From the IMG/VR virus record IMGVR_UViG_3300038393_001148: 64,000 nucleotides of DNA. The stretch is one strand, 5' to 3'. The translations under genes were made by a program, and so were the position numbers. The notes beneath the pieces are model-generated. The model saw only the letters and a list, made by a program, of their open reading frames with translations, was not told the origin of the DNA and searched no databases. This document shows, piece by piece, positions 1-64,000 of the stretch; position 1 is the stretch's first letter; each line of letters opens with the position of its first letter. This DNA is from a virus (lineage: Duplodnaviria; Heunggongvirae; Uroviricota; Caudoviricetes).

Positions 1-134
1 GTAGGCATGTTGGTTGTGTTGAAGCCATAGACGCGCCTCATGTTCTCCCCACAGCCTCGGCAGACAATCGGAACGCTGACATAGCTTTCCTTCACTACGT
101 CGCAATGGTCACATTTGTATTCATAGGCAGGCAT
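1..134 (-). CDS. FmdB-like zinc-ribbon protein (3' end runs off the window)
   Basis: Manual translation MPAYEYKCDHCDVVKESYVSVPIVCRGCGENMRRVY; the MPxYEYxCxxC...CxxCG pattern is typical of this family. Confidence 0.7.
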   Translation of the reverse strand, partial: MPAYEYKCDHCDVVKESYVSVPIVCRGCGENMRRVYGFNTTNMP

Positions 135-596
135 CTAGCGGTACCACGAAGCGCCGTGCTTCTTCCTCGCGTGTTCGCTGTTGATCTTGCGGCCCTGAGG
201 GTGAGACCGGTTGTAGATCCCCGCCACGATGGACGGATCCGGGGTGCCGTTCACCGGGAAGATCTCCCGACGACGACGACTCTGCAAGTGCTCCTCGAAA
301 AGAATGGGATCTGCGCCTCCGATCCCCCTCGCCTCACCCTCTCCCTGATACCAGATATGGCCTTGCATGCAGGAGTATTCAACAAACTCCAAGACCAATT
401 CGTTACCGGCTTCGTCCTTGAGCCCCTGGCTTTCGGAGCGGACCTGGCCCGTATGTTTTCCCCTCCCCTTGCATTCGCGGCAGATCTCTGAACGCGCGTC
501 CTGACGCAGCCAATCGTCAGCCATAAGCTCTAGCTGACGATTGGTGTACGTCTTACCCTCCTCAAATTCAGGAGTCTCCTCTTCTTGTCGCCACAT
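135..596 (-). CDS. Hypothetical protein with CxxC
   Basis: 153 aa ORF packed in the minus-strand operon. Confidence 0.7.
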   Translation of the reverse strand: MWRQEEETPEFEEGKTYTNRQLELMADDWLRQDARSEICRECKGRGKHTGQVRSESQGLKDEAGNELVLEFVEYSCMQGHIWYQGEGEARGIGGADPILFEEHLQSRRRREIFPVNGTPDPSIVAGIYNRSHPQGRKINSEHARKKHGASWYR

Positions 597-1039
597 TAGA
601 TGATCAACCCTACTTCATCATCTACGAAAGCGGGCTTTGTGATCACTACGCCATTGAGAATGATCGTGTCATCGGCGAAGTAGCGCTCGCTTAGCTGCTT
701 CATCGCCTGCTCAACATATTGTCCGACTGACACGGTAGTGATTTTCATAAGCTTCGCCACGTCTCTCTGCTTCTGATCGAGTATGACATTATACCATACA
801 GCTTCACGCTTCCGTGGAGACAAATCCTTGAGACCATCCATCAGGTCCCAGAAGCTTATTGTCACGCTGATCTTCTGCTTGACTGTCCCATCATCATTAT
901 AGATGAAGTATCCGTGATCGATTACATGATGTCCGGTGTGTCCTACATATTCTCGGAACTCGATATAGTGCCGAAAGATCTCTCGAAGAATCCTGTGCTT
1001 GGGAATCTCCTCCGTAAGCTGTCCCTTAACTTGCGCCAT
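596..1039 (-). CDS. Sigma-70 family (ECF-like) RNA polymerase sigma factor
   Basis: Region-4-like HTH (LSPRKREAVWYNVILDQKQRDVAKLMKITTVSVGQYV); start reassigned to ATG 1039 after a GGAG SD. Confidence 0.65.
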   Translation of the reverse strand: MAQVKGQLTEEIPKHRILREIFRHYIEFREYVGHTGHHVIDHGYFIYNDDGTVKQKISVTISFWDLMDGLKDLSPRKREAVWYNVILDQKQRDVAKLMKITTVSVGQYVEQAMKQLSERYFADDTIILNGVVITKPAFVDDEVGLII

Positions 1040-1052
1040 AATCTCCAATATA

Positions 1053-1577
1053 TCATGGGGTACTGTTAGAGTACCCCAATGTAGTGAGACCAATAGCAAT
1101 AGCGTCTGACTCATCAAACACCTTGGTCCACTTGCTCTTCTTAGGCGCAAGTTCTGGTAGCAATTGTAATACCCCATTCCGCACCGCTACCTTAGTTGCT
1201 TTGGGACTCCCGCCGATGCGCTTCTTTACTGTCACAGCGGCCACCTGGGTCACCTGAGCGCCGAAAGCAAAAGCGATGCCCTGGACCGCAGCTAGGGCAG
1301 CATGAGCCAAGAATACTTGGGAGGAATTGGTGAAGCCCCGGACCGGAAGAACTTCGCAAGCGACCTGATCGGGCTCGTGAAACGCGAAGAGTTGCTCGGC
1401 GTTCTCGACCATCTCCTGAACGACGCGAAGCCGGTACTCCTGATACTTCATGGAGTCCGGCTTGTGCGTTTCCCAATAGGTCGAGTAGACATACTCGACC
1501 ACATTTGTCTTCTCGTCGTAATCGAGAATGGCTACGCCCATACGACCCGCGCCGGGGTCGATGGACGCCAACCTCAC
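1053..1577 (-). CDS. ruvC: RuvC-like Holliday junction resolvase
   Basis: SIDPG, VACE, VKKRIGGSPKATK and DESDAIAI motifs; GTG start overlaps the upstream TGA. Confidence 0.85.
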   Translation of the reverse strand: MRLASIDPGAGRMGVAILDYDEKTNVVEYVYSTYWETHKPDSMKYQEYRLRVVQEMVENAEQLFAFHEPDQVACEVLPVRGFTNSSQVFLAHAALAAVQGIAFAFGAQVTQVAAVTVKKRIGGSPKATKVAVRNGVLQLLPELAPKKSKWTKVFDESDAIAIGLTTLGYSNSTP

Positions 1578-2305
1578 AACTTTGGACCGACGAAGGGCAG
1601 TATCTCTTCTCGGTCCTCGGGCTCTTCGCCCGCTGCTATGCAATCACCTACGAACTTCCACTTTTCATAGATTGCGTCGATAAGCGGTTGGTTACGAACA
1701 TACTCATACTCTTTGAAATCATGAGGCGAATCTTTCGAGACGCACAGGATGATGGCCCGCTCTAGGTCAAACCAGTCCATGTAGATATTAACCTGGGCCT
1801 CGTACTTGGGAGCACACCAGGCCGGAAGGCTCATCTGCTTGAAATCAAACGAGCCCATCGTTTTGATATCGATGAGGTAGTCGCCGTGAACGGGGAGCTT
1901 GCACGGGGCGATGTCGGCTGATCCTGTGGCCCACCGAAAGGGTCCCGGATCCCAGCGGCGTTGTCCCTTAACCTCGATGGCGTCCCAGCCACAGAAACCG
2001 AGCTTTTCGACTACGATGTATTGAATGTAAGCATGCCAGAAATGACCAACCTGGAAAGTTTTCTTAAGGGATACGGGATGAGGCTTACCTTCAAGACGAG
2101 CAAGAGCATTAACTCCACGATGATATAGGTCTATCGCCTTCGGCGTACAGTCGCCACTCGGATGCCAGGCATCGTCGCCCAGTTTGGGACCGAACTCAGC
2201 CGACCACGTAAATTCATCTTGGGCGATAGCGCTGTCGATATGCTGAGCTAGCTTGTGGTTCTTGACAAGACCTCGAACGAAGTCGGTCTTCTTGAGCTTA
2301 ATCAC
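1574..2305 (-). CDS. PD-(D/E)XK exonuclease, Cas4/YqaJ-like
   Basis: GHFWH, GSAD, IDIKT and QVNIY motifs. Confidence 0.7.
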   Translation of the reverse strand: MIKLKKTDFVRGLVKNHKLAQHIDSAIAQDEFTWSAEFGPKLGDDAWHPSGDCTPKAIDLYHRGVNALARLEGKPHPVSLKKTFQVGHFWHAYIQYIVVEKLGFCGWDAIEVKGQRRWDPGPFRWATGSADIAPCKLPVHGDYLIDIKTMGSFDFKQMSLPAWCAPKYEAQVNIYMDWFDLERAIILCVSKDSPHDFKEYEYVRNQPLIDAIYEKWKFVGDCIAAGEEPEDREEILPFVGPKL

Positions 2306-2651
2306 GCAACTCTCTTTCGGCGTCGTCTCGTGTCGGCCGGACCGTGAGATCCACCCAGCCTTCGACTCCTGCCAGAGGAGACTCGGGACAGAAAAGACGT
2401 AGGCAGAGGGCCGCTCTTTTGCCCTCTGCCCAAGCCTCGTCCGATACCTTTTCTAACTGGGTCAGAATCGTTGAGCGCTTAGACCTCTCCCCTGGAATAC
2501 CAGTGGCCTTGCACTCAAAGATCGTCTCCAAGGTTTTGACACGTACATCGCCCTTGTCCGTATCCGAAGCGCCGCTGCTGCGAGAGCGAACACCTCCATA
2601 TGTCTTGGCGACCCAGTTCTCATGGGTCACCGAAACTTCCTTCTTAGTCAT
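2298..2651 (-). CDS. Hjc-like PD-(D/E)XK nuclease (resolvase type)
   Basis: HE...SSGA...GDV...FECKAT motif order. Confidence 0.6.
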   Translation of the reverse strand: MTKKEVSVTHENWVAKTYGGVRSRSSGASDTDKGDVRVKTLETIFECKATGIPGERSKRSTILTQLEKVSDEAWAEGKRAALCLRLFCPESPLAGVEGWVDLTVRPTRDDAERELRD

Positions 2652-2971
2652 TATTCGCGAGTCTTCCTTATCTGGTGAAAGATGTCCTCGCACAGGGTGC
2701 AGATCTCTCCTACTAGTCCGCCGAGGCCGTCGCCGTCTGAGCGAACGTATGGGATCTCCATCGTGCCGGTGAGGTTGCAGGCACCCGAAGACCAGACGTA
2801 ATCCGCCTCGATGTTTCCGGAGCCCTTAATCCGCACCTCCATGATGCGGAGGTTCGATGCCGGGCGACCGCTCTTGCGGGGGAGCGGGGACCGCGCGAAT
2901 GGACCCCCTATGTAGACTAGTTCGTCTGTGCATGGCAAATCCACCGCGTTACGCTTCATCTTACCCATCAC
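2651..2971 (-). CDS. Hypothetical protein
   Basis: 106 aa ORF overlapping both neighbours. Confidence 0.55.
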   Translation of the reverse strand: MMGKMKRNAVDLPCTDELVYIGGPFARSPLPRKSGRPASNLRIMEVRIKGSGNIEADYVWSSGACNLTGTMEIPYVRSDGDGLGGLVGEICTLCEDIFHQIRKTRE

Positions 2972-4025
2972 TATCCTCCTGTGGATCGGTCCGGAAAACC
3001 GGCTTTGTTACGTTGCGAACGTTAAGAACCTTTAGAACTTCATCTCGGATCGTATTTATGGCACCGGGGTTCCCTTCGAAGAAGGTCGTGGCGTCGGCGG
3101 ATCCTCGAATTTTCCCTCCGGGGAATACGTCGTGGTAATACCATCCGCCTCCTCCGGTCTTTAGAACACCGGTTCGCTTACCGGTGTTCAATATATCAGA
3201 TATCTTATCGACGCCGAATGGGAGATCATCGGTCTCCATCGAGTAGTGATCGAAGACCGCGCGCTTGTTAGTTCCCTCGTCCTTCTTGGTGCGCTTGATA
3301 ACGGCGACGATAGATCGACCCGCAATGACATCATCGCCATCGACCTTCACTGTGTAACGCTCTCGGCCCGGCTTTAGCTGGACTCGGATCTCAGCCGTAT
3401 GCTTGAGCGCGTGTCCACCGGGAGATTCCACCATGCCTGGAATACGGGCGTTCATGTCATCGCGGATTTGGTTTAACAGGATGATAGTCTTCTTACGCTT
3501 CCACGCAGGAGTTTGAATGCGCTTAATACCCCAAGTGATCAGCGCAGACTGACCACCCTGGGAAGGCCTCCCATTATCCCCCGCTTCAGAGGGGCGAAGG
3601 ATCGCCCCGATAGAGTCAAAGATAATAAACTGGATATCATCATCCATGACCATCTCGTATAACGCAGTGAAGGCTTGTTCTCCTTCATCCGGCCATACGA
3701 TGACGAGCTTATCGAGATCCACGCCATTCTTCTCGGCCCAGGCAGGATCGAAGCCTGGCTCTACGGCAACAAGGCCACACATCTTACCCATCTTCTGGGC
3801 TTCGACAATGGCATTGAAGCCGATGATGGATGACTTTCCAATGTCGGGCGGTCCGAAGACCTCAATGACTGTGCCGTCAGGCCAACCGCCTGTTCCCAGG
3901 GCATAGTCCAAAGAGAGAATACCCGTAGGGGTCACAGAAGTTACAGGAGTGAACCGTCCCGATGCCGCCGCCTTGTGCCCAAACTTACGCTCAAAGCGCT
4001 TAGCGATATCGTCAGCGCTTGTCAC
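2961..4025 (-). CDS. recA: RecA/UvsX recombinase
   Basis: TGILSLDYALGTGGWP, GPPDIGKS, FDSIGA, NQIRD and PGGHALKH motifs. Confidence 0.95.
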   Translation of the reverse strand: MTSADDIAKRFERKFGHKAAASGRFTPVTSVTPTGILSLDYALGTGGWPDGTVIEVFGPPDIGKSSIIGFNAIVEAQKMGKMCGLVAVEPGFDPAWAEKNGVDLDKLVIVWPDEGEQAFTALYEMVMDDDIQFIIFDSIGAILRPSEAGDNGRPSQGGQSALITWGIKRIQTPAWKRKKTIILLNQIRDDMNARIPGMVESPGGHALKHTAEIRVQLKPGRERYTVKVDGDDVIAGRSIVAVIKRTKKDEGTNKRAVFDHYSMETDDLPFGVDKISDILNTGKRTGVLKTGGGGWYYHDVFPGGKIRGSADATTFFEGNPGAINTIRDEVLKVLNVRNVTKPVFRTDPQEDSDG

Positions 4026-4037
4026 TATATCCCTTGT

Positions 4038-7000
4038 TCATGATAGTTTCATTCCATCCTCGAAGTGAATCCCTCGGTCCGTCTTCTTGAGCATAAAGAT
4101 TCCTGGCGTTCGTTCCTTCCACAAGAACTTGTATGCCATCCACTGCTGAGGGAACACAGCGAACTCTATGGTTTCTGAGCCCCACTCGATCTTGATGATG
4201 CCCATATCTTTTCCTGCCGCCTTGGTCTTGACAGGCCTTATATTTACAATAGTTCCTGGAAGTCTAGCAGCCGTTGCAGATACCGAATCTTGGAACCACT
4301 GGTACTCGTCGCACTCGTCTACCAAGTCCTGATTGTTGGCGAACGCTTCATCACTGTTATCCGTCAGGATAATGCCCAGAAGCTCCTTCTCAGCCTCTTG
4401 AATGACTGACATGGACACCGACCTCTCCACGTAAGCGTCAAAGGCTCCTACGCGATTTAGCGCTTCTATGAGGTTGGACTTGCAACGCATTTTGGGCGAT
4501 GGTTCTTTGAACTGGGCGGGGTTTCCACTTTCTTTGTGAGCCTTTTTCCGCGCCGTCCAATCCTCGCTCTCCAGGGCAAGGGCCTGCTGGAAATCCTCAA
4601 GGGACCAGACGTTATGACGCTCCGCTAGCTCCTTGATATATGCGGCAGCATTCTTTACGCCCTTGACATTCGAGAGTCCGAAATAAATGGCGTCGTCCTT
4701 TACCGCTACGTCCACCTCTGACTTGCGGATGTCGGGCGGGCGGACGGTGATCCCTAGGCGGCGACCCTCGGCAACGTAGAGCCCGGCATCATCCGGATTG
4801 GTTCGGATGCACGCCATAATGAACTCGGCGGGCGCGTAATACTTCGCGTACAGGGTCCTGAAGGCAATCGTTGCGTAGCAGAGCGAATGCGACTTGTTGA
4901 AGGAGTAGAGCGCGAACTCCTCCAACTTGCTCCAGATCGCGTCACTAGACGATCCTAAGAAATTTGGAGCGATGTCCGAGTAGCCCTTACCCTTCCATTC
5001 GCCCTTGCCGTTGCGCAAGGCCTTCATGTCTTCGGGCTTCTTCTTACCGAGAATCTTCCGGACGGCATCGGCGTCAGATTCCGAATACCCCATCTTCGAG
5101 AACAGAGAGATTACCTGCTCCTGATAGATGAATAGGCCGTAGGTGTCCTCTAGGATACTCTCTAGGAAGGGATGATCGTAATCCACCGGTTCATCGCCAC
5201 GGCGACGAGCTACGAATCGATCTACGGTTCCAGAGCGGATAGGACCAGGACGGTTCAAAGCAACAATGATCGATAGATCCTCTACCGACCGGGGCTTGAA
5301 GTCAATCGCTAGCTGACGGACGAAAGATTTATCTTCAATTTGGAAGATGCCCGTAGCCAAACCACGGTCAAGCATCTCCCACATTTCTACAGGATGATCC
5401 TTGGCTTCTAGACCGGACCACTTCACGTTTACACCTTGGCCCTCCTTGACTTGACGATGCCAATCCTGTAGGGTGTCAAGCGTTCGGAGACCAAGAATGT
5501 CCTGCTTGACGAATTGGCGCGTTTCCACTTCCGTCATCGGGAATACCGTTGCTTGACACTCCTGAGAGGCAGACCACATTGAAGGCAGTTCCGCATCTAG
5601 AGGAATATCTGACACAACCACTCCTGAGGCATGCACGCCGTATCCGGAGACACGAGAGGTCACAACCTCAAGAAAATTCATCCAACGAGAGAGAATCGTG
5701 CGCCGATCTTGAGGCTGTTGGTCAATCCATCGCTGAATATGACCACCCACATGATCCCACACGTAGATCTTCTTCCCCGATCCGTCATCCTTCCAGCCGA
5801 TAGAGTCGGACCCAAGGATCTCGATATCAGGGACGGTAGCAACGATCTTCTTTACCTGTTCCTTTTCGAGGAACGTAACGCCCATGGCGTTATAGGTCTT
5901 GTCCAGCGCTGCCTTGGGTTTCATGCGCGTGACCGTTCCGATGGAGCGCACGTTGTTCGAGCCCCATCGCTTTGCCAGGTACTCCTTGATCTTCTTGCGA
6001 TCACCCTGGGGAAAATCGTTATCGATATCAGGGAAGCCCTTGGCGCGGCCGGGGTTATAGAACCTCTCGAACGAAAGCTTGTAGCGAATCGGATCTACGT
6101 CTGTGATGCCTAGTGCGTATGACACCAGGGCTCCGGCTGCCGATCCTCGTCCTGGACCTCTAGTGATCTCTTCCTGATCACAGAACTGACAGAAGTCCCA
6201 TGCTTGAAGGAAGTAATGCTCTAGTCCACCTTCAAGGAAGACCGTCATTTCCTTCTCCGCACGATCCCAGATCGATTGATCGGGATTGTCTCCATAACGC
6301 TCATGGATCCCAGCCTCCACCAAGTCAATGAAGAGCTTGGCGGCCGACTCCTCCTCTTCTACCTCTAGGTAAGGACACTCACTAGGTATAAACGCTGGCA
6401 AGTGGCGACTTACCGCAGGAAGTTCTACATCGCAACGCTCAGCTATTTCGACGGTATTACGAAGGGCTTCATCAACGAGAGAAGCAGGAAGATAATGCAG
6501 AGCATCACGGATTTCGAACTCATCCATCATGTAAAGAGCCATCGGGTGCCACATCTTGCGATCCTGGATCGGCGTATCGACGGACTCACCTGTCTGCATC
6601 GCCACGTATGCGTCGTGGACGGGGTATTGATTGGGGAACGCGAAGTGAGCATCGTTGGCGTACACCACGGGGATCCCACGCTCTTGCGCTACTTGCGCAA
6701 GCATCAGGTTGAGTTTTTCTTGGTCGCTCCCAGGGTAGGTGTGGAGTTCAATGAAGAAATTGTCCTTGTAGATTTCAAGGTACTTATCCAGGGCCGTCAG
6801 GTCCCCATTCTCTAGACCCTGAGGGACCAACCCCTGAATGCAGGCTGAGGTAGCGAACAGCCCTTCGCTGTAGCGCTCCAGGTCGTCCCAGTGGACACGA
6901 CCGACATAGCGGAAGTTCTTAGAAGCACTATCTACGAGACGCCAAAGGTTCTTTAGACCTTCGCTCGTCATGGCACCCGCGACAAAATGCGCTTGATCGC

Positions 7001-7253
7001 GCTCGTTCCGGGTCCAGTTAGAGAATCCCTTCGGCTTTACGCCGTGATAAAGCTCCGAGCCGAAGATGGGCTTAATGCCTTTATCCTTCAAGGCACGAGC
7101 AAACTCTAGGTGCCCACTGACGGTACCGTGATCTGTGATACCGACAGCGGGGCACCCGAGTTCTTCTGCCCTCTGCACAATTTCGCGACAGGTGGATAGA
7201 CCGTCAAGTGCTGAGAACTCACTATGATTATGCAGAGGACAAAAGATACACAT
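4038..7253 (-). CDS. dnaE: DNA polymerase III alpha subunit
   Basis: PHP domain (LHNHSEFSALDG, ITDHG, NDAHF), GPGRGSAAG, FPDIDNDF, YSFNKSHS, C-terminal OB fold. Confidence 0.97.
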   Translation of the reverse strand: MCIFCPLHNHSEFSALDGLSTCREIVQRAEELGCPAVGITDHGTVSGHLEFARALKDKGIKPIFGSELYHGVKPKGFSNWTRNERDQAHFVAGAMTSEGLKNLWRLVDSASKNFRYVGRVHWDDLERYSEGLFATSACIQGLVPQGLENGDLTALDKYLEIYKDNFFIELHTYPGSDQEKLNLMLAQVAQERGIPVVYANDAHFAFPNQYPVHDAYVAMQTGESVDTPIQDRKMWHPMALYMMDEFEIRDALHYLPASLVDEALRNTVEIAERCDVELPAVSRHLPAFIPSECPYLEVEEEESAAKLFIDLVEAGIHERYGDNPDQSIWDRAEKEMTVFLEGGLEHYFLQAWDFCQFCDQEEITRGPGRGSAAGALVSYALGITDVDPIRYKLSFERFYNPGRAKGFPDIDNDFPQGDRKKIKEYLAKRWGSNNVRSIGTVTRMKPKAALDKTYNAMGVTFLEKEQVKKIVATVPDIEILGSDSIGWKDDGSGKKIYVWDHVGGHIQRWIDQQPQDRRTILSRWMNFLEVVTSRVSGYGVHASGVVVSDIPLDAELPSMWSASQECQATVFPMTEVETRQFVKQDILGLRTLDTLQDWHRQVKEGQGVNVKWSGLEAKDHPVEMWEMLDRGLATGIFQIEDKSFVRQLAIDFKPRSVEDLSIIVALNRPGPIRSGTVDRFVARRRGDEPVDYDHPFLESILEDTYGLFIYQEQVISLFSKMGYSESDADAVRKILGKKKPEDMKALRNGKGEWKGKGYSDIAPNFLGSSSDAIWSKLEEFALYSFNKSHSLCYATIAFRTLYAKYYAPAEFIMACIRTNPDDAGLYVAEGRRLGITVRPPDIRKSEVDVAVKDDAIYFGLSNVKGVKNAAAYIKELAERHNVWSLEDFQQALALESEDWTARKKAHKESGNPAQFKEPSPKMRCKSNLIEALNRVGAFDAYVERSVSMSVIQEAEKELLGIILTDNSDEAFANNQDLVDECDEYQWFQDSVSATAARLPGTIVNIRPVKTKAAGKDMGIIKIEWGSETIEFAVFPQQWMAYKFLWKERTPGIFMLKKTDRGIHFEDGMKLS

Positions 7254-7261
7254 ACACTTAC

Positions 7262-7477
7262 CTATCGCTTGATCTTGTATTCATAAGAACCCGTCTCGGG
7301 GTTCTTGCGGGAAATAATGTCAATTCCCTCAGCGCGAAGCTCGCGCAAACGACGCAAGCCCTCGGTTCCGCCGATCTCTGGCTTGGTTAGCTCGTATCCG
7401 GGAACGTACTTGCGCTGTGACTTGAGGTAGGAATAAACGCGCTCCTTCCTTGTCATCGTATTTGCAGTACTAGTCAT
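7262..7477 (-). CDS. Small winged-HTH-like protein
   Basis: 71 aa; GLRRLRELRAEGIDIISR...YEY pattern. Confidence 0.55.
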   Translation of the reverse strand: MTSTANTMTRKERVYSYLKSQRKYVPGYELTKPEIGGTEGLRRLRELRAEGIDIISRKNPETGSYEYKIKR

Positions 7478-7505
7478 TTCACCTCCTTCCTTCTATTGCC
7501 AAGAT

Positions 7506-7964
7506 TTACTTCCATCTGGCCTCCTTCCTTGCCTTAACGGCAAGCTTGTCTGCTTGCTCGTTGTACTTGACCCCTATATGACCACGTACATGTCGCCACT
7601 GAACCCAGTTATGAAGTAGGACGGCCTCGTCTAAGGCATCCCACAGATCTTGGTTTACGTTCCTAGCACGACTAGGGAACTGACAACCAAGCACTACGTA
7701 ACTTGAGTCAGAGACAATTTCGATTTCGCACGATCCGTACTCGTCATATAAGCTCTGCAAAGCCTCAACTTGGCTTTGCATCTCCATGCGGTTATTGGTC
7801 GTAGGGGGCGGGACGAATCCAGAGCCTTCAACTACTGCTCCAAATCCGTCAACCGCCACCCACGCCCAACCACCGGGTCCTTCCTTTGTTGAGAAGGACC
7901 CATCGGTATAACAAAGTATACCCTTAGATGGATTCAATTCCATGCTGGGCAGTCGCCATCCCAA
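7506..7964 (-). CDS. rnhA: Ribonuclease HI
   Basis: YTDGS, TNNRME, SDSSYV, HVRGH and NEQADKLA motifs. Confidence 0.95.
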   Translation of the reverse strand: MGWRLPSMELNPSKGILCYTDGSFSTKEGPGGWAWVAVDGFGAVVEGSGFVPPPTTNNRMEMQSQVEALQSLYDEYGSCEIEIVSDSSYVVLGCQFPSRARNVNQDLWDALDEAVLLHNWVQWRHVRGHIGVKYNEQADKLAVKARKEARWK

Positions 7965-8190
7965 TCAGGAAACCGATAATTACCCATGATCTTGCTGCTG
8001 CCCGTGAATCTGGAACAAAATCACCCACCCGTTCAATGAGATACGACTGAGCCGAATGATCTAATCCAAAGAATTCAGACAGAGCACTTATGGCCTCTGC
8101 ATACTCTCTAGAGTCCTTGCCATAATGCACCATGGCTATGGTTTCGAGATGCTCAAATCCTTTAGCGATATGATCATCCGTTACTTGCAT
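7924..8190 (-). CDS. Hypothetical protein
   Basis: 88 aa ORF in operon. Confidence 0.6.
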   Translation of the reverse strand: MQVTDDHIAKGFEHLETIAMVHYGKDSREYAEAISALSEFFGLDHSAQSYLIERVGDFVPDSRAAARSWVIIGFLIGMATAQHGIESI

Positions 8191-9122
8191 TAGCCCTCGT
8201 GCATCGCCCTAAGCGCCTGGAAATTGGCACCCGCGCGGCCAGCTTCGCGCTGCGAAGGGCGGGCCGGTGCCTTTGCGGGAGCAGGCGTGCTACCGCCTCC
8301 GAAGCGGTCCTCAATGTGATCGATCGGTCCGACAAGGCGCTCGTAGCGCTCGGCATCGGCAAGCTCATTGAGCCGCTTATCGAGCAGGCGGTCACCGATC
8401 TCTAGTGCTACATCCAGAGGCTCAGCGGTCAGGTCGAGGTCGTCAAGCTCCCCGCGCAGGTAGGCAACCCCGCCGATGTTCTCAAACAGATTGCCGTAAT
8501 CAATAGGCTGATCGAGATACGGCGTGAAATCGTACGCCGTGTTTGCATCCTTGCCCCGGCGAAGGATTTGTAGCGGCACTTCCTCAATCGGAGCCGTTGA
8601 CTCATTGAACGAGCCAACCCAACCGAAGAAGTTGTTGCTGGATTGGACGATGACTCCGATCAACGGAGCCTCGACCTCCTCGGTTCCCCCGTCTTCGGTC
8701 TTGCGGGTGAAGGTTTCCGTTTTGACCTCGAATCCCGTAGGACGCTTACGGCCATTCACCGTTGAGTAAGTTGGCTCAAGCTCCACCGCTGCTGCGATGG
8801 TTCGTAGCTGAGCCTTGCGGCCGAGGCGGTCGGTCAGATCATCTGCCGCCTCGCCGATGGCCGGATCAGTACGAGAAATGAACTGCTCATACTTGGTGTA
8901 GGTCTTACCAGCCTTGCTGGTTCCCGTTCCAACCGGAATAAAGCTGTGAAGCTCCACGGTTGGAATGTCCTCTGCGCGATTGAGAAAAGCGATGAACTTC
9001 TCTTCGCGGTCGTTGTTCCACTGGATCTGACGTACGAACGTCGGATAAGGATTGGTGCCCTGGCCCCGCTGAGCATCAGCGGCCTCCTGCATTGCGGTCA
9101 TTCCGCGCCGAAAATCCGGCAT
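8190..9122 (-). CDS. Putative single-stranded DNA-binding protein
   Basis: 310 aa, aromatic/beta-rich N-half and low-complexity tail, located between RNase H and primase; function inferred from context. Confidence 0.45.
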   Translation of the reverse strand: MPDFRRGMTAMQEAADAQRGQGTNPYPTFVRQIQWNNDREEKFIAFLNRAEDIPTVELHSFIPVGTGTSKAGKTYTKYEQFISRTDPAIGEAADDLTDRLGRKAQLRTIAAAVELEPTYSTVNGRKRPTGFEVKTETFTRKTEDGGTEEVEAPLIGVIVQSSNNFFGWVGSFNESTAPIEEVPLQILRRGKDANTAYDFTPYLDQPIDYGNLFENIGGVAYLRGELDDLDLTAEPLDVALEIGDRLLDKRLNELADAERYERLVGPIDHIEDRFGGGSTPAPAKAPARPSQREAGRAGANFQALRAMHEG

Positions 9123-9212
9123 TTGTTTTTCCTTTCGTTAGTTAGCGCTATTGAGCTACAAGAGCTACTTCGGTGCGCGTTTATTTCTACTGCGTAGTTT
9201 ACAGGGACGTGC

Positions 9213-9380
9213 TTACGAGTCCTCTTCGTCCAAACGGTCAGAGACAGTTGCTCTTTCCGAATCGGACATTTCGCCGACGCTGGTCTTGCCCGTCTTGCGA
9301 AGTTCATCGGCAATCGCCGCGTGGCCTTGCTTAGAAACCACCTCGGTCTTTTCGACTGATTGGTACTTCTTAAAACCCAT
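9213..9380 (-). CDS. Small hypothetical protein (55 aa)
   Basis: Manual translation MGFKKYQSVEKTEVVSKQG...EEDS; fills the operon gap. Confidence 0.6.
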   Translation of the reverse strand: MGFKKYQSVEKTEVVSKQGHAAIADELRKTGKTSVGEMSDSERATVSDRLDEEDS

Positions 9381-10374
9381 AAGTCACCCCCTTCAGGTGA
9401 ACCGATACCTCATCGGGACTCAAATCTCCGAGATCCGCCCCCTCTCCTTCTACGAGAGGGACGCGAAGGATCTTGACGTATCGATCTAACTCTTTCATGG
9501 CCGTATTCATCCAATTTGTACCAGCCAGGTCATTATCGGGAGCTAAGATCACGCCTTGGTAAACAAACACTCGCAGGAGGCGCAACTGCTCCCTTGTAAT
9601 CTGAGATCCGAAGGTCGAGACGGCCGAGTAGCCCTGCCCAATCAACATCAGCGCTGTGGGCACGGACTCTACGATGATGGGTGGCTGTTTCTGAGTCTTC
9701 GCCCTGTCATAGCCCCACAAGGTTGTCTCGCGCGGGAAGTCGGTTGTGTTGGTGTACTTGCCGAGCCACTTGGGACGGTCGGGATCAAGCCAGCGCGACT
9801 GCCAGCCGACTAGGCGTTCCTTCCAAAAGTGGGGAAGGATAATCGCTGGTCCCTCGTAGGAGCCGTCCTTGGTCATCCGCTTAGCGACGGCATCATAGCC
9901 GAGGCGGAACTCTTCACGGACATCCTCGTAGATATGGCGATCTACGAACCATGGGTGAAACTTATCAGTCCAGGACTCGATGACTCGCTCGTTGAAATGA
10001 GGAAGTGGCTTAATTTCCTCCTTCGGCCTCTCCATCATCTTGGCGACTCGCGAATAGAAGTCCTGCGGAGACTCCTTCGAGTACGCATCGACAAATTGGT
10101 AGAGGTACTCGGTCGCCAACGAATAGTCGATGCCCTTGACCTCCATCACCAGGCTTAGCATCGACCCGCCGCCGCAGACCCAGCAGTTATAGACACCCTT
10201 GCTCCGGTTGATTGCAAGCTTGCCCGTGGTGTCACCGTTCTTATGGTTCTGGGTCATGAGACAGTAACCCTTGTCCTCATCCCCCGACGAGAACGTCGGC
10301 TCCCATCCCAGATCCTCGTAGAGCTTGTCGTAATCCAAGCGGTCTACGAGATCCTGAAGGTTTAGGGTCTTCAT
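9370..10374 (-). CDS. dnaG: DNA primase (Zn finger + TOPRIM)
   Basis: YNCWVCGGG, IIVESVPTAL and LAPDNDLAG motifs. Confidence 0.9.
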   Translation of the reverse strand: MKTLNLQDLVDRLDYDKLYEDLGWEPTFSSGDEDKGYCLMTQNHKNGDTTGKLAINRSKGVYNCWVCGGGSMLSLVMEVKGIDYSLATEYLYQFVDAYSKESPQDFYSRVAKMMERPKEEIKPLPHFNERVIESWTDKFHPWFVDRHIYEDVREEFRLGYDAVAKRMTKDGSYEGPAIILPHFWKERLVGWQSRWLDPDRPKWLGKYTNTTDFPRETTLWGYDRAKTQKQPPIIVESVPTALMLIGQGYSAVSTFGSQITREQLRLLRVFVYQGVILAPDNDLAGTNWMNTAMKELDRYVKILRVPLVEGEGADLGDLSPDEVSVHLKGVTYGF

Positions 10375-11036
10375 GGGGCGATCCGGTTATTCCCGACAAA
10401 CGCCGCTGCGGTATCTGGCATCACGTCTCCCCACAATTGTTCAATGGCATCGGCGTACTCTTGAATTTCGTAAATAGCATTGTCTTCGTTGCGAAGGCTC
10501 AGGAAATTCATTAGGCTGCGAGCGTTGATCGAGAAAATAAATTCGATGTAAAGGTTCATCGGCATGAACAACCTAGCTTGCTCTCGTGCAATCCCTCGAT
10601 CTATGGCTTCACAGTAAAGCTTGTACCCCATATCAGAGTATGCCTTGAGGCGAGCTTGTAGCCACTCGGTTTGTTCAGGAAACTCCTCAAAGGTATAAGA
10701 TCCTGGTTTCCCGATTTGTTGTCTCGCGAACTCTGGAAGATAAAAGTCGGGTCGAAGATCAACGTATCGAGCCGACTCGACGTTGTATGAGGCGATCCGG
10801 TGTCTCTTCCAATCCCAGAATACGAAGATGGGCGCGCGGACCCGGAACTTCATATAGTTGTGCTCAAAAGGGGTGCCGTGACGCTCGCGCATCAGGAACC
10901 GGAGGAGTTTTCCCTCGTTCTCCCCGTACTCCTGCGCTTCCTTGGCGAAGCTGACCTTAGCCGCATTGATGACCGAAAGATCGTCTGCGCAAGACGCGAT
11001 CAACTCTACGGATCCATGTGGCGGAAATACAATCAC
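10371..11036 (-). CDS. thyX: FAD-dependent thymidylate synthase
   Basis: HGTPFEH, RHRIASYNVESARY, AREQARLFMP, NARSLMNFLSLR. Confidence 0.95.
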   Translation of the reverse strand: MIVFPPHGSVELIASCADDLSVINAAKVSFAKEAQEYGENEGKLLRFLMRERHGTPFEHNYMKFRVRAPIFVFWDWKRHRIASYNVESARYVDLRPDFYLPEFARQQIGKPGSYTFEEFPEQTEWLQARLKAYSDMGYKLYCEAIDRGIAREQARLFMPMNLYIEFIFSINARSLMNFLSLRNEDNAIYEIQEYADAIEQLWGDVMPDTAAAFVGNNRIAP

Positions 11037-11260
11037 TCAGGAAACCTCAACAATATTGTCTTGCTGTTCTCTTCCAACTGTTCCTTGCGCTCTTGCCTAA
11101 GCTCTTTCATCCTTGCGATAGCCCTAGCTTGAGCCACTTCTTGATTGGATTCACACCCGCTGGCGATACACACCGCAGTATCAGCCGTACATAAATGAAC
11201 TGTCCACGTTCCATCGCTCGCAGCCCTTATCTCATATTCGCTTCTCCTTAGCCATGACAT
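11033..11260 (-). CDS. Hypothetical protein
   Basis: ATG overlaps the helicase stop (TAATG). Confidence 0.55.
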   Translation of the reverse strand: MSWLRRSEYEIRAASDGTWTVHLCTADTAVCIASGCESNQEVAQARAIARMKELRQERKEQLEENSKTILLRFPE

Positions 11261-12501
11261 TACTCTTCTACCTTTCCATTTAGCTTGATGCCACATGTCG
11301 AACGCATCATAACTTGGGCCTCCCAAGTCATGTCTCCATAATTTCGCGAGGTCAGCGTTCCCAAGTGTACTATATTAGACTTACGCATCTCCTTATTTGC
11401 CCATAGTCCTAGGACAAGCGTTCCGCATTCCTCCACCGCCGAGGAGCCCTTGATCTGCTGCATGTCGGGAAGGCCTTCGGCGTTCATAACCGACCGGTTG
11501 AACTGATGGACAACCCAAACCGGGCCATCGTCGGAGTAGTCACGGAAGCGATTGATGACCTCGAAGTAGTCCTTGGTGTCGTTGGTCGCTCCGATGGCGA
11601 TTCCCCGTTTGTTCTCTACATACTGAAGCTGATCTACGAAGATGCAGTCGGCTCCCGCATCGCGGGCACGCTGAATGAGCACATCTACTCCTCGCTCACC
11701 GTCTTGAGGCTTCTCGACCACGAAGTTTCCCCAATCCCTGAGAAGTTCGGAGGCTTCCTCTAGGCTCTCTTGGTCCTGAGGAGAGAGTTGGTGCTGGAGA
11801 TATTTCCAGTACGGAATCTGCGCGGCCATGCATCGCAGGCGCATGTCGGTCTCTTCAGCAGGAAGCTCCAACGAGTAGAGATATGGGAATTTCCCGTCCT
11901 TGATGTTCTCTAGGACTGCTCGAACCGTGAACCACGACTTAAACGATTTGGGAGCGCCGACCATGAAAGTCAGGCCTCGTTGTCCATAAAAGTAGTCGTC
12001 TAGGTCTTGGAATCCAAGAGAGGGTCCGCGCCCTTTGACTACGCTGGCGTGATAGCGCGACATCGCTTTTGCGTAATCTTCTGAACCAAAAGTCTTACCT
12101 CTGGGCGTCAAAATTTGGTAGAGCCGACGACCCTCGCTGAGCATCGCCTTGGCAAGCCCTTCCGGATCACCTATGTGAGTCTGAGTAAGCTCTAGGATCG
12201 CCTCCCGGCCTTTGTTATCCGCGTATCGCTGCCGGAGGCGCTCAATGAGATCTCCGATAGCCGCCTGGGGCTCAGTGATGTGAACGCCTACATCTTGAAA
12301 CTCATGCTCCAAAACTGAACCGGTGGCAGGCTTGCCATGCTCGCGTTGATGGGTAAGCTGAAATTCGTATGCAGCCTTGACTACCTCGTCCTCTAAAAGT
12401 TCTGGAGCAAGACTTTCATCACGTATAACTTGCCAAGAATCCGGGACCGCTAGATGCATGAGGAAGTCCCAATCGATGTCCAAGGCGAATATCTCAGTCA
12501 T
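11260..12501 (-). CDS. dnaB: DnaB-like replicative helicase
   Basis: Walker A GAPKSFKS, SLELP, FVDQLQ, VHQFNR and GSSAVEE motifs. Confidence 0.9.
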   Translation of the reverse strand: MTEIFALDIDWDFLMHLAVPDSWQVIRDESLAPELLEDEVVKAAYEFQLTHQREHGKPATGSVLEHEFQDVGVHITEPQAAIGDLIERLRQRYADNKGREAILELTQTHIGDPEGLAKAMLSEGRRLYQILTPRGKTFGSEDYAKAMSRYHASVVKGRGPSLGFQDLDDYFYGQRGLTFMVGAPKSFKSWFTVRAVLENIKDGKFPYLYSLELPAEETDMRLRCMAAQIPYWKYLQHQLSPQDQESLEEASELLRDWGNFVVEKPQDGERGVDVLIQRARDAGADCIFVDQLQYVENKRGIAIGATNDTKDYFEVINRFRDYSDDGPVWVVHQFNRSVMNAEGLPDMQQIKGSSAVEECGTLVLGLWANKEMRKSNIVHLGTLTSRNYGDMTWEAQVMMRSTCGIKLNGKVEE

Positions 12502-12677
12502 CGCATACGCCCAAACTTGATCGACAGACTAGTCTCGGCTCCCAAGAACATGTTGAACCCGGTTCGGTATTCACCCGGCGCATTTACGCGCCAAAACCAA
12601 ACTTCAAACTTGAAGAACGAGTTCTCGATGATGAGCACCCGCTGATCTTTTTGGTCCCAATGATTACGGACTTTCAT
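12498..12677 (-). CDS. Small hypothetical protein (59 aa)
   Basis: Manual translation MKVRNHWDQKDQRVLIIENSFFKFEVWFW...; overlaps both neighbours by 4 nt. Confidence 0.55.
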   Translation of the reverse strand: MKVRNHWDQKDQRVLIIENSFFKFEVWFWRVNAPGEYRTGFNMFLGAETSLSIKFGRMR

Positions 12678-13465
12678 GTTATAGGCCTTCTCTCATCATT
12701 CATGATTAGCTCTAGATCTTTCTTAGCCATCCATTCTTGTCGGGCGTCGGCCCCAGTCATCTCGACGCGCATCTGCTTGGCACTCAGCAAGGAATAGATC
12801 CTCGGATAGTGCTCCTCTAGTTCCTCCTCAGAGAGATTGGTCGTGATGATCGTAATGGCATTGTAATTGGTGCGGTTACGAATCACGCTCTCCAAAGCAT
12901 GAGAGATCGGAGCAAAGCCTTTGTCGGAGAAGGGTATCTGAAGCTCATCGAGAATAAGCACCTTCACCGATTCCAGCTTGGCCTTAACAACCTCATCCTT
13001 CTGCATGAAAGCGTTGACCATCTGGTTGAACGGCAAGAAGAACACCGTCTCCCTGCGCTTGATCAACTCCTTGCCGATAGTGGTAGCGGCGAAGGTTTTC
13101 CCGACTCCCAGACTCTTGCCGCCGAACTCCAGGCCCATGCCGTACAGTTTCATCCCCTCCCACTTGTCGAGGTAGATGCGTACGGCATCCTTGGCCTCCT
13201 GGGATCCGGTGAAGTCCCGCTCCCAATCGATCCGCATGTACTGATCTGGGATATTGGCTAGTAAATAATGCTTACGCAGCATCACCTGCTGCGCGCAGTC
13301 GCAGACATGCTCTTGACCCCCGTAGCGATAGGTCCCGCTAGGAAAAACCCCGTCCTCATCCCGACTATTGCCACACGTTGGGCAGGTGTCAAGATCGATC
13401 CCTGAGGGAATTGCCCGCGCCTGAACCTCGTCTGCTTCTAGGTCATTCAGATGTCGTAGCTTCAC
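12674..13465 (-). CDS. DnaC/IstB-like helicase loader ATPase
   Basis: N-terminal CxxC/CxC, GVGKT, LILDEL, TIITTN and RIYS motifs. Confidence 0.85.
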   Translation of the reverse strand: MKLRHLNDLEADEVQARAIPSGIDLDTCPTCGNSRDEDGVFPSGTYRYGGQEHVCDCAQQVMLRKHYLLANIPDQYMRIDWERDFTGSQEAKDAVRIYLDKWEGMKLYGMGLEFGGKSLGVGKTFAATTIGKELIKRRETVFFLPFNQMVNAFMQKDEVVKAKLESVKVLILDELQIPFSDKGFAPISHALESVIRNRTNYNAITIITTNLSEEELEEHYPRIYSLLSAKQMRVEMTGADARQEWMAKKDLELIMNDERRPIT

Positions 13466-14048
13466 TAACCAATACCGTTTCTAATACCTTAGCCAACCTT
13501 TCATCCGGATCTTCCGGAAGGGCTATGTACTGGACGCCCAAGGCTTCGGCCGCCTCAGGAATGTGATCATCAACCGCCGCCTCCCACTTGACATCATCTT
13601 CATCCTTACGCTCTTCGCTAAGCGGTAGATAGAAAACGTGATCGTACTCGAAGGCATCATGACGCATGATACCCATGAAGGTCATTGATACACTCGCACG
13701 ACGATCATTTTGAAGCTCTCTTAGCGTCAAGGCTCCATCTTCAGACCGATGTTGTATAAGAGCTTGAATGGCGTTGTATACCGTGGATTCCACAATGGAG
13801 CCGCAGGTCACGAGAACGTCAGGCTTCTTCGCTAGAGCCAAACGCTCGAATTCCCAACGCCCGATGGCCGCTTGCACGTTGCCGAGATAGGAGGCAAAAT
13901 GACCCAACGTATTGTCGGATCGATTTTCGATCTCTTCAATGTAATTATCTACAACTTCAACTTGCTGCTCCGACAAGGCTCCCACCAGTTGATGGGCTAG
14001 CACCGTTTTGCCGGATGACGGTGCCCCGATGAGCGCGATTTTCTGCAT
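13443..14048 (-). CDS. P-loop NTPase/kinase (NadR-type AAA_28-like)
   Basis: KIALIGAPSSGKT; YDHVFYLP. Confidence 0.65.
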   Translation of the reverse strand: MQKIALIGAPSSGKTVLAHQLVGALSEQQVEVVDNYIEEIENRSDNTLGHFASYLGNVQAAIGRWEFERLALAKKPDVLVTCGSIVESTVYNAIQALIQHRSEDGALTLRELQNDRRASVSMTFMGIMRHDAFEYDHVFYLPLSEERKDEDDVKWEAAVDDHIPEAAEALGVQYIALPEDPDERLAKVLETVLVSEATTSE

Positions 14049-14322
14049 TGTTCCTTTGCTCCACCATTTCTAAGAGGGTTACTGTGGCCTCGACCAGATA
14101 AAGACGTTCATCACTGATGCGTCCTAGCTTCGAAGCGATGCGCGCCATGAGGCGAATCTCGCCCGTGGTCAGACGACGATCTCCGTTTCCGTCGCGGGGA
14201 AACGTAACCAACCCTTGGCGCTCCCAGTGACGCAGGGTCACCGGCGACTTCCCCAGGAACCGAGCCAGGTCGGTTACTGTGAAGGAAAAGACAAAATTTT
14301 GTGGGTCGGTTGTGGTTTTCAT
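13957..14322 (-). CDS. MerR-type HTH DNA-binding protein
   Basis: FTVTDLARFLGKSPVTLRHWERQGLV...RDGNGDRR. Confidence 0.8.
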   Translation of the reverse strand: MKTTTDPQNFVFSFTVTDLARFLGKSPVTLRHWERQGLVTFPRDGNGDRRLTTGEIRLMARIASKLGRISDERLYLVEATVTLLEMVEQRNNAENRAHRGTVIRQNGASPSTGGSLVGAAS

Positions 14323-14528
14323 AGTTTCTTCTGTTCCCACCAGTCAGACCAGTTTTCCGGGTCTTGACGATTAAGAACGTGCTGTTTCAAAAACGATTGA
14401 AGAACATGTATTGCTTGAACGACTTCATCCGTGTTATAGGTAAGACGCCCACGCGGGTCCATGTCGTAGATGGCGTCCATAGCCGCCAAAATGGCCTCGC
14501 TCGCCCGCTTTTCACGCTCAGTCAACAT
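14319..14528 (-). CDS. Hypothetical protein
   Basis: 69 aa ORF in operon. Confidence 0.55.
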   Translation of the reverse strand: MLTEREKRASEAILAAMDAIYDMDPRGRLTYNTDEVVQAIHVLQSFLKQHVLNRQDPENWSDWWEQKKL

Positions 14529-15072
14529 CCATTTCCTCCGGTTTCGCCTTGCGTGGAGCTATAAGCCGAGGCTGGGGTCGGGGCATCGTTAGATAAGGGC
14601 GAAGCGCCTGTACCTGCTCGGGCGTGAGATCTTCCAGAGGCCGTAGCTCGCGGCGAGTGATCTCGTGAGTGATCGCCTCCCATAGCTCCGGTTGCTCCTG
14701 GGCTAGCCCTTGATCGTCCAGGGAAGGAGCGCCCTCCGAAATGGATCGCTTGTACACGTAGCCATCAGACCTGTTGATGTAGGTGAATTCCCTTAGCTCG
14801 GGGTCCTCTTCAAGAATAACGTGCCAGCCTTCCTCGTCCTCACGCACATCCTTGACAAGATGGCGATGAAAGAGGCGTTGAGCGATGCGCAAGGCCTCCT
14901 CCTCGGTTTCAGCCTCCACATGCTCAACGGACTGTTCCGGTAACTCTGATCCTAATTCCGTCGTAGCCAGTTCGAAGAATTCTCGCTTAGCCGCATCCTT
15001 CTCCTTCTCCAGCCTCTTCCAGCTACGATAGGCCTCACCCAACTTAGAAGTGGCATCATCTAGATTACTCAT
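14518..15072 (-). CDS. Hypothetical protein
   Basis: ORF from MSNLDDATSK. Confidence 0.65.
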   Translation of the reverse strand: MSNLDDATSKLGEAYRSWKRLEKEKDAAKREFFELATTELGSELPEQSVEHVEAETEEEALRIAQRLFHRHLVKDVREDEEGWHVILEEDPELREFTYINRSDGYVYKRSISEGAPSLDDQGLAQEQPELWEAITHEITRRELRPLEDLTPEQVQALRPYLTMPRPQPRLIAPRKAKPEEMDVD

Positions 15073-15514
15073 CGTGGCTCTCCCACATGGACCACATGGA
15101 AGGCCCATTACAACGAGGACAAATGCGATCTCGTCGTTGCTCCTCAGTGGGCTCTTCGGGGCCCTCCATTTCGTTCCATCCGCAGTGTTCTAAATGTGCG
15201 GTCTTTTGGTGTTTGCATTGTCCTCGATAATGATAGGACATACATTCGCATACATGTTGCTCAGAGCGATTAGCCCATGGGTTTACATGTACGACATATT
15301 CCTTATCCGGATCCGAAGACGAGGTTACGAGCTTTGGATACCAGCCGTCCAAGCTGCAACACTGCATTGCGGGAACGATGTTCATTCGGGGCCTCCTGTA
15401 GCCATCGAAATAACTTAGCACCCGACGCTTCCGCGCGGCACTGCTAGGCAATCTGTCATAGAAAGACAAAAGCCCGGCTAGAAACCGGGCCTCTGCCTCA
15501 GGAGGAAATACCAC
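15065..15514 (-). CDS. SWIM zinc-finger protein
   Basis: CECMSYHYRGQCKH plus C-terminal CPRC. Confidence 0.7.
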   Translation of the reverse strand: MVFPPEAEARFLAGLLSFYDRLPSSAARKRRVLSYFDGYRRPRMNIVPAMQCCSLDGWYPKLVTSSSDPDKEYVVHVNPWANRSEQHVCECMSYHYRGQCKHQKTAHLEHCGWNEMEGPEEPTEEQRRDRICPRCNGPSMWSMWESHDE

Positions 15515-15532
15515 GCTATCAAGCGGTGCAGA

Positions 15533-15850
15533 TTATTCGCCCGGGACCGTGGCCTCCACCGCGCCGAGCTTTTCGTTGACCTTGGCAGGCTTCCAAAGCC
15601 AGTGGTGGGCGGCTAGCGCACCAACAACCGCCGTGAGCACTAGCTGGATCGTCGGGTCATTCCAGCCGAAGACGTTCGTGTCGAGCGCTGTAAACAGGGC
15701 TCCGACCACGGCCGCTACCAAGACCTGAACAAAACCCTTCACACTTTCGCTTACCCAAGGACCAACGTGGTTTAGTACGTACGATACCAAAGGTGTGAGA
15801 GATCCTAGAATTAGAACAATAAGTTGCTTGTTTGCAAGAAGTAGATTCAT
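15533..15850 (-). CDS. Holin-like membrane protein
   Basis: Three hydrophobic segments in 105 aa. Confidence 0.55.
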   Translation of the reverse strand: MNLLLANKQLIVLILGSLTPLVSYVLNHVGPWVSESVKGFVQVLVAAVVGALFTALDTNVFGWNDPTIQLVLTAVVGALAAHHWLWKPAKVNEKLGAVEATVPGE

Positions 15851-16174
15851 TTAGTAACCTCCTTTCCGCCTATTTACCTCGCGCCCGCATCTGTTTGCAA
15901 GTAGACTTAATCTGGTTTCTCTCCACATACACACGCATCAGATTTTTCTTCCTATTAGGCCTATATTGAGCCGACATGCGCGCGTAGCACAGAGCGCTTA
16001 CGGGATCTTCTAGACGCTCTAGCCCCTTGCTCTCCCTCGTTTGATTTCATGGTCTGCCAGCAAGCGAGCTTTCCACTTCTTGGCTCCTCTGGGCGAGCAC
16101 TGAAGAGATACGAAATCTTTAACCAATCGGGAGAGTAAGTGGCTGTTGTAACTAGGGACCCTGAGGTTCCTACT

Positions 16175-17803
16175 ATGTCTCAATTTGCGGAGACGATCTA
16201 TAAGCAAAAGTACGCCTTCAAGGATGAGGTAGGTAATGTTGTCGAAACTTGGGCGGATACCGCTGATCGAGTAGCAAGCAATGTGCTTGCTGCCCTGGGT
16301 TACTCCGAGGACTCGTCAGAATTTTTTGCTATTTCTAGGCTAATTCGTCAGCGGAAGTTCATGCCGGGAGGACGTTATCTTTACGCTTCCGGAAGAGACC
16401 TTCATCAAACTCAGAATTGTCTCCTACTCAAGGCAGAGGATTCTCGCGAAGGATGGTCAGAGCTTCTTTACAAGTCATCAATGGCGTTGATGACGGGCGC
16501 AGGAATCGGAATTGATTATTCCGATGTTCGTCCTGATGGTTCCCCTATCAATAAGACAGGTGGACTAGCATCAGGACCTATTTCGTTGATGCAAATGATC
16601 AACGAGTGTGGAAGACATATTATGCAGGGAGGATCGAGACGTTCCGCTATCTGGGCTGGACTCAAATGGAATCACCCTGACTGTCCTACCTTTATTCGTG
16701 CTAAGGACTGGTCAGACGTTATCCGTGCTGAAAAAGAGAAGGACTTCAACTTTCCTGCTCCTCTAGATATGACCAACATCTCGGTCATTCTGGACGATGA
16801 ATTCTTTACTGCGTTTGATGACCCAAGTCATGAACAACATGAGTTGTCACATACTATTTATGATTCTGTCGTTAGAAGGATGCTTAAGACGGCAGAGCCA
16901 GGATTCTCGGTTGATACAGGCGATAACTCAGGAGAGACGCTAAGGAACGCCTGTACAGAAGTAACATCATCCGATGACTCAGATATTTGTAACCTCGGCT
17001 CCATCAATATGGCGAGGATCGACTCGCTGGATGAGTTCAAGGAGGCGGTACGCCTAGGAACGCTCTTCCTATTGGCGGGCACGGTTTATTCTCACCTCCC
17101 CTATGAGCAGGTGGCCGACACGCGGGCCAAGAATCGGCGGCTAGGTCTCGGCCTGATGGGGATCCATGAGTGGCTTCTCAAGCGCGGCTATGGCTATGAA
17201 CCGAATCGAGAGCTTCAGACGTGGCTTGAAGAATATGCGAAATCGACGGAGCTTGCCCACGCATGGGCGGACGAGCATGGGCTATCACGGCCGGTCAAGA
17301 CTCGCGCCATCGCGCCTACGGGAACCATCGGGATCATCGCCGAGACGACCACTGGTATCGAGCCAATCTTCTGCGTGGCATATAAGCGCCGGTACCTCGC
17401 GGACGGCAAGGACTGGAAGTTTCAATATGTCATCGATCCCACGGCCAAGCGGCTGATCGAGGACTACCAGATCGAGCCCGAAAAGATCGAGGATGCCTAC
17501 TCGCTGGCGTACGATGTAGAGCGCCGCGTAGCCATGCAGGCGTTCGTTCAACGCTACGTCGATCACGGCATTTCTTCCACGATTAACTTGCCGTACGTCT
17601 ACGAAGATGAAGCCGAGATCGAGGACTTCGGCAAGATGCTCATCGACTACCTGCCGGGGCTTCGAGGGATTACTTGCTATCCCGATGGAGCCAGGGGCGG
17701 GCAGCCCTTGACGGCGGTGGGGTATCAGGTGGCCGCTGGGCAGGAAGGCGTGGTCTTCGAGGAGGTCGAAGAACGTTGCGTCGGCGGTTCGTGCGGCATA
17801 TAG
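16175..17803 (+). CDS. nrdJ: Class II (B12-dependent) ribonucleotide reductase
   Basis: PGGRYL, GAGIG, NACTE, CNLGSIN, TRAIAPTGT, ISSTIN and C-terminal CVGGSC. Confidence 0.9.
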   Translation: MSQFAETIYKQKYAFKDEVGNVVETWADTADRVASNVLAALGYSEDSSEFFAISRLIRQRKFMPGGRYLYASGRDLHQTQNCLLLKAEDSREGWSELLYKSSMALMTGAGIGIDYSDVRPDGSPINKTGGLASGPISLMQMINECGRHIMQGGSRRSAIWAGLKWNHPDCPTFIRAKDWSDVIRAEKEKDFNFPAPLDMTNISVILDDEFFTAFDDPSHEQHELSHTIYDSVVRRMLKTAEPGFSVDTGDNSGETLRNACTEVTSSDDSDICNLGSINMARIDSLDEFKEAVRLGTLFLLAGTVYSHLPYEQVADTRAKNRRLGLGLMGIHEWLLKRGYGYEPNRELQTWLEEYAKSTELAHAWADEHGLSRPVKTRAIAPTGTIGIIAETTTGIEPIFCVAYKRRYLADGKDWKFQYVIDPTAKRLIEDYQIEPEKIEDAYSLAYDVERRVAMQAFVQRYVDHGISSTINLPYVYEDEAEIEDFGKMLIDYLPGLRGITCYPDGARGGQPLTAVGYQVAAGQEGVVFEEVEERCVGGSCGI

Positions 17804-17816
17804 CTCGAAGCAACGT

Positions 17817-17846
17817 TTGACAGGCAATGTTGCGTGCTGCTATCGT
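17817..17846 (+). promoter_or_regulatory. SigA-like promoter
   Basis: TTGACA-N18-TATCGT, 8 nt before ATG 17855. Confidence 0.6.
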
Positions 17847-17854
17847 GCTCGCTC

Positions 17855-18727
17855 ATGTCGATCACCGAAACCCCGGTGGTCTCCACGAACGGACTGATTG
17901 GGGACGCGAAGATTACGTCCCAGGTCCAGATGCCGGTCGTGGAGATCACCCCCGCCGTTGCCAAGCGTCTGCTTCAGGGCAACATTAACAACCGCAACCT
18001 GCGCAAGCGCAAGATCGAGACGTACGCGACTGCGATGAAGGCAGGTCAGTGGCGTCCCACGCGCGAGCCCATCGAGTTCGCCGAGGATGGCACCCTACTG
18101 AACGGCCAGCACCGTCTGCACGCCGTCATCGAGTCGGGTGTCACGATTCTGAATCCCGTCAAGCTCGGCGTGGATCCTCGCGAGCAGCTTGTCATGGACA
18201 CCGGCATGAGCCGGATGGCCTCCGACGTGCTCGCGATGAACGGGTACGAGGATGCAACCCAGCTTGCCGCTGCGGCCAAGATCCTCTACCTGTGGCGAAA
18301 CGCCCCCGGCATGACGATGCTCCGCGCCGGGTCCTCTCGGATCAACAACGAGATCGTGGAGGAGTTCGTGGAGCAGAACGCGAGCCTCACCGATAGCGTG
18401 AAGCTGGCGAAGGAGGCCACGAAGTCCTTCAAGCTTCTCCCGGCTTCCGTGATGGCCGCGCTGCACTACGAGATCCGAGGCAAGCACGGGCAGACCAAGG
18501 CCGACGAGTTCTTCCGCCAGTTCGCGGAGGGGTTCAACCTCCAGCCGGGATCCCCGATCCTCGCGCTCCGCAATGTCCTGCTGAAGTCCACGACGGCCTA
18601 CACCAAGCCGCCGACCGAGCTTCGCATGGCTTGGACGATCCACGCCTACAACAAGTGGCAGTCGGGCGCGACGAACGTCAAGATCATCAAGCACAGCAAG
18701 GCGATGGAGTTCCCCACCATCGACTAG
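17855..18727 (+). CDS. ParB/Srx-like N-terminal domain protein (NGQHR motif)
   Basis: ITPAVAKRLL..NINNR...GTLLNGQHRLHAVIES. Confidence 0.65.
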   Translation: MSITETPVVSTNGLIGDAKITSQVQMPVVEITPAVAKRLLQGNINNRNLRKRKIETYATAMKAGQWRPTREPIEFAEDGTLLNGQHRLHAVIESGVTILNPVKLGVDPREQLVMDTGMSRMASDVLAMNGYEDATQLAAAAKILYLWRNAPGMTMLRAGSSRINNEIVEEFVEQNASLTDSVKLAKEATKSFKLLPASVMAALHYEIRGKHGQTKADEFFRQFAEGFNLQPGSPILALRNVLLKSTTAYTKPPTELRMAWTIHAYNKWQSGATNVKIIKHSKAMEFPTID

Positions 18728-18743
18728 CCGAATATATTTCGGC

Positions 18744-18772
18744 TTGACGTTTCAGCGGGGACCTGCTATGCT
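18744..18772 (+). promoter_or_regulatory. SigA-like promoter at the head of the RNA island
   Basis: TTGACG-N17-TATGCT. Confidence 0.7.
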
Positions 18773-18977
18773 CCGTCGAGCGGAGTGGACCCCGTGCGTT
18801 GGGCGGGTCACTTATTTTGGGTGGCCCGCCTAGCATTAACCCTTAGAAAGAACTATGAGTACGACGTATAGAAATCAGCCTAAGCCGGAATGGATCGCAT
18901 CAGCGATGCACTTCGTGCTGCGCGGAGGCGATACCATCTAACCCGTCTTGTATTTCCATAGGCAAGGAAGCAAGACG

Positions 18978-19003
18978 GGACCGGCCACAAGCCGGTCCTT
19001 TTT
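18978..19003 (+). terminator. Rho-independent terminator
   Basis: GGACCGGC-CACAA-GCCGGTCC followed by TTTTT. Confidence 0.7.
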
Positions 19004-19007
19004 GTTG

Positions 19008-19081
19008 GCCCTGGTAGCTCAGTTGGATAGAGCAGCAGACTTCTAATCTGCCGGTCACTGGTTCGAGTCCAGTTCAGGGCG
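19008..19081 (+). tRNA. tRNA-Arg(TCT)
   Basis: Full cloverleaf, loop CTTCTAA. Confidence 0.92.
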
Positions 19082-19110
19082 TTGACGGGCGAATATTCTC
19101 GTGATATAGT
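19082..19110 (+). promoter_or_regulatory. SigA-like promoter
   Basis: TTGACG-N17-TATAGT. Confidence 0.75.
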
Positions 19111-19118
19111 CCGTCGAG

Positions 19119-19254
19119 ACATAGACAGTAGCCCAATGGGCCACTGGCGCAGCCGTCAATACGGCAGAAGGTGGCGTGGATCCAGGCATATATACCCTGG
19201 CTCTGCACGGCATCGAGTTGCTAAAGGGTCGCACCCGAGGCAGTGTGTCTATGT
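19119..19254 (+). ncRNA. Unclassified structured RNA A (136 nt)
   Basis: Closing stem ACATAGACA/TGTCTATGT, internal hairpins, own promoter. Confidence 0.6.
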
Positions 19255-19262
19255 AAGTCTTA

Positions 19263-19344
19263 GGCGGGATAGCGAAGCGGTCAAACGCAGCGGACTGTAA
19301 ATCCGTCCTCTCCGAGTTCGAAGGTTCGAATCCTTCTCCCGCCA
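19263..19344 (+). tRNA. tRNA-Tyr(GTA)
   Basis: Cloverleaf with long variable arm, loop CTGTAAA. Confidence 0.92.
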
Positions 19345-19348
19345 CTTT

Positions 19349-19608
19349 AAGCGAAGTCATACGGCGTGCCCCAAAGATGTTATTAGACGTGGCCCTATAC
19401 GGGCGAAGGACTGGGTGACTACCTTCACATTGAGTAAGGATACCCACGACCGAAAGGTAAGCGCTCTCGTCCCTGGCTCTCAACCAGGAGATTATCGGGA
19501 GTATTCAGTGGTGAAATTGGTATACACGCCAGCCCTATAAGCTGGTGCCTACGGGCGTACGGGTTCGAATCCCGTCTGAATGCAGCTAACGAACGTATGA
19601 CTTCGCTT
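19349..19608 (+). ncRNA. 260-nt structured RNA enclosing a tRNA-Leu-like body with a TAT anticodon (19501-19584)
   Basis: Perfect 15-bp closing stem AAGCGAAGTCATACG/CGTATGACTTCGCTT; embedded cloverleaf with loop CCTATAA. Confidence 0.65.
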
Positions 19609-19661
19609 TATCTTGCAAGAGGCTGGGAGCTTGCCTAGCGTGTTCACGGAAAAGCTCCAAT

Positions 19662-19747
19662 GCGGTTGTGGCGGAATGGTAGACGCGCTTGGTTGAGGGC
19701 CAAGTGGGATTTATAGTCCCGTGGAAGTTCGAATCTTCTCAACCGCA
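19662..19747 (+). tRNA. tRNA-Leu(GAG)
   Basis: Cloverleaf, long V arm, loop TTGAGGG. Confidence 0.92.
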
Positions 19748-19759
19748 CTTATAGTCTTA

Positions 19760-19834
19760 GGAAGTGGCGTGAACGCACGGGGAAGTAAGGGCGAGCAGTG
19801 GGCTCGTACCTGCTTTTACACAAAGAACGCTTCC
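19760..19834 (+). ncRNA. Small structured RNA candidate
   Basis: Ends GGAAG..GCGT/ACGCTTCC pair; nested hairpin GCGAGC/GCTCGT. Confidence 0.35.
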
Positions 19835-19839
19835 GCTCT

Positions 19840-19921
19840 GCGCCCTTGGTGGAATTGGCAGACACGTCAGGTTTAGGTCCTGATGCCGCGAGGTGTGAAG
19901 GTTCGAGTCCTTCAGGGCGTA
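19840..19921 (+). tRNA. tRNA-Leu(TAG)
   Basis: Cloverleaf, loop TTTAGGT. Confidence 0.92.
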
Positions 19922-19923
19922 CT

Positions 19924-20099
19924 AGGTCAAGGACGGTTAAATTCCGCCCAGCAGCATGCGCTGGGATAAGAAGTGACTACCTTAGTTCTCTACTGACAAC
20001 GTTTGCTACGTCTAGGAATATGCGTTAGGGCCAGAGGGTTAGGCAAGCCCGCCCGTTAACGTGAGAGCAGAGAAACAGAGCTTCCCATATACTTGACCT
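19924..20099 (+). ncRNA. Unclassified structured RNA C (176 nt)
   Basis: Closing stem AGGTCAAG/CTTGACCT begins 2 nt after tRNA-Leu; hairpin CCCAGC/GCTGGG. Confidence 0.5.
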
Positions 20100-20106
20100 T
20101 ACTCTT

Positions 20107-20225
20107 GTCGTCCTGCCCAATACATGGGCCGGTGTGAAGCGCGACCGATGTAGTGGACCTGCGCGTAGGTATACATGCGCGCATAACAATTCTTACTAGG
20201 TCAAACAGGGCGTGGCAGTGACGAC
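20107..20225 (+). ncRNA. Unclassified structured RNA D (119 nt)
   Basis: Closing stem GTCGTC-CTGCC/GGCAG-T-GACGAC; internal GCCC/GGGC and GCGCG hairpins. Confidence 0.45.
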
Positions 20226-20472
20226 TGTTGGAGGCAACTCTACGGATAAGGGTGTCCCGTTGTTTAGCGATGATATCTGACCGGACCGGGCCACATTGGC
20301 ATATATAACCAATGTGGCATCTTCTGCTGATTAGAATTCAGCCGGGAAAGTTGAACTAGAGCCTAACTCCGATACATATCCCCCGAGGGTGCAGTTGCGC
20401 GGTATCCCTTTCGGCCCACCTCTTCTGTGGAACCCCCGTGCCACATAAAACAAAGACCGGGAAAGATTTATT

Positions 20473-20548
20473 GGGCGAATGGTGTTAATGGCTAACATGG
20501 GAGTCTCCAAAACTCTTGCTCTAGGTTCGAATCCTAGTTCGCCCGCCA
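20473..20548 (+). tRNA. tRNA-Trp(CCA)
   Basis: Cloverleaf, loop CTCCAAA; the only tRNA here with an encoded 3' CCA. Confidence 0.92.
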
Positions 20549-20622
20549 CGGGGAGTGGCGCAGTCTGGTAGCGCGCTTGCTTTGGGAGCAAGATGTCGCA
20601 GGTTCGAATCCTGTCTCCCCGA
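20549..20622 (+). tRNA. tRNA-Pro(TGG)
   Basis: Cloverleaf, loop TTTGGGA. Confidence 0.93.
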
Positions 20623-20624
20623 CT

Positions 20625-21008
20625 ATGAGTAACGTAATCAAGTACAAGGGAAATGATCGAGTTAAGGTCATAGTCGATATCGACCGATATCAGCTAGACG
20701 GAACGCTAGATAGCGTAGTCGGCTATCTTGCGGGTCTAGGCGTAGGCCTTGAGGATCCTACCCTCGATCTCTCTGTACACGAGGGACCCTACTACGATCC
20801 TATCGTAGTTGAGTTTACGCTGACGGGTTATCGTGAGCCAACTGAGGAAGAACTTACGGCTCACGAGAAGAAGAAGGTTCGTGACGCCGAAGCAGCCAAG
20901 AAGCGAGCAGAGAAGGAGAAGGCGGAACGTGTTGTAAAGCGTCAGAAGGACGCTGAGAAGGCACTCAAACTCGCCAGGAAGGAATTTCCGGAGCTATTCA
21001 AGGAATAG
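20625..21008 (+). CDS. Hypothetical protein with a basic coiled-coil tail
   Basis: ATG 2 nt after tRNA-Pro; no SD. Confidence 0.7.
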   Translation: MSNVIKYKGNDRVKVIVDIDRYQLDGTLDSVVGYLAGLGVGLEDPTLDLSVHEGPYYDPIVVEFTLTGYREPTEEELTAHEKKKVRDAEAAKKRAEKEKAERVVKRQKDAEKALKLARKEFPELFKE

Positions 21009-21017
21009 CTCCATTTA

Positions 21018-21090
<73 letters not shown>

Positions 21091-21116
21091 CTTGACGTGT
21101 GCGCCTGTAAGTCAAT

Positions 21117-21240
21117 ACATACAGGCATTGTCTAAACGTTACTGTTGGGCGGGAACCCAACAGAGCGGTCCCAAGGATGTAATTCCCTTGGAAGCGTGTT
21201 ACGTGACAAGAGGCGCACCTTGGAGGCGGTGCCTGTATGT
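21117..21240 (+). ncRNA. Unclassified structured RNA E (124 nt), related to RNA A
   Basis: 11-bp closing stem ACATACAGGCA/TGCCTGTATGT; hairpins CTGTTGGG/CCCAACAG and CCAAGG/CCTTGG. Confidence 0.6.
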
Positions 21241-21251
21241 CTCGTTCCCGA

Positions 21252-21323
21252 GCCCGGATAGCTGAGTGGTGTTAGCACCTGCCTTACAAGCAGGAGACGT
21301 AGGTTCGATTCCTACTCTGGGCA
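21252..21323 (+). tRNA. tRNA-Val(TAC)
   Basis: Cloverleaf, loop CTTACAA. Confidence 0.9.
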
Positions 21324-21324
21324 T

Positions 21325-21516
21325 ATGGCAAAGAAAAAGCAGGGATACGGAACCAAGTGCGATAAGTGCGAGGCCAAGCTCGGCGATGTCGAGATGAAGC
21401 GGGGCAAGCCGGTGCTGATTGATGGGAAACCGGTCAAGATCCCGATCTTCTCGTATGCCCGCGAAATCGGCGGAAAGTGCGAGACTCGCTGCCTCAAGCA
21501 CTTGACATCCAAGTGA
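21325..21516 (+). CDS. Small basic Cys-rich protein
   Basis: ATG 1 nt after tRNA-Val; CDKC...CETRC. Confidence 0.65.
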   Translation: MAKKKQGYGTKCDKCEAKLGDVEMKRGKPVLIDGKPVKIPIFSYAREIGGKCETRCLKHLTSK

Positions 21517-21535
21517 GCCTTGCTAGGCTACGCAT

Positions 21536-21757
21536 ATGAGTCATCCCGTGTTCATCTCTATCGGCCCCAAGAAGGTTGATACGGAGATCATCAAGAAGGC
21601 GATTAGCCTGAAGGAGAAGGATCTAGGTCGCCATCTCACTTCGACCGAGATTCTTCAGACGATGGGCGAGGTCTACGAGCCGGATGCGTCAAAGCGCACC
21701 TTCATCTCCTCCCGACCGCCCTCAAAGATGCCCAAGCTACACCTGCCGAGGTCTTAG
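21536..21757 (+). CDS. Hypothetical protein
   Basis: 73 aa ORF. Confidence 0.55.
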   Translation: MSHPVFISIGPKKVDTEIIKKAISLKEKDLGRHLTSTEILQTMGEVYEPDASKRTFISSRPPSKMPKLHLPRS

Positions 21758-22007
21758 TATGTGGAAAACTGTTTGGAATGTCATTTCGCTGCTCGCGTTC
21801 GCGCTGAGGTGGTGCGCGGACACGCTGGGCGAGGCCCAGTACTGGGCCTGGGAAAAGGCGGGCAGCCCTGGTGCCCAGGAATCATAACTCACTCTTCCGG
21901 ACCTACATGAGCCATCAGAAACGGGAGGATCTGTACACGTACTACAGATCATGGGGTCATAGTCGCCTCTTCTCCTGGTGGATGTCTCGCAGGTACGGAC
22001 AAGATTA

Positions 22008-22080
22008 GGGCCACTAACTCAGTTGGTAGAGTATTCGCTCGACACGCGAAAAGTCACTGGTTCGAGTCCAGTGTGGCCCA
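22008..22080 (+). tRNA. tRNA-Val(GAC), atypical C33
   Basis: Cloverleaf, loop TCGACAC. Confidence 0.8.
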
Positions 22081-22083
22081 CTA

Positions 22084-22186
22084 GGGAAGTCTATCTACAA
22101 CCGGTTGAACATATTCCTCCACTGGAAATAGTTACCGTGGTACGCCGCGAGGCGGTCAGACTGGAATCTGGCAGGTAGAACTTCCC
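22084..22186 (+). ncRNA. Structured RNA candidate (103 nt)
   Basis: Closing stem GGGAAGT/ACTTCCC, 3 nt after tRNA-Val. Confidence 0.45.
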
Positions 22187-22195
22187 AACCTTGTC

Positions 22196-22380
22196 ACAAT
22201 CACCATAACAAGCCCCAAAGGCGAGATGCATACTTTGTAAGGCCACATTGTGAGAGGCTAATGCAGACAAAGTATGCATCTCTGATCTTTGTACGGTCAA
22301 CATTAGTTGCGACGCTTCTTTGGAGCAAAGTTGTGTGTGGTGAGTACGCATAAGCGGTCAGGCGGGAACCTGGCGATTGT
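22196..22380 (+). ncRNA. Structured RNA candidate (185 nt)
   Basis: Closing stem ACAATCACCA/TGGCGATTGT (9 of 10 pairs); internal perfect 16-bp helix 22223-22238/22267-22282. Confidence 0.5.
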
Positions 22381-22387
22381 AGTACAT

Positions 22388-22935
22388 GGGGAGGACAGGC
22401 ATCGATTCGGTTCGACAACCTATCCACCTAGTTGTAGCGGTATGAGCACACCTACAGGCTCAAAGCCATAACTGGCGCTGATACTCATCAGTTCGCTCTC
22501 GCTGCCTAACCGGTAGCGAAAAAGCCGGGCCGCTGGAAGCCTGGGAACAGAACACCAGCGAGGTTAGAATCCTCCTGTGATCCGCAGAAGATCTAAGGTC
22601 CTCGACGCTGCCGCACTGGCGGCAGCGTAGGTGACTGAGCGCTCATAACGCTCGATTCGAATGGATAGCGACCAAGGTTTGGTGCCGACGCCTACTTTTA
22701 CCGGAGGGCCATCCTTGCAAGCAGAATTCTTCCGGTGTAGCCGGGAGTGGGTTGCTGAGACCTTAGGTAAATAGAATTCAGACAGTGCTAAGCGGACTCG
22801 CGATGTAAAGGCCCTTCCAGAAGGGAACGACCACCTCTCCGGCACGCACAGATAGCGAATTAGCACAGCAGTACAAGCTACTAGAAGACTAGAGATAGTG
22901 AACTGAAGACGAGGGTTCGAATCCCTCCCTCTCCA
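22388..22935 (+). ncRNA. ssrA: tmRNA, 548 nt, with an inserted domain
   Basis: Acceptor GGGGAGG/CCTCTCC-A with G3.U70, TPsiC arm, pk1, tag frame 22474-22509 (GADTHQFALAA*) after ATAACT. Confidence 0.93.
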
Positions 22936-22937
22936 CT

Positions 22938-23043
22938 TGGGATAGATGACACCGACTCCACGGTAGATAAGGGAGCACGGCTCTATGGCCGGTCAGGCAT
23001 TAGGTGATGCCGCACCTTTCGCAAACCCCGCCTCACTATCCCA
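22938..23043 (+). ncRNA. Structured RNA candidate (106 nt)
   Basis: Closing stem TGGGATAG/CTATCCCA, 2 nt after tmRNA. Confidence 0.5.
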
Positions 23044-23051
23044 TTCACTTG

Positions 23052-23267
23052 GAAGGACGGCCTGCGACACATTCTGTGGTTGAATTCCACAAGCGAAGTG
23101 TCGATACCCAGACCCGGCTTGAAAACCGGGAGCAAAGGCGGAAGACCCAGTGACAGAGCACCAGGCCTGCAACCTGGAGGTCGCCGGTTAGAGTCCGGCC
23201 GAGGGCTGGCCCTCGTAGCTCAGTGGTCCGTGACTAGCTGACTTTTATGCCCGACGAACGTCCTTCA
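23052..23267 (+). ncRNA. Structured RNA containing a circularly permuted tRNA-like domain
   Basis: Closing stem GAAGGACG/CGTCCTTC; order is D-3' strand, anticodon arm, T arm, acceptor hairpin, D-5' strand. Confidence 0.65.
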
Positions 23268-23283
23268 AATTTTGCCGCAGGAT

Positions 23284-23358
23284 GCCCGAATAGCTTCAAC
23301 TGGATAGAGCGCTTCCCTCGTAAGGAAGAGGTTATGGGTTCGAGTCCCATTTCGGGCT
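23284..23358 (+). tRNA. tRNA-Thr(CGT)
   Basis: Cloverleaf, loop CTCGTAA. Confidence 0.9.
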
Positions 23359-23373
23359 TACGCCCTACTGCTG

Positions 23374-23446
23374 GGCCCCATAGCTCAACGGTCAGAGCGC
23401 TTGTCTTATACGCAAGTGGTTCTAGGTTCGAATCCTAGTGGGGCTA
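23374..23446 (+). tRNA. tRNA-Ile(TAT)
   Basis: Cloverleaf, loop CTTATAC, acceptor GGCCCCA resembling Ile2. Confidence 0.85.
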
Positions 23447-23453
23447 CCTACTT

Positions 23454-23526
23454 GCCCTTATAGTGAAGATGGATATCACGAGTCCCTCCTAAGGACTAGT
23501 CACGGGTTCGAGTCCTGTTGAGGGCG
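23454..23526 (+). tRNA. tRNA-Arg(CCT)
   Basis: Cloverleaf, loop CTCCTAA. Confidence 0.9.
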
Positions 23527-23534
23527 CTAAATCT

Positions 23535-23902
23535 TAACGCAGCACGAATGGAAGCTAAGTTCCTCTTAGCAGGTGCAGGACTGCGAAGCATCGGACCTTG
23601 GAATCGATGTGGAGTCACTGTTTCTCAAAGTCTGGTTAGAATCCGGCTGCTTTGAAGGGAAGGTGAGTAGGCTCAAATACTCTCACTTTCCCGAAGGTGA
23701 TCTGTGACCATTAAAAGGTGAGCGGAATCCCAGATCGCATGCAATCTGTCCGCAAAGGAGTAGGGAGAGGTGAATAAAGGCGCTAGTAGGGTCGGTTTAC
23801 CGACTGCCGAACGGTCTTTACGACCCTGTAGTACTCGACCGAAACCCGGAATCCGAGCTAGGGAATTTGCTACTCCCTTGACTGACTCGGCGCGCTGCGT
23901 TA
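23535..23902 (+). ncRNA. Large unclassified structured RNA (368 nt)
   Basis: Closing stem TAACGCAGC/GCTGCGTTA; several long helices; T-loop-like hairpin; no convincing ORF. Confidence 0.6.
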
Positions 23903-23912
23903 CTCTTGCAAT

Positions 23913-24341
23913 ATGCTGCTACGACGCATTCATCGCAATGCGCTCTCGTGGGTCAACGAAGAGCGGGCCTTGGCTGGACTGGACCCGATAGGCGACTTCC
24001 CAACGGGATTTCGCGGGGGTGATGCCAACCCCATCACGAACGCCTTGGGATCTCATGAGCGCGAGGTCGCCCCGAAGTTAGACGAGGCCATAAAGGAAGC
24101 GGAGGCGGACCCGCTCGGAGCGGCGTTAGAGGCTGCGGTTATTCCTAGCCCCATGTCGGCCTTCTTTTGGTTTGCGCTCTTTACGGTTGGGTTCTATCCC
24201 AAGTACGACCAGGCCAAGATGTATGAGAGGCTTCCGCCAAAGCGCCGTGCCCTTGTAGCAAGGAGGCTGCGGAACCTACCAAGCGATGCGCGAGAGCGGT
24301 ATTACCGCGTAGAGCAAGTGGTAAAAATGCTGAAGGAATAA
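23913..24341 (+). CDS. Hypothetical protein
   Basis: 142 aa ORF ending at the 5' end of tRNA-Ser. Confidence 0.65.
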   Translation: MLLRRIHRNALSWVNEERALAGLDPIGDFPTGFRGGDANPITNALGSHEREVAPKLDEAIKEAEADPLGAALEAAVIPSPMSAFFWFALFTVGFYPKYDQAKMYERLPPKRRALVARRLRNLPSDARERYYRVEQVVKMLKE

Positions 24342-24427
24342 GGAGAGGTGCCTGAGTGGTCGAAAGGGCTCGCCTGCTAAGCGAGTGTAGTTAATACCTA
24401 CCAGGGGTTCGAATCCCCTTCTCTCCG
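24342..24427 (+). tRNA. tRNA-Ser(GCT)
   Basis: Cloverleaf, long V arm, loop CTGCTAA. Confidence 0.92.
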
Positions 24428-24428
24428 C

Positions 24429-24457
24429 TTGACACCTGAAACGAAGTACGATAGGCT
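24429..24457 (+). promoter_or_regulatory. SigA-like promoter, near-leaderless
   Basis: TTGACA-N17-TAGGCT, ATG 6 nt later. Confidence 0.7.
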
Positions 24458-24463
24458 GAAGAT

Positions 24464-24925
24464 ATGAAGCTCGGAGAAGCACTAACATTACGAAGCGACC
24501 TAGTGTCGCGCTTGGGTGAGGTACGCAACCGTATCTCTTCCAACGTCCTGGTCCAGGACCAGGAGCGGCCAGCGGAGGACCCGAACGCCCTCATCGAGGA
24601 GCACGGAAACCTCTGCGATGAGCTTGAGAGCTTGGTCACCAAGATCAACCTCACCAACTCCCAGACGCGCCTTCCCTCCGGGGAGACGCTGACGGAGGCC
24701 CTCGTCAAGCGAGACGTGTTCGCCCAGCGTCTCAACGGCCTGCGGCAGGCGGCGCAAGCTGCCGATGTCACCCACGCCCGTCGCTACTCCCTCTCGGAGA
24801 TCAAGATGGTTCCGACCATCAAGGTTGCCGATCTCAATGAGGAGATCGATGGCTTGGCGAAGCAGCGCCGTCAGCTTGACACGGCGATCCAGGCCCATAA
24901 CTGGACCACGGATCTAGTAGAGTAA
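24464..24925 (+). CDS. DIP1984 family protein
   Basis: MKLGEALTLRSDL...VQDQERPAEDP...TLTEALVKRD...RYSLSEIK...IQAHNWTTDL matches the family pattern as I recall it. Confidence 0.8.
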   Translation: MKLGEALTLRSDLVSRLGEVRNRISSNVLVQDQERPAEDPNALIEEHGNLCDELESLVTKINLTNSQTRLPSGETLTEALVKRDVFAQRLNGLRQAAQAADVTHARRYSLSEIKMVPTIKVADLNEEIDGLAKQRRQLDTAIQAHNWTTDLVE

Positions 24926-25158
24926 GTTAGTTGGTAGTCGTAAAGTAGCGAATGTCAGGGCTGACTATGCGCCTTAAGCTAGTCCCATCGGAGACCCGAA
25001 ATCTCGCCTCCCCGCTGCGCGAAGGGAATAAGTTACCGTTCCGCGCCAACCGGGTACAGATGATCGTCACCGTTCATAAGTTACTACCAGACATTGAACT
25101 TTGCGATGAGGGATGGCATTACCCTGTAGGTAATGCCGGGTTCGGGGACTTAACTTAC
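24922..25158 (+). ncRNA. Structured RNA overlapping the DIP1984 stop codon (237 nt)
   Basis: Closing stem GTAAGTTA/TAACTTAC; TGGTAGT/ACTACCA; AATGTC/GACATT; 9-bp hairpin GGCATTACC/GGTAATGCC. Confidence 0.55.
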
Positions 25159-25163
25159 AACGA

Positions 25164-25237
25164 CGCGGGATAGTGGAAGCATGGCGCCACGCTAGCCTCA
25201 TAAGCTAGAGATCTGGGTTCGAATCCCGGTCCCGCTA
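25164..25237 (+). tRNA. tRNA-Met(CAT), initiator-like acceptor
   Basis: Cloverleaf, loop CTCATAA, C1:U72 mismatch, no 3GC anticodon stem. Confidence 0.85.
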
Positions 25238-25238
25238 C

Positions 25239-25311
25239 GCCTTCTTAACTCAATTGGCAGAGTAACTGACTCTTAATCAGGAGGTTCTGGGTTCGAGTCC
25301 CAGAGAAGGCA
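25239..25311 (+). tRNA. tRNA-Lys(CTT)
   Basis: Cloverleaf, loop CTCTTAA. Confidence 0.9.
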
Positions 25312-25313
25312 CT

Positions 25314-25485
25314 TAGACGGTACGAAAGAGTTGCCCGTTACAAAACGGCTGGAAACAACGGGACATCCAACCTCAGAGCGGTTAGAATCCGCCATTCTAG
25401 GGCTTAGCGGCCCTACGTGCCTTAGCGGGCATAAGAATAAGGGAAATCGAGAGGTGCGAGCCGAAACACCCTCGCGCACCGTCTA
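25314..25485 (+). ncRNA. Structured RNA candidate (172 nt)
   Basis: Closing stem TAGACGGT/ACCGTCTA, 2 nt after tRNA-Lys; GCGG-TTAGAAT-CCGC and TAGGGC/GCCCTA hairpins. Confidence 0.55.
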
Positions 25486-25549
25486 TCTATAATAACTTCG
25501 GAGCCGAGATCGAAGCGGCCAACTCTGACCCGGAGTCTAAATGGGTAAT

Positions 25550-25623
25550 GGGTGATTAGCTCAGTTGGTGAGAGCGCTCGTCTGATAAGCGAGAGGTCCC
25601 TGGTTCAAGTCCAGGATTGCCCA
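25550..25623 (+). tRNA. tRNA-Ile(GAT)
   Basis: Cloverleaf, loop CTGATAA. Confidence 0.93.
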
Positions 25624-25625
25624 CT

Positions 25626-25720
25626 AGAGGACCGGTCGATGGATAAGTTCGAACTATTCCATCCCTCAGACACAAGCGGCCATGCTGTTGTCTGCGTATG
25701 AACTGGCGACCGCATCCTCT
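25626..25720 (+). ncRNA. Structured RNA candidate (95 nt)
   Basis: AGAGGA-CGGTCG/CGACCG-TCCTCT closing helix, 2 nt after tRNA-Ile; two internal hairpins. Confidence 0.5.
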
Positions 25721-25728
25721 TAATCTAC

Positions 25729-25901
25729 TGATCCCATGGGTCAGCCTGTTCTCGCCAGGGAAATTGCCTACAACTGTGTGGCGATATGTTTGTAGGAAGC
25801 CGCCCTCCCACGCCAGGGGCCAGAATAGCGGCAGCGAGAAACTTAACTCACCAAGCCCAACCTCTATTGGTAAGAATAGAGTAGTATCCCTTACCGGATC
25901 A
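25729..25901 (+). ncRNA. Structured RNA candidate (173 nt)
   Basis: TGATCC/GGATCA ends; TTCTCGC/GCGAGAA internal helix. Confidence 0.4.
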
Positions 25902-25966
25902 ATGCGAAAATCCTCCATGTTGGCATGGTCGCGGGAGCAAGGATTGGAATCCGAGGCTCCCACCAA

Positions 25967-26038
25967 TGGTGGGTGCTCGATAGGCAAGAGAACGGACTGT
26001 TAATCCGCTGCATGTGGGTTCGAATCCCACCCCACCAG
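25967..26038 (+). tRNA. tRNA-Asn(GTT)
   Basis: Cloverleaf with short D stem, loop CTGTTAA. Confidence 0.8.
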
Positions 26039-26046
26039 CTAATGGT

Positions 26047-26124
26047 TTCACAGTTGTCAGCACAGGTTGACTCCCTGTCAGGAGAAATTTGGCCCTCCGT
26101 CTGACTCAAAGACCTGACTGTGAA
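26047..26124 (+). ncRNA. Small structured RNA candidate (78 nt)
   Basis: TTCACAGT/ACTGTGAA closing stem. Confidence 0.35.
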
Positions 26125-26194
26125 CTTATCTCATAGATATTCGGTAATCTGACAAGGAGGTAGTGGTTAAGTTCGAACTGTAGCGAAGTAACTT

Positions 26195-26266
26195 GGCGGG
26201 GTGGCGGAATGGCTTACGCACGGGTCTGCAAAACCTGTTATACGGGTTCGATTCCCGTCCTCGCCT
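26195..26266 (+). tRNA. tRNA-Cys(GCA)
   Basis: Cloverleaf, loop CTGCAAA, U73. Confidence 0.9.
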
Positions 26267-26268
26267 CT

Positions 26269-26460
26269 ATGCAGTTGCTTACTATCGAAGAATTTCATGC
26301 ACTACCCGAAGGTACCGAGCTAATCTCAATTCTTGATGAGGTCAAGATCAAGGGCAGGGATTATATCGATCTTGACACCCGCGCCGGGTTGATAGCTTGG
26401 TATGTTCGAAAGCTACCTGAGCCTACGCTTGCGGACAGTGAATGGATCGATAATAGTTGA
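26269..26460 (+). CDS. Hypothetical protein (63 aa)
   Basis: ATG 2 nt after tRNA-Cys. Confidence 0.6.
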   Translation: MQLLTIEEFHALPEGTELISILDEVKIKGRDYIDLDTRAGLIAWYVRKLPEPTLADSEWIDNS

Positions 26461-26463
26461 CTT

Positions 26464-26550
26464 GGAGGGTTGGCAGAGTCCGGTTTAATGCAACGGTCTT
26501 GAAAACCGTCAGGTGTCACAGCCTCCTGGGTTCGAATCCCAGACCCTCCG
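26464..26550 (+). tRNA. tRNA-Ser(TGA)
   Basis: Cloverleaf, long V arm, loop CTTGAAA. Confidence 0.92.
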
Positions 26551-26553
26551 CTT

Positions 26554-26674
26554 GGGGCGAATGGTAAGGTAGCCCGTCAATTCGTGGCGTCCGGTGTCGT
26601 TCGAGCCGACGTTAAACATATGGATGCAAATAGGGTAGTTCCCGCCTACTTGGGTTCGAATCCCAAGCGCCCCA
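26554..26674 (+). ncRNA. tRNA-like RNA with an expanded anticodon arm (121 nt)
   Basis: GGGGCG/CGCCCC-A acceptor, TTGGG-TTCGAAT-CCCAA T arm, GCGTCC/GGATGC stem with a 29-nt loop. Confidence 0.55.
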
Positions 26675-26707
26675 TCTGCGGAGTCAAGGTTCCGTACCTT
26701 AATATGT

Positions 26708-27253
26708 ATGAACCTCCGCTGGGCCGCTTTCCTTGATGCGCTAGAAATTATCGTTCGGTACAGTTCGGTTCTCCTTGCTGTAGGATTATTGACCTGGGCC
26801 GTTTCTTCTATCACGGTTAACAAGAAGACACAAGAGATAAATCGCATTGTTCGCACTATCCAGGAAGCCAAGCGTGGACCTCGGGGTGAACGTGGTCCGT
26901 CTGGACCTCAAGGATTGCGAGGCCGCGAAGGTGCGGTTGGACCGAGAGGCGTTCAGGGTCGGACGGGCGCTAGCGGCCCTAGAGGACAGAGGGGTCCACA
27001 GGGCGCACAGGGCCAGCGAGGTGCCGAAGGGCTTCGGGGACCCCAGGGTGTACAGGGCGCTACAGGAAAAACTGGAGCAACTGGTCCCGAAGGCCCTCGC
27101 GGTGAGCGAGGCCCAACTGGCGCTCAAGGAGCTACGGGGCTACGCGGCCCTCAAGGAATCCCTGGAGTCCAGGGCCCGTTGGGACCTGAAGGGCCGATTG
27201 GCCCACGAGGACCAATCGGTTCGGTCACTTGTCAGGTTTTACAAAGCTGCTGA
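26708..27253 (+). CDS. Membrane-anchored collagen-like protein
   Basis: N-terminal TM helix followed by about 38 Gly-X-Y triplets. Confidence 0.85.
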   Translation: MNLRWAAFLDALEIIVRYSSVLLAVGLLTWAVSSITVNKKTQEINRIVRTIQEAKRGPRGERGPSGPQGLRGREGAVGPRGVQGRTGASGPRGQRGPQGAQGQRGAEGLRGPQGVQGATGKTGATGPEGPRGERGPTGAQGATGLRGPQGIPGVQGPLGPEGPIGPRGPIGSVTCQVLQSC

Positions 27254-27303
27254 AGGCGGTGTAGTAAAGCTGGAGTTAAGTGGATGGATTATCCAACGCT
27301 GAG

Positions 27304-27376
27304 GGCAACTTAGCTCAGTTGGTAGAGCGGCAGACTGAAAATTTGCGCGTCACTGGTTCGAGTCCAGTAGTTGCCA
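27304..27376 (+). tRNA. tRNA-Phe(GAA)
   Basis: Cloverleaf, loop CTGAAAA. Confidence 0.92.
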
Positions 27377-27389
27377 TCGACTTACACAT

Positions 27390-27462
27390 GCCGGGTTGGT
27401 CTAGCGGTTAGGACGCCTGTCTTTCACACAGGAAATCACGGGTTCGAACCCCGTACCCGGTA
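27390..27462 (+). tRNA. tRNA-Glu(TTC)
   Basis: Cloverleaf, loop CTTTCAC. Confidence 0.92.
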
Positions 27463-27564
27463 CTTACTCCCAACAGTGAAAGTCGCCTTGCCCGGCTTGT
27501 CCTAGGAAAGCTCCGGGCGAACAAGAAGTAGCAAAGCCCTGATTGTGGGCAGTTTCCGATCTAC

Positions 27565-27649
27565 GCCGAAGTGACGGAACCGGTAGACGTAGCGGACTCA
27601 AAATCCGCCGCCCCATAAAGGCGTGAGGGTTCGAGTCCCTCCTTCGGCA
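27565..27649 (+). tRNA. tRNA-Leu(CAA)
   Basis: Cloverleaf, loop CTCAAAA. Confidence 0.92.
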
Positions 27650-27664
27650 TTGAGTAGAACCCAC

Positions 27665-27736
27665 TGCGGAGTGGTGTAATTGGCAACACATGGGTTTCTG
27701 GTACCTAGATTCGGGGTTCAAGTCCCTGCTCCGCAT
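27665..27736 (+). tRNA. tRNA-Gln(CTG)
   Basis: Cloverleaf, loop TTCTGGT. Confidence 0.88.
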
Positions 27737-27745
27737 TATTGATTT

Positions 27746-27829
27746 GGCGGCGTGCTGGAATTGGAGATACAGGGCAAGCTTAAACCTTGCTGCCTTCGGG
27801 GATTGTGGGTTCGAGTCCCACCGCCGCTA
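27746..27829 (+). tRNA. tRNA-Leu(TAA)
   Basis: Cloverleaf, loop CTTAAAC. Confidence 0.9.
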
Positions 27830-27891
27830 CTGTGAGATACGGGGTGAGCCCGCCTGCGCGATGAGCGTAAAGAGGAGGAAGATATTGTGTG

Positions 27892-27964
27892 GGTCCGGTA
27901 GCTCAGGGGAAGAGCGCCAGCCGTTATAAGCTGGAAGTCGTTGGTTCGAATCCAACCTGGATCA
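27892..27964 (+). tRNA. tRNA with an 8-nt anticodon loop (CGTTATAA; Ile(TAT)-like)
   Basis: Acceptor GGTCCGG/CTGGATC, D arm, CCAGC/GCTGG stem, canonical T arm. Confidence 0.7.
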
Positions 27965-28022
27965 CGGTCTACTCGACCTTAAGGAGTGGCACATCATCCG
28001 AATCCCATGAACGTATCTTGTC

Positions 28023-28051
28023 TTGACTGTCCGTAGATGGACTGGTATCAT
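28023..28051 (+). promoter_or_regulatory. SigA-like promoter
   Basis: TTGACT-N17-TATCAT, ATG 6 nt later. Confidence 0.7.
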
Positions 28052-28057
28052 GGATCT

Positions 28058-28207
28058 ATGACTCAATATTACGTAGGAGCGGTTATCGGGGCCATCCTAG
28101 CCGTCATCGGTTACCTCGGCCCCGAGGATGGAGGGACGCTAGAGCTTATTGGCCTTGCGATTCTCGCTGTTGCCCTCTATAAGCTTTTCGACCTGAACTG
28201 GTTCTGA
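28058..28207 (+). CDS. Small two-TM membrane protein (49 aa)
   Basis: Manual translation MTQYYVGAVIGAILAVIGYLGPEDGGTLELIGLAILAVALYKLFDLNWF. Confidence 0.65.
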   Translation: MTQYYVGAVIGAILAVIGYLGPEDGGTLELIGLAILAVALYKLFDLNWF

Positions 28208-28208
28208 G

Positions 28209-28601
28209 ATGGCCTTCAAGTTCTGCAACACAGAAACCCTGATCCGGCTCAATAACGAGTGCATCGATAATCCTCACTGCAATCGAGCTATTGATGAGAA
28301 GGCCTATGAGTTGCTTGACCCTGAGGGCACGCACCTTTTTGACTCGTCGCACATCGTCTTCCGGATGGCCGGTCATGGATTCGTCCGCCCGATGGTCAGC
28401 ATGAAGATGAAGGACACTATGGAGCCGGTGCAGGTCACCATGGATCTCTCCGATGAACAGTGGAATTCCCTTCGTACGTTCACGAAGGAGATGGACGATA
28501 TGTTGAAGTCGGGCAAGGAATGTGTGGACTGTGGATACGTCCGCCCGCACCAACCCGGCGACTACATTTGTCTGATCTGTAGGACCAGCGGTAAGAAGTA
28601 A
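28209..28601 (+). CDS. Protein with C-terminal DYxC Zn-ribbon tag (member 1)
   Basis: CVDC-x9-DYICLICR. Confidence 0.75.
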   Translation: MAFKFCNTETLIRLNNECIDNPHCNRAIDEKAYELLDPEGTHLFDSSHIVFRMAGHGFVRPMVSMKMKDTMEPVQVTMDLSDEQWNSLRTFTKEMDDMLKSGKECVDCGYVRPHQPGDYICLICRTSGKK

Positions 28602-28606
28602 ATAGT

Positions 28607-28680
28607 GTGGGGATAGCATAATTGGTTAATGCCCTTGGTTGTGGACCAAGACAATGTGGGTTCGAGTCCCACTCCTCACC
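28607..28680 (+). tRNA. tRNA-His(GTG)
   Basis: Cloverleaf, loop TTGTGGA, C73; T rather than G at -1. Confidence 0.9.
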
Positions 28681-28686
28681 CCTCAA

Positions 28687-28759
28687 GCCTCCGTAACTCA
28701 ATTGGCAGAGTGGCTGACTTTTAATCAGAACGTTGCAGGTTCGAGTCCTGCCGGGGGCA
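28687..28759 (+). tRNA. tRNA-Lys(TTT)
   Basis: Cloverleaf, loop CTTTTAA. Confidence 0.92.
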
Positions 28760-28761
28760 CT

Positions 28762-29109
28762 ATGTTCCAGGTTGGTGATGTACTCAAATATGCCAAATCT
28801 GAACTTGACCCTCCGATGATTTGCCAGCACGGAGAATACGTTGGCACAGTGCTGGCTATCGAGGAGGGTGGCCGGATGCGTGTTATGTGGCACTGGGATC
28901 CCGTAGAATATTGTCGCATCCATGGTTCCTCGATCTCTCGGATCCAAGAAACTTGGAAAGGGCAGTCGGGGGTTAGGGGTTATTGTGCCTCGGTTTCGGC
29001 CTTCTTTTATTTCTCCAATGATTGCGCAGTATGCGGCAGGACGATTGGGCACGTTTTGGATTACATCTGTAGTGAATGTCGTAACATGGCCGATTCGTCC
29101 AGTGGTTAG
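28762..29109 (+). CDS. Zn-ribbon tag protein (member 2)
   Basis: ATG 2 nt after tRNA-Lys; CAVC-x8-DYICSECR; stop codon lies inside tRNA-Glu. Confidence 0.7.
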   Translation: MFQVGDVLKYAKSELDPPMICQHGEYVGTVLAIEEGGRMRVMWHWDPVEYCRIHGSSISRIQETWKGQSGVRGYCASVSAFFYFSNDCAVCGRTIGHVLDYICSECRNMADSSSG

Positions 29110-29159
29110 GACGCCAGCCTCTCACGTTGGAAACACGGGTTCGAATCCCGTATCGGCTA
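29088..29159 (+). tRNA. tRNA-Glu(CTC)
   Basis: Cloverleaf, loop CTCTCAC. Confidence 0.92.
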
Positions 29160-29197
29160 CTCTTGATCCATTCTCCCGCGTTTGGTAGTATCTTCTC

Positions 29198-29533
29198 ATG
29201 AGAGTCCGCGCTGTATACACCCTCAAGTCCTTTGCCGAACTAAAGGATGCTCTTGAGTACGCCAAGAGCATCAAGGCGGGAGCGGGAAGCCATGCGGACG
29301 CTGAGCTAGAGATTGAGTTCGATAAGAAATCAAAGAAGCTCGGATCCCTCGGCGGCAAAGGACTCACAGCGATCTTGCCCACCTCACCTCCAGAGGAAGA
29401 GGAGTCAGCGCTTCCCTGGAAGGTGGTCGTGGTCAACGAGGATCCGGTGCCCGGAGGAAGTCCCTGCGCCGAGTGTGACCAGCCCCATTTCGAGGAAGAC
29501 TTCCTCTGCTCTGATTGTCGAGCCGCCGCATGA
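29198..29533 (+). CDS. Zn-ribbon tag protein (member 3)
   Basis: CAEC-x7-DFLCSDCR. Confidence 0.75.
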   Translation: MRVRAVYTLKSFAELKDALEYAKSIKAGAGSHADAELEIEFDKKSKKLGSLGGKGLTAILPTSPPEEEESALPWKVVVVNEDPVPGGSPCAECDQPHFEEDFLCSDCRAAA

Positions 29534-29820
29534 TCTTCTACAAGACCCGTACGGTGCAAAAGGGTAAAGAGCTTCACGACATCGAAGCTGTGAAGAAACG
29601 TTTGAAGGAAATTCACGACCATCCTAAGTCGGCTTATCACAAGGCGCTCAAGGAAAATCGTATTATGGTGTGCTACGACCAGAATCGCGCCACGCGGGGC
29701 AAATATGACATCATCGAATTCACCGAGGTCGAGCCTCCGGGCTCCTCGGTTTGCGGAGGTTGTCAGAAGAGGTTCTTTAGCCTAGAAGAAGACTATCTAT
29801 GTCCGAAGTGCCGCTCCTGA
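29530..29820 (+). CDS. Zn-ribbon tag protein (member 4)
   Basis: CGGC-x9-DYLCPKCR; ATGA overlap with member 3. Confidence 0.75.
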   Translation: MIFYKTRTVQKGKELHDIEAVKKRLKEIHDHPKSAYHKALKENRIMVCYDQNRATRGKYDIIEFTEVEPPGSSVCGGCQKRFFSLEEDYLCPKCRS

Positions 29821-30071
29821 ATCCAGAACTCCTGCGCCCCGGATTGGTTATGAAGGATTCTCGATGGACTGATTGGTACACCGTTGCCGAAGTCCATGGG
29901 CGCGAATTCATCTTTGATGGCTATCCCAATGCAGTGTATGATTTCTTTAGTCCGATAAGCGGTGGTACTTGGGTTATTCCTAACGCTAGTTGGTGTGCAT
30001 CTTGCGAAGAACCCGCACTAATAAATGACTACCTATGCCATCATTGTAGAAAGGAGGAGAATAATGGCTAG
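29799..30071 (+). CDS. Zn-ribbon tag protein (member 5)
   Basis: CASC-x7-DYLCHHCR. Confidence 0.7.
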   Translation: MSEVPLLNPELLRPGLVMKDSRWTDWYTVAEVHGREFIFDGYPNAVYDFFSPISGGTWVIPNASWCASCEEPALINDYLCHHCRKEENNG

Positions 30072-30711
30072 CCGCGCCCGTAGCGTCTCAATTAACGACC
30101 AGACTTTGTGGTTCGACATGAAGCTGGCTCATCTCAAGGCCACCGACAAGCAGATAGAGCTTTTGGCGACTATCGAAGATCTTGAGATGGATGATCTGCT
30201 AGAGTCGAACGTGACGCAGGGCGACGTGCTCAAGCGCCTCCGCGAGGCATTAGGCCAGGCTCCAATCCCTCCAGATGTTCTGCTCAAGAGGCAGAAGTGG
30301 AGACGGGAACGTCAGACGCAGCCGCCCTGCCGTCTCTGCCACAAGATTGGCGACAGTACACGTCACCACTTCGTGAATAAGTGGATTCTGAAGGAATTGT
30401 CAGGATACGGGCGCGAGTGGTCTAACAGACAAGAGAACTGTATTCCACTGTGTATTGATTGCCACCGGGATCTGCACGATAGAAGCGGCCCGTCGAAATC
30501 AATTGCGCATGTCCTCACGGCGCGCGAGAAGGATTTCGCCAATCGCGCTATCGAACGGCTCTCGGAAGAGCGTCCTAAGCTTCTTATCCTCATTGCCAAG
30601 GGTTCCGATACGGTATATGAGGCTCGACTGATCAAAGACTGGTTCGAAGGTCTGTTCGAGGTGGAAGCTGCTGAACTCGCTGAGGATGAGCCTCTCGCGG
30701 CGGTTGCGTAA
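30064..30711 (+). CDS. HNH-like endonuclease domain protein
   Basis: CRLC...RHH...NCIPLCIDCHRDLH. Confidence 0.7.
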   Translation: MASRARSVSINDQTLWFDMKLAHLKATDKQIELLATIEDLEMDDLLESNVTQGDVLKRLREALGQAPIPPDVLLKRQKWRRERQTQPPCRLCHKIGDSTRHHFVNKWILKELSGYGREWSNRQENCIPLCIDCHRDLHDRSGPSKSIAHVLTAREKDFANRAIERLSEERPKLLILIAKGSDTVYEARLIKDWFEGLFEVEAAELAEDEPLAAVA

Positions 30712-30725
30712 AGGCCGCCACACTT

Positions 30726-30798
30726 GCGCCTGTAGCTCAGTGGATAGAGCGCATCCCTGCGGAGGATGAGGTCACTGGTTCAAATCCAGTCAGGCGCG
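30726..30798 (+). tRNA. tRNA-Arg(GCG)
   Basis: Cloverleaf, loop CTGCGGA. Confidence 0.88.
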
Positions 30799-30800
30799 CT

Positions 30801-31103
30801 ATGGCCGAATGTGCTAATTGTGAAATGCGGCAGGCCCCGGAGGAAGATTTCCTCTGCCAATCCTGTCGGGACTGGGAGAACGGGGAGATCAGCTTGGAGA
30901 GTATCTTCGTCGCCGAGTCTCATGATAAATTTGCTCCACCAGAGGCCGCCATGGAGATGGCGAGATGCGATAACGTCGTTTACTTCACGATGTGCAAGTA
31001 CGAGGAAGGTACTTTCCACCGCAAGGCTGATGTCAAGGCTACGTTCTCCATGGACATCAAGACGTTGCTCAAGGCCCTTCGAGCATTGGATGTGGTAGAG
31101 TAA
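30801..31103 (+). CDS. Zn-ribbon tag protein (member 6, N-terminal tag)
   Basis: ATG 2 nt after tRNA-Arg; CANC-x8-DFLCQSCR. Confidence 0.75.
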   Translation: MAECANCEMRQAPEEDFLCQSCRDWENGEISLESIFVAESHDKFAPPEAAMEMARCDNVVYFTMCKYEEGTFHRKADVKATFSMDIKTLLKALRALDVVE

Positions 31104-31107
31104 ACTC

Positions 31108-31302
31108 ATGGCTCCTAAGAAGAAAGCGGCCTTCGTGCCGCAAGAAAAAGATGATGGCACTCGTTGGCGCGTCATGCGCTACACTGAGAAGGGTGTCACT
31201 GAGGTCTACCCGGCACGGTCGGGCCTCATGAAGCGCGAGGCTCAGCGACTAGCCGAAGGATTGGCGCTAGGGGGAGCCTTCATCGAGCAGGTCGAAGAAT
31301 AA
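31108..31302 (+). CDS. Hypothetical protein
   Basis: 64 aa ORF. Confidence 0.6.
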   Translation: MAPKKKAAFVPQEKDDGTRWRVMRYTEKGVTEVYPARSGLMKREAQRLAEGLALGGAFIEQVEE

Positions 31303-31304
31303 CT

Positions 31305-31378
31305 GCCCTTGTCGCCTAACGGATATGGCACTTGACTTCGGATCAAGAATAATGCGGGTTCGAATCCTGCCGGGGGCG
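31305..31378 (+). tRNA. tRNA-Arg(TCG)
   Basis: Cloverleaf, loop CTTCGGA. Confidence 0.88.
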
Positions 31379-31386
31379 CTCGTCTA

Positions 31387-32469
31387 ATGGACAACAATAT
31401 GCTGATCACACAACAGGAGCACAACGCCTACTCCTATCCGGCTCAGAGGTTTAATGAGACGGTAGAAGAGCTAAACCTCCCGCATCAGAGATACGCTCAG
31501 TGGAGCACTGATGCAGAAAACGCCGATCTTCAGGTGTATGTGGAGAGAGGCTTTTCGAGTCGTTACAACGACGACAATAGTCTCTACGTTGCCTTTACGG
31601 AGAGCGATAGCAAGGCTGCGGGTTGGATCCAGCTTCAAAGCGGTTTGGTATACGTCACCGTTGCGGCGCAAACGGCTGAGCGAGCGGAGTCCCTGCTAGC
31701 GGACATTGAGAATGTCATTCCTCGCTCCGAGGAGACGGACACGGAGTCCGAGGTTTCCATCGGCTTTTGGTCGCTCGGTCCGCAAGGTCCGAGCCGCATG
31801 AACCGGCGTATTGCGGTCCCAGTTTGGGACGAGATCAAGAATAATTACACCAAGGATGTCAAGGAGTCGCTTGAGTCCTTGATGGAGATTAAGAGCGGCA
31901 AGGATCTTGGCGACGGTCAGCTTATTCTCTGGCAGGGAGAGCCCGGCACGGGCAAGACCTATGCCCTGAGATCGCTAGCCTCGGCATGGCACAAGTGGTG
32001 TGAGTTTCATTACATCACCGATCCAGAGCAGTTCTTTGGAAGTCATTCCAACTACATGTTGAATGTCATCCTCCACGACAGCAACCCATATGGGGTGGAG
32101 GAGGAGCCAAGGTGGAAACTCCTCATTCTGGAGGATTCCGGCGAGCTATTGCGCGCCGATGCCAAGCAGGTCGTCGGTCAGGCGCTTTCTCGCTTGCTCA
32201 ACACGGTTGATGGTCTGATCGGTCAGGGCCTCCGTCTCTTGGTTCTCGTCACCACTAACGAGGAGATGGAAAAGCTCCATCCCGCTGTGTCCCGTCATGG
32301 GCGCTGCCTCCAGCAGGCAGAGTTTGGCCCCTTGACAAGGGACGAGGTTCGCGCTTGGATGGACGAGAATGACATCGAAGGCGATGTCGTCCCGATGTCG
32401 GCAGCTAACCTCTACGCCTTGAAGAACGGCAAGAAGGCTGAGGAAAAGCGCCTCGTAGGCTTCCACTAG
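31387..32469 (+). CDS. AAA+ ATPase (DUF5925-like N-terminus)
   Basis: GEPGTGKT, LILED, RLLNTVDGLIGQG, TTNE and PAVSRHGRC motifs. Confidence 0.85.
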   Translation: MDNNMLITQQEHNAYSYPAQRFNETVEELNLPHQRYAQWSTDAENADLQVYVERGFSSRYNDDNSLYVAFTESDSKAAGWIQLQSGLVYVTVAAQTAERAESLLADIENVIPRSEETDTESEVSIGFWSLGPQGPSRMNRRIAVPVWDEIKNNYTKDVKESLESLMEIKSGKDLGDGQLILWQGEPGTGKTYALRSLASAWHKWCEFHYITDPEQFFGSHSNYMLNVILHDSNPYGVEEEPRWKLLILEDSGELLRADAKQVVGQALSRLLNTVDGLIGQGLRLLVLVTTNEEMEKLHPAVSRHGRCLQQAEFGPLTRDEVRAWMDENDIEGDVVPMSAANLYALKNGKKAEEKRLVGFH

Positions 32470-32475
32470 CAGTTT

Positions 32476-32549
32476 GCGGCTGTAGCTCAGTTGGCTAGAG
32501 CGTCTCCTTGCCATGGAGAAGGTCGAGGGTTCGAATCCCTTCAGCCGCT
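32476..32549 (+). tRNA. tRNA-Gly(GCC)
   Basis: Cloverleaf, loop TTGCCAT. Confidence 0.93.
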
Positions 32550-32606
32550 TTGTTTGGCATCTTTTGGGAAGGGTATTCCTAGTACAAACCCTTTTCGAAA
32601 GGATTT

Positions 32607-32765
32607 ATGTCAGTCTTACTTTGGATACTCGGTATTATCCTCGTCATATTTGGCTTCTTCTGGATTCTCGGAGGATCGCTGCTATATGGCATCATCGCCA
32701 TTGTGATAGGCCTACTCCTAATGGGCTATCTCGGCGGTGGGTTTGGATATACCCGACGATTGTAA
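32607..32765 (+). CDS. Small two-TM membrane protein (52 aa), resembling actinobacterial GPGG-motif proteins
   Basis: Manual translation MSVLLWILGIILVIFGFFWILGGSLLYGIIAIVIGLLLMGYLGGGFGYTRRL; GAAAGGA SD. Confidence 0.65.
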   Translation: MSVLLWILGIILVIFGFFWILGGSLLYGIIAIVIGLLLMGYLGGGFGYTRRL

Positions 32766-33260
32766 TCATCAGGGCAACCGTATGCAGTAACTTGGGCTCC
32801 CGAGAGGGAGCCCTTGTTATTGAGGAAAGTCCGGACACTGCGCGAGCCACTGAGGCTGGAACCTCAGCAGGGACGGGTAACAATGGAGGGAGATCGCTGT
32901 CGTCCGTACCCCTTAAGTGGGACGACTTAATGCTCATGTGGGAGCGGCGTCACTTGTACCTCAGCCGACAGTCAAGCGGTGCAACCTCAAGCTGGTCAAG
33001 GGCATGACCTAGGTAGAGGGCAGTCCTTCGGGACCAACGCATTGGTAGTAGAAGATACGATCCACAAATTAGCTACACGTCATTGGCTGCGAACGGCCAC
33101 TCCGGTTACTAAGAGTGGGATGACGGGGCCAGGGTGGAGAATCGGGAATCCCTGGATGCGTTGAGATGGATATACGGATCGCAGGTAGTAATAGGTAGAG
33201 GCAGGCATCACGTCGCTACCTAGCGTGTAGAACAGAATCCGGCTTAAAGCCAGATGATTA
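32763..33260 (+). ncRNA. rnpB: RNase P RNA (divergent, about 498 nt)
   Basis: P4 strands GAGGAAAGTCCGG (32822) and ACAGAATCCGGCTTA (33232); P1 TAATCATC/GATGATTA; P2 CCGTAT/ATACGG. Confidence 0.88.
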
Positions 33261-33276
33261 CTGACACGTAAGTGTC

Positions 33277-33564
33277 GTGAAGTCCCTATGGGCGACCATT
33301 CAGGACAATCCTGTCTTATTCAGGAGGATAAACGGGTGGCTCACCGTGGTTTGGTTCATTGGGGCCATTCCAATTTGTTTGTTCTTAGCAAACTCGGTTC
33401 CATTCTTGGTGTTCATCTCCGTTTATGCCGTAGTGACGGGCCACCTTTCTACTTGGCAGGCCGCGAACGTAGAGGTACGCCAAGAGGAAGAGTCTCAAAA
33501 GCGAGACGATGAAGCTCCTGAGCGTATCGAGAAGAAGGTCGAGCAATTGAACAAGCAGGTGTAA
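33277..33564 (+). CDS. Membrane protein, two TM helices plus an acidic/basic tail
   Basis: 95 aa, GTG start. Confidence 0.6.
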   Translation: MKSLWATIQDNPVLFRRINGWLTVVWFIGAIPICLFLANSVPFLVFISVYAVVTGHLSTWQAANVEVRQEEESQKRDDEAPERIEKKVEQLNKQV

Positions 33565-33569
33565 CACTT

Positions 33570-33640
33570 TGGGGAATGAGGTAACGGCAGCCTGCGAGGT
33601 TTTGGCCCTCGTCGTCCTGGTTCGAATCCAGGTTCCCCAG
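33570..33640 (+). tRNA. tRNA-Gln(TTG)
   Basis: Cloverleaf, loop TTTTGGC. Confidence 0.88.
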
Positions 33641-33682
33641 CTTTCAGCTAGATAATCAAGAAGTCCGAGAGGTAACCTATGA

Positions 33683-34294
33683 ATGGGTTACCTTAACGGC
33701 CGACTTCCATCAGCAGTTCTTGCGTCCATCCCTGGTGGACGCCTGCGTAGGGATGCGGCCAAGGCATTCAACGCTATGAATGCTGAGTCCGAAGCCCGCT
33801 TCGGAGTCACGCTGCGGCCTACGGGTAGGATGTCGTCCTACAGGACGTTGAATGAGCAGCGTTATCTCTACAACCTGTACCTCCAGGGTAGAGGGAACCT
33901 AGCCGCCGTTCCTGGCACATCCAACCACGGTCTGGGCCTTGCCGTTGACTTGGCAACGCATCAGATGCGTGATATAGTAGACCAAATAGGCGCAAAATAC
34001 GGCTGGGCCAAGAGATGGTCAGACGCGCCTTCTGAATGGTGGCACATTAAGTGGAGGAGCGGAGTTTGGAACGGAAAGGTACCAGATAAATACAAAACCC
34101 TAAAGCGGGGACAGACTGGGCCTTCGGTTCTACGAATGAAGAAGGCGATGAGGAAACACGGACTTCAGCAATTCAATGCCTACACTCCGTTTTTCGATAA
34201 GCGGACGGAGGCTGCACTAAAGCGGCTTCAGCATCGTCATGGGTTGAAGGCAGACGGGATCTGTGGACCTAAAACATGGTCTCTGATCACCTAG
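33683..34294 (+). CDS. Peptidase M15 (D,D-carboxypeptidase-like) with a PG-binding domain; endolysin-like
   Basis: SYR..EQ, PGTSNHGLGLAVD and EWWH motifs; C-terminal LKADGICGPKTW. Confidence 0.88.
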   Translation: MGYLNGRLPSAVLASIPGGRLRRDAAKAFNAMNAESEARFGVTLRPTGRMSSYRTLNEQRYLYNLYLQGRGNLAAVPGTSNHGLGLAVDLATHQMRDIVDQIGAKYGWAKRWSDAPSEWWHIKWRSGVWNGKVPDKYKTLKRGQTGPSVLRMKKAMRKHGLQQFNAYTPFFDKRTEAALKRLQHRHGLKADGICGPKTWSLIT

Positions 34295-34366
34295 CCTGTC
34301 TAGCTCAATTGGTAGAGCGCCAACCTTGTAAGTTGGGGGTTATCGGTTCGAGTCCGATGGCAGGCT
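34294..34366 (+). tRNA. tRNA-Thr(TGT)
   Basis: Cloverleaf, loop CTTGTAA. Confidence 0.92.
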
Positions 34367-34369
34367 CTT

Positions 34370-34579
34370 ATGCTTGATCGCAGTGCAAGACTTCTTACTG
34401 AGTACCAGTATGAAATTGCTTTGAAGAAAGAGCAAGAGTGGTTTAATCGTGTATCGCTTGAATGTCCAGAATGTGGGGTTAGGACCATCCTCCCTAGGGA
34501 GGACTATCTCTGCGCGGAATGTCGCCTATCCTATGGCGACAACGGCGAAATGGGCTATACCATGCCCGACTTGCGATGA
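34370..34579 (+). CDS. Zn-ribbon tag protein (member 7)
   Basis: ATG 3 nt after tRNA-Thr; CPEC-x9-DYLCAECR. Confidence 0.7.
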   Translation: MLDRSARLLTEYQYEIALKKEQEWFNRVSLECPECGVRTILPREDYLCAECRLSYGDNGEMGYTMPDLR

Positions 34580-34844
34580 AATTCCGCGTCTCCAGCAGTG
34601 GTGTCCTGACTGTCGTGATCGTGGCGTAGCCACGAAGGGCCTAGGCCGCAACCGCAGTGGTAACGTCATGCTTGAGCAGATGAAGCTTGAGCGGCAGAAA
34701 ATGGAGATGGAGGCTGCTCAGGAAGCTGAGCAAGCTCGTATCGAAAGTCGTACCATGATGTGCCCAGAGTGTGATACACTGGGCTTCGTGGAAGAGAACG
34801 ACTATATTTGTACGAAATGCCGTAATGATGTCTCGGGGGTGTAG
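34533..34844 (+). CDS. Zn-ribbon tag protein (member 8)
   Basis: N-terminal CPTC/CPDC and C-terminal CPEC-x9-DYICTKCR. Confidence 0.7.
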   Translation: MATTAKWAIPCPTCDEIPRLQQWCPDCRDRGVATKGLGRNRSGNVMLEQMKLERQKMEMEAAQEAEQARIESRTMMCPECDTLGFVEENDYICTKCRNDVSGV

Positions 34845-34907
34845 CTCAGTTGGTAGAGCGCCTGCTTTGCAAGCAGGATGTCAGGGGTTCGAGTCCCCTC
34901 TCCTCCA
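34835..34907 (+). tRNA. tRNA-Ala(TGC)
   Basis: Cloverleaf, loop TTTGCAA, G3.U70. Confidence 0.9.
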
Positions 34908-34962
34908 TGAAACAAACTTGGCGACGAGCCAGGGCAACGCGATAGCGCGACTACGGTCGATA

Positions 34963-35039
34963 ATGAGACGGGCGGCTGGTGCGGCTAAGGGAGTCATGTC
35001 CCTCTATGCTGAGGTTCGAATCCTCGAAGCTCGTCTCAT
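34963..35039 (+). ncRNA. Degenerate tRNA-like RNA
   Basis: 11-bp ATGAGACGGGC/GCTCGTCTCAT stem, GAGG-TTCGAAT-CCTC arm, AGGGA/TCCCT arm with a 6-nt GTCATG loop. Confidence 0.45.
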
Positions 35040-35041
35040 AC

Positions 35042-35113
35042 GCGGGTAAGGTGTTACTGGCTGCACGGGAGCCTTCCAAGCTCTAAGAACGGGTTCGAGT
35101 CCCGTTACCCGCT
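35042..35113 (+). tRNA. tRNA-Gly(TCC)
   Basis: Cloverleaf, loop CTTCCAA. Confidence 0.88.
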
Positions 35114-35116
35114 TAA

Positions 35117-35255
35117 GTAACCTATCCTAGGGGCCGGAACCCTGATGATGGTCGGGTTGCTGCCTGAGTAGCTCAGAAATTGTCACCAGACGGAGCGAGC
35201 CGGAACTCGCATTGATGTCTGTAATGAGAGCGGCAGAACTTATCCTGTAGGTCAC
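35117..35255 (+). ncRNA. Structured RNA candidate (139 nt)
   Basis: GTAACCTA/TAGGTCAC ends (7 of 8 pairs); two CCGGAA hexaloop hairpins. Confidence 0.45.
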
Positions 35256-35284
35256 GGTCTGACGAACCGTCTCGGGCGACACTT

Positions 35285-35569
35285 ATGTTGAACGATTTCG
35301 GAGTTCCCACTTCGGCTTCCAAGAGGAAATGTCGCAAGCCAAAGTACCTGAAGGGTTACAAGGCCTGGTGCGGGGTGCATCAGGAGACCCGGAAGATGGC
35401 GGCTCGCGCTAGCAGGAAGAATAATCGGATCGAGATGACAATCGACCCGGCGAAGATGAAGCGCACGCCCGATCAGGGCAAACGGCAGGTCGCGGCTAAT
35501 CGCTGCGGCAACGGTTGCGGCCGTCGTGCTGTAATGAAGGATTATCTTTGCCCGCGCTGTCGCGGGTGA
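35285..35569 (+). CDS. Zn-ribbon tag protein (member 9)
   Basis: CGNGC-x7-DYLCPRCR. Confidence 0.7.
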   Translation: MLNDFGVPTSASKRKCRKPKYLKGYKAWCGVHQETRKMAARASRKNNRIEMTIDPAKMKRTPDQGKRQVAANRCGNGCGRRAVMKDYLCPRCRG

Positions 35570-35572
35570 TCT

Positions 35573-35646
35573 GGAGACGTAGCTCAGTTGGTTAGAGCGC
35601 TGCCCTGTCACGGCAGAGGTCGCGGGTTCGAGCCCCGTCGTTTCCG
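35573..35646 (+). tRNA. tRNA-Asp(GTC)
   Basis: Cloverleaf, loop CTGTCAC. Confidence 0.93.
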
Positions 35647-35669
35647 CTTAGTATATTTAGTCAATTGCT

Positions 35670-36059
35670 ATGCCTAACATATACTATTCCCCAGAGAAGT
35701 TCGGCCTCAAGGTCGTCGCGGAGCTAGAGTACTCAGACATGAACTATGTGTTTGACACACTGGTTGTGTGGGCCGATGAGAATGGAGTTCTCTATTCTGC
35801 ACGCGATGCAGGTTGTTCATGTCCTACTCCGTTTGAGGATTATGGATCCATCGCTGAGCTAGATCGCGTTCACTATTCCTCTCTGAGGGATGAGGTGCAG
35901 GCATCTAGGGGCGATGGGAACCCAGATTTTGATCGGGATCGGCGAGTCTTCTTGCTCGACGTGAAGAATTTCACGGGTTGGGATACCAACCCATGCGCTG
36001 ATTGCAGACAGCCAGCACTCTTGGGTGACTACCTCTGCAAGGCCTGCCGGGAGGCCTAA
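35670..36059 (+). CDS. Zn-ribbon tag protein (member 10)
   Basis: CADC-x7-DYLCKACR; N-terminal domain with DAGCSCPTPF. Confidence 0.75.
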   Translation: MPNIYYSPEKFGLKVVAELEYSDMNYVFDTLVVWADENGVLYSARDAGCSCPTPFEDYGSIAELDRVHYSSLRDEVQASRGDGNPDFDRDRRVFLLDVKNFTGWDTNPCADCRQPALLGDYLCKACREA

Positions 36060-36069
36060 TCCCGGTCCC

Positions 36070-36144
36070 GGCTCTATAGCTCAGTTGGTTCAGAGCGCAC
36101 GACTCATAATCGTGAGGTCGAGAGTTCAAGTCTCTCTAGAGCCA
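36070..36144 (+). tRNA. tRNA-Met(CAT), elongator type
   Basis: Cloverleaf, loop CTCATAA, G1-C72. Confidence 0.9.
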
Positions 36145-36187
36145 TACTTAATACAAAAGCCTCGGGTGCGACTGGATAACAAGTGCT

Positions 36188-36961
36188 ATGGCACTTCCAT
36201 CCACCCCTCCTCGTGGGCTTGTCTATTCCGTGTCATTAGGCGACACAGGATGGCCGGTTTATGCTGCGCAATGCGCGCTAGATAGTATTCGTTTCGCGAC
36301 CAAGGAAACTTGGCCGAACCTCACCCCTGACGGTGATTTTGGGCAGTTCACAGATGAGGCCGCCCGAGCATTTCAGTTGAAGTATGGGCTGACGGTCGAT
36401 GGCAAACTTGGCCCGGCATCAGCCCGCAAGCTCGTGGAGCTTCTGGACCACAGGGTCCATACCCTACTCCCCGCCGTTCCCGATGGACTAATTCGCGGAA
36501 TGGCCGAGGGTGAGGGAGGAGACATCCTCGCCGCCGTCAACTGGTCCATCCCTGGTGGCGTCGATTGCGGCATCATGCAATATCGCGTCTATGGCCCGCC
36601 GTACGATCTCGAAGCCATGAGATCTGCGTTCAATCCGGTTCAGGCGATGCTTAGAGCAGGAACCGATTTCTTAGCTCGTACCGAGGCTTTTACGGCCTAC
36701 GCGGCGGTTCGGAACCACGCCAAGCCGCAGGAGTTCGCCAAGCGCCTCGCCGTCCTGGCCCACAACTGGCCCGCAGGCGCTCTGGACCTCGCCAAGGACG
36801 GCCTTCTCTCACGGCCGAATGATCTCGCCACTTGGGTCCCTTCCGGAGCCAAGTTCCCCGATGGCACAGCGGTGAAAACCCGTCTGCAATGGGCACAGTT
36901 CTACGCCTTGGGCGGAATCCATGGCGAAGCGGTGATCGCAAAATACGTAAAGGAGTGGTAG
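36188..36961 (+). CDS. PG-binding domain plus putative lysozyme-like domain (endolysin-like)
   Basis: DGDFG..TDEAARAFQLKYGLTVDGKLGP; E...GIMQ motif downstream. Confidence 0.7.
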   Translation: MALPSTPPRGLVYSVSLGDTGWPVYAAQCALDSIRFATKETWPNLTPDGDFGQFTDEAARAFQLKYGLTVDGKLGPASARKLVELLDHRVHTLLPAVPDGLIRGMAEGEGGDILAAVNWSIPGGVDCGIMQYRVYGPPYDLEAMRSAFNPVQAMLRAGTDFLARTEAFTAYAAVRNHAKPQEFAKRLAVLAHNWPAGALDLAKDGLLSRPNDLATWVPSGAKFPDGTAVKTRLQWAQFYALGGIHGEAVIAKYVKEW

Positions 36962-36963
36962 GC

Positions 36964-37725
36964 ATGAATTTTAAACTGGGTAAGAAGCTTGGCGTTGTTG
37001 AAGATCCTCGGACCTTCAAACTGAAGGATATTGTGTCGTCGGATATAATTCCGCCTGATAAATATCACATCGATCATAATCAGACGGAGTTTCCGCTGTT
37101 TGCTAATGATCAGTATGGCGACTGTACTTGTGCATCCCAGGGCCACCGAATCGTTGCTCAGGAGCGCAACGCCAGTCAAAAGGAGCTAGCGCTAACCGAT
37201 GAAGACGTTCTTGAAGTTTATTCTGCTGTTACTGGTTTTCGTCCTGACGACCCAAATACTGACAATGGTGCTTATTGCCTTGACGTTCTTAACTATATGC
37301 GCCGTGTGGGGATGGGACAGGAAAAGGACGGAACCTCCCATACCATCTACGCCTATGCTAAGGTAAATCACAAGGACCATAACGAGGTTAAGCTTGCCTC
37401 CTATATCTTTGGAGGGGTATACACCGGAGTGGCCCTACCGATTAGTGCGCAGTCCCAAGTGGGTGATGTCTGGGAGATCGTCCCCGGATCCGACTCGGCC
37501 TACGGAAGCTGGGGAGGTCACGCGATGTCCACGGTCGGCTACGACGAGACGGGGCCGATTTTTATTACCTGGGGAGCCCTCCAGCATGCGACCTGGGACT
37601 GGTGGCACAAGTACGTCGATGAGTCGTACGCGGTGATCAGCGAGGATCTGATCCGTTCGCGCGGAACGACTCGTTTGGGCTTCAACCTAAACCAGCTTCA
37701 GGCCGAGCTTGCCAATCTCCGCTGA
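36964..37725 (+). CDS. Papain-like cysteine peptidase
   Basis: NDQYGDCTCAS, GGHAM..VGYD and ITWG motifs. Confidence 0.8.
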   Translation: MNFKLGKKLGVVEDPRTFKLKDIVSSDIIPPDKYHIDHNQTEFPLFANDQYGDCTCASQGHRIVAQERNASQKELALTDEDVLEVYSAVTGFRPDDPNTDNGAYCLDVLNYMRRVGMGQEKDGTSHTIYAYAKVNHKDHNEVKLASYIFGGVYTGVALPISAQSQVGDVWEIVPGSDSAYGSWGGHAMSTVGYDETGPIFITWGALQHATWDWWHKYVDESYAVISEDLIRSRGTTRLGFNLNQLQAELANLR

Positions 37726-37766
37726 TCTGCTAGCGTATAGAGCGTCAATAGACCACGTAGTAAGCG

Positions 37767-37786
37767 AGGCCCGGAAACGGGCCTTG
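37767..37786 (+). terminator. Terminator-like hairpin
   Basis: AGGCCCG-GAAA-CGGGCCT with a short T tail. Confidence 0.55.
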
Positions 37787-37894
37787 TTCTGTAATCCAAC
37801 GAAAGGAGTTGTTCCACCGGCTTGCGCCGCCGCCCCGTGCGATGGGGCTATTTGAAGTCACGTAATGAAGTGGCGCGCAAGACGAGGGTAAGTT

Positions 37895-38302
37895 ATGCAC
37901 GTCTCACTAGTGACTGCGGCCATTGTGGTAGCCGCAGCCGCTCCGCATGGAGCGAAGTCCCACAACGGCTGCAATACGCAGGCCTGCACGGCTCGTGTAT
38001 GTCAGACCGTAAGCTGTAAGACGCGCGTTCAGTCCAAGAAATGGATTAAGCTACAGCGCGCCCTCCCCGCGTCCACTAAGGCGATGCTCGCCCGACTGCG
38101 GGGCTGTGAAACACGAGGGATTCCATTCCCTACAAACTATCGTTATGACGGGCATCATGACGGGGCCTATCAGTACGATGGGCCTACCTGGCATGAGGCC
38201 GGTGGCTGGGGATATGCCTATCAGGCGAGTCCTGCGGAACAGGATGTACGGACCGCTTGGTTCTACCCATCCCACCGTGGCCGTTGGGAGTGTGTGGCTT
38301 GA
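37895..38302 (+). CDS. Secreted Rpf-like (resuscitation-promoting factor) transglycosylase
   Basis: Signal peptide; LRGCE...GAYQYDGPTW...ASPAEQD...W motif of the Rpf domain. Confidence 0.75.
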   Translation: MHVSLVTAAIVVAAAAPHGAKSHNGCNTQACTARVCQTVSCKTRVQSKKWIKLQRALPASTKAMLARLRGCETRGIPFPTNYRYDGHHDGAYQYDGPTWHEAGGWGYAYQASPAEQDVRTAWFYPSHRGRWECVA

Positions 38303-38327
38303 CAAAGTGACTAGCACCTGATAAGGT
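38299..38327 (+). promoter_or_regulatory. SigA-like promoter
   Basis: TTGACA-N17-TAAGGT. Confidence 0.7.
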
Positions 38328-38577
38328 TCCCCATAGAGCAAGAGGTAGCAATCGAACGATGTCCCTCACGCAGCGGCGGTCGTTGGCCTGGTACCGGGTC
38401 GCTTAAATGCTTACGACGACACCGGCTGAAGATACAAAGCGGTTTCGCCTGCCCGCCGAGATATACGGTTCGGCCCTCTCACCTAGTAACGCCCATTCCG
38501 TCACTTGGCGGGAACCAAGGATAGACGAATTAGTCTGGGCCTGAAGAGTAACCGAGAAGGAGTCCAGCGATATCAAG

Positions 38578-38603
38578 AGGCCCGCCTAGTGCGGGCCTTT
38601 TTC
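38578..38603 (+). terminator. Rho-independent terminator
   Basis: AGGCCCGC-CTAGT-GCGGGCCT followed by TTTTT. Confidence 0.8.
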
Positions 38604-38630
38604 TTTGCCTGATCGGGCTGATAAGAGGCG

Positions 38631-39371
38631 ATGGCCTTTGTGAGTCCGAACATGTCTTTGAAAGTATGGAATTCGTCCCAGGATTCATACGATCACGAGC
38701 AGTTAGCAGATAATTTCCTCAAGCTCGACCAGCATAACCACACGATGGGCCAGGGAGCCCAGATTCCTACGGGTGGTATCGCCGATGGATCGATCACGGT
38801 AGCTAAGCTCGCCGGGGATACCCTTTCCGCCATCGGGACTGGTATCCCTACGGTGACCTCCCTGCCGGGCTCTCCCGTTGATGGACAACAGGTTTACTTC
38901 ATAGCCGACAACACCAAGGGTGTAATTTGGCACTTGAGGTATCGAGCGGCTAGCTCTTCTGCGTTCAAATGGGAGTTTGTTGGCGGGCCTCCGATTCGTA
39001 ACGGACTCGGAAGTGTAGTCAAGGTGGCGACTACCGCCTATGCCCAGATGTCCCTAGCAATCTCGCTAGTTGCCCCGTTGTCCGGCGACTATGAAGTCCA
39101 ATTAACGGGGAACAGAATTCAGAATAACGCTGTTGGCGTGGCAGTATATGCATACCTAGTTTCTACGGGAGCGGGGGACGCCACGGGTGACAATGACATG
39201 GCGTACGCCTTGATCGGCCAGTTTCAGTCGGCTCCGTTAGCGGTACGAAGCGCATTAACTGGTGTGACGGGAGGAAACACCATCGATGCGAACGTTGCCC
39301 ACGGGGATATTACCTCCAGCGTGTCGTATAAGGGTCTACGTTTGACCGCTACTCCCGTGAGGGTCGGATAA
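38631..39371 (+). CDS. Virion fiber/tail-associated protein, paralog 1
   Basis: N-terminal ~60 aa shared with the next two genes; beta-rich C-terminal domain. Confidence 0.65.
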   Translation: MAFVSPNMSLKVWNSSQDSYDHEQLADNFLKLDQHNHTMGQGAQIPTGGIADGSITVAKLAGDTLSAIGTGIPTVTSLPGSPVDGQQVYFIADNTKGVIWHLRYRAASSSAFKWEFVGGPPIRNGLGSVVKVATTAYAQMSLAISLVAPLSGDYEVQLTGNRIQNNAVGVAVYAYLVSTGAGDATGDNDMAYALIGQFQSAPLAVRSALTGVTGGNTIDANVAHGDITSSVSYKGLRLTATPVRVG

Positions 39372-40366
39372 TGCAGACCTCCGTCAACATGTCCTTAACC
39401 ATCTGGAATAATCCTGATGATGCTTACGATCATAACGAGCTAGCTGCAAACTGGCAGGCCCTAGATTCCCACAACCATACCAGCGGGAAGGGCGTCCAGA
39501 TCCCTTCTGGCGGTATCGCTGACGGCGCGATCACCACCAACAAACTTGGTGCAAATGCCGTTACGACAACTCAGATTGCTAATCAAACGATCCTTGGTAC
39601 CGATATCGCCAATGGGGCCATTGGTGCCCAGCAGCTAGACAATACATTATTCTCCAAGCTGGTTCCTTTGGGAGCGGTAACGGCGTGGTTCCGTCCTTCC
39701 ACTTCGGTTGCCGTTCCTGCCGGGTGGGTTATCGCAGTAGGACAGACCTTGACGACGGGCCAGCACGGTTGGACGAGCTTTACCAACGTGACCCTACCGG
39801 ACCTACGAAACGCCTTCATCTTGGGCGCGGCTACCTCGGGTACCGGAACAGGCCCGTCGCAGCCACCGGCTGAAAATGCTACGGGAGGGGCAAACACCCG
39901 CACTTGGAACCACTCCCACACGGTCCCTGGGCACTCGCATACTGTGAATGCTCACTCTCACACGGTGAACGATCACTCGCACAGTATGCCCTCTCACTCC
40001 CATTCTATTAGCGGCGATGGGGACCACAACCATGGGATGCATTCTCGTTTAAACGCTTTTATTCAGAACATCCAAGTAAAGGATATTGCTAATAATGTCC
40101 GCTCAAATAGCTTGCAGTCGCTTTATGTAGCTGGCTTCAATCAGGGATCCGACGATGTCGCAGCGCCTAATTCGGGCTCGCACTCGCACGGAGGAGCCAC
40201 GGGGGCGGCTTCTGGAACTACGGGCGGCGCTACTCCCGGAACCTCAAACGCCTCTCCCGGAACGTCGTCGGTTGGCCTTACGACCGACGCAGCCACGGCG
40301 GGGGGAGATATCCGCCCGACCTTTGTGGGGCTTCTTTACATTATGAAAGTTTTGGATCCAAGTTAA
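39371..40366 (+). CDS. Tail fiber/collar-like protein, paralog 2
   Basis: Collar-like VPLGAVTAW..LPDLRNAFILGA; HSH repeats. Confidence 0.75.
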   Translation: MQTSVNMSLTIWNNPDDAYDHNELAANWQALDSHNHTSGKGVQIPSGGIADGAITTNKLGANAVTTTQIANQTILGTDIANGAIGAQQLDNTLFSKLVPLGAVTAWFRPSTSVAVPAGWVIAVGQTLTTGQHGWTSFTNVTLPDLRNAFILGAATSGTGTGPSQPPAENATGGANTRTWNHSHTVPGHSHTVNAHSHTVNDHSHSMPSHSHSISGDGDHNHGMHSRLNAFIQNIQVKDIANNVRSNSLQSLYVAGFNQGSDDVAAPNSGSHSHGGATGAASGTTGGATPGTSNASPGTSSVGLTTDAATAGGDIRPTFVGLLYIMKVLDPS

Positions 40367-41076
40367 TGGCTCGTACCACTACGAATATCGCTCTCAAAGT
40401 TTGGGACCTGATCACCGATAAGTTCAATCACAGTGATCTCGCTGGAAATTGGGATAAAATGGATGCCCATGACCATACCTCGGGAAAGGGTGTTGCTATC
40501 CCGTCAGGAGGTTTGGCCCCCAATTCTGTGATCACGCCTAAGGTGCTCGATGGCGCTATCACGACGCCCAAGATTGGAGACAACCAAGTCACCTATCAAA
40601 AGATGGCTAAGGACGGTCTTGGTCCAAGCGTGGGAGCGTTTTATGTATATCGCAGTACTGGCAATACCGCGTCGGTGGCTCATTCGGCGCAGGTTCCATT
40701 TAATGCTTGGGCATTTGACCTATCCAGTGTTTACAATCTCGGCACGAACCGCTTCCAGCCCACAGTAAAGGGCTACTATCGTCTGAGTTGGCAAGTTGCG
40801 TTATATGCTGCGCTGGCCGCCGATACCTACTTCTACACAAGCCTCTACAAGCCTACAGGTGTAGGTGCAGGTCATGTAAATTACGGTACCACAATCTTCC
40901 AGCGCGGTAGCACCCCCATGAGCAATGGTGGCTCAGCGCTAGTTCTAGCCAATGGCACCACTGACGCATATCAAATTTTGAATTGGTATGGAGATTCTGC
41001 GTCTCACGCGATCAATGGATCGCCAGAGGGATCATTGACTTGGTTCTGTGGTGAGTTCGTTGGTCCGGTCACCTAA
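40366..41076 (+). CDS. Fiber protein with a C1q/TNF-like C-terminal domain, paralog 3
   Basis: VPFN..FD...YN..TNRFQPTVKGYYRLSWQV pattern. Confidence 0.65.
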   Translation: MARTTTNIALKVWDLITDKFNHSDLAGNWDKMDAHDHTSGKGVAIPSGGLAPNSVITPKVLDGAITTPKIGDNQVTYQKMAKDGLGPSVGAFYVYRSTGNTASVAHSAQVPFNAWAFDLSSVYNLGTNRFQPTVKGYYRLSWQVALYAALAADTYFYTSLYKPTGVGAGHVNYGTTIFQRGSTPMSNGGSALVLANGTTDAYQILNWYGDSASHAINGSPEGSLTWFCGEFVGPVT

Positions 41077-41168
41077 CTTCTTCTTTGTTTCCCTGTAGTA
41101 AGGGGTGAATCCAAGGTGCGTACCACTGCGGCTGGCGCACCGAGAAACCCGAGGAGGGTAAACAGATT

Positions 41169-41678
41169 ATGGCAGAACTAGTTGAAGTACGCGGGTTGAA
41201 CCGTCGCGGAGTACGCATTGGTACTAAGACGGTCACCAATAAGTCGTCAAGTGTTATCGATCTCGATGACGCGGTAACGCGCCGCGACGTATCGAAGCAC
41301 ACGACGATTGGGGCCCTAGCAATTTTGGGCTCTGTTCCTGTAGCAGTTGCTTCAGGCGCAGTGGTTTCAAACGGAACAACTACCACGATTTCTACCACTG
41401 CCGGTTCGCTTCTGCGAAACGACGGTCAGGTAGTCACGGTAGCTGCGGTTAACAATGCAGCGTTGGCATCGGCTCCCGATGCGACGAACCCGCGCATCGA
41501 TCTTGTCGTGGTTGACAACGCATCGGGCGCGGTAACGAACGTGGCAGGAACGGCAGCGGCAACGCCTGTCATTCCGGTGCCAGCGGCAGGCAAGACGGTG
41601 CTGGCAACGGTCCGTGTAGCGGCAAACGCCTCTACATCTGCGGGTGTGGTAATCACAGACGTAGCTCCACGTCTGTAG
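41169..41678 (+). CDS. Putative virion protein
   Basis: Ala/Thr/Val-rich; APDATNPRIDLVVVD motif; structural context. Confidence 0.55.
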   Translation: MAELVEVRGLNRRGVRIGTKTVTNKSSSVIDLDDAVTRRDVSKHTTIGALAILGSVPVAVASGAVVSNGTTTTISTTAGSLLRNDGQVVTVAAVNNAALASAPDATNPRIDLVVVDNASGAVTNVAGTAAATPVIPVPAAGKTVLATVRVAANASTSAGVVITDVAPRL

Positions 41679-41784
41679 CTTGTTGTTAGTCTCATAGTTG
41701 TAGGAGGTGACCCTATCTCGCATTGTGCCCGCTATTTGGCGGGCACTTTGTGTTTAACACTTGCCCTCGTGTTAATATAGGACT

Positions 41785-42198
41785 ATGAATCGTAAAGCTT
41801 TACGCGACGACCGTATGGATATTGGCAAGGAGTTTGCTCATGCAGCGGGCGACCTTACCGATACCGAGGTCACGCAAATCTTCAAAGTGGTGGAACAGGT
41901 TCGACTCCGCTACGCGGGGAAAAAGAACACTCCGGACAATTTGGAACATCTCCGCGACGAGGTGCTGACCCGCCTTATGGAGATTGGGATCCTCGCTACG
42001 CTTGACCCCACTCCTTGCTATTACGGCGAGCCTCCAACGCTAGAGATTATCGGAAAGATCACTGGCGACTCCATTCACAAACATGGCTTTGACCATGAGA
42101 AGAAAATGTATGAGGTTCGAAAGGCCGTTGAGCGCAATGAGGAATGGCTCGGCGAGAAGGAAGGCGTCAATAAGCGCAAGGACGGCGACAAGAGATGA
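41785..42198 (+). CDS. Hypothetical protein (position suits a small terminase)
   Basis: 137 aa, directly upstream of the large terminase. Confidence 0.5.
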   Translation: MNRKALRDDRMDIGKEFAHAAGDLTDTEVTQIFKVVEQVRLRYAGKKNTPDNLEHLRDEVLTRLMEIGILATLDPTPCYYGEPPTLEIIGKITGDSIHKHGFDHEKKMYEVRKAVERNEEWLGEKEGVNKRKDGDKR

Positions 42199-42204
42199 TG
42201 TTCC

Positions 42205-45036
42205 GTGGACTTCTTTGATGAAATCCAAAAGGGACTGGCAAGTAAGCGGGTAGGGATAGAGGAATTCTGCGAGAGCACCGATTTCTGCGGCAAGCGCCTT
42301 TATCCCCGTCAGAAGCTCCTCCTTAAGTTGATGTTCTTGGAGGAGTTGACGGGCAAGGAGGAAGACATCCTCAACTACTGGATTAAGGGTGGCCGTAGCG
42401 GCAAAGAGATCCTGATCTCGCCGCTGATCCGGGAGCGCGTCCAAACCCTCCGCGACATGGGCTACTCCCATTTCCGCGAAATAGTGCTGGTCGGAGGGCG
42501 ACGATCATCCAAGGGCTTCGTCACCGGGATGGCCCTAGCCAAGAAGATGTATGACACGCTCCAGTTGCAGGACCCTGGAACGTATTACGGCATCGACCCG
42601 GACAAGGAAATCTATTTCACCTGCCTAGCGTCTTCGCAGGATCAGGCCAAGAAGTACCAGTACGCCGACTTTTCTTCCACGATTGCTCGTTGTCGCAATA
42701 TGGAAGACAGCATCACGAAGATCCAGGAGCTTGAGTTCTCGGTCGCCACCGAGGCCGACAAGCAGATGATGGGGCGTCACAAGCGCGCTGCCGGTCGCAT
42801 GGGCCGCGATATCTCGAAGCTTCGCGGACAGGCCCTCGCCGCCAACGCTTCCACCCTCCGTGGTTCGGCCACCATCGCCATCTGCTTTGACGAGATGGCG
42901 CACATGCAGCAGGAGGGCGAGTCTGCTCAGACCGCCTCATCGGTGTACGAGGCCGCGATGCCGTCGCTCGCGCAGTTCGGTAAGGACGCCATGGTCTTTT
43001 GTAACCCACCGGAGGCTCCAATGTGGATGGCGGATCTTTCATTTAAGCCGATTGGAGATGTGCAAGTCGGAGATCGCGTAATTGGATGGCATAAACCAGA
43101 GGGTAAGGTTCACCGCGAGCTTTGCGACTCGGAAGTTTTAAACGTAATACGCAGAGAGTCTGCGATGGTGAAAATCACCATGGAGTCCGGTCGAGTGTTT
43201 CGCTGTACTCCTGATCATAGATGGTTAACCTTATCTAGCGGAGGTAACAAGGAAACCCACGGGGGAGAGTGGTATGCGCCGCCAAAGGTCGGACGCAAGC
43301 TTGCTCATGTCGTAGATCCAACTCCTGAGCTAAGCCATGATCTGATTAGGGATGCCGCCTGGTTAGGCGGAATGTTTGACGGGGAAGGTTATGCTGCGCG
43401 AGCCAAACAACTTACTATTTGCCAGTCACGTTCCGTAAACCCCCTTGTATGTGGAAGAATTGAAAAAACGTTAGATCGACTAGGGTTTCAGTGGGTATAT
43501 CATCCTATCAATGGTAAGTTAGGAGAGGGTGGCGCGTATCATATTCTGGGGGGTAAACAGACATTAATTGATTTCGCAAATTGGACTCGACCTGCTCAGC
43601 TTCATAAACTCCAAGATAAGGCGCTTACGGGTCGCTGGCGTACAGAGGATAAAATTGCCTCTATCGAAGACGGTGGTTACGGAGAGGTAGTCGCGCTCAC
43701 CACGACAACTGGTAATTATATTTGCAATGGATACGCATCTAAGAACTGCAACTCCTCGCCGTACACCAAGATCGGCAAGTTCTACGAGCGCTACGAGGAC
43801 GGTCTACGAGTCAAAGACGGTAAGCCTCTCGCCCCCTTGATGTTTACCTTCCAGTTCCCATCGTGGGCGCTCTTTGAGGGCTGGCAGGACGATCCCGAGC
43901 GCCGCTTCCGCAAGGCGATTACCGTCTCCCCGGACTGGGACCCGGAGGAGAAGGTCCCCGAGACGGATAAGTACTACCACTCGCCCGAGGACCGCGATGC
44001 CATCATCATCGCCCGCGACGAGGAGCGCCAGGATCCCGACACCTACAAGGTCGAGCGCCGGGCAGAGTTTGCCGAGATCGTGGACGCCTTCCTACGCCCC
44101 GAGATGGTAGACCGCGCCTATCTGGGACGCCCGACGCGAGACGGCGGCTTCATCGGCCTGAAGAACAACTTTAACAACTCGTCGTTCATGTACAAGTACA
44201 AGGCCCATCTAGACCCGTCGTCCACCACGGCGGGGTTCGGCTTTGCCATGGGTCATGTCGAACAACTTGAAGAGGACGATGGTCGTCTGCGTGACCATGT
44301 GGTCATCGACATCGTTCAGCGCTGGACTCCGGATCGATTCCCCGAGGGCGTTGTTGACTGGCAGGTCGTGCTCAAGGATATTGTCAGGTACATTAACTTG
44401 TTCGAGCCGTACGAGATCACCTTCGACCAGTTCCAGTCGCAGGCTCCGATTCAGTGGCTCAACAAATGGCTGCGCGAGAACAACATGAGCAATATCATGG
44501 TGTATGAGAAGACAGCCACCGCCCAGTACAACTGGAACCGCGCTGAGGTGTTTCGTACCGCGTTGTATCAGGGCCTAGTCCATATCCCTAATGACACCAG
44601 GGATGCGGAATATTCGGCTCAGGAACTCAAGCACCTCCAGCAGGTCAATACAGCCGGGCGCTTCCCTCGCGTGGACAAGCAGGAGATCGGCCCCGTCCAG
44701 ACCAAGGACATGGCCGACTGCATCATGGAGGTCACCGAGGCGCTGATTGGTAATGTCATTGCCAACGAGACACGTACTAACCTAGGTGAGCTATCACCCC
44801 AGGTTGGTGCTCAGGGCGGATATCAAATTGGTGGACGCAATGAGCAGATGGACAACTTCTATCACTCACGTAAGGGCACGAATACCTTCAGGGAACAGAA
44901 GTCTAGCGCAGCCGAAGCTACCAACCAATTTGACAAGGTTCGTAATAATCTTGATCGTCTAACAGCCTCTCGATCCGGGTCTTGGAATGCCCGTGGCCGA
45001 CGTGGTGGCGGTGGAGGAAGAGGACGAGGTTACTAA
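42205..45036 (+). CDS. terL: Terminase large subunit with an intein
   Basis: VLVGGRRSSKG, CFDEMAH, NSSP, HLDPS, TFDQFQS and KDMADC motifs. Confidence 0.85.
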   Translation: MDFFDEIQKGLASKRVGIEEFCESTDFCGKRLYPRQKLLLKLMFLEELTGKEEDILNYWIKGGRSGKEILISPLIRERVQTLRDMGYSHFREIVLVGGRRSSKGFVTGMALAKKMYDTLQLQDPGTYYGIDPDKEIYFTCLASSQDQAKKYQYADFSSTIARCRNMEDSITKIQELEFSVATEADKQMMGRHKRAAGRMGRDISKLRGQALAANASTLRGSATIAICFDEMAHMQQEGESAQTASSVYEAAMPSLAQFGKDAMVFCNPPEAPMWMADLSFKPIGDVQVGDRVIGWHKPEGKVHRELCDSEVLNVIRRESAMVKITMESGRVFRCTPDHRWLTLSSGGNKETHGGEWYAPPKVGRKLAHVVDPTPELSHDLIRDAAWLGGMFDGEGYAARAKQLTICQSRSVNPLVCGRIEKTLDRLGFQWVYHPINGKLGEGGAYHILGGKQTLIDFANWTRPAQLHKLQDKALTGRWRTEDKIASIEDGGYGEVVALTTTTGNYICNGYASKNCNSSPYTKIGKFYERYEDGLRVKDGKPLAPLMFTFQFPSWALFEGWQDDPERRFRKAITVSPDWDPEEKVPETDKYYHSPEDRDAIIIARDEERQDPDTYKVERRAEFAEIVDAFLRPEMVDRAYLGRPTRDGGFIGLKNNFNNSSFMYKYKAHLDPSSTTAGFGFAMGHVEQLEEDDGRLRDHVVIDIVQRWTPDRFPEGVVDWQVVLKDIVRYINLFEPYEITFDQFQSQAPIQWLNKWLRENNMSNIMVYEKTATAQYNWNRAEVFRTALYQGLVHIPNDTRDAEYSAQELKHLQQVNTAGRFPRVDKQEIGPVQTKDMADCIMEVTEALIGNVIANETRTNLGELSPQVGAQGGYQIGGRNEQMDNFYHSRKGTNTFREQKSSAAEATNQFDKVRNNLDRLTASRSGSWNARGRRGGGGGRGRGY
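43000..43746 (+). mobile_element. Intein with a LAGLIDADG homing endonuclease (249 aa)
   Basis: Starts C(NPPEAP), block A/B-like IGDVQVGD and CTPDHRW, WLGGMFDGEG, ends TGNYICNGYASKN before +1 Cys; AT-richer codons than the exteins. Confidence 0.85.
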
Positions 45037-45081
45037 TTCACTTGAAAAGTTCCTCGTGCAACATTGTAATGAACGAAACCC

Positions 45082-46134
45082 ATGCCTGCTACACCTACTT
45101 ACGTATTCGATGATGATGGTAAGGCCTACGCCTACCTCGCTGGCAAGATAGTCGCGTCCGCAGATGACATTGACGAGCTTGAAGAAAAACTAGCTGGCGG
45201 TCATGCCTCTGATTGCGGTTGCGGATTTTGCCTAAACAAGGGCAACATCGGCCAGTCTAAGGACTCTGAGGAGGAGTCAGAGACTCCGGACGACGAGGAA
45301 GAGGTAAAGGAGGCGAAGGTCACCCTTGCCAATGCCACGCACATTCAAACTCCGAATGGGCTCAAGGGCACCATCTTGGGCAAGCAGCGCGGCCTCTGGG
45401 GTGATCAGGTCACCATCCGCTTGGAGAATGGGCGCATCGCAAAGTTCGATGTCGCCCCGGATTCCAAGGTGAGCTACCTCAAGGAGGAGACTCCGCAGAA
45501 GGTCTCCGCGATTCCGACATTGCAGGAGCGTCTAGCTAAGACTCCTGACGGAACTCGCCGGTCTCTACTGGACCGCCTCGAAGAACTTAAGTCCATCAAG
45601 AAGGATGCGGCACAGCTAGTCACCTCTGCGCCATACACCGATGGCGAGACCTTGGACAATATGATCGTCCAGGCCGACTACGAGATGCGCGAGATCGGGG
45701 AGGCGCTTGACGCCCTTGAGGGCGCGCAGGCGTTCGAAGCCCCCGCGCCATTTTCTACCGGGGTAGCGGAGCAGGCCTCTCTCGGCGGGAACGACACAAG
45801 CTGGCTGGAGCGCACCGTCGAGGACATGGTTTCGGAGAATGAAGCACAGGACTTCGACCAACTGATGGATGAAGGTCCCGACGAGTTTGTCTCCGAGCTA
45901 GAGACCCCGGTTCTTCAAGATGATGATCTTGTAACCGAGTACGCCAGCGAGTACGTCTCATCCAAGACCGCTGGCCTAGATGCTGAGGTCGTGCATAACT
46001 TCCGTCAGGCCTTTGTCGCCCGCGCGCTGACCGCGCGAGATCGTGAGCTAGAGGCACGCGAGGTTGAAGAGGGCCAGCAGAAGGAAGCGTCAACCGACAC
46101 CTATGATGGCCCAGACGAGGCGATCTTCTTTTAA
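45082..46134 (+). CDS. Acidic hypothetical protein (head-associated?)
   Basis: 350 aa between terminase and portal. Confidence 0.6.
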   Translation: MPATPTYVFDDDGKAYAYLAGKIVASADDIDELEEKLAGGHASDCGCGFCLNKGNIGQSKDSEEESETPDDEEEVKEAKVTLANATHIQTPNGLKGTILGKQRGLWGDQVTIRLENGRIAKFDVAPDSKVSYLKEETPQKVSAIPTLQERLAKTPDGTRRSLLDRLEELKSIKKDAAQLVTSAPYTDGETLDNMIVQADYEMREIGEALDALEGAQAFEAPAPFSTGVAEQASLGGNDTSWLERTVEDMVSENEAQDFDQLMDEGPDEFVSELETPVLQDDDLVTEYASEYVSSKTAGLDAEVVHNFRQAFVARALTARDRELEAREVEEGQQKEASTDTYDGPDEAIFF

Positions 46135-46136
46135 TT

Positions 46137-47795
46137 ATGTCCTTTGGAATTTTTGAACATCTAGCGGCAAATGATGACTCAAAGCGACTAGCCTCTCGTA
46201 AGGCGCTCGCCGTGGCTCGTGCTAGGGCCAACAAGCGCTTCGCGCGTTTCCTTGATGCGTCTCAGAACGCGCAGGAGCGCGAGGTGCGTCTAGCGCTGGT
46301 AGCGGGGGATCTCACGGAGACGGTGCGCCAGGCATGCGCCGACTGCGAACACGAGGACTGGGAGCCGGTCCTAGAGGCCGTCCAGAGCCATCTCGGCATG
46401 ATCGTGGAGGCTCGCCGCCCGAAGATGTGCCCCTTCCATCGTGAGGTCACAGACATCTCTCTTCAGGCTGGCGATCCACAGGCGGGCTTCACCGCCATGG
46501 GCCAGCACGCCTTCGGCGAGAAGTCTTGCCGTGGGGCCTATGAAGGAAATTGTAACTTCAAGCCCGAGATGACCACCCAGTCGTACTGGGATAAGAAGAC
46601 TGAGGAGGCCGATTCGCGCCGCCAGCAGCGCGAAGTCCAGCCCGAGGTTGCCAGCCCGGTTGACGATCTTACTGATATTACTGAGCTAAGAATCGAAGAT
46701 CTAGACGACTCGGGCATCGATTTCGCTAACGAGCCATCGGCGGTTGGCGACTTCTCCGAAGTTCCAGCGGGGGAGCCCGAGATGGCAATGGCGGCACACG
46801 TTGCGGCGGTTGTGCCGAGCCCTTTAGTTCATGGCGGATCGTTAGCGCCACTTTCGATGATCGCCCAGAAGAAGCCGGGGCTGATGATCAACGGGATGCC
46901 CTTTGAGCAATTCCAGCAGCAGGCTGCGTCTTCGGGGATGGCTCCAGACGCCTACGAAGCCTTAGAGGTATCTCACCCTCATCCTACCTGGGAAGGTATT
47001 GCTTCAGACATCCTTCGTGTAGGACATGACGGCCCTTTGCGTGATCACATGAAGCGCATGAAGGAACGTCGCGACCAACAGCAGCAGGCCGAGATGGCTC
47101 CCCCTCCGGTGCAGCAGCCTCCGATGGGTGGCGGCCCGGCGCTGGCTTCGCATACGGCTGAAGCATTAGAGACCGTAGATGTAACCCAGGGATCTGACAC
47201 CGCGCTTCCTAAGATGGATAAGCGAAAGTGGACTCCTCAGAACGTCAAGTTGGTTGATACGGAGATGAGCGGATCTCCGCATCCGACCGAGCATCAAGAT
47301 ATCGCACAACCGGCTTCGTACACGGATGAGTCATGGAACCCTCGCGATGAGAGCGCCGTCCTCAAGCACCAGGACATTGATAAGTCCATTGCTCCGTTCA
47401 ACGGCCAGGGCGGTTCCTTCGGGAAGGGTAATCAGGCAAAGCCTGTAACATCTCGTCAGGCTGATATCACCTCTCCCCAAGATGATCGTCGTCTAAGACA
47501 GCAGATTCGTCAGGATTACGACATCCATCATGATGAGCTTAATCAGCCAGCAAACGTCCCATGTCCGGTTTGTGGTGACCCTGGGGACAAGAGCGCAGGC
47601 GTATGCCAGGCTTGCGGTGCTCCCTTCGATGCAAGCGAGGGCATGAATAAAGCAACGCCTACGATGGATGACACGTATGACATGGCGGCTGGGCTGGATC
47701 CGGTAAATCGCTACGCAGCACAAGACGCTGAGAAGAATCCAATTCGTGAAGCGCTAGAGGCAGATGAGGAGGGTGAAGATGCCTTGTCCGTGTAA
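46137..47795 (+). CDS. Modular hypothetical protein with a C-terminal Zn ribbon
   Basis: 552 aa; CPVC..CQAC; low-complexity linkers. Confidence 0.65.
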   Translation: MSFGIFEHLAANDDSKRLASRKALAVARARANKRFARFLDASQNAQEREVRLALVAGDLTETVRQACADCEHEDWEPVLEAVQSHLGMIVEARRPKMCPFHREVTDISLQAGDPQAGFTAMGQHAFGEKSCRGAYEGNCNFKPEMTTQSYWDKKTEEADSRRQQREVQPEVASPVDDLTDITELRIEDLDDSGIDFANEPSAVGDFSEVPAGEPEMAMAAHVAAVVPSPLVHGGSLAPLSMIAQKKPGLMINGMPFEQFQQQAASSGMAPDAYEALEVSHPHPTWEGIASDILRVGHDGPLRDHMKRMKERRDQQQQAEMAPPPVQQPPMGGGPALASHTAEALETVDVTQGSDTALPKMDKRKWTPQNVKLVDTEMSGSPHPTEHQDIAQPASYTDESWNPRDESAVLKHQDIDKSIAPFNGQGGSFGKGNQAKPVTSRQADITSPQDDRRLRQQIRQDYDIHHDELNQPANVPCPVCGDPGDKSAGVCQACGAPFDASEGMNKATPTMDDTYDMAAGLDPVNRYAAQDAEKNPIREALEADEEGEDALSV

Positions 47796-47847
47796 CGGCG
47801 ATTGTGTTTGTGGCAAGTAAACTTGCCTCTGCTGTATATTAAGTCTT

Positions 47848-50172
47848 GTGGATACAAGTAAGCTCGATCAGCAAGTAGCAAATCTTGCGAAACGCGGTGT
47901 AGTTCTGCCTAAGCACCCATTGCGGGCCAGGCAGGACGCGCAGGCGATGCACCAGATGGCTCGTAATCCAGGGGATCTACGGGCCACCATCGCCTCCACC
48001 ATTAAGCCGGGAGATCCTAATGCCGCGACCCTGCGGCAGATGGATGGTAACAACGCTCTAGCTCGCCGCATGCGGACCAGCCGGATGAATAAGACGGGGG
48101 CCTCCGATACGTGGGCCGCGATGCCGCGCTTCTACGATCCCATGGAGTACTGGGATCTCTCGGGCCTGCCGTGGAATATGGCCGACGAAGGCCATCGCCA
48201 CAAGCTTCATAAGTGGCTGCGTCTGTTCTATTCAACGCACTACTTGATACCTATCCTGATTGACATCTTCACCCGCTTCCCGCTGGTGGGTATGGAGATG
48301 TACTGCAAGGATCAGGCGCTCGCCAACTTCTACGAAGAGTTGTTCATGAACAAGCTCGACTACCCCAACTTCCTCGTGTCGTTGGGGCGAGAGTTCTGGA
48401 CGGTCGGCGAGGCCTTCCCGCTGGGTTCGTTCGATGAGGATCTTGGAGTCTGGGAGCGCGAGGAGCTAATCAACCCCGAAGACGTGGTGATTAAGAACTT
48501 CCCGATGTTGGGGTCCAAGCAGATGTTGATCACCCCTCCGGACTACCTCAAGAAGTTGGTCCAGGAGAAGTCGCCCGCACGCGAGTATCGCCAGCTAGAG
48601 CTAAATTTCCCAGAGTTAATCCCGTATCTGCGCCGTAATGAGCACATCCCGGTTTCGGGCGTCTTGCTCAAGCAGGTCGCCAATAAGCTCACGGACTGGG
48701 ACGATCACGGCACGCCGATCCTCTTGCGAGGCCTGAGGACGCTCATGCACGAGGAGAAGCTGATGGCCTCTCAGGATGCTATTGCCGAGCGCCTGTACTC
48801 GCCGTTTATTTTGGCGAAGCTTGGAATTCAGGATCTTGGAGATGGTCAGCCACCATGGGTGCCGGATGAAGATCAGCTAGAGATGGTCCGAGATGACATT
48901 GACATTGCGTTGTCCTCGGACTTCCGTCTCATGGTCCATCACTTCGGCTTGGACATTGAGAACGTCTTCGGCCGCGAGCAGATGCCTCGACTGGGAGACG
49001 ACTTCGACCGCATCGAGCGTCGGCTCATGCAGATCTTCGGCGTCAACCCGAGCCTCCTATCGGCCGGTGCCGCCACCCAACCGTACGCCTCCAGCGCACT
49101 CCAGGCCGAGTTCCTCAACCAGATCCTCCGTACCTTCCAGGATTATCTCAAGGCACACTTCGAGTCGCGCGCCCTTGTCGTAGCAGAAGCCCAAGAGCAT
49201 TATGACTATGAAATGCGTGGATCCACCAAGGTTCCGCTTTACGAGGAAGTTGTAGAGTATGACAAGGACGGTAACAAGACGATCCAGACTCGTCCGAAGC
49301 TACTTATACCAGAACTACAGTTTCAGACGTTGGATCTACGTGATGAGGCTACTGAACGCCAATTTATGCAGAGCCTTCGTGCTATGGGCGTTCCTTTGTC
49401 TGACAAGCGACTCATGGTCGGTGTTTCGTTTGATGTCGCGGATGAGATCGATGACTACAACGAGGAGCTAGTCAAGAAGACGGTCAAGCAGCAGGAAGCC
49501 AAGATGAAGACCTACACCATCTTGCGCGAGCGCAACCTGCCGATTCCTCCAGACCTCAAGGCCGAGGTCGAGTCCGTCCTCCAGGCTCCGGGTTCGCCAT
49601 CGGCGCTGCCTCCAGCAGCCACAGGCGGCGGCGGACCAGCGGGCCCAGGCGGGGGAGCCGGTCCCTCAGGTGGCCCCGGAGAGGCGATTGTTATGCCGTC
49701 GCCTCCGCAGGGCCTCATGGGGCCGGGCGGCATCGGCAATGACATGTCCATGGGCGGTGCTCCCGCCGCCACTCCGCAGGGCGCTATGGGACCAGGAGGA
49801 GGCTCTACCGCGCCTCCGGTCTCTATGGAGCGTCGAAAGGGGATGCCACAGATGGCGAGCGTCGAAGCGCAAGGGAAGGACGCCTCGCATACAGAACCGG
49901 AAGCACAGGACGATAAAGTTTCAGAGCGTGAAGTGGTGCTGCTGCCTCGCAGCGCCAAGACCAAGGAAAACCGTAAGAAATACTCCATTGTTGATGATGA
50001 GGAAATAAATGACGAAGCCGATGCTGACAGTGGCAGAGGTAGCGGAGATGACGGGCCTGACGAAGAAGGCAATCCGTCGTCGCTGCGAGAAGGGCCAGAT
50101 CAAGTGCCAGGTGGAGGGTCCGGGTCTTCCTCGGATGATTCCGAGGGAAGAGGCAAACCGCCTACTAGCTGA
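47848..50172 (+). CDS. Probable portal protein
   Basis: Follows terminase; helical ~550-aa core plus a Gly/Pro-rich tail; assignment by context and overall pattern. Confidence 0.6.
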   Translation: MDTSKLDQQVANLAKRGVVLPKHPLRARQDAQAMHQMARNPGDLRATIASTIKPGDPNAATLRQMDGNNALARRMRTSRMNKTGASDTWAAMPRFYDPMEYWDLSGLPWNMADEGHRHKLHKWLRLFYSTHYLIPILIDIFTRFPLVGMEMYCKDQALANFYEELFMNKLDYPNFLVSLGREFWTVGEAFPLGSFDEDLGVWEREELINPEDVVIKNFPMLGSKQMLITPPDYLKKLVQEKSPAREYRQLELNFPELIPYLRRNEHIPVSGVLLKQVANKLTDWDDHGTPILLRGLRTLMHEEKLMASQDAIAERLYSPFILAKLGIQDLGDGQPPWVPDEDQLEMVRDDIDIALSSDFRLMVHHFGLDIENVFGREQMPRLGDDFDRIERRLMQIFGVNPSLLSAGAATQPYASSALQAEFLNQILRTFQDYLKAHFESRALVVAEAQEHYDYEMRGSTKVPLYEEVVEYDKDGNKTIQTRPKLLIPELQFQTLDLRDEATERQFMQSLRAMGVPLSDKRLMVGVSFDVADEIDDYNEELVKKTVKQQEAKMKTYTILRERNLPIPPDLKAEVESVLQAPGSPSALPPAATGGGGPAGPGGGAGPSGGPGEAIVMPSPPQGLMGPGGIGNDMSMGGAPAATPQGAMGPGGGSTAPPVSMERRKGMPQMASVEAQGKDASHTEPEAQDDKVSEREVVLLPRSAKTKENRKKYSIVDDEEINDEADADSGRGSGDDGPDEEGNPSSLREGPDQVPGGGSGSSSDDSEGRGKPPTS

Positions 50173-51274
50173 CCTTCAGGGGCGAGGCATAACCGCTCCC
50201 GTTCATTCTGGTGTAAAAATTGACGAGGACAAGGCCGAGGTTACCTCTGGGGTAACCTCAGTGCTTTCTGACCCTGACACGCTCCTGCGCGAACGAGGCT
50301 TGGATCCTGCGGACTGGGAGGTCACCCATCTAAAGGTCAACGAGTGGGACGGACCGAATGGTGAACCGCTCAAGCAGCTAACGGTCAACGTCCGGAAGTT
50401 GGCCCATAGCTTCTTCCTCCAACCAGCCTTCGTTCCAGATGATTATGTTGCTCCTCCGAAGTCCGAGCCAACTGATCAGGAGTCGGAGTTGGTGGTATTG
50501 GTTGGAGATCAACAGGCTCCTTACCACGACCATGACCTACACAGGGTCTTTTGTGATTGGCTAGCTGAGAATACTCCGAATCGCGGAGTACTCATGGGAG
50601 ATACGGTAGATTTCCCCGATATCTCTCGCCATCCCAAGAATCCTGATCATGACCGGACAGTCCAAGAGTGTCTGAATTCTGGCTATCTCCTATTGCGGGA
50701 TTATGTCCAGAGATCCGAGAACACACGTTGGACCAAAATCATGGGCAACCATGACGAGCGAATCCGAACGCATTTGTTGCAATATGCTCCAGGATTGCAT
50801 AATATACGCCGGGCGGACGACGGAGCGCCAGAAGCTCCCGCGCTCAGCCTCCAGCACTTGCTTCGGCTGGACGCTCTGGACATCGAATTCATCGACCCGG
50901 AAGGCCCCTACACCAATGCGCAGACCAAGATATCGGACAAGCTCGCCGCTCGCCACGGTTGGCTTACCCGCAAGGGTTCGGGAGCATCGGCCCTAGGAAC
51001 CCTGGAGCACCTTGGCTATTCCGTTGTCGTAGGCCATACTCACAGACAGTCATTGGTTCATAAGACAACGCATGATATTGATGGCACGACAGCCACCTTG
51101 GCTGCGGCCGAAACAGGCTGTATGTGTCGTAACGATGGCTTGGGCTACGCCGTAGCCCCAGATTGGCAACAGGGTTTTGCTACCGCGACCGTTTACCCAG
51201 ACGGAACCTTTAAGCTAGACCTAGCAACGTTTGTAAATGGAATCCTCTATTGGAGAGATCAGCGCTATGAGTGA
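50009..51274 (+). CDS. HTH domain fused to a calcineurin-like metallophosphoesterase
   Basis: N-terminal LTVAEVAEMTG HTH; GDQQ, GDTVD, GNHD, RHG and GHTHR motifs. Confidence 0.85.
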   Translation: MTKPMLTVAEVAEMTGLTKKAIRRRCEKGQIKCQVEGPGLPRMIPREEANRLLADLQGRGITAPVHSGVKIDEDKAEVTSGVTSVLSDPDTLLRERGLDPADWEVTHLKVNEWDGPNGEPLKQLTVNVRKLAHSFFLQPAFVPDDYVAPPKSEPTDQESELVVLVGDQQAPYHDHDLHRVFCDWLAENTPNRGVLMGDTVDFPDISRHPKNPDHDRTVQECLNSGYLLLRDYVQRSENTRWTKIMGNHDERIRTHLLQYAPGLHNIRRADDGAPEAPALSLQHLLRLDALDIEFIDPEGPYTNAQTKISDKLAARHGWLTRKGSGASALGTLEHLGYSVVVGHTHRQSLVHKTTHDIDGTTATLAAAETGCMCRNDGLGYAVAPDWQQGFATATVYPDGTFKLDLATFVNGILYWRDQRYE

Positions 51275-51683
51275 TAAAGAAGAACTTCTCATAGAGAAGT
51301 TTAAGGCGGCTAATGAGAATGAGAAGAATGTGTGGTCTAATACAGTAACCAGTAGTCATAGTTATTCGGTACCGATGACTGGGGCATCTCCTTACACAGT
51401 GCCCCCCTCGACTTACACCCCGACTTACACGACGCCGCCAACTTACACGACCTTTCCCAACCCCGCTACCAACCCGACCACCTCCATCATTCAGTGTGGG
51501 GAAGAGCTGGGGACGCTTCTCTACATTCTTGATGTAGAGCCCACCGAGCCACCCCTCCTTCCGGGCGGCATTTACTTCACCTACGAGGGCAAGTACTATG
51601 GGTTGGTTCCTCTATTGAAGCAGCATGTTATACTAATGGCAAAGGCCGCAGTGATGGCTAACGAATTACTGGAGAGCAAGTGA
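51267..51683 (+). CDS. Hypothetical protein with a Thr/Pro/Tyr-rich segment
   Basis: ORF from MSDKEELL. Confidence 0.55.
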   Translation: MSDKEELLIEKFKAANENEKNVWSNTVTSSHSYSVPMTGASPYTVPPSTYTPTYTTPPTYTTFPNPATNPTTSIIQCGEELGTLLYILDVEPTEPPLLPGGIYFTYEGKYYGLVPLLKQHVILMAKAAVMANELLESK

Positions 51684-51820
51684 AGACCAACGCAGTGTCA
51701 GTAACAGTCTACGATCTCACAGGGTCGCCAATAAATCCGAAGGCGATCAAGGAGCTAGAGAAGTTCGTGGAGAAACTCGTCAAGCAGGAAGGTTTGGTTT
51801 ACAGTGTCGCAACAGCCTGA
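51680..51820 (+). CDS. Small hypothetical protein (46 aa)
   Basis: GTG overlaps the upstream TGA; MKTNAVSVTVYDLTG... Confidence 0.45.
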   Translation: MKTNAVSVTVYDLTGSPINPKAIKELEKFVEKLVKQEGLVYSVATA

Positions 51821-52076
51821 AGATAAGCCAGTACTAATCGAGTGTGGAGCTTCGGTTTCCACAGGAGGAAAGGTTCAACTCAAGAAGTACGAACTATCCT
51901 CGGACTACCATTTTCATCTTTCGGGAAAATGGGCTATGCCTCCCGGTATGACCGAAGAGGACGCCGAGACCTTCCGCTACGAGCAAGTCCTACGTCTTCG
52001 CCGAGAGCTTGAGCCGCTTGCTCAGGCAGAGGTGGACGATCTTATGGAGCAGAAGTCAAACCTCGAAGGGTATTAA
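51804..52076 (+). CDS. Hypothetical protein
   Basis: 90 aa ORF. Confidence 0.6.
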   Translation: MSQQPEDKPVLIECGASVSTGGKVQLKKYELSSDYHFHLSGKWAMPPGMTEEDAETFRYEQVLRLRRELEPLAQAEVDDLMEQKSNLEGY

Positions 52077-52343
52077 ATGACTACGCAAGAGCAGATTGCT
52101 GCCGTCTGTGACGACATCAAGGATTTGCTTTTGGCGAAAAACAAACAGTATGGAGATTCCGCCCTCAATCCGGTGCGGATCTTCTCCAAGGCCGACGTGG
52201 ACGAGCAGATCAAGGTTCGGATAGACGACAAGCTCTCTCGCCTCGTGCGCGGCAATGCCGACCTAGAACCCGATGATGAAATCATTCTAGACCTCATCGG
52301 ATACCTGACCATTTTGTTAGTGAATCGGAGAAATAATGCCTGA
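52077..52343 (+). CDS. DUF1599 / nucleotide-modification-associated domain 1 protein
   Basis: KNKQYGDS...RIDDKLSRL...DLIGY. Confidence 0.8.
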   Translation: MTTQEQIAAVCDDIKDLLLAKNKQYGDSALNPVRIFSKADVDEQIKVRIDDKLSRLVRGNADLEPDDEIILDLIGYLTILLVNRRNNA

Positions 52344-52581
52344 TCCCGTTGATGAGGTACTTAAGCCTATCGAAGTATACGAAGAGGATTTGGAGACGGT
52401 CCTTAACGTACTAAATAGTGTTTATCATTTCTGTCTCTCCAATGACCTGTTCAACCAGTATAAGAACCTCTCCAACACGGTTCAGCTTTCCCCGCTGACC
52501 AAGGAAGTTCGTAAGGCGAGTAACCGTGTTAAGGGCCTACTGGACGACTATCGAAATTCGCTGGAGGAGATTGATGAGTGA
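52336..52581 (+). CDS. Hypothetical protein
   Basis: 81 aa ORF. Confidence 0.55.
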   Translation: MPDPVDEVLKPIEVYEEDLETVLNVLNSVYHFCLSNDLFNQYKNLSNTVQLSPLTKEVRKASNRVKGLLDDYRNSLEEIDE

Positions 52582-52822
52582 GTTTAAGGATCATTCTGCC
52601 TTCACTCGCACTCCGGAGCAAGAGGAGCACCTAGAAAGCCTGCGTAAGCAGGCTCTTGCTCCTACGCCCAGGGCACACGAGAAGGAGAAACGCGCAATGG
52701 AACGCAACGCCGCTATCGACATGCTGGAGGCGGCTGCCAACCTGCTGGACGAAAAGGAATTCGAGCGCGCCATTGATCTTATCCATCAAGCGCGTGACCT
52801 AATGAACGATGAGACCGTGTAA
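52574..52822 (+). CDS. Hypothetical protein
   Basis: ORF from MSEFKDH, GGAGGAG SD. Confidence 0.55.
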   Translation: MSEFKDHSAFTRTPEQEEHLESLRKQALAPTPRAHEKEKRAMERNAAIDMLEAAANLLDEKEFERAIDLIHQARDLMNDETV

Positions 52823-52932
52823 TATGCTAAAATCATTGCTTCGTTGGGGTAGCGATAAAGTACTCGATCTTCTTTTGGGAGAGAAAGAAGAGTTCGATTA
52901 CGTCTCAACTACCGCGCCGCCTCCCATTCCTA

Positions 52933-53193
52933 ATGAACTATAAGCGTATTCTCTATTTTCCACGTCTTGTTTTTCAGATTTTTAGCCAGATTGTTTACTA
53001 CACCCTAACGGAGGCTGACACTTTCCTGTTGGCGTTGGTAAGCGTGTTATGGGGCCTCCAGGAGGGTTGGTTATGGGGTCTTATCGTGTTTTTCTCCGTC
53101 TACCTCGCGATAAGATTGGCGGGCATGTATATTGGACTACTAGCTTCCAAATTACATCGTCTCTCAGAGGTAATGGATAAGGAGAACCAATGA
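52933..53193 (+). CDS. Small membrane protein
   Basis: Hydrophobic 86 aa ORF. Confidence 0.6.
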   Translation: MNYKRILYFPRLVFQIFSQIVYYTLTEADTFLLALVSVLWGLQEGWLWGLIVFFSVYLAIRLAGMYIGLLASKLHRLSEVMDKENQ

Positions 53194-53750
53194 CTAATCT
53201 TCCAATGAATTGTCGTGTCGCTCTGCGTGATGGGGCGGACAATGTGTACATTTACGCCATGGCGGGGACCGAGGGATGGGTCCGAGCCCACAAGCTTGAC
53301 GATGAGGGTTTTGATCTTGTCAAGATCGAGTGGGATAAGCAACATTGGAGATATAACGGCCAACCCGATGGTTGGACCTACGCTGACCACTTCTACATTG
53401 TCGGGCCTCCCACCCCTCCCAAGCAAGAGGAAGAAGAGGGCGAGGTCCAGCTTCCCGAGATGCCCGCCTCCGAGAGTGAGCTAGACGAATATGTCGATGT
53501 CTTGACGCAGGCCATGGATGCGGCATCCGAATCCGAGGGCTTTATCATGTTGGCCGTCAAGCGGGCTCCGAATCCAGAGAAGCCCGACGAGATCATGTTC
53601 ATTCCCCAGATCTATCAGCACGCGGTCTCAAAGGAGGCCGCGCTCCTGTTGGACATGCAGATCGCCGAGGTGGCTGCTTCGAGCTATCAGGAGTTGGTCT
53701 TCAACATGATGCAGGCCATGAAGTCGGACGAGGGCGACGATGAATCCTGA
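53190..53750 (+). CDS. Hypothetical protein
   Basis: 186 aa ORF. Confidence 0.65.
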   Translation: MTNLPMNCRVALRDGADNVYIYAMAGTEGWVRAHKLDDEGFDLVKIEWDKQHWRYNGQPDGWTYADHFYIVGPPTPPKQEEEEGEVQLPEMPASESELDEYVDVLTQAMDAASESEGFIMLAVKRAPNPEKPDEIMFIPQIYQHAVSKEAALLLDMQIAEVAASSYQELVFNMMQAMKSDEGDDES

Positions 53751-53949
53751 CGAATCGGTCAAGCCCGATGATGTCGAGGAGTGCCGCTGTTGCAAGAACG
53801 CCAGGATCAACGAGGGCAAGCCTGCCCGTCTCCTCTTCGCGGTCAGCATGAAGGGCCTTCCTGATTATCTTCTCTGCGATTTTTGCGACGGAGACGCCCT
53901 GCGCATGGCGAAGGACAAAGAAGCAAAGCGCATGGCTTCGGGCGAGTAA
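53740..53949 (+). CDS. Small Cys-rich protein
   Basis: CRCC...CDFC. Confidence 0.55.
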   Translation: MNPDESVKPDDVEECRCCKNARINEGKPARLLFAVSMKGLPDYLLCDFCDGDALRMAKDKEAKRMASGE

Positions 53950-53956
53950 ATAATGA

Positions 53957-56305
53957 ATGTTGCCCGAAGTTCACGAAGTTGCCGGTAGGGGAGAACACAG
54001 TCGCCCAGGGCGACCCATTCTCTACTATCCTCACGCGCGCCAGGTCTACCTAGGACCGGAGGGTTGGTATCACCAACAGATGATGCTGGCTCATACGTAT
54101 AACCACGGCAAGTCCCTCCCTCCGGGGGAGCCTATGCGTGCGGTCTTGCATCAGGATGGCTATCTCGACACGTACGATGAGGTGCCCGAGGAGGTCTCTA
54201 CGGTGCTAGAGCAGCATACCGGCCTTCCCGTCAACGCCACGCCGCCTCAGTGGCGCACCGACAACAACTTGTGGAAGGAAGCCGATCTCGTTGGTGACGC
54301 TTTCCCCGGCCAGGAGCCTCAGGCTATCGCCGATCAGGCTGTAGCGCCGGATCGACACCGCGACTGGAATCCGACCCAGGAATACAAGTTCGTATATGCC
54401 AACGGCCAGCTTCATGTCTCAGAAGAGCATGAACATGAAGAGCTATTCGGTCATGCTGGCGTTCCCGACCTGACTCAGCACGCCGGTCCTATGGCGGTTG
54501 GACATATCCACGTAGACATGGGCAAGGCCACCTTCGAGATGGACTCCAACATCGGAGCCCAGGCCATCGCCCGTGTGCTCAAGGACTATGCCAAGCAACA
54601 GGGCTGGCGCTGGGGTGGGATGACGGACGCGAGCGGAGAGCCGGTTGGCACCGGATCGGAGTTCGCCCCGGTTAAGAGCTACTACTTCTCCTGCGTAAAT
54701 CAAGGACCTGCCACCGAACAGGAGCTAAGAATTGCAAGTAAGCGTCTTAATTCGTCCTTCAATGGCGTTGTCCACGTCGATCCTCCCTACGCGGACGCTC
54801 GTCCGCTTACGCGCGAGAACTACGCTGCGCTGAAGGAGTTCGCCGACGACCGTGGCTTACAGTTGGTGGCCGGTAATGATAATGTCCTTAAGAAGATCGA
54901 AGACCTAGAACAGGGCAATACATACAGCCCAGAGTGGAATGACGAGGATGACCATTTCACGATGCAGAGCCCCAAGGACGAGCGCCAGCCTGGCGGCGTC
55001 TACAAGTGCCCTCACTGCGGTCAGATCTTCCACTCATGGGGAATTTATCTACGCCATCGTTCCGAGGAAGAGCCTCCAGGAGACGAGTCCCCCGAGACCC
55101 ATGTAGACGAGTTTAGGAACATGGATGTTCCGATGCCTCCGCATTTCCATGACCAGCCCTCGTTTACCGAGGCGAAGCTGGCTCAAGATCTCCCACGGGT
55201 CGTTGATCTGCAAGAGGACGACTTCAACGTTCCTCCTACCAAGGATTTCAAAAACTATGGTTGGCGTAGGCCGGTAATTTATTACCCTGAGCATAACGTG
55301 GTTGGGCTTGGCCCTCATGGTTCTTATCATTGGGACGTGCATGACACCATGCGCAACTTGCATCACGACTTAGGGCGCGATTATCGTGGGTGGGTTTCCG
55401 TCGAGCCTCATGAATATACGCATCCAAGTGAGATGGATCGTCCGAGAGGATTTCATATGAGACAGGGAGACAACGCCATGATTCATGGTGTCCAACAGGC
55501 TCTCATTCCTCATGTGCCTGAGGCGCAGACCTATATTGCCAACCCTCACGGTGGAGATTCTGAGTGGATCACCGGCAAGGTGGCAATGGAGATCCCGAAG
55601 GTGATTAACATTACCGACGCTGACGGAGGGATGCAGAATGATCAGGCTAACTACGGTTGGCGTCGTCCCGTGCTGTACCACCCGGCAACAGATACTCTAG
55701 CCATCGGACCTACTGGGGCCTATCACTATAACCTCGTACATGCTTTGCAGGATCAAGGCTATCGTGGACAGGGCCTACAGCATTTCGATGAGGGATGGGT
55801 CTCTGTGGCGGAACCCCATCCTGAAGCGTATGATCAGGATCGTCCGCGAGGCTTTCATATGAGGTATACCGAGGCCACTACGGGACGACTCCAACAGGCG
55901 CTTATTCCTCACGCCCCGGAAGCTGCAAATTACATCGAAGACCCTCACGATGAGGATAGTATGTGGATGACCGGCAAGGTTGCAGTGTCGGCTCCCCAGG
56001 CCAAGGATCTCATACAAGCCGCGATCCCGTTCATCTATGACATCGACAAGGACACCATAGATGTAGGACAACCGGGAATGCGTACCTCCGACATCCCCGG
56101 ACAGTTCACCCCCGGAGGCATCGTGGAAGGACGTTATGAGCCAGGCGGCAAGGTATTCATCACGACGATGACCAATATGCCTTGGACGGCTCGCCATCTT
56201 CTAGAGTTATGGTACTACCAGTTTCCTCACATGGAAGTCCGCAGTCTTAATCTAGAGGATTCTGAGGGCAAGCGCACGAAGTTGGCAGAGTGGCAAGATG
56301 CTTGA
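53957..56305 (+). CDS. Modular protein: repeated PxxY-G-H domains plus a C2H2 zinc finger
   Basis: At least four copies of the repeat; YKCPHCGQIF...H. Confidence 0.7.
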   Translation: MLPEVHEVAGRGEHSRPGRPILYYPHARQVYLGPEGWYHQQMMLAHTYNHGKSLPPGEPMRAVLHQDGYLDTYDEVPEEVSTVLEQHTGLPVNATPPQWRTDNNLWKEADLVGDAFPGQEPQAIADQAVAPDRHRDWNPTQEYKFVYANGQLHVSEEHEHEELFGHAGVPDLTQHAGPMAVGHIHVDMGKATFEMDSNIGAQAIARVLKDYAKQQGWRWGGMTDASGEPVGTGSEFAPVKSYYFSCVNQGPATEQELRIASKRLNSSFNGVVHVDPPYADARPLTRENYAALKEFADDRGLQLVAGNDNVLKKIEDLEQGNTYSPEWNDEDDHFTMQSPKDERQPGGVYKCPHCGQIFHSWGIYLRHRSEEEPPGDESPETHVDEFRNMDVPMPPHFHDQPSFTEAKLAQDLPRVVDLQEDDFNVPPTKDFKNYGWRRPVIYYPEHNVVGLGPHGSYHWDVHDTMRNLHHDLGRDYRGWVSVEPHEYTHPSEMDRPRGFHMRQGDNAMIHGVQQALIPHVPEAQTYIANPHGGDSEWITGKVAMEIPKVINITDADGGMQNDQANYGWRRPVLYHPATDTLAIGPTGAYHYNLVHALQDQGYRGQGLQHFDEGWVSVAEPHPEAYDQDRPRGFHMRYTEATTGRLQQALIPHAPEAANYIEDPHDEDSMWMTGKVAVSAPQAKDLIQAAIPFIYDIDKDTIDVGQPGMRTSDIPGQFTPGGIVEGRYEPGGKVFITTMTNMPWTARHLLELWYYQFPHMEVRSLNLEDSEGKRTKLAEWQDA

Positions 56306-59171
56306 GATCAAACCGGTACAGGACCATGGGAACTTTGACTATTCCCATGGGACGAACGACTTCCCGTTCATCTATGATCAGAAGACGCACGAGGTCCATG
56401 TCGGCCCACGCAATACATATCATACACATGTCTTTCCACAATACAAGTATGGGGATCCAGATGTGTACATGGGCCGAGCCGATGACGGTGCCACTGGTGG
56501 CCCCAGCGCTCGGGCAGCGGATGGCAGCGAACCCCACATCTACTGGTATAGATCGCCTCACCCCAGCGAGCAAGGAGAAGTAGAACACGTCCTTGGTCAG
56601 CATCTTGGGGTCGAAACGTTTCACAACCCTTGGGCTTCAGTAGATGAAGGCCTTTGGGCTGAGGCCAAGGTGTCTACCGACCTAGCACAAATTGAAGAGG
56701 TAAACACGGACCTCTATCCTGAGAAGATAGAGGATCAATGGACGCCTGATCGCAGGGCGCTCATCTACGATCACGGTCTCAACCGTCTGTTTGTCGGAGG
56801 TCCGGGAAGCTCCCATAGACAGGTATACGAGCATTTTGATAAGGTGCATCCGGACTGGGATCCCGACCACATTCTTGAGGGCAGCATCGACAAGAATGGA
56901 TCTCGATTCTGGGATGATGGTTATGTGGGCGTCCATCCCGCAAGGGCGTATGCCGCCATTAAGGAGCGATACGGGGTGAATCCCGATCCTTCTGCTGATC
57001 AATGGAGCGACGAGAGCCTTTGGTCTGAGGCTTCGGCCGCTAACCGGGTTGACGAAACAACGCCCGCTAATGGGCATTATGTAGATTCAAAGGTCGCAGC
57101 GGGTTGGCAGGATTGGGAGGAGGGTTGGGACCACCCGGATCTCAAGGATTACCCCGCTGACGGGATGCCGGATTTTAATGTCACCCCCGGCAACCCCAAT
57201 CTCCCTCTTTACCGATACGTCCACGTAGAGCACAACGACCCAGAGATTGATCGCCTCATGGAACAGGGTCAGCATTCGGATGCGTTTGAACGAATGATGC
57301 CCTACATCGCGGGAGATAGAAATCCTGACTGGGCAGGACACTCTTTAAAGAATCTAGGCATGCATTGGACTCATGATCCCTCATTGCCGCGTTTCATAAG
57401 TAACCAGAATAGTAATGGCGCAGGATCGCACGGAGTAATCCTCCGCGCTGAGCATCCCGGTCTTGAGCACACGATGAGTTGGGATAACCCTCAGGACGCC
57501 AAGCTTCTGCATAGCACGGTTTTTGGAGGCCCTGATGCGGGGGTTCATCCGGAAGTCGCGGTTCGTCCCAACGCCCCGATGAACATCAATTCCGCTTATG
57601 TTATGGACGATCAGGATAAGTGGAATAAGGTCCCGATCCGTTGGGGCCATTTCGCCAATAGACATGCAAACATTCTGGATCCTGTCCACGATACGCTTCC
57701 TCCCCTTGTATGGGACGAAGCGGGAAGTCCTACACCTAAGCTCAAGCCCCATCACAACGAGTGGATCACTCGCGAGATTCACGCGCTATGTAAGCAATTC
57801 CACCCGGACCCAGAAAAGTGGCTACGCCTCGTCCTCACGGGATCGCTGACCACCTACCAGTACAGCAACACGTCCGACTGCGATGTCTCGCTGTTTATCG
57901 ATCCGCACTTCCTCCCCGAATGGAGCCGAGGCAAGTTAATCGGGTTGATGATCAAGGGCCTTGACGGGATCAAGCTTCCTGGCACCCCATACGAGATGCA
58001 GGGCTTCGTCGTGGCGAAGACCATCTCCGCTGCCGATCTTTATCAGCCCGGCCTTCGGGCGGGCTACGACTTGAGCACCGACGAGTGGCTCGTTCCTCCG
58101 GACAAGAGCCGCTCCCACGATGTGGCCCGCGAATATAACTTGGACTACATCTACGCCCTGGAGTCCGCCGACAAGATGGAGCGGCTGCTCCGCTACGACC
58201 CGGACACGGCGGTCCGCTTCTGGCACCAGATCCACCACCGCCGCATGAGGGATCAGACCGCTGGCAAGGGCGACTTCTCGCAGGCCAACATCGTCTACAA
58301 GATGCTTAACAATCGGGGCCTCTTCCCGGCGATTGAGCAAGCCTCCGGGGAACATATTGCGGCGCTTGATCATCAAGCCGTTCTGCTCCAAAACCAGGGT
58401 CAAAATCTTCAGGGACTTCCCGGACAGATCAACATGCCCGGTTATGGCCCACTCCAATTCCATAGCCACAGCGGCATCCAGAACGTTGCTAGTAGCTATG
58501 CCCAGTCTCGCGGGTTGCCGTACAACCGCCCTACGGACTATCGTAGGGTCGATCCCGCCATGGCGGCTGCGGTTGCCTCTGAATACGACAGGATGCCTCA
58601 TAACCCGAACGACCCCCAGGTGAAGGCGTCCTACGATGCGCTCAAGCGGGAGACCCTCGACCAGTACAATCATGCGGTGCAACACGGATACAACTTTGAA
58701 TTCTATCCACAAGGACATGATCCTTATCCAGATTCTCCCCGCCAGGCCGTCCTAGACTTACACCATAACAAGCACATGTATGTATACCCGACGCATGACG
58801 GGTTTGGATCGAGCGATGACGTACCCACCGACCATCCTCTTCTAGAAGACACGGGCCTCAAATGGGGTGGAAGGCCTGTCACCTACAATGATGCCTTCCG
58901 TGCCATCCATGATTTTTATGGACACGCCAAGGAGGGTCTAGGATTCCGCGCTGATGGCGAAGATAACGCCTGGCAGCAGCATGCTGCGATGTTCTCACCA
59001 TTGGCTCGCCCGGCGATGACGACTGAGACACGAGGCCAAAATTCATGGGTAAACTTCGGCCCCCATGGGGACCATAATCGCACGGCGACACAGGACACGA
59101 CGGTCTACGCTCCTCAGAAAGCTGGTATCATGCCTGAGTGGACGATGGACCCTAACTTGCATACATCATGA
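56298..59171 (+). CDS. Polyvalent-type protein: two repeat domains, ART-like, nucleotidyltransferase and HDxxGH domains
   Basis: LYRY..GMHWTHD..PEV; LTGS..SDCDVSL; AIHDFYGH..GEDNAW..TETRGQNSWVNFGP. Confidence 0.7.
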   Translation: MLEIKPVQDHGNFDYSHGTNDFPFIYDQKTHEVHVGPRNTYHTHVFPQYKYGDPDVYMGRADDGATGGPSARAADGSEPHIYWYRSPHPSEQGEVEHVLGQHLGVETFHNPWASVDEGLWAEAKVSTDLAQIEEVNTDLYPEKIEDQWTPDRRALIYDHGLNRLFVGGPGSSHRQVYEHFDKVHPDWDPDHILEGSIDKNGSRFWDDGYVGVHPARAYAAIKERYGVNPDPSADQWSDESLWSEASAANRVDETTPANGHYVDSKVAAGWQDWEEGWDHPDLKDYPADGMPDFNVTPGNPNLPLYRYVHVEHNDPEIDRLMEQGQHSDAFERMMPYIAGDRNPDWAGHSLKNLGMHWTHDPSLPRFISNQNSNGAGSHGVILRAEHPGLEHTMSWDNPQDAKLLHSTVFGGPDAGVHPEVAVRPNAPMNINSAYVMDDQDKWNKVPIRWGHFANRHANILDPVHDTLPPLVWDEAGSPTPKLKPHHNEWITREIHALCKQFHPDPEKWLRLVLTGSLTTYQYSNTSDCDVSLFIDPHFLPEWSRGKLIGLMIKGLDGIKLPGTPYEMQGFVVAKTISAADLYQPGLRAGYDLSTDEWLVPPDKSRSHDVAREYNLDYIYALESADKMERLLRYDPDTAVRFWHQIHHRRMRDQTAGKGDFSQANIVYKMLNNRGLFPAIEQASGEHIAALDHQAVLLQNQGQNLQGLPGQINMPGYGPLQFHSHSGIQNVASSYAQSRGLPYNRPTDYRRVDPAMAAAVASEYDRMPHNPNDPQVKASYDALKRETLDQYNHAVQHGYNFEFYPQGHDPYPDSPRQAVLDLHHNKHMYVYPTHDGFGSSDDVPTDHPLLEDTGLKWGGRPVTYNDAFRAIHDFYGHAKEGLGFRADGEDNAWQQHAAMFSPLARPAMTTETRGQNSWVNFGPHGDHNRTATQDTTVYAPQKAGIMPEWTMDPNLHTS

Positions 59172-59629
59172 CTCACTGGGAAGAAGATAATCTAGAAGAG
59201 CCTCTAGTCGAGGTTAATACGCATGCGCGAAGGAAGACGAAGACTCCTCCGCACACGGGCTCGTATAAGCCGCGCGTGTTGTTCAATAAGTTTCGGCCCG
59301 AGAGTATGCATCCTAAGGGTCCGGACGGATCGGAGATGCCGTTTATCTACGATCCCGCAGATGGCATAGTCCATCTTGGCCCTCCCGAGGCTTACCATCA
59401 CGAACTTATCGCGCGTACGCCCGAGCTAAAGACCCAGTATCCGCCGCTCACCAAAGCGCCCTTCCTGGAACGCCCCGAGCATGTCCACGGCCGGATGACG
59501 TGGCCGGGCAAGCAAACCGTGGTCTTCGGGGACCATACCCCCGAGCGCATCGCGGAGCTAAATGCGGCCCTGGGCTCCACGCCTAAGGAAAATCCTGCGC
59601 TGGCCGACGACGACCTCTGGCAAGATTAG
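59168..59629 (+). CDS. Single-copy PxxY-G-H repeat-domain protein
   Basis: PFIYDPADGIVHLGPPEAYH. Confidence 0.7.
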   Translation: MTHWEEDNLEEPLVEVNTHARRKTKTPPHTGSYKPRVLFNKFRPESMHPKGPDGSEMPFIYDPADGIVHLGPPEAYHHELIARTPELKTQYPPLTKAPFLERPEHVHGRMTWPGKQTVVFGDHTPERIAELNAALGSTPKENPALADDDLWQD

Positions 59630-59631
59630 CC

Positions 59632-59660
59632 TTGACATCCTAAGCTGAGCCTGCTAAGGT
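59632..59660 (+). promoter_or_regulatory. SigA-like promoter
   Basis: TTGACA-N17-TAAGGT. Confidence 0.7.
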
Positions 59661-59664
59661 GGTC

Positions 59665-59950
59665 GCCGTCGCAGATCTCTGCGATATTCACTTATGCGGA
59701 TCTTCCTGACAACCGGCCCGTTCAGACTTTCCTGGATCGAAACTACAGTTTGGTTTCTCCAGCAGGAGTCGGAACGGAGAGGCGGGAACCTCGTTGAAGT
59801 TCAACGGGCCTCTAACCTAATTGGGCCATGGGTGCCCGTAAGAGGCTCGCCGGGTCAGTCTGACCTAGCTTTGATTTTGAGTGACTATTGTGTATTCTTT
59901 GGGGTTAGGATAGTGCAGGGCGGGAACCCTGCGGCCCTCGTATTTGATGA
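59665..59950 (+). ncRNA. Structured RNA candidate (~290 nt)
   Basis: Follows a promoter; GGCCCGTT/AACGGGCC helix; two GGCGGGAACC hairpins; no credible ORF. Confidence 0.45.
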
Positions 59951-59961
59951 TAACGAAGTAC

Positions 59962-60010
59962 CCTGTGGTTTATCTGTTTGTCGCTATCCACTTGACAGAT
60001 AAACCACAGG
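59962..60010. repeat. Perfect 16-bp inverted repeat overlapping a promoter
   Basis: CCTGTGGTTTATCTGT-N17-ACAGATAAACCACAGG. Confidence 0.85.
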
Positions 60011-60020
60011 CTGGTATCTT
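59992..60020 (+). promoter_or_regulatory. SigA-like promoter
   Basis: TTGACA-N17-TATCTT. Confidence 0.65.
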
Positions 60021-60247
60021 GAAGGAAGGTCGGCCTACCTTAACAGCCCTCATGTCCTAGCTCATGAGTATATATTACGTTCCGGGTACTAGGTGCCGGT
60101 GTCTGAGACGAGAGGGGCGGGAACCCCGTAACGTTTGGTTCCTTATATGAGTCATTCGTTAGACCGCTCAGGCTAAGGGTGAGACCATACTGAGCCTCAA
60201 GCTCTGCCACTAAATTAGGCATCTGGAGAAGTATGGTACATAGCCGA

Positions 60248-60343
60248 GAAGGGTCCGCTGGATCAGGGTTTGAATCCCTCAGCGGGGTGGAAGCAGATTT
60301 GCTTGCCTGCTCAGCCTCCGCGATCACATAAGGCGGACCCTTT
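60248..60343 (+). ncRNA. Structured RNA with a T-loop hairpin
   Basis: 11-bp GAAGGGTCCGC/GCGGACCCTTT stem; AGGG-TTTGAAT-CCCT. Confidence 0.45.
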
Positions 60344-60351
60344 CTAGTTCC

Positions 60352-60380
60352 TTGACAAATCTTACCTGAGACGTTATCAT
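60352..60380 (+). promoter_or_regulatory. SigA-like promoter, near-leaderless
   Basis: TTGACA-N17-TATCAT, ATG 7 nt later. Confidence 0.7.
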
Positions 60381-60387
60381 AGTCCCC

Positions 60388-60927
60388 ATGAGCCGGGTAA
60401 GATTTGGCCTCCTAAGCCTCCTCCTGTTCTTCGTCCTCTCGGCCTCAGCCTCGGCTGACCGAGTGTACTTCGACGCCTGGAAGGTCGGCCAGCAGGCTGC
60501 AATCACCCACTGGGGAGGAAATCCTCCCTGCGGCGAGCCCGTCTTCGAGCGCATCCCGGACGACAAATGGCTCGACACCATCGGGCTGGCCGCGCCGATC
60601 ACGGTGGAAGACCACCCGGCCGCAGCCTACAAGGACACCTGTCGAGTTATTTACAACTCGACAATGTTCCGCTACGACCCGCTGACCCTCTGCACCATCA
60701 TCGTCCATGAGTACGGGCACCTATGGGGTCACGCGCACACGCAGGATCCCAAAGACATTATGTACGAGGGACCTGAGCAGCCGGATTGGGCGTGTCGCCG
60801 TCTCATGAAGCGCGCCCCTTACGCAGAGTATTGCAAACGGGCTCCCATTTCTGAACCCGGTCTACGGCTGACTGACTGTCGCACCATGTATGCTTGGAAA
60901 CTCCGCGCTCCGCTGCTAAATATGTGA
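60388..60927 (+). CDS. Secreted matrixin-like metallopeptidase
   Basis: Signal peptide; HEYGHLWGHAH and Met-turn DIMY. Confidence 0.8.
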   Translation: MSRVRFGLLSLLLFFVLSASASADRVYFDAWKVGQQAAITHWGGNPPCGEPVFERIPDDKWLDTIGLAAPITVEDHPAAAYKDTCRVIYNSTMFRYDPLTLCTIIVHEYGHLWGHAHTQDPKDIMYEGPEQPDWACRRLMKRAPYAEYCKRAPISEPGLRLTDCRTMYAWKLRAPLLNM

Positions 60928-61296
60928 GTGCCGAAGCGCGATAAGCGATACAGGGCAGCGGGCTCCAGGAAGGCTAAGGTCCGAGGAGTCTTTGTCGAGC
61001 ACGTCCGTCGAGATAAGCTACTGGCGCTATACTCCGGACGCTGTGGAATATGCGGCGATCACGTCAATCCCTACACCTTTACGGTTGACCATATCGTCCC
61101 CGCCTCGCGCGGAGGCGAGCACTCCTACGACAACTGCCAGCCCAGCCATCCGCTTTGCAATGCGCGCAAAGCGGACATGTCGCTAGAGGAATATGACCGC
61201 TTCTGGCCGGTTAAAGGGAAGAGGTATAAAAATCCCTATGTCAACCATGTGGACCGTCGAAAGCGCCGAAAAAAGTCATCCTCCCGTTCTTCCTGA
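60928..61296 (+). CDS. HNH endonuclease
   Basis: CGICG, VDHIVP.SRGG, NCQPSHPLCNARK. Confidence 0.9.
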   Translation: MPKRDKRYRAAGSRKAKVRGVFVEHVRRDKLLALYSGRCGICGDHVNPYTFTVDHIVPASRGGEHSYDNCQPSHPLCNARKADMSLEEYDRFWPVKGKRYKNPYVNHVDRRKRRKKSSSRSS

Positions 61297-63238
61297 GCGG
61301 GTTTATAAGTTGGGCTCCACCATTGCCGAGTGGTTCTTCTCAGAACCGGGCGTAGCGGTGATCCGGACCCTGGGCGGATCCGTCGATGACCGCTTCCTGG
61401 CCGAGACCATTGTGCGAGAACAACTCGCGGCCTGCGGCATACGCCAAGCGAGGTTCACGATTGCTCAGCAGGAGCAACTATTCGATCCTAGCGAGTATGG
61501 CAGGTCCCTCCCGGAAGTTATCAATGTCGATGGGGATCCGGAGTATGCCTACGAAGAGGGAAGGCCGTGGATCTACCATCCCCAATCAGACAAGCTCTAT
61601 GTAGGACAGCCCGAATGGCTCCATTGGGACCTGATTTTTAATCACCCTGATCTAGACGCGACTTATGTGCAGCAGGGCGGTCCTCCACAGCATAATGATT
61701 ACACGCATGGCCGTCTACGTGGAAATGAGAATCAATTTTACCATCGAGACTACGCCCATCTAGGTGGCCCTAAGTTAACTCCTGATCAGGAGGAGCGGAT
61801 CAATGCTGCGCTGGCTGCGCAGACGCGAGAAGAATATGGCGACGACATGTGGCATGACTCTAGGGTTGCCAACGGTGGGGAGTCCGGAGAAGATCAATTC
61901 ACTTGGACCCCAGGTCAGTACGGGAAGGGCATCCTCACGCAAGATGGTGTCCTACATGCTTGGGGCGTTGGTAGTTATAACGATGGGGACCCCATCCACT
62001 CTGACTATCAGCGAGCGCAGGGTATTGAGGATGGGCATACCCGCTTCTGGTTGCATCGCAATGGAGACGTTAATCTCTACACGTTGCCTAGATTCGTCAA
62101 TCATGAGCCCGAGGAGGTCATGCACTATGTACGTCAACATGTGCCTGAATCTCAATACAAGGGAAGAGGATACCCTGACGCTGAGAAGATGCTGAACGAT
62201 GAGGGTTGGGATTCTGAGCCAGAGCCGTCGTCCCGCTGGTCAAAAACTTCTCACTGGAACGACATCATGGCGAAGGCCAAGCGCCTCGTCCAGTCGGGCA
62301 ATGTCCAGTTGCTCCGCAACGGAGCCAACATCATCGTCGCCCATGTTATTGGAGATCACGGCGAGTACACCTGCGAGATCTCACGCGACGACCCTAACTC
62401 GCAGGCCATCACCCAGTGGACTTGTGAATGTCCTTGGGATCAGTACGCCTTCCAGCGCACCCGCAAATGGAAGAAATACGAGGGCCGTCCCTGTGCCCAC
62501 GTCCTCGCCGCCTACTGGAAGAGCCTTGGCACCCCGCTAGACGAGCAATCCCAGCCCGGACAGGAACCTGTCCCCACGGCGACCTCGCCCGAGGCTCCGA
62601 TGGGCAACGGGGGAATTGCTACACCCGATGGTGGCTTCCAGCCTTCGCCCAGCCCCGAAGGATTCGACCAGCCGTTTCCGCCCGCGCCGTCGATGGGGCC
62701 GCAGGCGGTCCCGATGCAGGCTCCCGGCCAGCTTCCCCCCGTAGGCCTCCCGCAAGGGCCGCAGGGCGCTCCCATGCCTCCAGGCTTCGCCCCTCCCGCC
62801 GACAACGCCATCATCCCGCCCTATCCGATGGATCCGGCGATGTACCAGCTTCCCGTCTCGGTTCCGGGAGGACGGCCAGGGCCTTATCCTGCTAACCCGA
62901 TTCAGCAGGGCGGCACGTTTTCCAAGACCTTAGTGGGAACTTATATGGCTGGAGCCAAGGACGAATTCATTCCAAACACCCGAGCCCGGCTAGAGGAAGC
63001 CACCTTGGGAAAGACGGTCGGTCGCGAGGGCGCGACTGATGCCGGACAGTGGTACGAGATCCCCAAGGGCTCCAACGTCGAGGTGGTCTATCAGGATCCT
63101 GCGACGGGATGGGTCGAGGTACATTTCCCGCTCAAGGGCGGGCCGATGACCTCATACCACGTTGAATGCTTTGTCGAGCCAGCTAAGCTTACGCCCCTCA
63201 TGGGAGACTCTCCGATGGCCCCACGTAGACGCCTCTAA
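61238..63238 (+). CDS. Modular protein: repeat domain, SWIM finger, Pro-rich linker, SH3-like C-terminus
   Basis: PWIYHPQSDKLYVGQPEWLH; CECPW...CAHV; IPKGSNVEVVYQDPATGWVEV; start uncertain. Confidence 0.65.
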   Translation: MSTMWTVESAEKSHPPVLPERVYKLGSTIAEWFFSEPGVAVIRTLGGSVDDRFLAETIVREQLAACGIRQARFTIAQQEQLFDPSEYGRSLPEVINVDGDPEYAYEEGRPWIYHPQSDKLYVGQPEWLHWDLIFNHPDLDATYVQQGGPPQHNDYTHGRLRGNENQFYHRDYAHLGGPKLTPDQEERINAALAAQTREEYGDDMWHDSRVANGGESGEDQFTWTPGQYGKGILTQDGVLHAWGVGSYNDGDPIHSDYQRAQGIEDGHTRFWLHRNGDVNLYTLPRFVNHEPEEVMHYVRQHVPESQYKGRGYPDAEKMLNDEGWDSEPEPSSRWSKTSHWNDIMAKAKRLVQSGNVQLLRNGANIIVAHVIGDHGEYTCEISRDDPNSQAITQWTCECPWDQYAFQRTRKWKKYEGRPCAHVLAAYWKSLGTPLDEQSQPGQEPVPTATSPEAPMGNGGIATPDGGFQPSPSPEGFDQPFPPAPSMGPQAVPMQAPGQLPPVGLPQGPQGAPMPPGFAPPADNAIIPPYPMDPAMYQLPVSVPGGRPGPYPANPIQQGGTFSKTLVGTYMAGAKDEFIPNTRARLEEATLGKTVGREGATDAGQWYEIPKGSNVEVVYQDPATGWVEVHFPLKGGPMTSYHVECFVEPAKLTPLMGDSPMAPRRRL

Positions 63239-63257
63239 AGAAGTTTGCAAGATTCCC

Positions 63258-63286
63258 TTGACAAACCTTCCATAGGCTGTTACCTT
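63258..63286 (+). promoter_or_regulatory. SigA-like promoter
   Basis: TTGACA-N17-TACCTT. Confidence 0.6.
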
Positions 63287-63341
63287 TCTCTCATCAAGTC
63301 AACCGGCCCACACAAACGGGCCACGAACTAGGAGAGATTCC

Positions 63342-63614
63342 ATGTCCGCCATCACGAAGCCGAAGACCACGCCGACGCTTCTCGCTCATCTGACCCGCCT
63401 GCACCAGGCCGGTCCGTCCGCCACCGCCCAGCAGGTCGACTCCAACGCCATCTACATGGGTCGCCTGGTCGAGCAGGGCCTCGTGGAGGTGATCGCCACC
63501 GTCAAGCACACCGACGAGCACGGCAACGCCCGTCGCGGTCGCCCGATGAACATCTACCGCCCGACCGCCAAGGGTCGCGCCCGCGCCCGCCGCGCGCTCG
63601 CGAAGCAGGCGTAA
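63342..63614 (+). CDS. Winged-HTH-like small protein
   Basis: RLVEQGLVE...GRPMNIYRPTAKGR; AGGAGA SD. Confidence 0.7.
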   Translation: MSAITKPKTTPTLLAHLTRLHQAGPSATAQQVDSNAIYMGRLVEQGLVEVIATVKHTDEHGNARRGRPMNIYRPTAKGRARARRALAKQA

Positions 63615-63623
63615 GCTCTCACC

Positions 63624-63854
63624 ATGTCCAACGACACCCCTCAGCAGAAGGCGATCTTGCGGCAGTGCAAGAGCGCGCGGAAGGTCCGCGCTACCTTCCC
63701 GGCAGGAACGCGCGTTGTCGTGGACGTGAGTGGCGTCGAAGGAACGGTGCGCCGTCACGTCCCAGGCACGGATGCCCAAGGAGGTTACTTGGTCGTTGAG
63801 TGGGACAGCGGCGTAACGGGGCGCATCACGCCGATTAACGTACGCCCTGAGTAG
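63624..63854 (+). CDS. Small SH3-like hypothetical protein
   Basis: FPAGTRVVV..GTV...VVEWDSG. Confidence 0.6.
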   Translation: MSNDTPQQKAILRQCKSARKVRATFPAGTRVVVDVSGVEGTVRRHVPGTDAQGGYLVVEWDSGVTGRITPINVRPE

Positions 63855-63860
63855 ATCCCG

Positions 63861-63885
63861 AGGCCCGTCTAACGACGGGCCTTTT
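63861..63885 (+). terminator. Rho-independent terminator
   Basis: AGGCCCGTC-TAAC-GACGGGCCT followed by TTT. Confidence 0.75.
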
Positions 63886-64000
63886 GGGGTTTACCACCTT
63901 GCTTGAAGATCGAGTCCTTGGGCGTCGAGATGATTTCGAACTTATAGTCGTGCTTGAGGCTTTCTTTTCTTCGGTGCATAGTTAGCTCCTGTCGAAGCTG

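What the first reader, a model, noticed from the sequence alone, without database searches (positions are those of the whole stretch)
23535..23902. 368-nt ornate RNA with no recognisable family
Seen: closing stem TAACGCAGC/GCTGCGTTA; long helices GGGAAGGTGAG/CTCACTTTCCC, GATCTG/CAGATC, GGAGTAG/CTACTCC and GGGTCG/CGACCC; a T-loop hairpin; no credible ORF. It is the size of a ribozyme or scaffold RNA, but I see no RNase P, tmRNA or group I signatures.
Basis: partly seen in the sequence, partly recalled or inferred. Interest (0 to 1): 0.7.

Follow-up and report, generated by a model that had tools for sequence, protein, structure and literature searches.

The report
New self-pairing structured phage RNA
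A soil phage's tRNA gene cluster encodes a conserved, intricately folded 370-base non-coding RNA that matches no catalogued RNA family and seems built to pair with a second copy of itself, like the RNA-only assemblies recently seen by cryo-EM.

Summary
The RNA is real and belongs to an undescribed family. It lies just after tRNA-Arg(CCU) in the 39-tRNA array of a large uncultured soil phage. I found six homologs (43-62% identical) in related phages, all in the Arg(CCU)-Ser(GCU) slot. Covariation is strong: 91.6% of cells pair on a sequence-only alignment, against 77% shuffled (0/500). The conserved fold has a closing stem, a four-way junction, a K-turn arm, a T-loop hairpin stacked into a 12-bp tRNA-top-half-like helix, and a long-range pseudoknot. 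One hairpin loop is a six-base palindrome in all 7 copies, as five different palindromes, the signature of an intermolecular kissing loop. Rfam gives no hit; a real GOLLD control scores 197 bits and has other motifs and topology; the phage's RNase P and tmRNA lie elsewhere. No homolog turned up in IMG/VR or GTDB, and the scan has no look-alike on other DNA. Best reading: a homodimerising scaffold or decoy RNA, functionally akin to OLE, ARRPOF, GOLLD and ROOL. Expression, dimerisation and function are untested.

The parts
23454..23527 (+). tRNA-Arg(CCU), no encoded CCA; directly upstream in all 5 homologs whose 5' side is seen
23535..23902 (+). The non-coding RNA (368 nt)
23535..23546 (+). P1 5' strand (pairs with 23891-23902): closing stem P1a plus 2-bp P1b
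   Evidence: P1a 35/35 cells, P1b 10/10
23561..23572 (+). P2a (23561-64 with 23716-19) and P2b (23565-72 with 23647-54); P2b is 8 bp with tandem U-U in the window
   Evidence: P2a 22/24; P2b 38/48, 6/8 pairs with two-sided change
23575..23621 (+). P3 arm with a kink-turn (C-stem 23579-81/23614-16, 3-nt bulge, tandem G-A/A-G)
   Evidence: G-A at the first position in 6/6, A-G at the second in 4/6; flanking stems 18/18, 18/18, 15/15; motif identity from established K-turn consensus
23632..23646 (+). P4 T-loop hairpin (4 bp, 7-nt loop), stacked on P2b: 12 bp in all, the length of a tRNA acceptor plus T stem
   Evidence: 23/24, 3/4 pairs two-sided; stacking inferred
23657..23692 (+). P5 helix with the most conserved loop L5 (23671-79)
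23674..23678 (+). Pseudoknot PK2 5' strand (pairs with 23865-23869 in loop L10)
   Evidence: 28/30 cells, 3/5 pairs two-sided; only such helix among single-stranded segments, 1.5% of shuffles
23629..23631 (+). Tentative pseudoknot PK1 (with 23671-73); a further tentative PK3 joins 23549-52 with 23701-04
   Evidence: 18/18 and 18/20 cells, but 3-bp helices are not above chance
23696..23709 (+). P6, 3-bp hairpin
   Evidence: 16/18
23722..23753 (+). P7 hairpin with palindromic loop (palindrome 23737-23742), predicted intermolecular kissing site
   Evidence: stems 21/21 and 34/35; palindrome in 7/7, five different hexamers; background 3.2% per 8-mer
23763..23840 (+). P8, long variable arm with a covarying 2-bp base
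23841..23852 (+). Conserved 12-nt A-rich joiner J8/9
23853..23890 (+). P9 and inner hairpin P10 with a 9-nt loop that holds the PK2 3' strand
   Evidence: P9 23/24, P10 27/30, all pairs two-sided
23878..23906 (+). Sigma-A-type promoter (-35 at 23878-83, -10 at 23901-06) overlapping the RNA's 3' end, 6 nt before the next ATG
   Evidence: pattern in 5/5 copies followed by the ORF, 0/2 without; function inferred
23913..24341 (+). 142-aa all-helical protein of unknown family, probably from a leaderless mRNA; possible partner

Best explanation
A phage-encoded, trans-acting structural RNA of a new family. Shown by comparison: it folds into a closed, pseudoknotted multi-domain structure with a K-turn, a T-loop on a 12-bp tRNA-top-half-like helix and a self-complementary loop. 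Inferred: it is co-transcribed with the tRNAs and its 5' end is freed when the CCA-less tRNA-Arg is cut at its 3' end; two copies pair through the palindromic L7 loop, as OLE L9.3 and GOLLD L21a do. Inferred, weakest step: the dimer works as a scaffold or decoy that displays the elbow-like T-loop and the K-turn to host or phage RNA-binding proteins (tRNA-processing, RNA-repair or tRNA-attacking proteins) during infection. It is an accessory gene. My odds: real structured RNA 0.95; homodimer through L7 0.75; protein-binding scaffold or decoy 0.45.
For: Six homologs, each recovered by an HMM built without it (E 4e-8 to 8e-50). Sequence-only alignment: 91.6% of cells paired, 22/44 pairs with two-sided change, 0/500 shuffles, slid controls 35-42%. 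Hand alignment: 402/426 cells, 45/72 pairs two-sided. Palindrome in 7/7 with five distinct hexamers, all three self-pairs covarying; background 3.2% per 8-mer. The same kind of palindrome switching marks cryo-EM-proven intermolecular bridges in OLE and GOLLD (10.1101/2024.12.08.627333). P1 starts 0-2 nt after the ARAGORN tRNA end in four homologs and 7 nt after it in the window; none of these tRNAs encodes CCA. Related arrays carry Ro60/TROVE, RtcB and PTH2 genes. All carriers in the tree fall in one clade (98/99) that also holds two phages without the RNA in this slot.
Against: No transcript, structure probing or binding data. Only seven sequences, all from one clade, and the helices were chosen on these same sequences, so the counts lean towards the structure. 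No docking partner for the T-loop could be found by covariation. A single kissing loop is one contact, whereas the known RNA-only assemblies have several. No protein partner is identified.
Confidence: 0.45

Rival explanations
1. A dedicated ribonucleoprotein or toxin-antitoxin-like pair with the downstream 142-aa protein.
For: The ORF follows the RNA directly in 5 of 7 loci, and within the fetched tRNA arrays it occurs only behind the RNA; it has basic ends and a confident helical fold (pLDDT 86).
Against: L082 and L090 have the RNA with no ORF in the locus; L147 has the ORF among protein genes with no RNA. The ORF has its own predicted promoter. Shared ancestry of a cassette explains the linkage. 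No fold match above Z 3.8.
Confidence: 0.17
2. A new ribozyme (self-cleaving, or acting on tRNA precursors) whose core is the pseudoknotted junction around L5.
For: Invariant unpaired residues cluster in L5, the junction after P5, the strand before P7 and J8/9; a long-range pseudoknot ties the halves together; it abuts a tRNA 3' end, as phage theta ribozymes do (own knowledge).
Against: No signature of any known ribozyme. P1 pairs with the RNA's far 3' end, unlike the HDV-like fold. The phage has a separate RNase P RNA. Relatives place other spacers, or none, after the same tRNA.
Confidence: 0.12
3. A cis-acting processing spacer or decayed insert with no role once released; the palindrome and promoter are DNA-level signals.
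For: Many spacers in this array are stem-closed; the 3' conservation partly reflects a promoter; L082 has lost the 3' strands of P9 and P10; two clade members lack the RNA.
Against: Covariation through the whole 370 nt at about 50% identity; a DNA-binding site would keep its sequence rather than switch among five palindromes; K-turn and T-loop are RNA tertiary motifs.
Confidence: 0.1
4. A far-diverged member of a known family (GOLLD 3' domain, ROOL, RNase P, Ms1/6S, group II intron domain I).
For: Size equals the 375-nt GOLLD 3' domain, which also sits in tRNA arrays and has a self-kissing loop (PMC12990946).
Against: No Rfam hit at E<=10 for the window or L148 and only a chance MEG3 hit for L082. 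A true GOLLD scores 196.7 bits, has different conserved motifs and a chain of separate domains, and is matched by this family's models only at tRNA T-arms.
Confidence: 0.05

Closest known systems
GOLLD RNA (Rfam RF02032), 3' domain
   Same: Large ornate ncRNA in phage and plasmid tRNA arrays; similar size; a symmetric kissing loop with palindrome switching
   Different: No model match either way; different motifs; GOLLD is a chain of domains of 700-830 nt with 7-18 contacts per chain, while this RNA is closed by one stem and shows one predicted contact
ROOL RNA (Rfam RF03087)
   Same: Ornate RNA near tRNA genes in phages and plasmids; self-assembles
   Different: About 570 positions; no Rfam hit; no positive control was run
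OLE RNA and ARRPOF RNA
   Same: Homodimers; OLE has a palindromic kissing loop (L9.3) and a protein-binding kink-turn
   Different: OLE is a ~600-nt chromosomal Firmicute RNA with Oap proteins; ARRPOF is a 255-nt Fusobacterium plasmid RNA; no Rfam hit to either
Y-RNA-like tRNA mimics (YrlA, RF02553) and the tmRNA tRNA-like domain
   Same: Closing stem plus a T-arm stacked on an acceptor-like helix; relatives encode Ro60 and RtcB
   Different: Three times larger than YrlA, no D-arm, the 12-bp helix ends in a four-way junction; the weak YrlA hit in this window is to another element (23151-23270)
T4 species 1/2 and T5 stable RNAs of phage tRNA clusters (own knowledge; lead from earlier scan notes)
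   Same: Non-tRNA stable RNAs processed from phage tRNA transcripts, function unknown
   Different: No similarity to any cultured phage in blastn; much smaller (T4) or larger (T5)

Membership tests
GOLLD (RF02032) | Covariance-model match (gathering 150 bits) | tested here: not met
   No hit at E<=10 in three members; positive control 196.7 bits
GOLLD (RF02032) | Conserved 3'-domain motifs and P14-P27 topology | tested here: not met
   Consensus shown differs; family HMM and CM match the GOLLD locus only at tRNA T-arms
GOLLD (RF02032) | Location in a tRNA array of a phage or plasmid | tested here: met
GOLLD/ROOL/OLE-type assemblies | Covarying self-complementary loop | tested here: met
   7/7 palindromes, five different
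GOLLD/ROOL/OLE-type assemblies | Multimer in solution | not testable with these tools
   needs mass photometry or cryo-EM
ROOL (RF03087) | Covariance-model match and ~570-nt length | tested here: not met
   length 360-387 nt; no positive control available
Bacterial RNase P RNA (RF00010/RF00011) | CR-I and CR-V motifs forming P4 | tested here: not met
   Absent in all seven; the same search finds the phage's RNase P at 32766-33261
tmRNA (RF00023) | tRNA-like ends with CCA and a tag reading frame | tested here: not met
   the phage's tmRNA is at 22388-22938
Group I intron | P3-P7 core with R/S sequences, interrupting a host gene | tested here: not met
   No model hit, no S motif; flanking genes are intact
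Group II intron / HYER | Catalytic domain V and GUGYG 5' end | tested here: not met
   (5' motif in 1/7, no domain V pattern); no Rfam hit
SRP RNA, 6S, Ms1, raiA, OLE, ARRPOF | Rfam model match | tested here: not met
   SRP motif absent
YrlA-type Y RNA (RF02553) | tRNA-like module with both D and T arms on a Ro60-binding stem | tested here: not met
   T-arm present, no D-arm, no model hit over this RNA
YrlA-type Y RNA (RF02553) | Binding to Ro60 | not testable with these tools
   TROVE gene seen only in L111, which lacks this RNA in the fetched locus
Kink-turn motif | C-stem, 3-nt bulge, tandem G-A/A-G, NC-stem | tested here: met
   bulge is 4 nt in two members, second pair non-standard in two

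The most novel reading that the evidence does not exclude
The RNA is the founding member of a new class of catalytic or RNA-only-assembling phage RNA: either a new ribozyme fold acting on tRNA precursors, or a dimeric particle that presents two tRNA-elbow mimics to neutralise a host tRNA-targeting defence.
Probability: 0.15. Interest if true: 0.88.

Novelty: new variant of a known kind. Interest (0 to 1): 0.62.

Why it matters
Large ornate RNAs are rare, and the few known ones (GOLLD, ROOL, OLE, ARRPOF) turned out to form RNA-only multimers of unknown purpose. This adds a compact, unrelated family with a covariation-backed fold and an explicit, easily mutated dimer interface, which makes it a ready cryo-EM and biochemistry target. 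It also shows a soil phage clade carrying tRNAs, tmRNA, RNase P and further custom RNAs together, which bears on why phages keep non-tRNA RNAs in tRNA clusters. The limits are a small family, an uncultured phage and no function.

Tried and rejected
Rfam at gathering and E<=10: nothing over this RNA. blastn against cultured phages: chance hits only. No whole genome held. Sequencing-run search: no RNA holder listed, which says nothing about expression. RNR-linked IMG/VR loci and 35 whole virus or plasmid records: no homolog by nhmmer, blastn or CM. Pattern scans of IMG/VR and GTDB: only chance matches; these exact patterns miss diverged members (the first would have missed L148). RNAalifold on the MAFFT alignment recovered only P4, P7, P9 and part of P10. 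Single-sequence MFE folds are misleading: the nested part of the comparative model scores -108.9 against -131.1 kcal/mol, pseudoknots not counted. An unrestricted scan shows that one covarying 5-bp helix can arise by chance (mean 0.86 per column shuffle), so PK2 rests on the restricted test; PK1 and PK3 are not above chance. The first test of the GATCTG helix was off by one base and was redone. Resemblance to group IIC intron domain I (recalled from memory) was dropped: order differs and there is no domain V. No covarying partner for the T-loop. Downstream protein: no Pfam, atlas or PDB fold match; absence of a match is not evidence of a new fold. Literature searches found no description of this RNA.

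Full report
Context. The window is part of a large uncultured soil phage (a 165-kb contig carries one of its proteins; holders are soil and rhizosphere metagenomes). Its terminase is about 29% identical to those of Bxz1-like mycobacteriophages, which suggests, but does not show, an actinobacterial host. Positions 19008-36144 hold 39 tRNA genes, a tmRNA at 22388-22938 and an RNase P RNA at 32766-33261. The finding lies between tRNA-Arg(CCU) (23454-23527) and a 142-aa ORF (23913-24341).

Observation. The region folds better than shuffles (z -2.65), but so does the other strand. The sequence is reproduced without differences by contigs of other runs. Rfam gives nothing over it at E<=10.

Homologs. 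Using a neighbouring conserved protein as bait I fetched related tRNA arrays; nhmmer found the RNA in L082, L083, L084 and L090. Homologs of the downstream ORF led to L148 and the 3' half in L146. Every copy lies just before tRNA-Ser(GCU) or the ORF that precedes it, and directly after tRNA-Arg(CCU) in the five whose 5' side is seen. Pairwise identity is 43-62%, and each member is found by an HMM built from the others. Nine other arrays have something else, or nothing, in this slot. On a marker-protein tree the five carriers that have the marker fall in one clade (98/99) that also holds L034 and L143, which lack the RNA there; L143 has a 74-nt stem-closed element with a P5-like loop, possibly a remnant. 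No copy was found in IMG/VR, GTDB or cultured phages.

Structure. On the sequence-only MAFFT alignment, 44 pairs give 91.6% paired cells and 22 pairs with two-sided change, against 77.3% and 10.1 in shuffles (0/500) and 35-42% when slid. A hand alignment of 72 pairs gives 402/426 cells and 45 two-sided pairs; it is fitted, so it leans towards the model. P1 closes the molecule. P2a closes a four-way junction of P2b, P5 and P6. P2b leads to a three-way junction with P3, which holds a kink-turn in all six members, and P4, a T-loop hairpin that continues P2b without a gap, 4 + 8 = 12 bp, the length of a tRNA acceptor plus T stem (established knowledge; stacking inferred). The L5 loop is the most conserved segment; its 3' half pairs with loop L10 near the 3' end (PK2, 28/30 cells; the only such helix among single-stranded segments, 1.5% of shuffles). 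PK1 and PK3 are compatible but not above chance. P7, P8 and P9/P10 follow, with a conserved 12-nt joiner.

The palindrome. The loop of P7 holds a six-base palindrome in all seven members: GCATGC, GGTACC (three times), TGCGCA, GCTAGC and ATGCAT. Only 3.2% of 8-mers in the array contain one. Adjacent loop bases cannot pair with each other within one loop, so this switching points to pairing between two molecules; the same pattern marks proven bridges in OLE and GOLLD (10.1101/2024.12.08.627333), and palindromic pairing dimerises HYER1 and HYER5 (PMC12990946).

Ends and neighbour. P1 begins within 0-7 nt of a CCA-less tRNA, so tRNA 3' processing would free the 5' end (inference). The 3' end overlaps a sigma-A-type promoter whose -10 box lies 6-7 nt before the next ATG in all five copies followed by the ORF and in neither of the two without it; the ORF is therefore probably a separate leaderless transcript, and part of the 3' sequence conservation is promoter. 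The protein is all-helical (pLDDT 86) with no family or fold match. It is found only behind the RNA in arrays, but the RNA occurs without it and it occurs without the RNA in L147.

Comparison with known RNAs. It is not GOLLD: a true GOLLD scores 196.7 bits with different motifs and topology, and this family's models do not match it. It lacks RNase P, tmRNA, SRP, group I and group II signatures, and two homologs also have no meaningful Rfam hit. It works like the self-assembling ornate RNAs in place, size and interface, but is a member of none. I found no paper describing it. The scan's earlier notes list analogous RNAs in other phages' tRNA arrays, but no look-alike sequence.

Verdict. A real, clade-limited, accessory structured RNA of a new family, very probably a homodimer, most plausibly a scaffold or decoy for RNA-binding proteins; a dedicated partnership with the downstream protein or a new ribozyme are not excluded. 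Expression and function are untested. Interest 0.62.

Noticed in passing
window 22388-22938: Expanded tmRNA (551 nt) below Rfam's gathering score and missed by ARAGORN; probable tag ADTHQFALAA
   Followed up: partly
window 32766-33261: Phage-encoded class A RNase P RNA of about 500 nt, scoring only 25 bits, with intact CR-I and CR-V motifs; relatives have it too
   Followed up: partly
window 23144-23267: tRNA-Ala(UGC)-like cloverleaf in permuted order, opened at the D-loop, with a weak YrlA hit
   Followed up: no
window 22562, 23186, 23634, 25380: A T-loop variant with A at position 56 recurs in non-tRNA elements here and in relatives
   Followed up: partly
L143 5415-5488: 74-nt stem-closed element in the same slot with a P5-like loop and similar 3' end; possible collapsed remnant
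   Followed up: partly
L082 5761-5788: This homolog lacks the 3' strands of P9 and P10 but keeps the PK2 strand and P1; a natural deletion variant
   Followed up: partly
L034 17221-17640: Another ~420-nt ORF-free, hairpin-rich stretch before tRNA-Ser(UGA), unrelated to this RNA
   Followed up: no
L111 8347-9771; L114 12985-14295; L082 7391-7801: Ro60/TROVE, RtcB and PTH2 genes inside related tRNA arrays
   Followed up: no
window 24464-24925: DUF6847 (PF20935) gene after tRNA-Ser(GCU), preceded by a promoter-like TTGACA...TAGGCT
   Followed up: no
window 19083-19254: Promoter-like element ending just before a stem-closed ~135-nt spacer RNA; suggests some spacer RNAs have their own promoters
   Followed up: no
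window 30025-30711: 228-aa protein with HNH-like Cys/His motifs conserved across the phage clade, with no Pfam hit and no match in cultured phages
   Followed up: partly

Follow-up and report, generated by a model that had tools for sequence, protein, structure and literature searches.

The DIP1984/DUF6847-family gene of a large tailed phage from soil is followed by a structured RNA, and the two together most likely specify an undescribed protein–RNA particle, as judged from sequence comparison. The window, that is, the whole stretch of 64,000 nt that was analysed and to which all positions refer, is part of this phage. The reading that we prefer, with a probability of about 0.62, is that the RNA is a released scaffold with sealed ends, on which dimers of the protein would load at one heptad per subunit to give a particle of defined size. 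A first-pass annotation had proposed that the gene belongs to a conserved protein-plus-RNA module carried into the tRNA island, and the comparison upheld this proposal: a covarying RNA lies behind nearly all homologs of the gene, gene and RNA co-occur perfectly in the genomes sampled, and further pairs lie in the tRNA regions of other phages. The features of the locus are listed in Table 1.

Table 1. Features of the DUF6847 locus and its flanks in the window
Feature	Position	Strand	Basis or remark
tRNA-Ser	directly 5′ of the promoter at 24429	+	
Putative promoter: −35 TTGACA (24429–24434), 17-nt spacer, −10 TAGGCT (24452–24457)	24429–24457	+	sequence form; function presumed
DUF6847/DIP1984-family gene, 153 aa, probably leaderless	24464–24925	+	profiles, fold
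Structured RNA, 237 nt, uncatalogued family	24922–25158	+	covariance model
P1; stop codon inside	24922–24931 with 25148–25158	+	duplex energies
GG-UA tract, 5′ side of the P1/P3 junction	24933–24936	+	conserved, 94–97%
P3	24937–24946 with 25098–25107	+	covariation
Internal motif: G24948, C24949–G25096, bulged G24950	24948–24950	+	conserved
P4	24951–24956 with 25090–25095	+	covariation
H-type pseudoknot (24957–24984), P5	24957–24959 with 24972–24974	+	covaries; register slides
H-type pseudoknot (24957–24984), P6	24963–24967 with 24980–24984	+	covaries
Extra hairpin, 4 bp, 7-nt loop	24991–25005	+	mapped on the window
Hairpin P7; loop GCGC 25017–25020 pairs with GCGC 25043–25046 in the array	25009–25027	+	
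Heptad array, ending in invariant ACC (25086–25088)	25028–25088	+	chain statistics
3′ G-tracts: GA-GGG (GGG 25110–25112), GGG 25138–25140, 3-nt loop, GGGG 25144–25147	25108–25147	+	
Inserted 9-bp hairpin between G-tracts	25115–25137	+	
tRNA-Met, starting 5 nt past P1	25164–25238	+	

Phage setting, promoter and protein

In the window, the DNA polymerase, DnaB-like helicase, ribonucleotide reductase, terminase and portal proteins match PHROGs, and 39 tRNA genes, all on the + strand, are spread from 19008 to 36144. Gene and RNA also stand beside tRNA genes in three further phage loci (L088, L093 and L097), and the DUF6847 protein of the window is found on metagenome contigs of up to 165 kb as well. 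A search of 148 homolog loci for a recurring neighbour gene revealed none beyond close relatives. Two other observations concern the surroundings of the gene. A 142-aa ORF (23913–24341) directly upstream of the tRNA-Ser gene matched neither Pfam nor NCBIfam, and several small ORFs between 28209 and 30071 have a C-terminal CxxC...DYLCxxC motif in common.

The gene had been described as having its own promoter and almost no leader, and both points were supported. Sites of the form TTGACA-N16-18-TANNNT occur eight times in the window, all on the + strand, as compared with 0.9 expected from shuffled sequences, and the site ahead of the gene (TTGACA-17-TAGGCT) is followed by the ATG 6 nt past its −10 element. 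Because of this short distance the DUF6847 message is probably leaderless, and TTGACA/TAGGCT is a putative phage-type promoter of the gene. A sigma-70 scan made no call at this site because it requires at least 4/6 matches in the −10 element. The eight sites lie at 17817, 21502, 24429, 38299, 59632, 59992, 60352 and 63258; those at 21502 and 24429 share TAGGCT with an ATG within 6 nt, and those at 59632, 59992 and 60352 are spaced by exactly 360 nt.

The identity of the gene as DIP1984, suggested earlier, was confirmed by two profiles, PF20935 (DUF6847; 160.7 bits against a cut-off of 27, E 2.7e-47) and NF038048 (DIP1984; 167.6 bits against a cut-off of 70, E 1.9e-49). The predicted fold is a long four-helix hairpin like that of PDB 3KDQ (TM 0.93, rmsd 1.5 Å), for which a second fold search gave Z 16.0 and an rmsd of 1.3 over 150 residues. 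This entry alone stood out in the fold searches, and there was no toxin, nuclease or TRAP-like fold among the matches; the likeness to PspA, ESCRT-III and CdvA (Z 7.5–8.1) is within the range of generic helices and was set aside. A helical hairpin of this kind is generic, no known RNA-binding protein was among its matches, and an Atlas search with the protein returned unnamed clusters only. With 2093 clusters at 50% identity (E under 1e-10), the family is large, and a quick tree placed the window protein, with weak support, among Solirubrobacter-like Actinomycetota. The literature that we searched describes neither a function nor an RNA partner for DIP1984, DUF6847 or 3KDQ.

The residues that are near-invariant among 147 sequences include R10, R23, N65, R83, R107, E112, D129, R136, Q143, N146 and W147. 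When four copies of the protein were predicted together, the self-association score was 0.73, as compared with 0.00 for the best control, the runs agreed in at least 87% of contacts and the partner pLDDT was at least 84. Of solved pairs, 20 of 30 reach the mark for self-association, as does 1 of 23 single chains; since 3KDQ is a solved four-chain crystal, the high score may reflect the predictor's memory of that entry. The confident predicted contacts form an antiparallel dimer that leaves the start of helix 1 and helix 4 free, and the conserved residues R10, R136, Q143, N146 and W147 lie outside these contacts. Short phage homologs of about 105 aa (L098, L101, L103, L105 and L108) retain mainly the first and last helices. 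Because the dimer leaves the start of helix 1 and helix 4 free and the short phage relatives keep them, the model points to these elements as the likely RNA-binding face.

The RNA family and its linkage to the gene

Genomes, metagenomes and viral contigs supplied about 190 homolog loci for comparison, 149 of them non-redundant. The 3′ G-rich motif of the RNA was present in 112 of the 149 downstream regions, whereas 2 of 136 upstream regions have it and shuffled sequences gave 5.2. A covariance model, R1, built from 40 rows with the window left out, matched the window at 24919–25132 (34.7 bits, E 2.3e-9), the only full-length strong match there, and matched 98 of 100 further loci, at most 40 of which were training rows; the two misses are short contigs. 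In an alignment of 117 RNAs (94 effective, mean identity 51%), the top covarying columns belong to P3 and P4 of the stalk, to the pseudoknot P5/P6 and to the pair between loop and array, and the stalk is 93–99% paired. In the 40-row alignment, each of the 10 pairs in the P3/P4 helix shows changes on both sides, 94% of the cells pair as compared with 32–47% in slid controls, and double changes number 185 against 58 after shuffling, counts that are inflated by kinship among the sequences. These results show that the regions downstream of the homologs share sequence and structure, and every helix of the family could be placed on the window RNA. The folding energy of the 237 nt, taken as a single sequence against shuffles, was not significant (z −1.1), so the structure of the window RNA rests on the comparison.

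The 5′ and 3′ strands of P1 form duplexes with a median of −11.8 kcal/mol when cognate and −5.9 kcal/mol when ends are swapped; 44 of 106 duplexes are beyond the 5% control mark, and the register of the stem is variable. The loop of P7 and its partner in the array vary together: GGGC is matched by GCCC in 62 of 67 cases, GAGC by GCUC in 20 of 23 and GGAC by GUCC in 4 of 6. The pairing site lies 43–45 nt from ACC in 84 of 109 RNAs, and the GCGC/GCGC variant of the window stands at the expected distance, 43 nt. The possibility of a pseudoknot between the 5′ GGU and the array-ending ACC was also considered, the two being 100% complementary and invariant in the 40-row alignment. It is disfavoured because about ten variants have changes on one side only, ACC or CC is kept where GGU is gone, and the length of the stalk between them varies by about 10 nt.

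The repeated words that drew attention to this RNA are all where they had been placed: TAAGTTA at 24923, 25029 and 25077, TAACTTA at 25151, ACCGTTC at 25035 and 25069, GTAGCGAA at 24945 and GGGTTCGG at 25138; when the 237 nt were shuffled 3000 times, a 7-mer reached three copies in 20 of the shuffled sequences. Their interpretation as alternative pairings did not hold, because most of them are units of the heptad array: two copies of TAAGTTA and both copies of ACCGTTC fall within it, and only the copy at 24923 pairs with TAACTTA at 25151. Likewise, GTAGCGAA and GGGTTCGG, which had been put forward as family markers, occur in 3 and 5 of the 149 non-redundant loci. The actual motifs of the family are GGUAR, GCG before the stalk helix P4, ACC and GAGGG-Y-GGG-NNN-GGGG.

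No covariance model of Rfam 15 matched the window RNA at the gathering score, and 19 homolog loci searched at a relaxed E-value gave no match. A weak candidate, Ms_IGR-2 (RF02467), was rejected at 14.9 bits (E 1.7) in the window where more than 45 bits are needed. We ascribe this likeness to chance, because five true matches of that family have no DUF6847 gene within 1.5 kb and two weak ones (L193 and L194) adjoin what look like the ends of IS110 transposase genes. The latter observation suggests that Ms_IGR-2, a mycobacterial sRNA family, derives from IS110 ends.

The repeats adjoin the gene for a coiled-coil dimer and occur on plasmids and phages, as would a DNA-level element, either operator repeats or a single-strand origin, to which the protein binds. 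However, the strand-specific pseudoknots, the T-loops and the G-U pairs (18/40 at the stalk base) point to RNA, and a 7-base spacing fits no DNA helical period, which leaves a DNA element barely credible. A T-loop word is present in 94 of the 149 loci and is loosely tied to an upstream YGG (odds 4, p 0.005, with kinship ignored). Together with the location in the tRNA clusters of four phages, this would agree with a tRNA-mimic or Y-RNA-like decoy directed at host enzymes and chaperoned by the protein. We hold such a decoy to be very improbable: the T-arm is optional and is missing from its usual place in the window, from most Deinococcus copies and from Acinetobacter, and the RNA lacks both an acceptor stem and CCA, matches neither YrlA nor tRNA and has no Ro60 neighbour.

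In two unbiased genome samples, the gene and the RNA were found in the same genomes, and adjacent, in 5 of 151 Actinomycetes (5/5) and in 14 of 151 Chloroflexota (14/14), with Fisher p values, the centre genome left out, of 5e-8 and 5e-19, respectively. Because the search scored the best 14 RNA candidates per genome, weak RNA-only copies could have escaped it. The pair occurs in bacteria, archaea, plasmids and phages. In the window, the stop codon (24923–24925) lies inside the 5′ strand of P1, whose closing pairs join 24922–24929 with 25151–25158, as the first-pass annotation had stated, but this overlap is not a defining feature of the family, since elsewhere the RNA starts 4 to more than 200 nt from the stop, usually within 30 nt, and whole ORFs intervene in L094 and L145.

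The phage locus L094 has two diverged RNA copies (3984–4192 and 4785–4997), 0.5 and 1.3 kb from the gene, which flank an endonuclease VII/HNH-like gene; other ORFs stand between the DUF6847 gene and each of the two copies. In L145 (1940–2600), an RNA-ligase-like frame with a KxDGxN motif, apparently broken, lies between gene and RNA. Two RNA copies stand in tandem in L164. The third RNA copy of a Chloroflexota genome (L245; G393:C13:111286-111554) has no DUF6847 gene directly upstream and follows a stretch of imperfect repeats about 330 nt long. In three Bacilli loci (L285, L286 and L287), the gene is broken by a stop or a frameshift while the RNA looks intact. The extra copies that stand apart from the gene (L094, L164 and G393) indicate, at the level of sequence, that the RNA acts in trans. 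Because it is distant, separated, duplicated or without the gene elsewhere, the RNA probably works as a released molecule, and the stop-codon overlap is a local feature.

The usual start within 30 nt of the stop codon and the overlap in the window would also fit feedback in cis: attached to the heptads of the message that encodes it, the protein would govern the decay of this message or its termination. TRAP and HutP act in this way in 5′ leaders, in which evenly spaced short units are typical. This reading appears decidedly improbable in view of the RNA copies that are separated by ORFs, duplicated or orphan. In addition, there is no conserved downstream gene, the RNA has far more tertiary structure than such control needs, and the job of the protein would be left unexplained.

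The distribution extends to 371 plasmid records. The gene is on 342 Acinetobacter plasmid records, and in Acinetobacter it sits two genes from a BrnT/BrnA pair. On A. baumannii p2AB5075 (L261:3501-4180, ABUW_RS19620), a gene often labelled ‘septicolysin’ belongs to the DUF6847 family, and its RNA, which retains the stalk and heptads without the G-tracts, was missed by model R1. The fold searches gave no cytolysin match behind the ‘septicolysin’ label on plasmid copies. The gene is present in 57 of 101 Deinococcus genomes; the copy on chromosome I of D. radiodurans R1 (L294:2372-3050, about 2,001,870–2,002,550) is three genes from thioredoxin reductase and has a reduced RNA without G-tracts. 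The patchy, mobile distribution and the proximity to BrnT/BrnA would be consistent with a type III-like toxin-antitoxin or abortive-infection system, in which the free protein is harmful and unstable RNA repeats neutralise several copies of it; no protein without RNA was seen in the surveyed genomes, the RNA is sometimes in excess copies, and its repeats and pseudoknots recall what is generally known of ToxI. Nevertheless, we consider such a system unlikely. No nuclease or other enzyme fold was among the matches of the protein, and the RNA is downstream of the gene, is not made of tandem identical pseudoknots and looks end-protected rather than unstable. Furthermore, the carrier is a lytic phage and the putative promoter is strong and the gene's own.

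Heptad array and G-tracts

From its sequence, the array is a single-stranded, constrained row of about eight N5-A-Y units. The AY positions in the window are 25028, 25035, 25049, 25056, 25063, 25069, 25076 and 25083, which form a chain of 8 as compared with 3.7 in shuffles (p ~0.001). Family-wide, the AY–AY distances peak at 7, 14 and 21 nt (244, 190 and 127, against 120, 94 and 67 when shuffled). The heptads are degenerate and their spacing varies from 6 to 8 nt; an interpretation of the array as a reading frame was rejected, as units of these lengths break the frame. Distant chromosomal Bacilli homologs of about 170 aa (L288–L293) have shorter, unrelated-looking scaffolds that retain clear AC units of 7–8 nt, in chains of 5–9 with a spacing of 6–8 nt. 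The array is the most durable part of the RNA, since these distant RNAs keep AC chains inside different scaffolds. The same AC-chain test was not passed in 4 of the 5 loci with short phage homologs, and these loci (L098, L101, L103, L105 and L108) have longer RNAs with recurring CCGA words about 8, 15–16 or 30 nt apart.

The 5′ GG and the 3′ GGG, GGG and GGGG are 93–100% conserved, also at loci with 34–45% G+C, and of the two loops between the 3′ tracts, one is 1 nt long in 117 of 123 RNAs and the other is 3 nt long in 113 of them. No covarying partner for the G-tracts was found among the alignment columns. In the majority the pattern is 2+3+3+4 G, and in 7 of 7 Lactobacillales loci it is 3+3+2+3, permuted around P3, with GGG-Y-GGG, which occurs once per locus, before the stalk and GG and then GGG after it. 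This arrangement is kept across proteins that are about 60% identical, and it counts as one evolutionary event because the seven loci are related. The 5′ GGUA is absent wherever the 3′ tracts are absent, namely in the Deinococcus clade, in Acinetobacter p2AB5075 with L024 and L089, in L096 and in L179, and these members keep the core of the RNA. The 1-nt loop accepts insertions, a 9-bp hairpin in the window and 9 nt in L097.

These observations suggest that the four G-tracts probably form an RNA G-quadruplex at the base of the stalk: four conserved tracts with short loops and no Watson-Crick partners are found together, and helices move between the loops while the tracts stay, which a fixed Watson-Crick pairing would not tolerate. 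Energy folding of the window RNA with quadruplexes allowed selected none. Natural G-quadruplexes are generally considered rare in bacterial RNA. A likeness of the 3′ G-rich word to the T-box was rejected: a T-box has, in a 5′ leader, an invariant UGGN bulge for pairing with the NCCA of a tRNA, whereas the look-alike position is U in 56, C in 54 and A in 7 cases, and the element is 3′ of the gene and has no RF00230 match.

Proposed particle and comparison with known systems

In the scaffold reading that we prefer, both partners would come from one transcript, whose coding part yields the small helical protein and whose tail yields the stable RNA to be coated by it. The 3′ end of the RNA may come from maturation of the tRNA-Met, since this tRNA starts 5 nt after P1; RNase P, by its established action, would cut ahead of it. 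The 5′ end may be left by decay or by cleavage past the stop codon. Both ends would be sealed by P1 and by a G-quadruplex of the four tracts (2+3+3+3/4 G), in place of which lineages without the quadruplex would use a long stalk and a terminator. In the protein dimers, the conserved first and last helices (R10, R136, D139, Q143, N146 and W147) would then make contact with the RNA, each subunit taking up one heptad, and the array would thereby fix a small oligomer of about eight subunits, with the RNA holding the protein in a defined, stored particle. Since the pair is mobile, patchy in its occurrence and placed in the tRNA clusters of phages, the particle may have an accessory job, in stress or in phage–host conflict, at the level of RNA or translation.

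A more elaborate form of the scaffold is conceivable, a new class of RNA-templated protein oligomer whose subunit count would follow from how many 7-base units there are. Its quadruplex would have one short column of two Gs, a vacancy that a guanine nucleotide such as GTP, ppGpp or a cyclic dinucleotide could fill. We regard such a nucleotide-gated store as quite unlikely; if true, the gated particle would release or rearrange the protein under stress or phage infection.

The family is large and has a solved structure, and its members on clinical plasmids are widely annotated, wrongly, as toxins. Because the cognate RNA is always present, the protein should be studied with it, and work on the protein alone has missed half of the system. 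No catalogued RNA family combines a ruler-like heptad array that is held by loop pairing with a candidate quadruplex. Deinococcus radiodurans R1, Paenibacillus and Picosynechococcus are tractable carriers.

By profiles and fold, the window protein is a member of the DIP1984/DUF6847 family of 3KDQ. The putative particle resembles, as far as is generally known of these systems, TRAP with the trp leader, HutP with the hut leader and CsrA with CsrB, in that an oligomer would read evenly spaced single-stranded units. However, TRAP, HutP and CsrA are beta-rich or alpha/beta proteins, absent from the profile and fold matches of the window protein and probably unrelated to it. Their RNAs have as units either 3-nt words, in 5′ leaders, or GGA hairpins, whereas the DUF6847 RNA has a 7-nt period within a knotted scaffold that lies downstream of the DUF6847 gene itself. 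Ro60/Rsr and its Y RNAs (YrlA, RF02553) are similar in pairing a protein gene with a cognate RNA, in a partial likeness to tRNA and in their occurrence in phage tRNA regions. The 148 DUF6847 loci differ in having no recurring TROVE neighbour, their RNA has no YrlA match and only an optional T-arm, and Y RNAs lack the heptad array and the G-tracts.

Type III toxin-antitoxin systems (ToxIN, CptIN and TenpIN) and the AbiF/DUF3800 pairs, as generally known, are likewise mobile modules of two parts, a protein and an RNA with repeats and pseudoknots. The DUF6847 RNA is one ornate unit rather than a set of tandem identical antitoxins. No ToxN, CptN or TenpN endoribonuclease profile or fold was among the matches of the window protein, from which only 3KDQ stands out, and there is no type III antitoxin array upstream of the gene, where the tRNA-Ser and the promoter lie; the RNA is single and downstream. 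Finally, the G-tracts, the short loops and the junction between helices recall general features of the Mango, Spinach and sc1 aptamers. Those aptamers were selected in vitro, whereas the DUF6847 RNA, with its candidate quadruplex, is natural and spans phyla.

Follow-up and report, generated by a model that had tools for sequence, protein, structure and literature searches.

A four-cysteine tag shared by unrelated small proteins in a clade of uncultured large phages: a possible docking handle

In the window analysed here (a 64-kb stretch of DNA from the tailed phage record IMGVR_UViG_3300038393_001148), ten plus-strand ORFs located between 28.2 and 36.1 kb have in common a short cysteine-rich tag, C-x2(3)-C-x7-9-D[YF][LI]C-x2-C-R, which is joined to bodies that are otherwise unrelated. 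The tag is a real, previously unnamed family that is confined to one clade of uncultured large phages, and we tentatively regard it as a shared docking handle, a reading whose chance we put somewhat short of even.

All ten ORFs are present at the starts given by the first-pass annotation. A six-frame scan of the whole window with a regular expression looser than the tag itself (C-x2-3-C-x6-11-[DEN][YFW][LIVM]C-x2-C-[RK]) returned exactly ten matches, all on the plus strand (28521-36050), and all of them read D-[YF]-[LI] and R despite the looser pattern; 100 shuffles of the window yielded no match and none is expected by chance. The four cysteines form two CxxC knuckles with a short hairpin between them in every tag, including the one at 35504 that, as noted earlier, has Cx3C, and the closing CR is present in all ten. 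Eight ORFs end 1-8 residues after the tag, the 34370 ORF has 17 residues between tag and stop codon, and the tag of the 30801 ORF begins at residue 4, which agrees with the earlier description of nine tags at or near the C-terminus and one at the N-terminus. Likewise, the tagged ORFs are interleaved with tRNA genes (eleven in the interval 28607-36144). The N-terminus of the 34533 ORF contains a further, degenerate ribbon (CPTC-x8-QWCPDCR, 34563-34613), the eleventh, which is kept in orthologs. The bodies are indeed unrelated: once the tags are masked, BLAST places each of the ten window proteins in a group of its own, and the neighbouring bodies of W3 and W4 (29198/29530) pair in hhalign with a probability of only 5%. 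The ten genes are listed in Table 1.

Table 1. Tagged genes of the window (spacer, residues between the second Cys and the Asp)
Protein	Length (aa)	Coordinates	Strand	Tag	Spacer, residues before third Cys	Remarks
W1	130	28209..28601	+	28521-28583	x9, DYI	Tag 5 aa before stop; tagged homologs P0057, P0091, P0092
W2	115	28762..29109	+	29023-29082	x8, DYI	Begins 1 nt after tRNA-Lys; final codons overlap tRNA-Glu
W3	111	29198..29533	+	29465-29521	x7, DFL	Alpha/beta body, PVPGGSP linker, then tag; 8 tagged orthologs; G001 ortholog 48% identical
W4	96	29530..29820	+	29752-29814	x9, DYL	Start overlaps W3 stop (ATGA)
W5	90	29799..30071	+	29994-30050	x7, DYL	Alternative start possible at 29850; overlaps start of HNH endonuclease ORF at 30025
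W6	100	30801..31103	+	30810-30869 (N-terminal)	x8, DFL	Begins 1 nt after tRNA-Arg
W7	69	34370..34579	+	34463-34525	x9, DYL	Helix, then tag with 17-aa tail; begins 2 nt after tRNA-Thr; G001 ortholog exists; family alignment A5
W8	103	34533..34844	+	34761-34823 (canonical)	x9, DYI	Also degenerate ribbon 34563-34613; orthologs P0013 and P0022 retain both ribbons
W9	94	35285..35569	+	35504-35563	Cx3C, x7, DYL	Body very basic, pI 10.6; G001 ortholog 57% identical
W10	129	35670..36059	+	35994-36050	x7, DYL	DUF7574 body (residues 3-75)

The first-pass annotation had proposed a profile search for the tag, and such a search, with the ten window tags as the query profile, was carried out against 1.84 billion proteins. 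It gave 82 matches at E<=1e-3, approximately 78 of which are real small proteins; since the window's own tags made up the query profile, the invariance of the Asp and Arg among these database matches involves some circularity. An HMM-independent census detected the full D-aromatic-aliphatic...R signature in 38 of the 43 short C4 motifs of these contigs. All 20 clusters checked for source came from metagenomes only. The same method that detected nine tags in a syntenic relative (G001) gave no match at E<=1 in the cultured large actinophages Myrna, Muntaha, E3, Jay2Jay, and Phrappuccino. When IMG/VR was scanned for the form of the tag with a spacer of 9 residues, 19 stretches were returned, about half of them out of frame, with only single occurrences outside G001; a tblastn search of 50,697 phage records with the double-tag protein P0009 produced no tag match, and a megablast search of the phage collection with the region, at near-identity, matched only tRNA genes.

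The 86 tagged proteins form 60 body groups. These include DUF7574, helical hairpins, membrane anchors, acidic and very basic proteins, and bodies that by eye resemble SH3/KOW barrels. Most tags (71 of 87) are C-terminal, and N-terminal, internal, and double placements are also seen; longer proteins with the W7-type tag were sought and none was found, which is weak evidence. Proline is enriched 1.9-fold upstream of the tag, which is usually joined to its body by a Pro/Gly-rich linker. In W10, the DUF7574 Pfam model matches the body with 72.7 bits (cut-off 27; E 2.9e-20). Homologs of this body occur in the Streptomyces and Rhodococcus phages Muntaha, E3, and Jay2Jay, and an alignment with these three shows that W10 retains the DSGCSCPSP motif; however, the phage homologs end in a short helix without a zinc tag. 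A literature search on DUF7574 gave nothing. The earlier idea of a portable module on unrelated bodies is thus upheld by the DUF7574 fusion, the approximately 60 body groups, the varied placement, the Pro-rich linker, and autonomous folding.

We found no Pfam, NCBIfam, or PHROG model and no solved structure or paper that describes the tag, and a literature search on the motif returned nothing. No Pfam zinc-ribbon model attains its gathering score; in the window, the best scores, Zn_ribbon_6 with 24.7 bits (cut-off 25) and DZR_2 with 23.2 bits (cut-off 27), both belong to the two-ribbon protein W8, and the other window proteins stay at or below 16 bits. Across the family, DZR_2 weakly matches 12 of 91 members at E<0.01. 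An HMM search of PDB sequences gave only the repeated CPECGK knuckles of C2H2 arrays and sub-threshold ribbons. The tag shares two CxxC knuckles, a length of approximately 20-30 residues, and a hairpin-plus-short-helix shape with generic prokaryotic and phage ribbons, namely DZR_2 (PF18912), Zn_ribbon_3 (PF13248), DZR (PF12773), Zn_Ribbon_TF (PF08271), and small stand-alone phage ribbons such as NinF and YhfH. Unlike generic ribbons, it has an Asp, an aromatic, and an aliphatic residue at positions -3, -2, and -1 of the third Cys, an Arg directly following the fourth Cys, and a spacer of only x7-9, and it has multiplied to dozens of copies in a genome, on bodies that are unrelated. The TraR/DksA C4 zinc finger is defined in PROSITE/Pfam as C-x2-C-x17-C-x2-C with conserved Ile, Arg, and Pro; this candidate was rejected on the second-to-third Cys distance of the window tags (10-12 residues) and the lack of any Pfam or NCBIfam match to that family.

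Codon usage distinguishes a conserved protein module from a repeated DNA element. The invariant Arg is encoded by six codons (AGG, CGT, CGA, CGC, AGA, and CGG), both codons of Cys, Asp, and Tyr as well as five Leu/Ile codons are used, and the nucleotide-identity check among the tags that had been suggested gave a mean of 0.63 over the core. Between the window and G001 orthologs, tags are 58-80% identical and bodies only 20-45%. As judged from these synonymous sites, conservation of the tag is a matter of protein-level selection. The first-pass annotation had offered as an alternative a DNA-level recombination cassette for shuffling effectors, and the position of the tag at gene ends, adjoining tRNA genes, would suit such a cassette; however, no stretch is long enough for homologous exchange, and because synonymous codons vary freely, with six codons for the Arg, a DNA repeat or cassette is in effect ruled out and must be considered extremely improbable. 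Old domain shuffling, and not recent exchange of DNA, has spread the tag among genes.

By structure prediction, the tag is an autonomously folding four-Cys mini-domain of approximately 20-25 residues, presumably binding zinc, although rubredoxin-type binding of iron may also be considered. Modelled alone with AlphaFold (pLDDT 85.8), it consists of a beta-hairpin, which carries the first CxxC, and a short helix that begins at the second CxxC; in the AF2 model of W3 it forms its own zinc-knuckle-plus-short-helix unit after the last strand of the body, and in the AF2 models the C-terminal helix has the Arg in its first turn. Foldseek searches of the PDB and VIA-align searches with the W3 and tag models gave no significant match. 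Phage proteins in BFVD superpose on the tag with TM up to 0.87 and rmsd of 0.6-1.0 A, but at E>=0.09. This mini-fold often recurs on phage proteins that are unrelated to each other, such as HNH nucleases and regulators, and as tiny stand-alone proteins, so that the shape itself says nothing specific. Atlas searches returned generic ribbons only, and the feature neighbours of the tag there include the YhfH, NinF, and PhnA ribbons.

The conserved Asp, aromatic, and aliphatic residues and the Arg had been taken as going beyond what zinc binding needs. This is a weak argument, because a small zinc domain typically retains a few residues for its core and turns, and 62 of 87 tags have a turn former (G, N, or D) directly before the Asp; purely structural roles could explain all four conserved non-Cys residues. 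In small zinc domains of the C2H2-finger kind, one aromatic and one aliphatic residue of the core are conserved. The tag might be a generic zinc staple that helps small, fast-evolving phage proteins to fold or shields their C-termini from host proteases, with no shared partner and with D, Y/F, L/I, and R serving as core, turn, and salt-bridge residues. The turn formers before the Asp, the place of the Arg in the helix, the retention of core residues as in C2H2 fingers, the wide occurrence of the mini-fold on unrelated phage proteins, the mostly C-terminal placement, and the better conservation of tags than of bodies are all in keeping with such a stabilising cap. However, a tethered, independently folding module behind a Pro/Gly linker cannot stabilise a separate body, double and N-terminal tags are difficult to explain as C-terminal caps, and heavy use in one clade, compared with one copy in a gene-similar sister lineage, is left unexplained; we consider this explanation possible but rather unlikely.

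Under the docking reading, the Tyr or Phe would pack into the tiny core of the tag, and the Asp, the aliphatic residue, and the Arg would sit on the other face of the strand and helix, with an acidic loop alongside. This face, we infer, may bind one shared partner, so that each variable body would carry an activity or target of its own to a common site. The mean net charge of the tags is -1.6 (75% are negative and only 4% reach +2 or more) and the tagged proteins have a median pI of 5.5, and such acidic tags fit protein binding better than nucleic-acid binding. The same charges, together with the fact that one Arg is the only conserved basic residue, make it improbable that the tag is a nucleic-acid-binding ribbon anchoring proteins on DNA or RNA (DNA ends, phage tRNA precursors, or mRNA), even though similar mini-ribbons occur on HNH and restriction nucleases, W9 is very basic, and the gene order described below places tags next to DNA-joining enzymes.

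Other C4 mini-domains provide functional analogies only. The matches to weak structural neighbours of the tag, among them the ClpX zinc-binding domain (2ds5), HPV E7 CR3 (2f8b), YacG (1lv3/4tma), and CsfB (5n7y), are not significant (E 1.9-5.4); like the tag these neighbours are C4 modules, and they dock proteins or dimerise, but their spacers are longer. In both ClpX and CsfB, the third Cys is likewise preceded by an aromatic-aliphatic pair. In Foldseek, 2ds5 matches the tag model with E 4.3, TM 0.58/0.48, and 28% identity over 36 columns, and neither a ClpX-type domain nor any of the other neighbours is among the PDB-sequence HMM matches at E<=10; CsfB is 31% identical to the tag over 29 columns. 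The dimerising members among these neighbours (ClpX, E7 CR3, and CsfB), the proteins with two tags, and a membrane-anchored tagged family would be compatible with tag-to-tag association, in which approximately 40 tagged proteins would link up in a combinatorial network, with the anchored members perhaps holding it at the membrane. We consider this quite improbable, given that the structural matches have E>1; the predicted complex of a tag homodimer with zinc scored 0.01, which counts neither for nor against binding.

The genomic distribution of the tag offers further clues to a partner. Besides the nine tags of G001, several contigs carry multiple copies (six in L005 and L018, five in L017, and four in L001 and L016), whereas a sister lineage (G002), which has 3 tRNAs instead of 39, possesses a single tag, on a gene overlapping the stop of the DNA ligase gene. 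The order ligase, tagged gene(s), Ku recurs in L001, L016, and L018, in one arrangement with two tagged genes between ligase and Ku, and the membrane-anchored tagged family adjoins the ligase. The single, ancestral-looking copy, coupled to the ligase gene in the sister lineage, has expanded to dozens in the tRNA-rich clade. Because of the conserved ligase-tag-Ku order and the membrane-anchored family beside the ligase, the DNA-end-joining module and the membrane would be the first places to look for the putative partner. The AAA ATPase at 31387, which the first-pass annotation had named as a candidate, is unlikely to be this partner; an obligate role was rejected on phyletic grounds because Myrna has an AAA homolog and no tags and G001 has nine tags and no AAA homolog, G001 being 107 kb long and only 67% complete. 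The window genes that are present in G001 and absent from G002 (ThyX, HNH nucleases, and small orphans) include none that is hub-like.

Shared address tags are known from other systems, such as the capsid-targeting sequence of T4 internal proteins, encapsulin cargo-loading peptides, and the poxvirus PRANC/F-box on ankyrin proteins, which recruit proteins to a single site or host machine. The resemblance lies in one short module carried by many unrelated proteins of one virus; unlike those linear peptides or F-box-like helices with known receptors, the tag is a folded zinc domain, and there is no relation in sequence or structure. An address label that loads cargo into the virion or a phage compartment, as in T4 or encapsulins, would suit unrelated small proteins with one terminal, mostly C-terminal, tag. 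However, the neighbours of the tagged genes are tRNA, replication, repair, and lysis genes rather than those of the head module, the tag can be N-terminal or internal, and no protease site is evident, making such a label very improbable. A broader version of the docking reading, which we hold to be on the unlikely side, is that of an address code in which one folded zinc handle connects approximately 40 different small effector bodies to one common hub, which could be a host machine, the ligase/Ku end-joining module of the phage, or a membrane site organised by the transmembrane members; the code would have grown from one ligase-coupled ancestor while the phage was acquiring its near-complete set of tRNAs.

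In large phages, small orphan genes number in the hundreds and mostly lack a known role; in one genome, approximately 40 of them share this handle. If the tag is only a cap, many new small phage proteins would have been built around one metal staple, which would be of modest interest. With one copy in the sister lineage and dozens in the clade, the family illustrates cleanly how a domain can expand and be shuffled in phages. Should the handle have a single receptor, identifying it would place a whole block of phage dark matter in a shared functional context, and the handle itself would provide a natural and tiny (approximately 25-residue) recruitment tag.

All ten tagged open reading frames (ORFs) listed in the first-pass annotation (W1 to W10, starting at 28209, 28762, 29198, 29530, 29799, 30801, 34370, 34533, 35285 and 35670) are present in the window, each carrying a four-Cys mini-domain of about 20 residues, C-x2(3)-C-x7-9-D[YF][LI]C-x2-C-R, here called the tag. 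A six-frame scan for the motif returned exactly ten matches, all on the plus strand from 28521 to 36050, and none in 100 shuffles of the window; a looser scan added one degenerate ribbon (CPTC-x8-QWCPDCR) at the N-terminus of W8. As previously described, the tag is C-terminal or nearly so in nine of the ten proteins and N-terminal in W6. Three tagged ORFs (W2, W6 and W7) start 1-2 nt downstream of a tRNA gene, and W2 and W8 extend 10-22 nt into the next one, an arrangement consistent with the ORFs being transcribed together with the tRNAs and freed by tRNA processing.

The window is a portion of a large phage genome, which encodes ThyX and lysins in addition to the proteins tabulated below. 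No close cultured relative was found, megablast of the region returning tRNA genes only, and the polymerase shares approximately 30% identity with its counterparts in large Mycobacterium, Gordonia and Rhodococcus phages. The window contains 39 tRNA genes spanning 19.0 to 36.1 kb. Midway through this tRNA island lies the gene for a protein with collagen repeats (Pfam Collagen, E 4e-20) and a hydrophobic N-terminal segment. In the window, ARAGORN predicts a tRNA whose anticodon has four bases (ttat); in the syntenic relative G001, it predicts one whose anticodon is tta (reads UAA). Both may be suppressor-type tRNAs. There are also two HNH endonuclease genes, one called by PHROGs and the other by Pfam HNH; the one within the tag cluster is kept in G001 (57% identity) and absent from the sister lineage G002.

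Coordinates of features in the window and in related contigs (window positions unless a contig is named)
Feature	Coordinates	Strand	Remarks
DnaE-type polymerase	4038-7253	minus	
Class II ribonucleotide reductase	16139-17803		
Collagen-repeat protein	26708-27253		
Predicted tRNA, anticodon ttat	27892-27965		
HNH endonuclease gene 1	30025-30711		Within tag cluster; overlaps W5 tag
AAA ATPase	31387-32469		N-terminal DUF5925 + AAA
Portal protein	47848-50172		
HNH endonuclease gene 2	60928-61296		
Predicted tRNA, anticodon tta	L009:3587-3657		L009 is a stretch of G001
Tagged multi-ribbon protein of G002	L029:184-693 (G002:20184-20696)		L029 is a stretch of G002
TM-anchored tagged family	L016:6166-6489, L018:1347-1706		Also P0036, P0061, P0066, P0079 (proteins from the profile search)

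The tag was not matched to any described domain: Pfam, NCBIfam and PHROGs gave only sub-threshold matches to generic zinc ribbons, an HMM search of PDB sequences found no relatives, and nothing on the tag was found in the literature. A profile built from the ten tags of the window and compared with 1.84 billion representative proteins yielded 82 matches at E<=1e-3, 4 of which are repeat artefacts; the remaining tagged proteins are 49-168 aa long. Of 87 tags, 71 are C-terminal; the spacer is x7-9, and Asp and Arg occur in all of the tags, an invariance that is partly circular among the profile matches because the profile was built from window tags. A profile-independent census covering the window's open frames and those of related contigs turned up 43 distinct short C4 motifs, of which 38 have the full D-aromatic-aliphatic...R signature. 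All 20 source-checked clusters are metagenome-only, and each tagged contig carries several tags (four in 11.5 kb of L001, six in 10.2 kb of L005 and four to six in L016-L018, all related metagenome contigs). The method that found nine tags in G001 found none in five cultured large actinophages (Myrna, Muntaha, E3, Jay2Jay and Phrappuccino), and an IMG/VR scan for one tag spacing revealed multi-copy clustering in G001 only. Considering also that G002 has a single tag, the expansion is specific to one clade and coincided with the enlargement of the tRNA island.

G001, a 107-kb IMG/VR contig (67% complete), is syntenic with the entire window at 45-78% protein identity, and its 20-kb stretch L009 contains 37 tRNA genes in nearly the same order. 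Its tagged genes include orthologs of W3, W4, W7 and W9 that keep their places among the tRNAs; across the four ortholog pairs, tags are 58-80% identical and the bodies (the rest of each tagged protein) 20-45%. Counterparts of W1, W5, W6, W8 and W10 are absent from this incomplete contig, so tagged genes turn over. G002 (140 kb, 87% complete; portal protein 61% identical) is syntenic with the window on both island flanks. The tRNA island (window 17.8-33.7 kb) is missing at G002:113.6-115.8 kb, with approximately 2.3 kb and 3 tRNAs between reductase and lysin. The tags and the tRNA array have expanded in one and the same clade. The only canonical tag of G002 (CNNC-x12-DYVCRACRW) ends a 170-aa protein with two C4 ribbons, the first of which is near the DUF5679 threshold (26.2 bits vs 27). 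The start of its gene overlaps the stop of an ATP-dependent DNA ligase gene, as does the first tagged gene in L016 and L018. G002 also encodes a MoxR-type AAA_5 ATPase, a DUF2201/VWA protein, the ligase and Ku, which border the tagged genes of L001, L016 and L018; the order in these contigs is ligase, tagged, tagged, Ku. An N-terminal transmembrane helix is present in most members of the ligase-overlapping positional family. The tag family has grown clade-specifically from a ligase-coupled single copy.

The earlier observation that the bodies are unrelated was borne out, since the ten window proteins formed ten separate BLAST groups with tags masked; 86 tagged proteins fell into 60 groups. With tags removed, the adjacent and translationally coupled W3 and W4 gave a profile-profile probability of 5%. 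The body of W10 is Pfam DUF7574 (72.7 bits). Homologs of this body from two Streptomyces phages (Muntaha and Jay2Jay) and from Rhodococcus phage E3 end in a helix with no Cys knuckles. As these homologs lack the tag, W10, at least, is a demonstrable fusion of the tag to a DUF7574 body. Other bodies, judged by eye, are SH3/KOW barrel-like or helical hairpins, and that of W9 is very basic (pI 10.6). In one tagged family of the related contigs, an N-terminal transmembrane helix is followed by a Pro-rich spacer, then an acidic helix and the C-terminal tag. This family adjoins a phage DNA ligase gene where the context was read (L016 and L018) and is a membrane-anchored branch of the tagged proteins.

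The first-pass annotation had also proposed a recombination cassette for shuffling effectors. The conserved Arg is encoded by AGG, CGT, CGA, CGC, AGA or CGG, both codons are in use for Cys, Asp and Tyr, five codons serve Leu/Ile, and mean nucleotide identity in the 24-nt core is 0.63. Such freely varying codons exclude both a DNA repeat and a homology cassette as the basis of the tag. The codon pattern indicates that the tag is under purifying selection at the protein level.

AlphaFold modelled the 34-residue tag alone, using a 92-sequence alignment, with a mean pLDDT of 85.8; strands 4-8 and 15-19 lie around the first knuckle and a helix begins directly after the third Cys. The W3 model (pLDDT 71.7) places the tag past the last strand of the body as a separate zinc-knuckle-plus-short-helix unit. 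Pro is enriched 1.9-fold in the ten residues upstream of the tag, and a linker, [IV]P-x-G-[ST]-x, is found repeatedly across different body families. The tag is thus a portable C4 module that is predicted to fold autonomously. Fold searches gave no significant PDB match, the weak neighbours (none significant) being the ClpX ZBD, HPV E7 CR3, YacG, CsfB and PHD/RING fingers. Against BFVD, the mini-fold aligns very closely (TM up to 0.87, rmsd about 1 Å, E>=0.09) with small ribbons found in numerous phage proteins of uncharacterised role as well as in HNH nucleases and regulators, so its shape is generic; what is distinctive is the sequence signature and the expansion.

With regard to function, we tentatively favour a shared docking handle, a job that we infer from several properties: a module tethered by a flexible linker cannot lend stability to a body separate from it, the tag appears functional at either protein end and in double dose, tags are acidic (mean charge -1.6; 75% negative), and one clade has placed it on dozens of different bodies, a membrane anchor included. 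The main rival, that the tag is only a stabilising cap, seems somewhat less likely. In its favour, Asp is preceded by G, N or D in 62 of 87 tags, suggesting a tight turn, the Arg sits in the first helical turn of the model, and the aromatic and aliphatic residues before the third Cys are what a tiny zinc core needs. The earlier argument that the invariant residues exceed the needs of zinc binding is therefore not compelling by itself, although Asp and Arg occur in all 87 tags. Nucleic-acid binding is less likely and disfavoured by the tag charge, as are tag-to-tag pairing and virion targeting less likely, neither having found support. For a docking handle, the AAA ATPase had been suggested as a possible partner. 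Its nearest cultured homologs (37-38% identity) belong to Mycobacterium phages ScoobyDoobyDoo, Myrna and Phabba, and neither G001 nor G002 (67% and 87% complete) yielded one. Myrna-type phages have the ATPase without tags and G001, as far as its incomplete sequence extends, has tags without the ATPase, which argues against an obligate partnership.

This analysis adds to the first-pass annotation a protein-level selection test, proof of fusion via DUF7574, a predicted autonomous fold of the tag and the contrast with a sister lineage bearing one ligase-coupled copy, while excluding the cassette reading and, within the limits of the incomplete G001, the AAA ATPase as obligate partner. The tag represents a real, unnamed zinc mini-domain family that has expanded strikingly, on small proteins unrelated to one another, within one clade.
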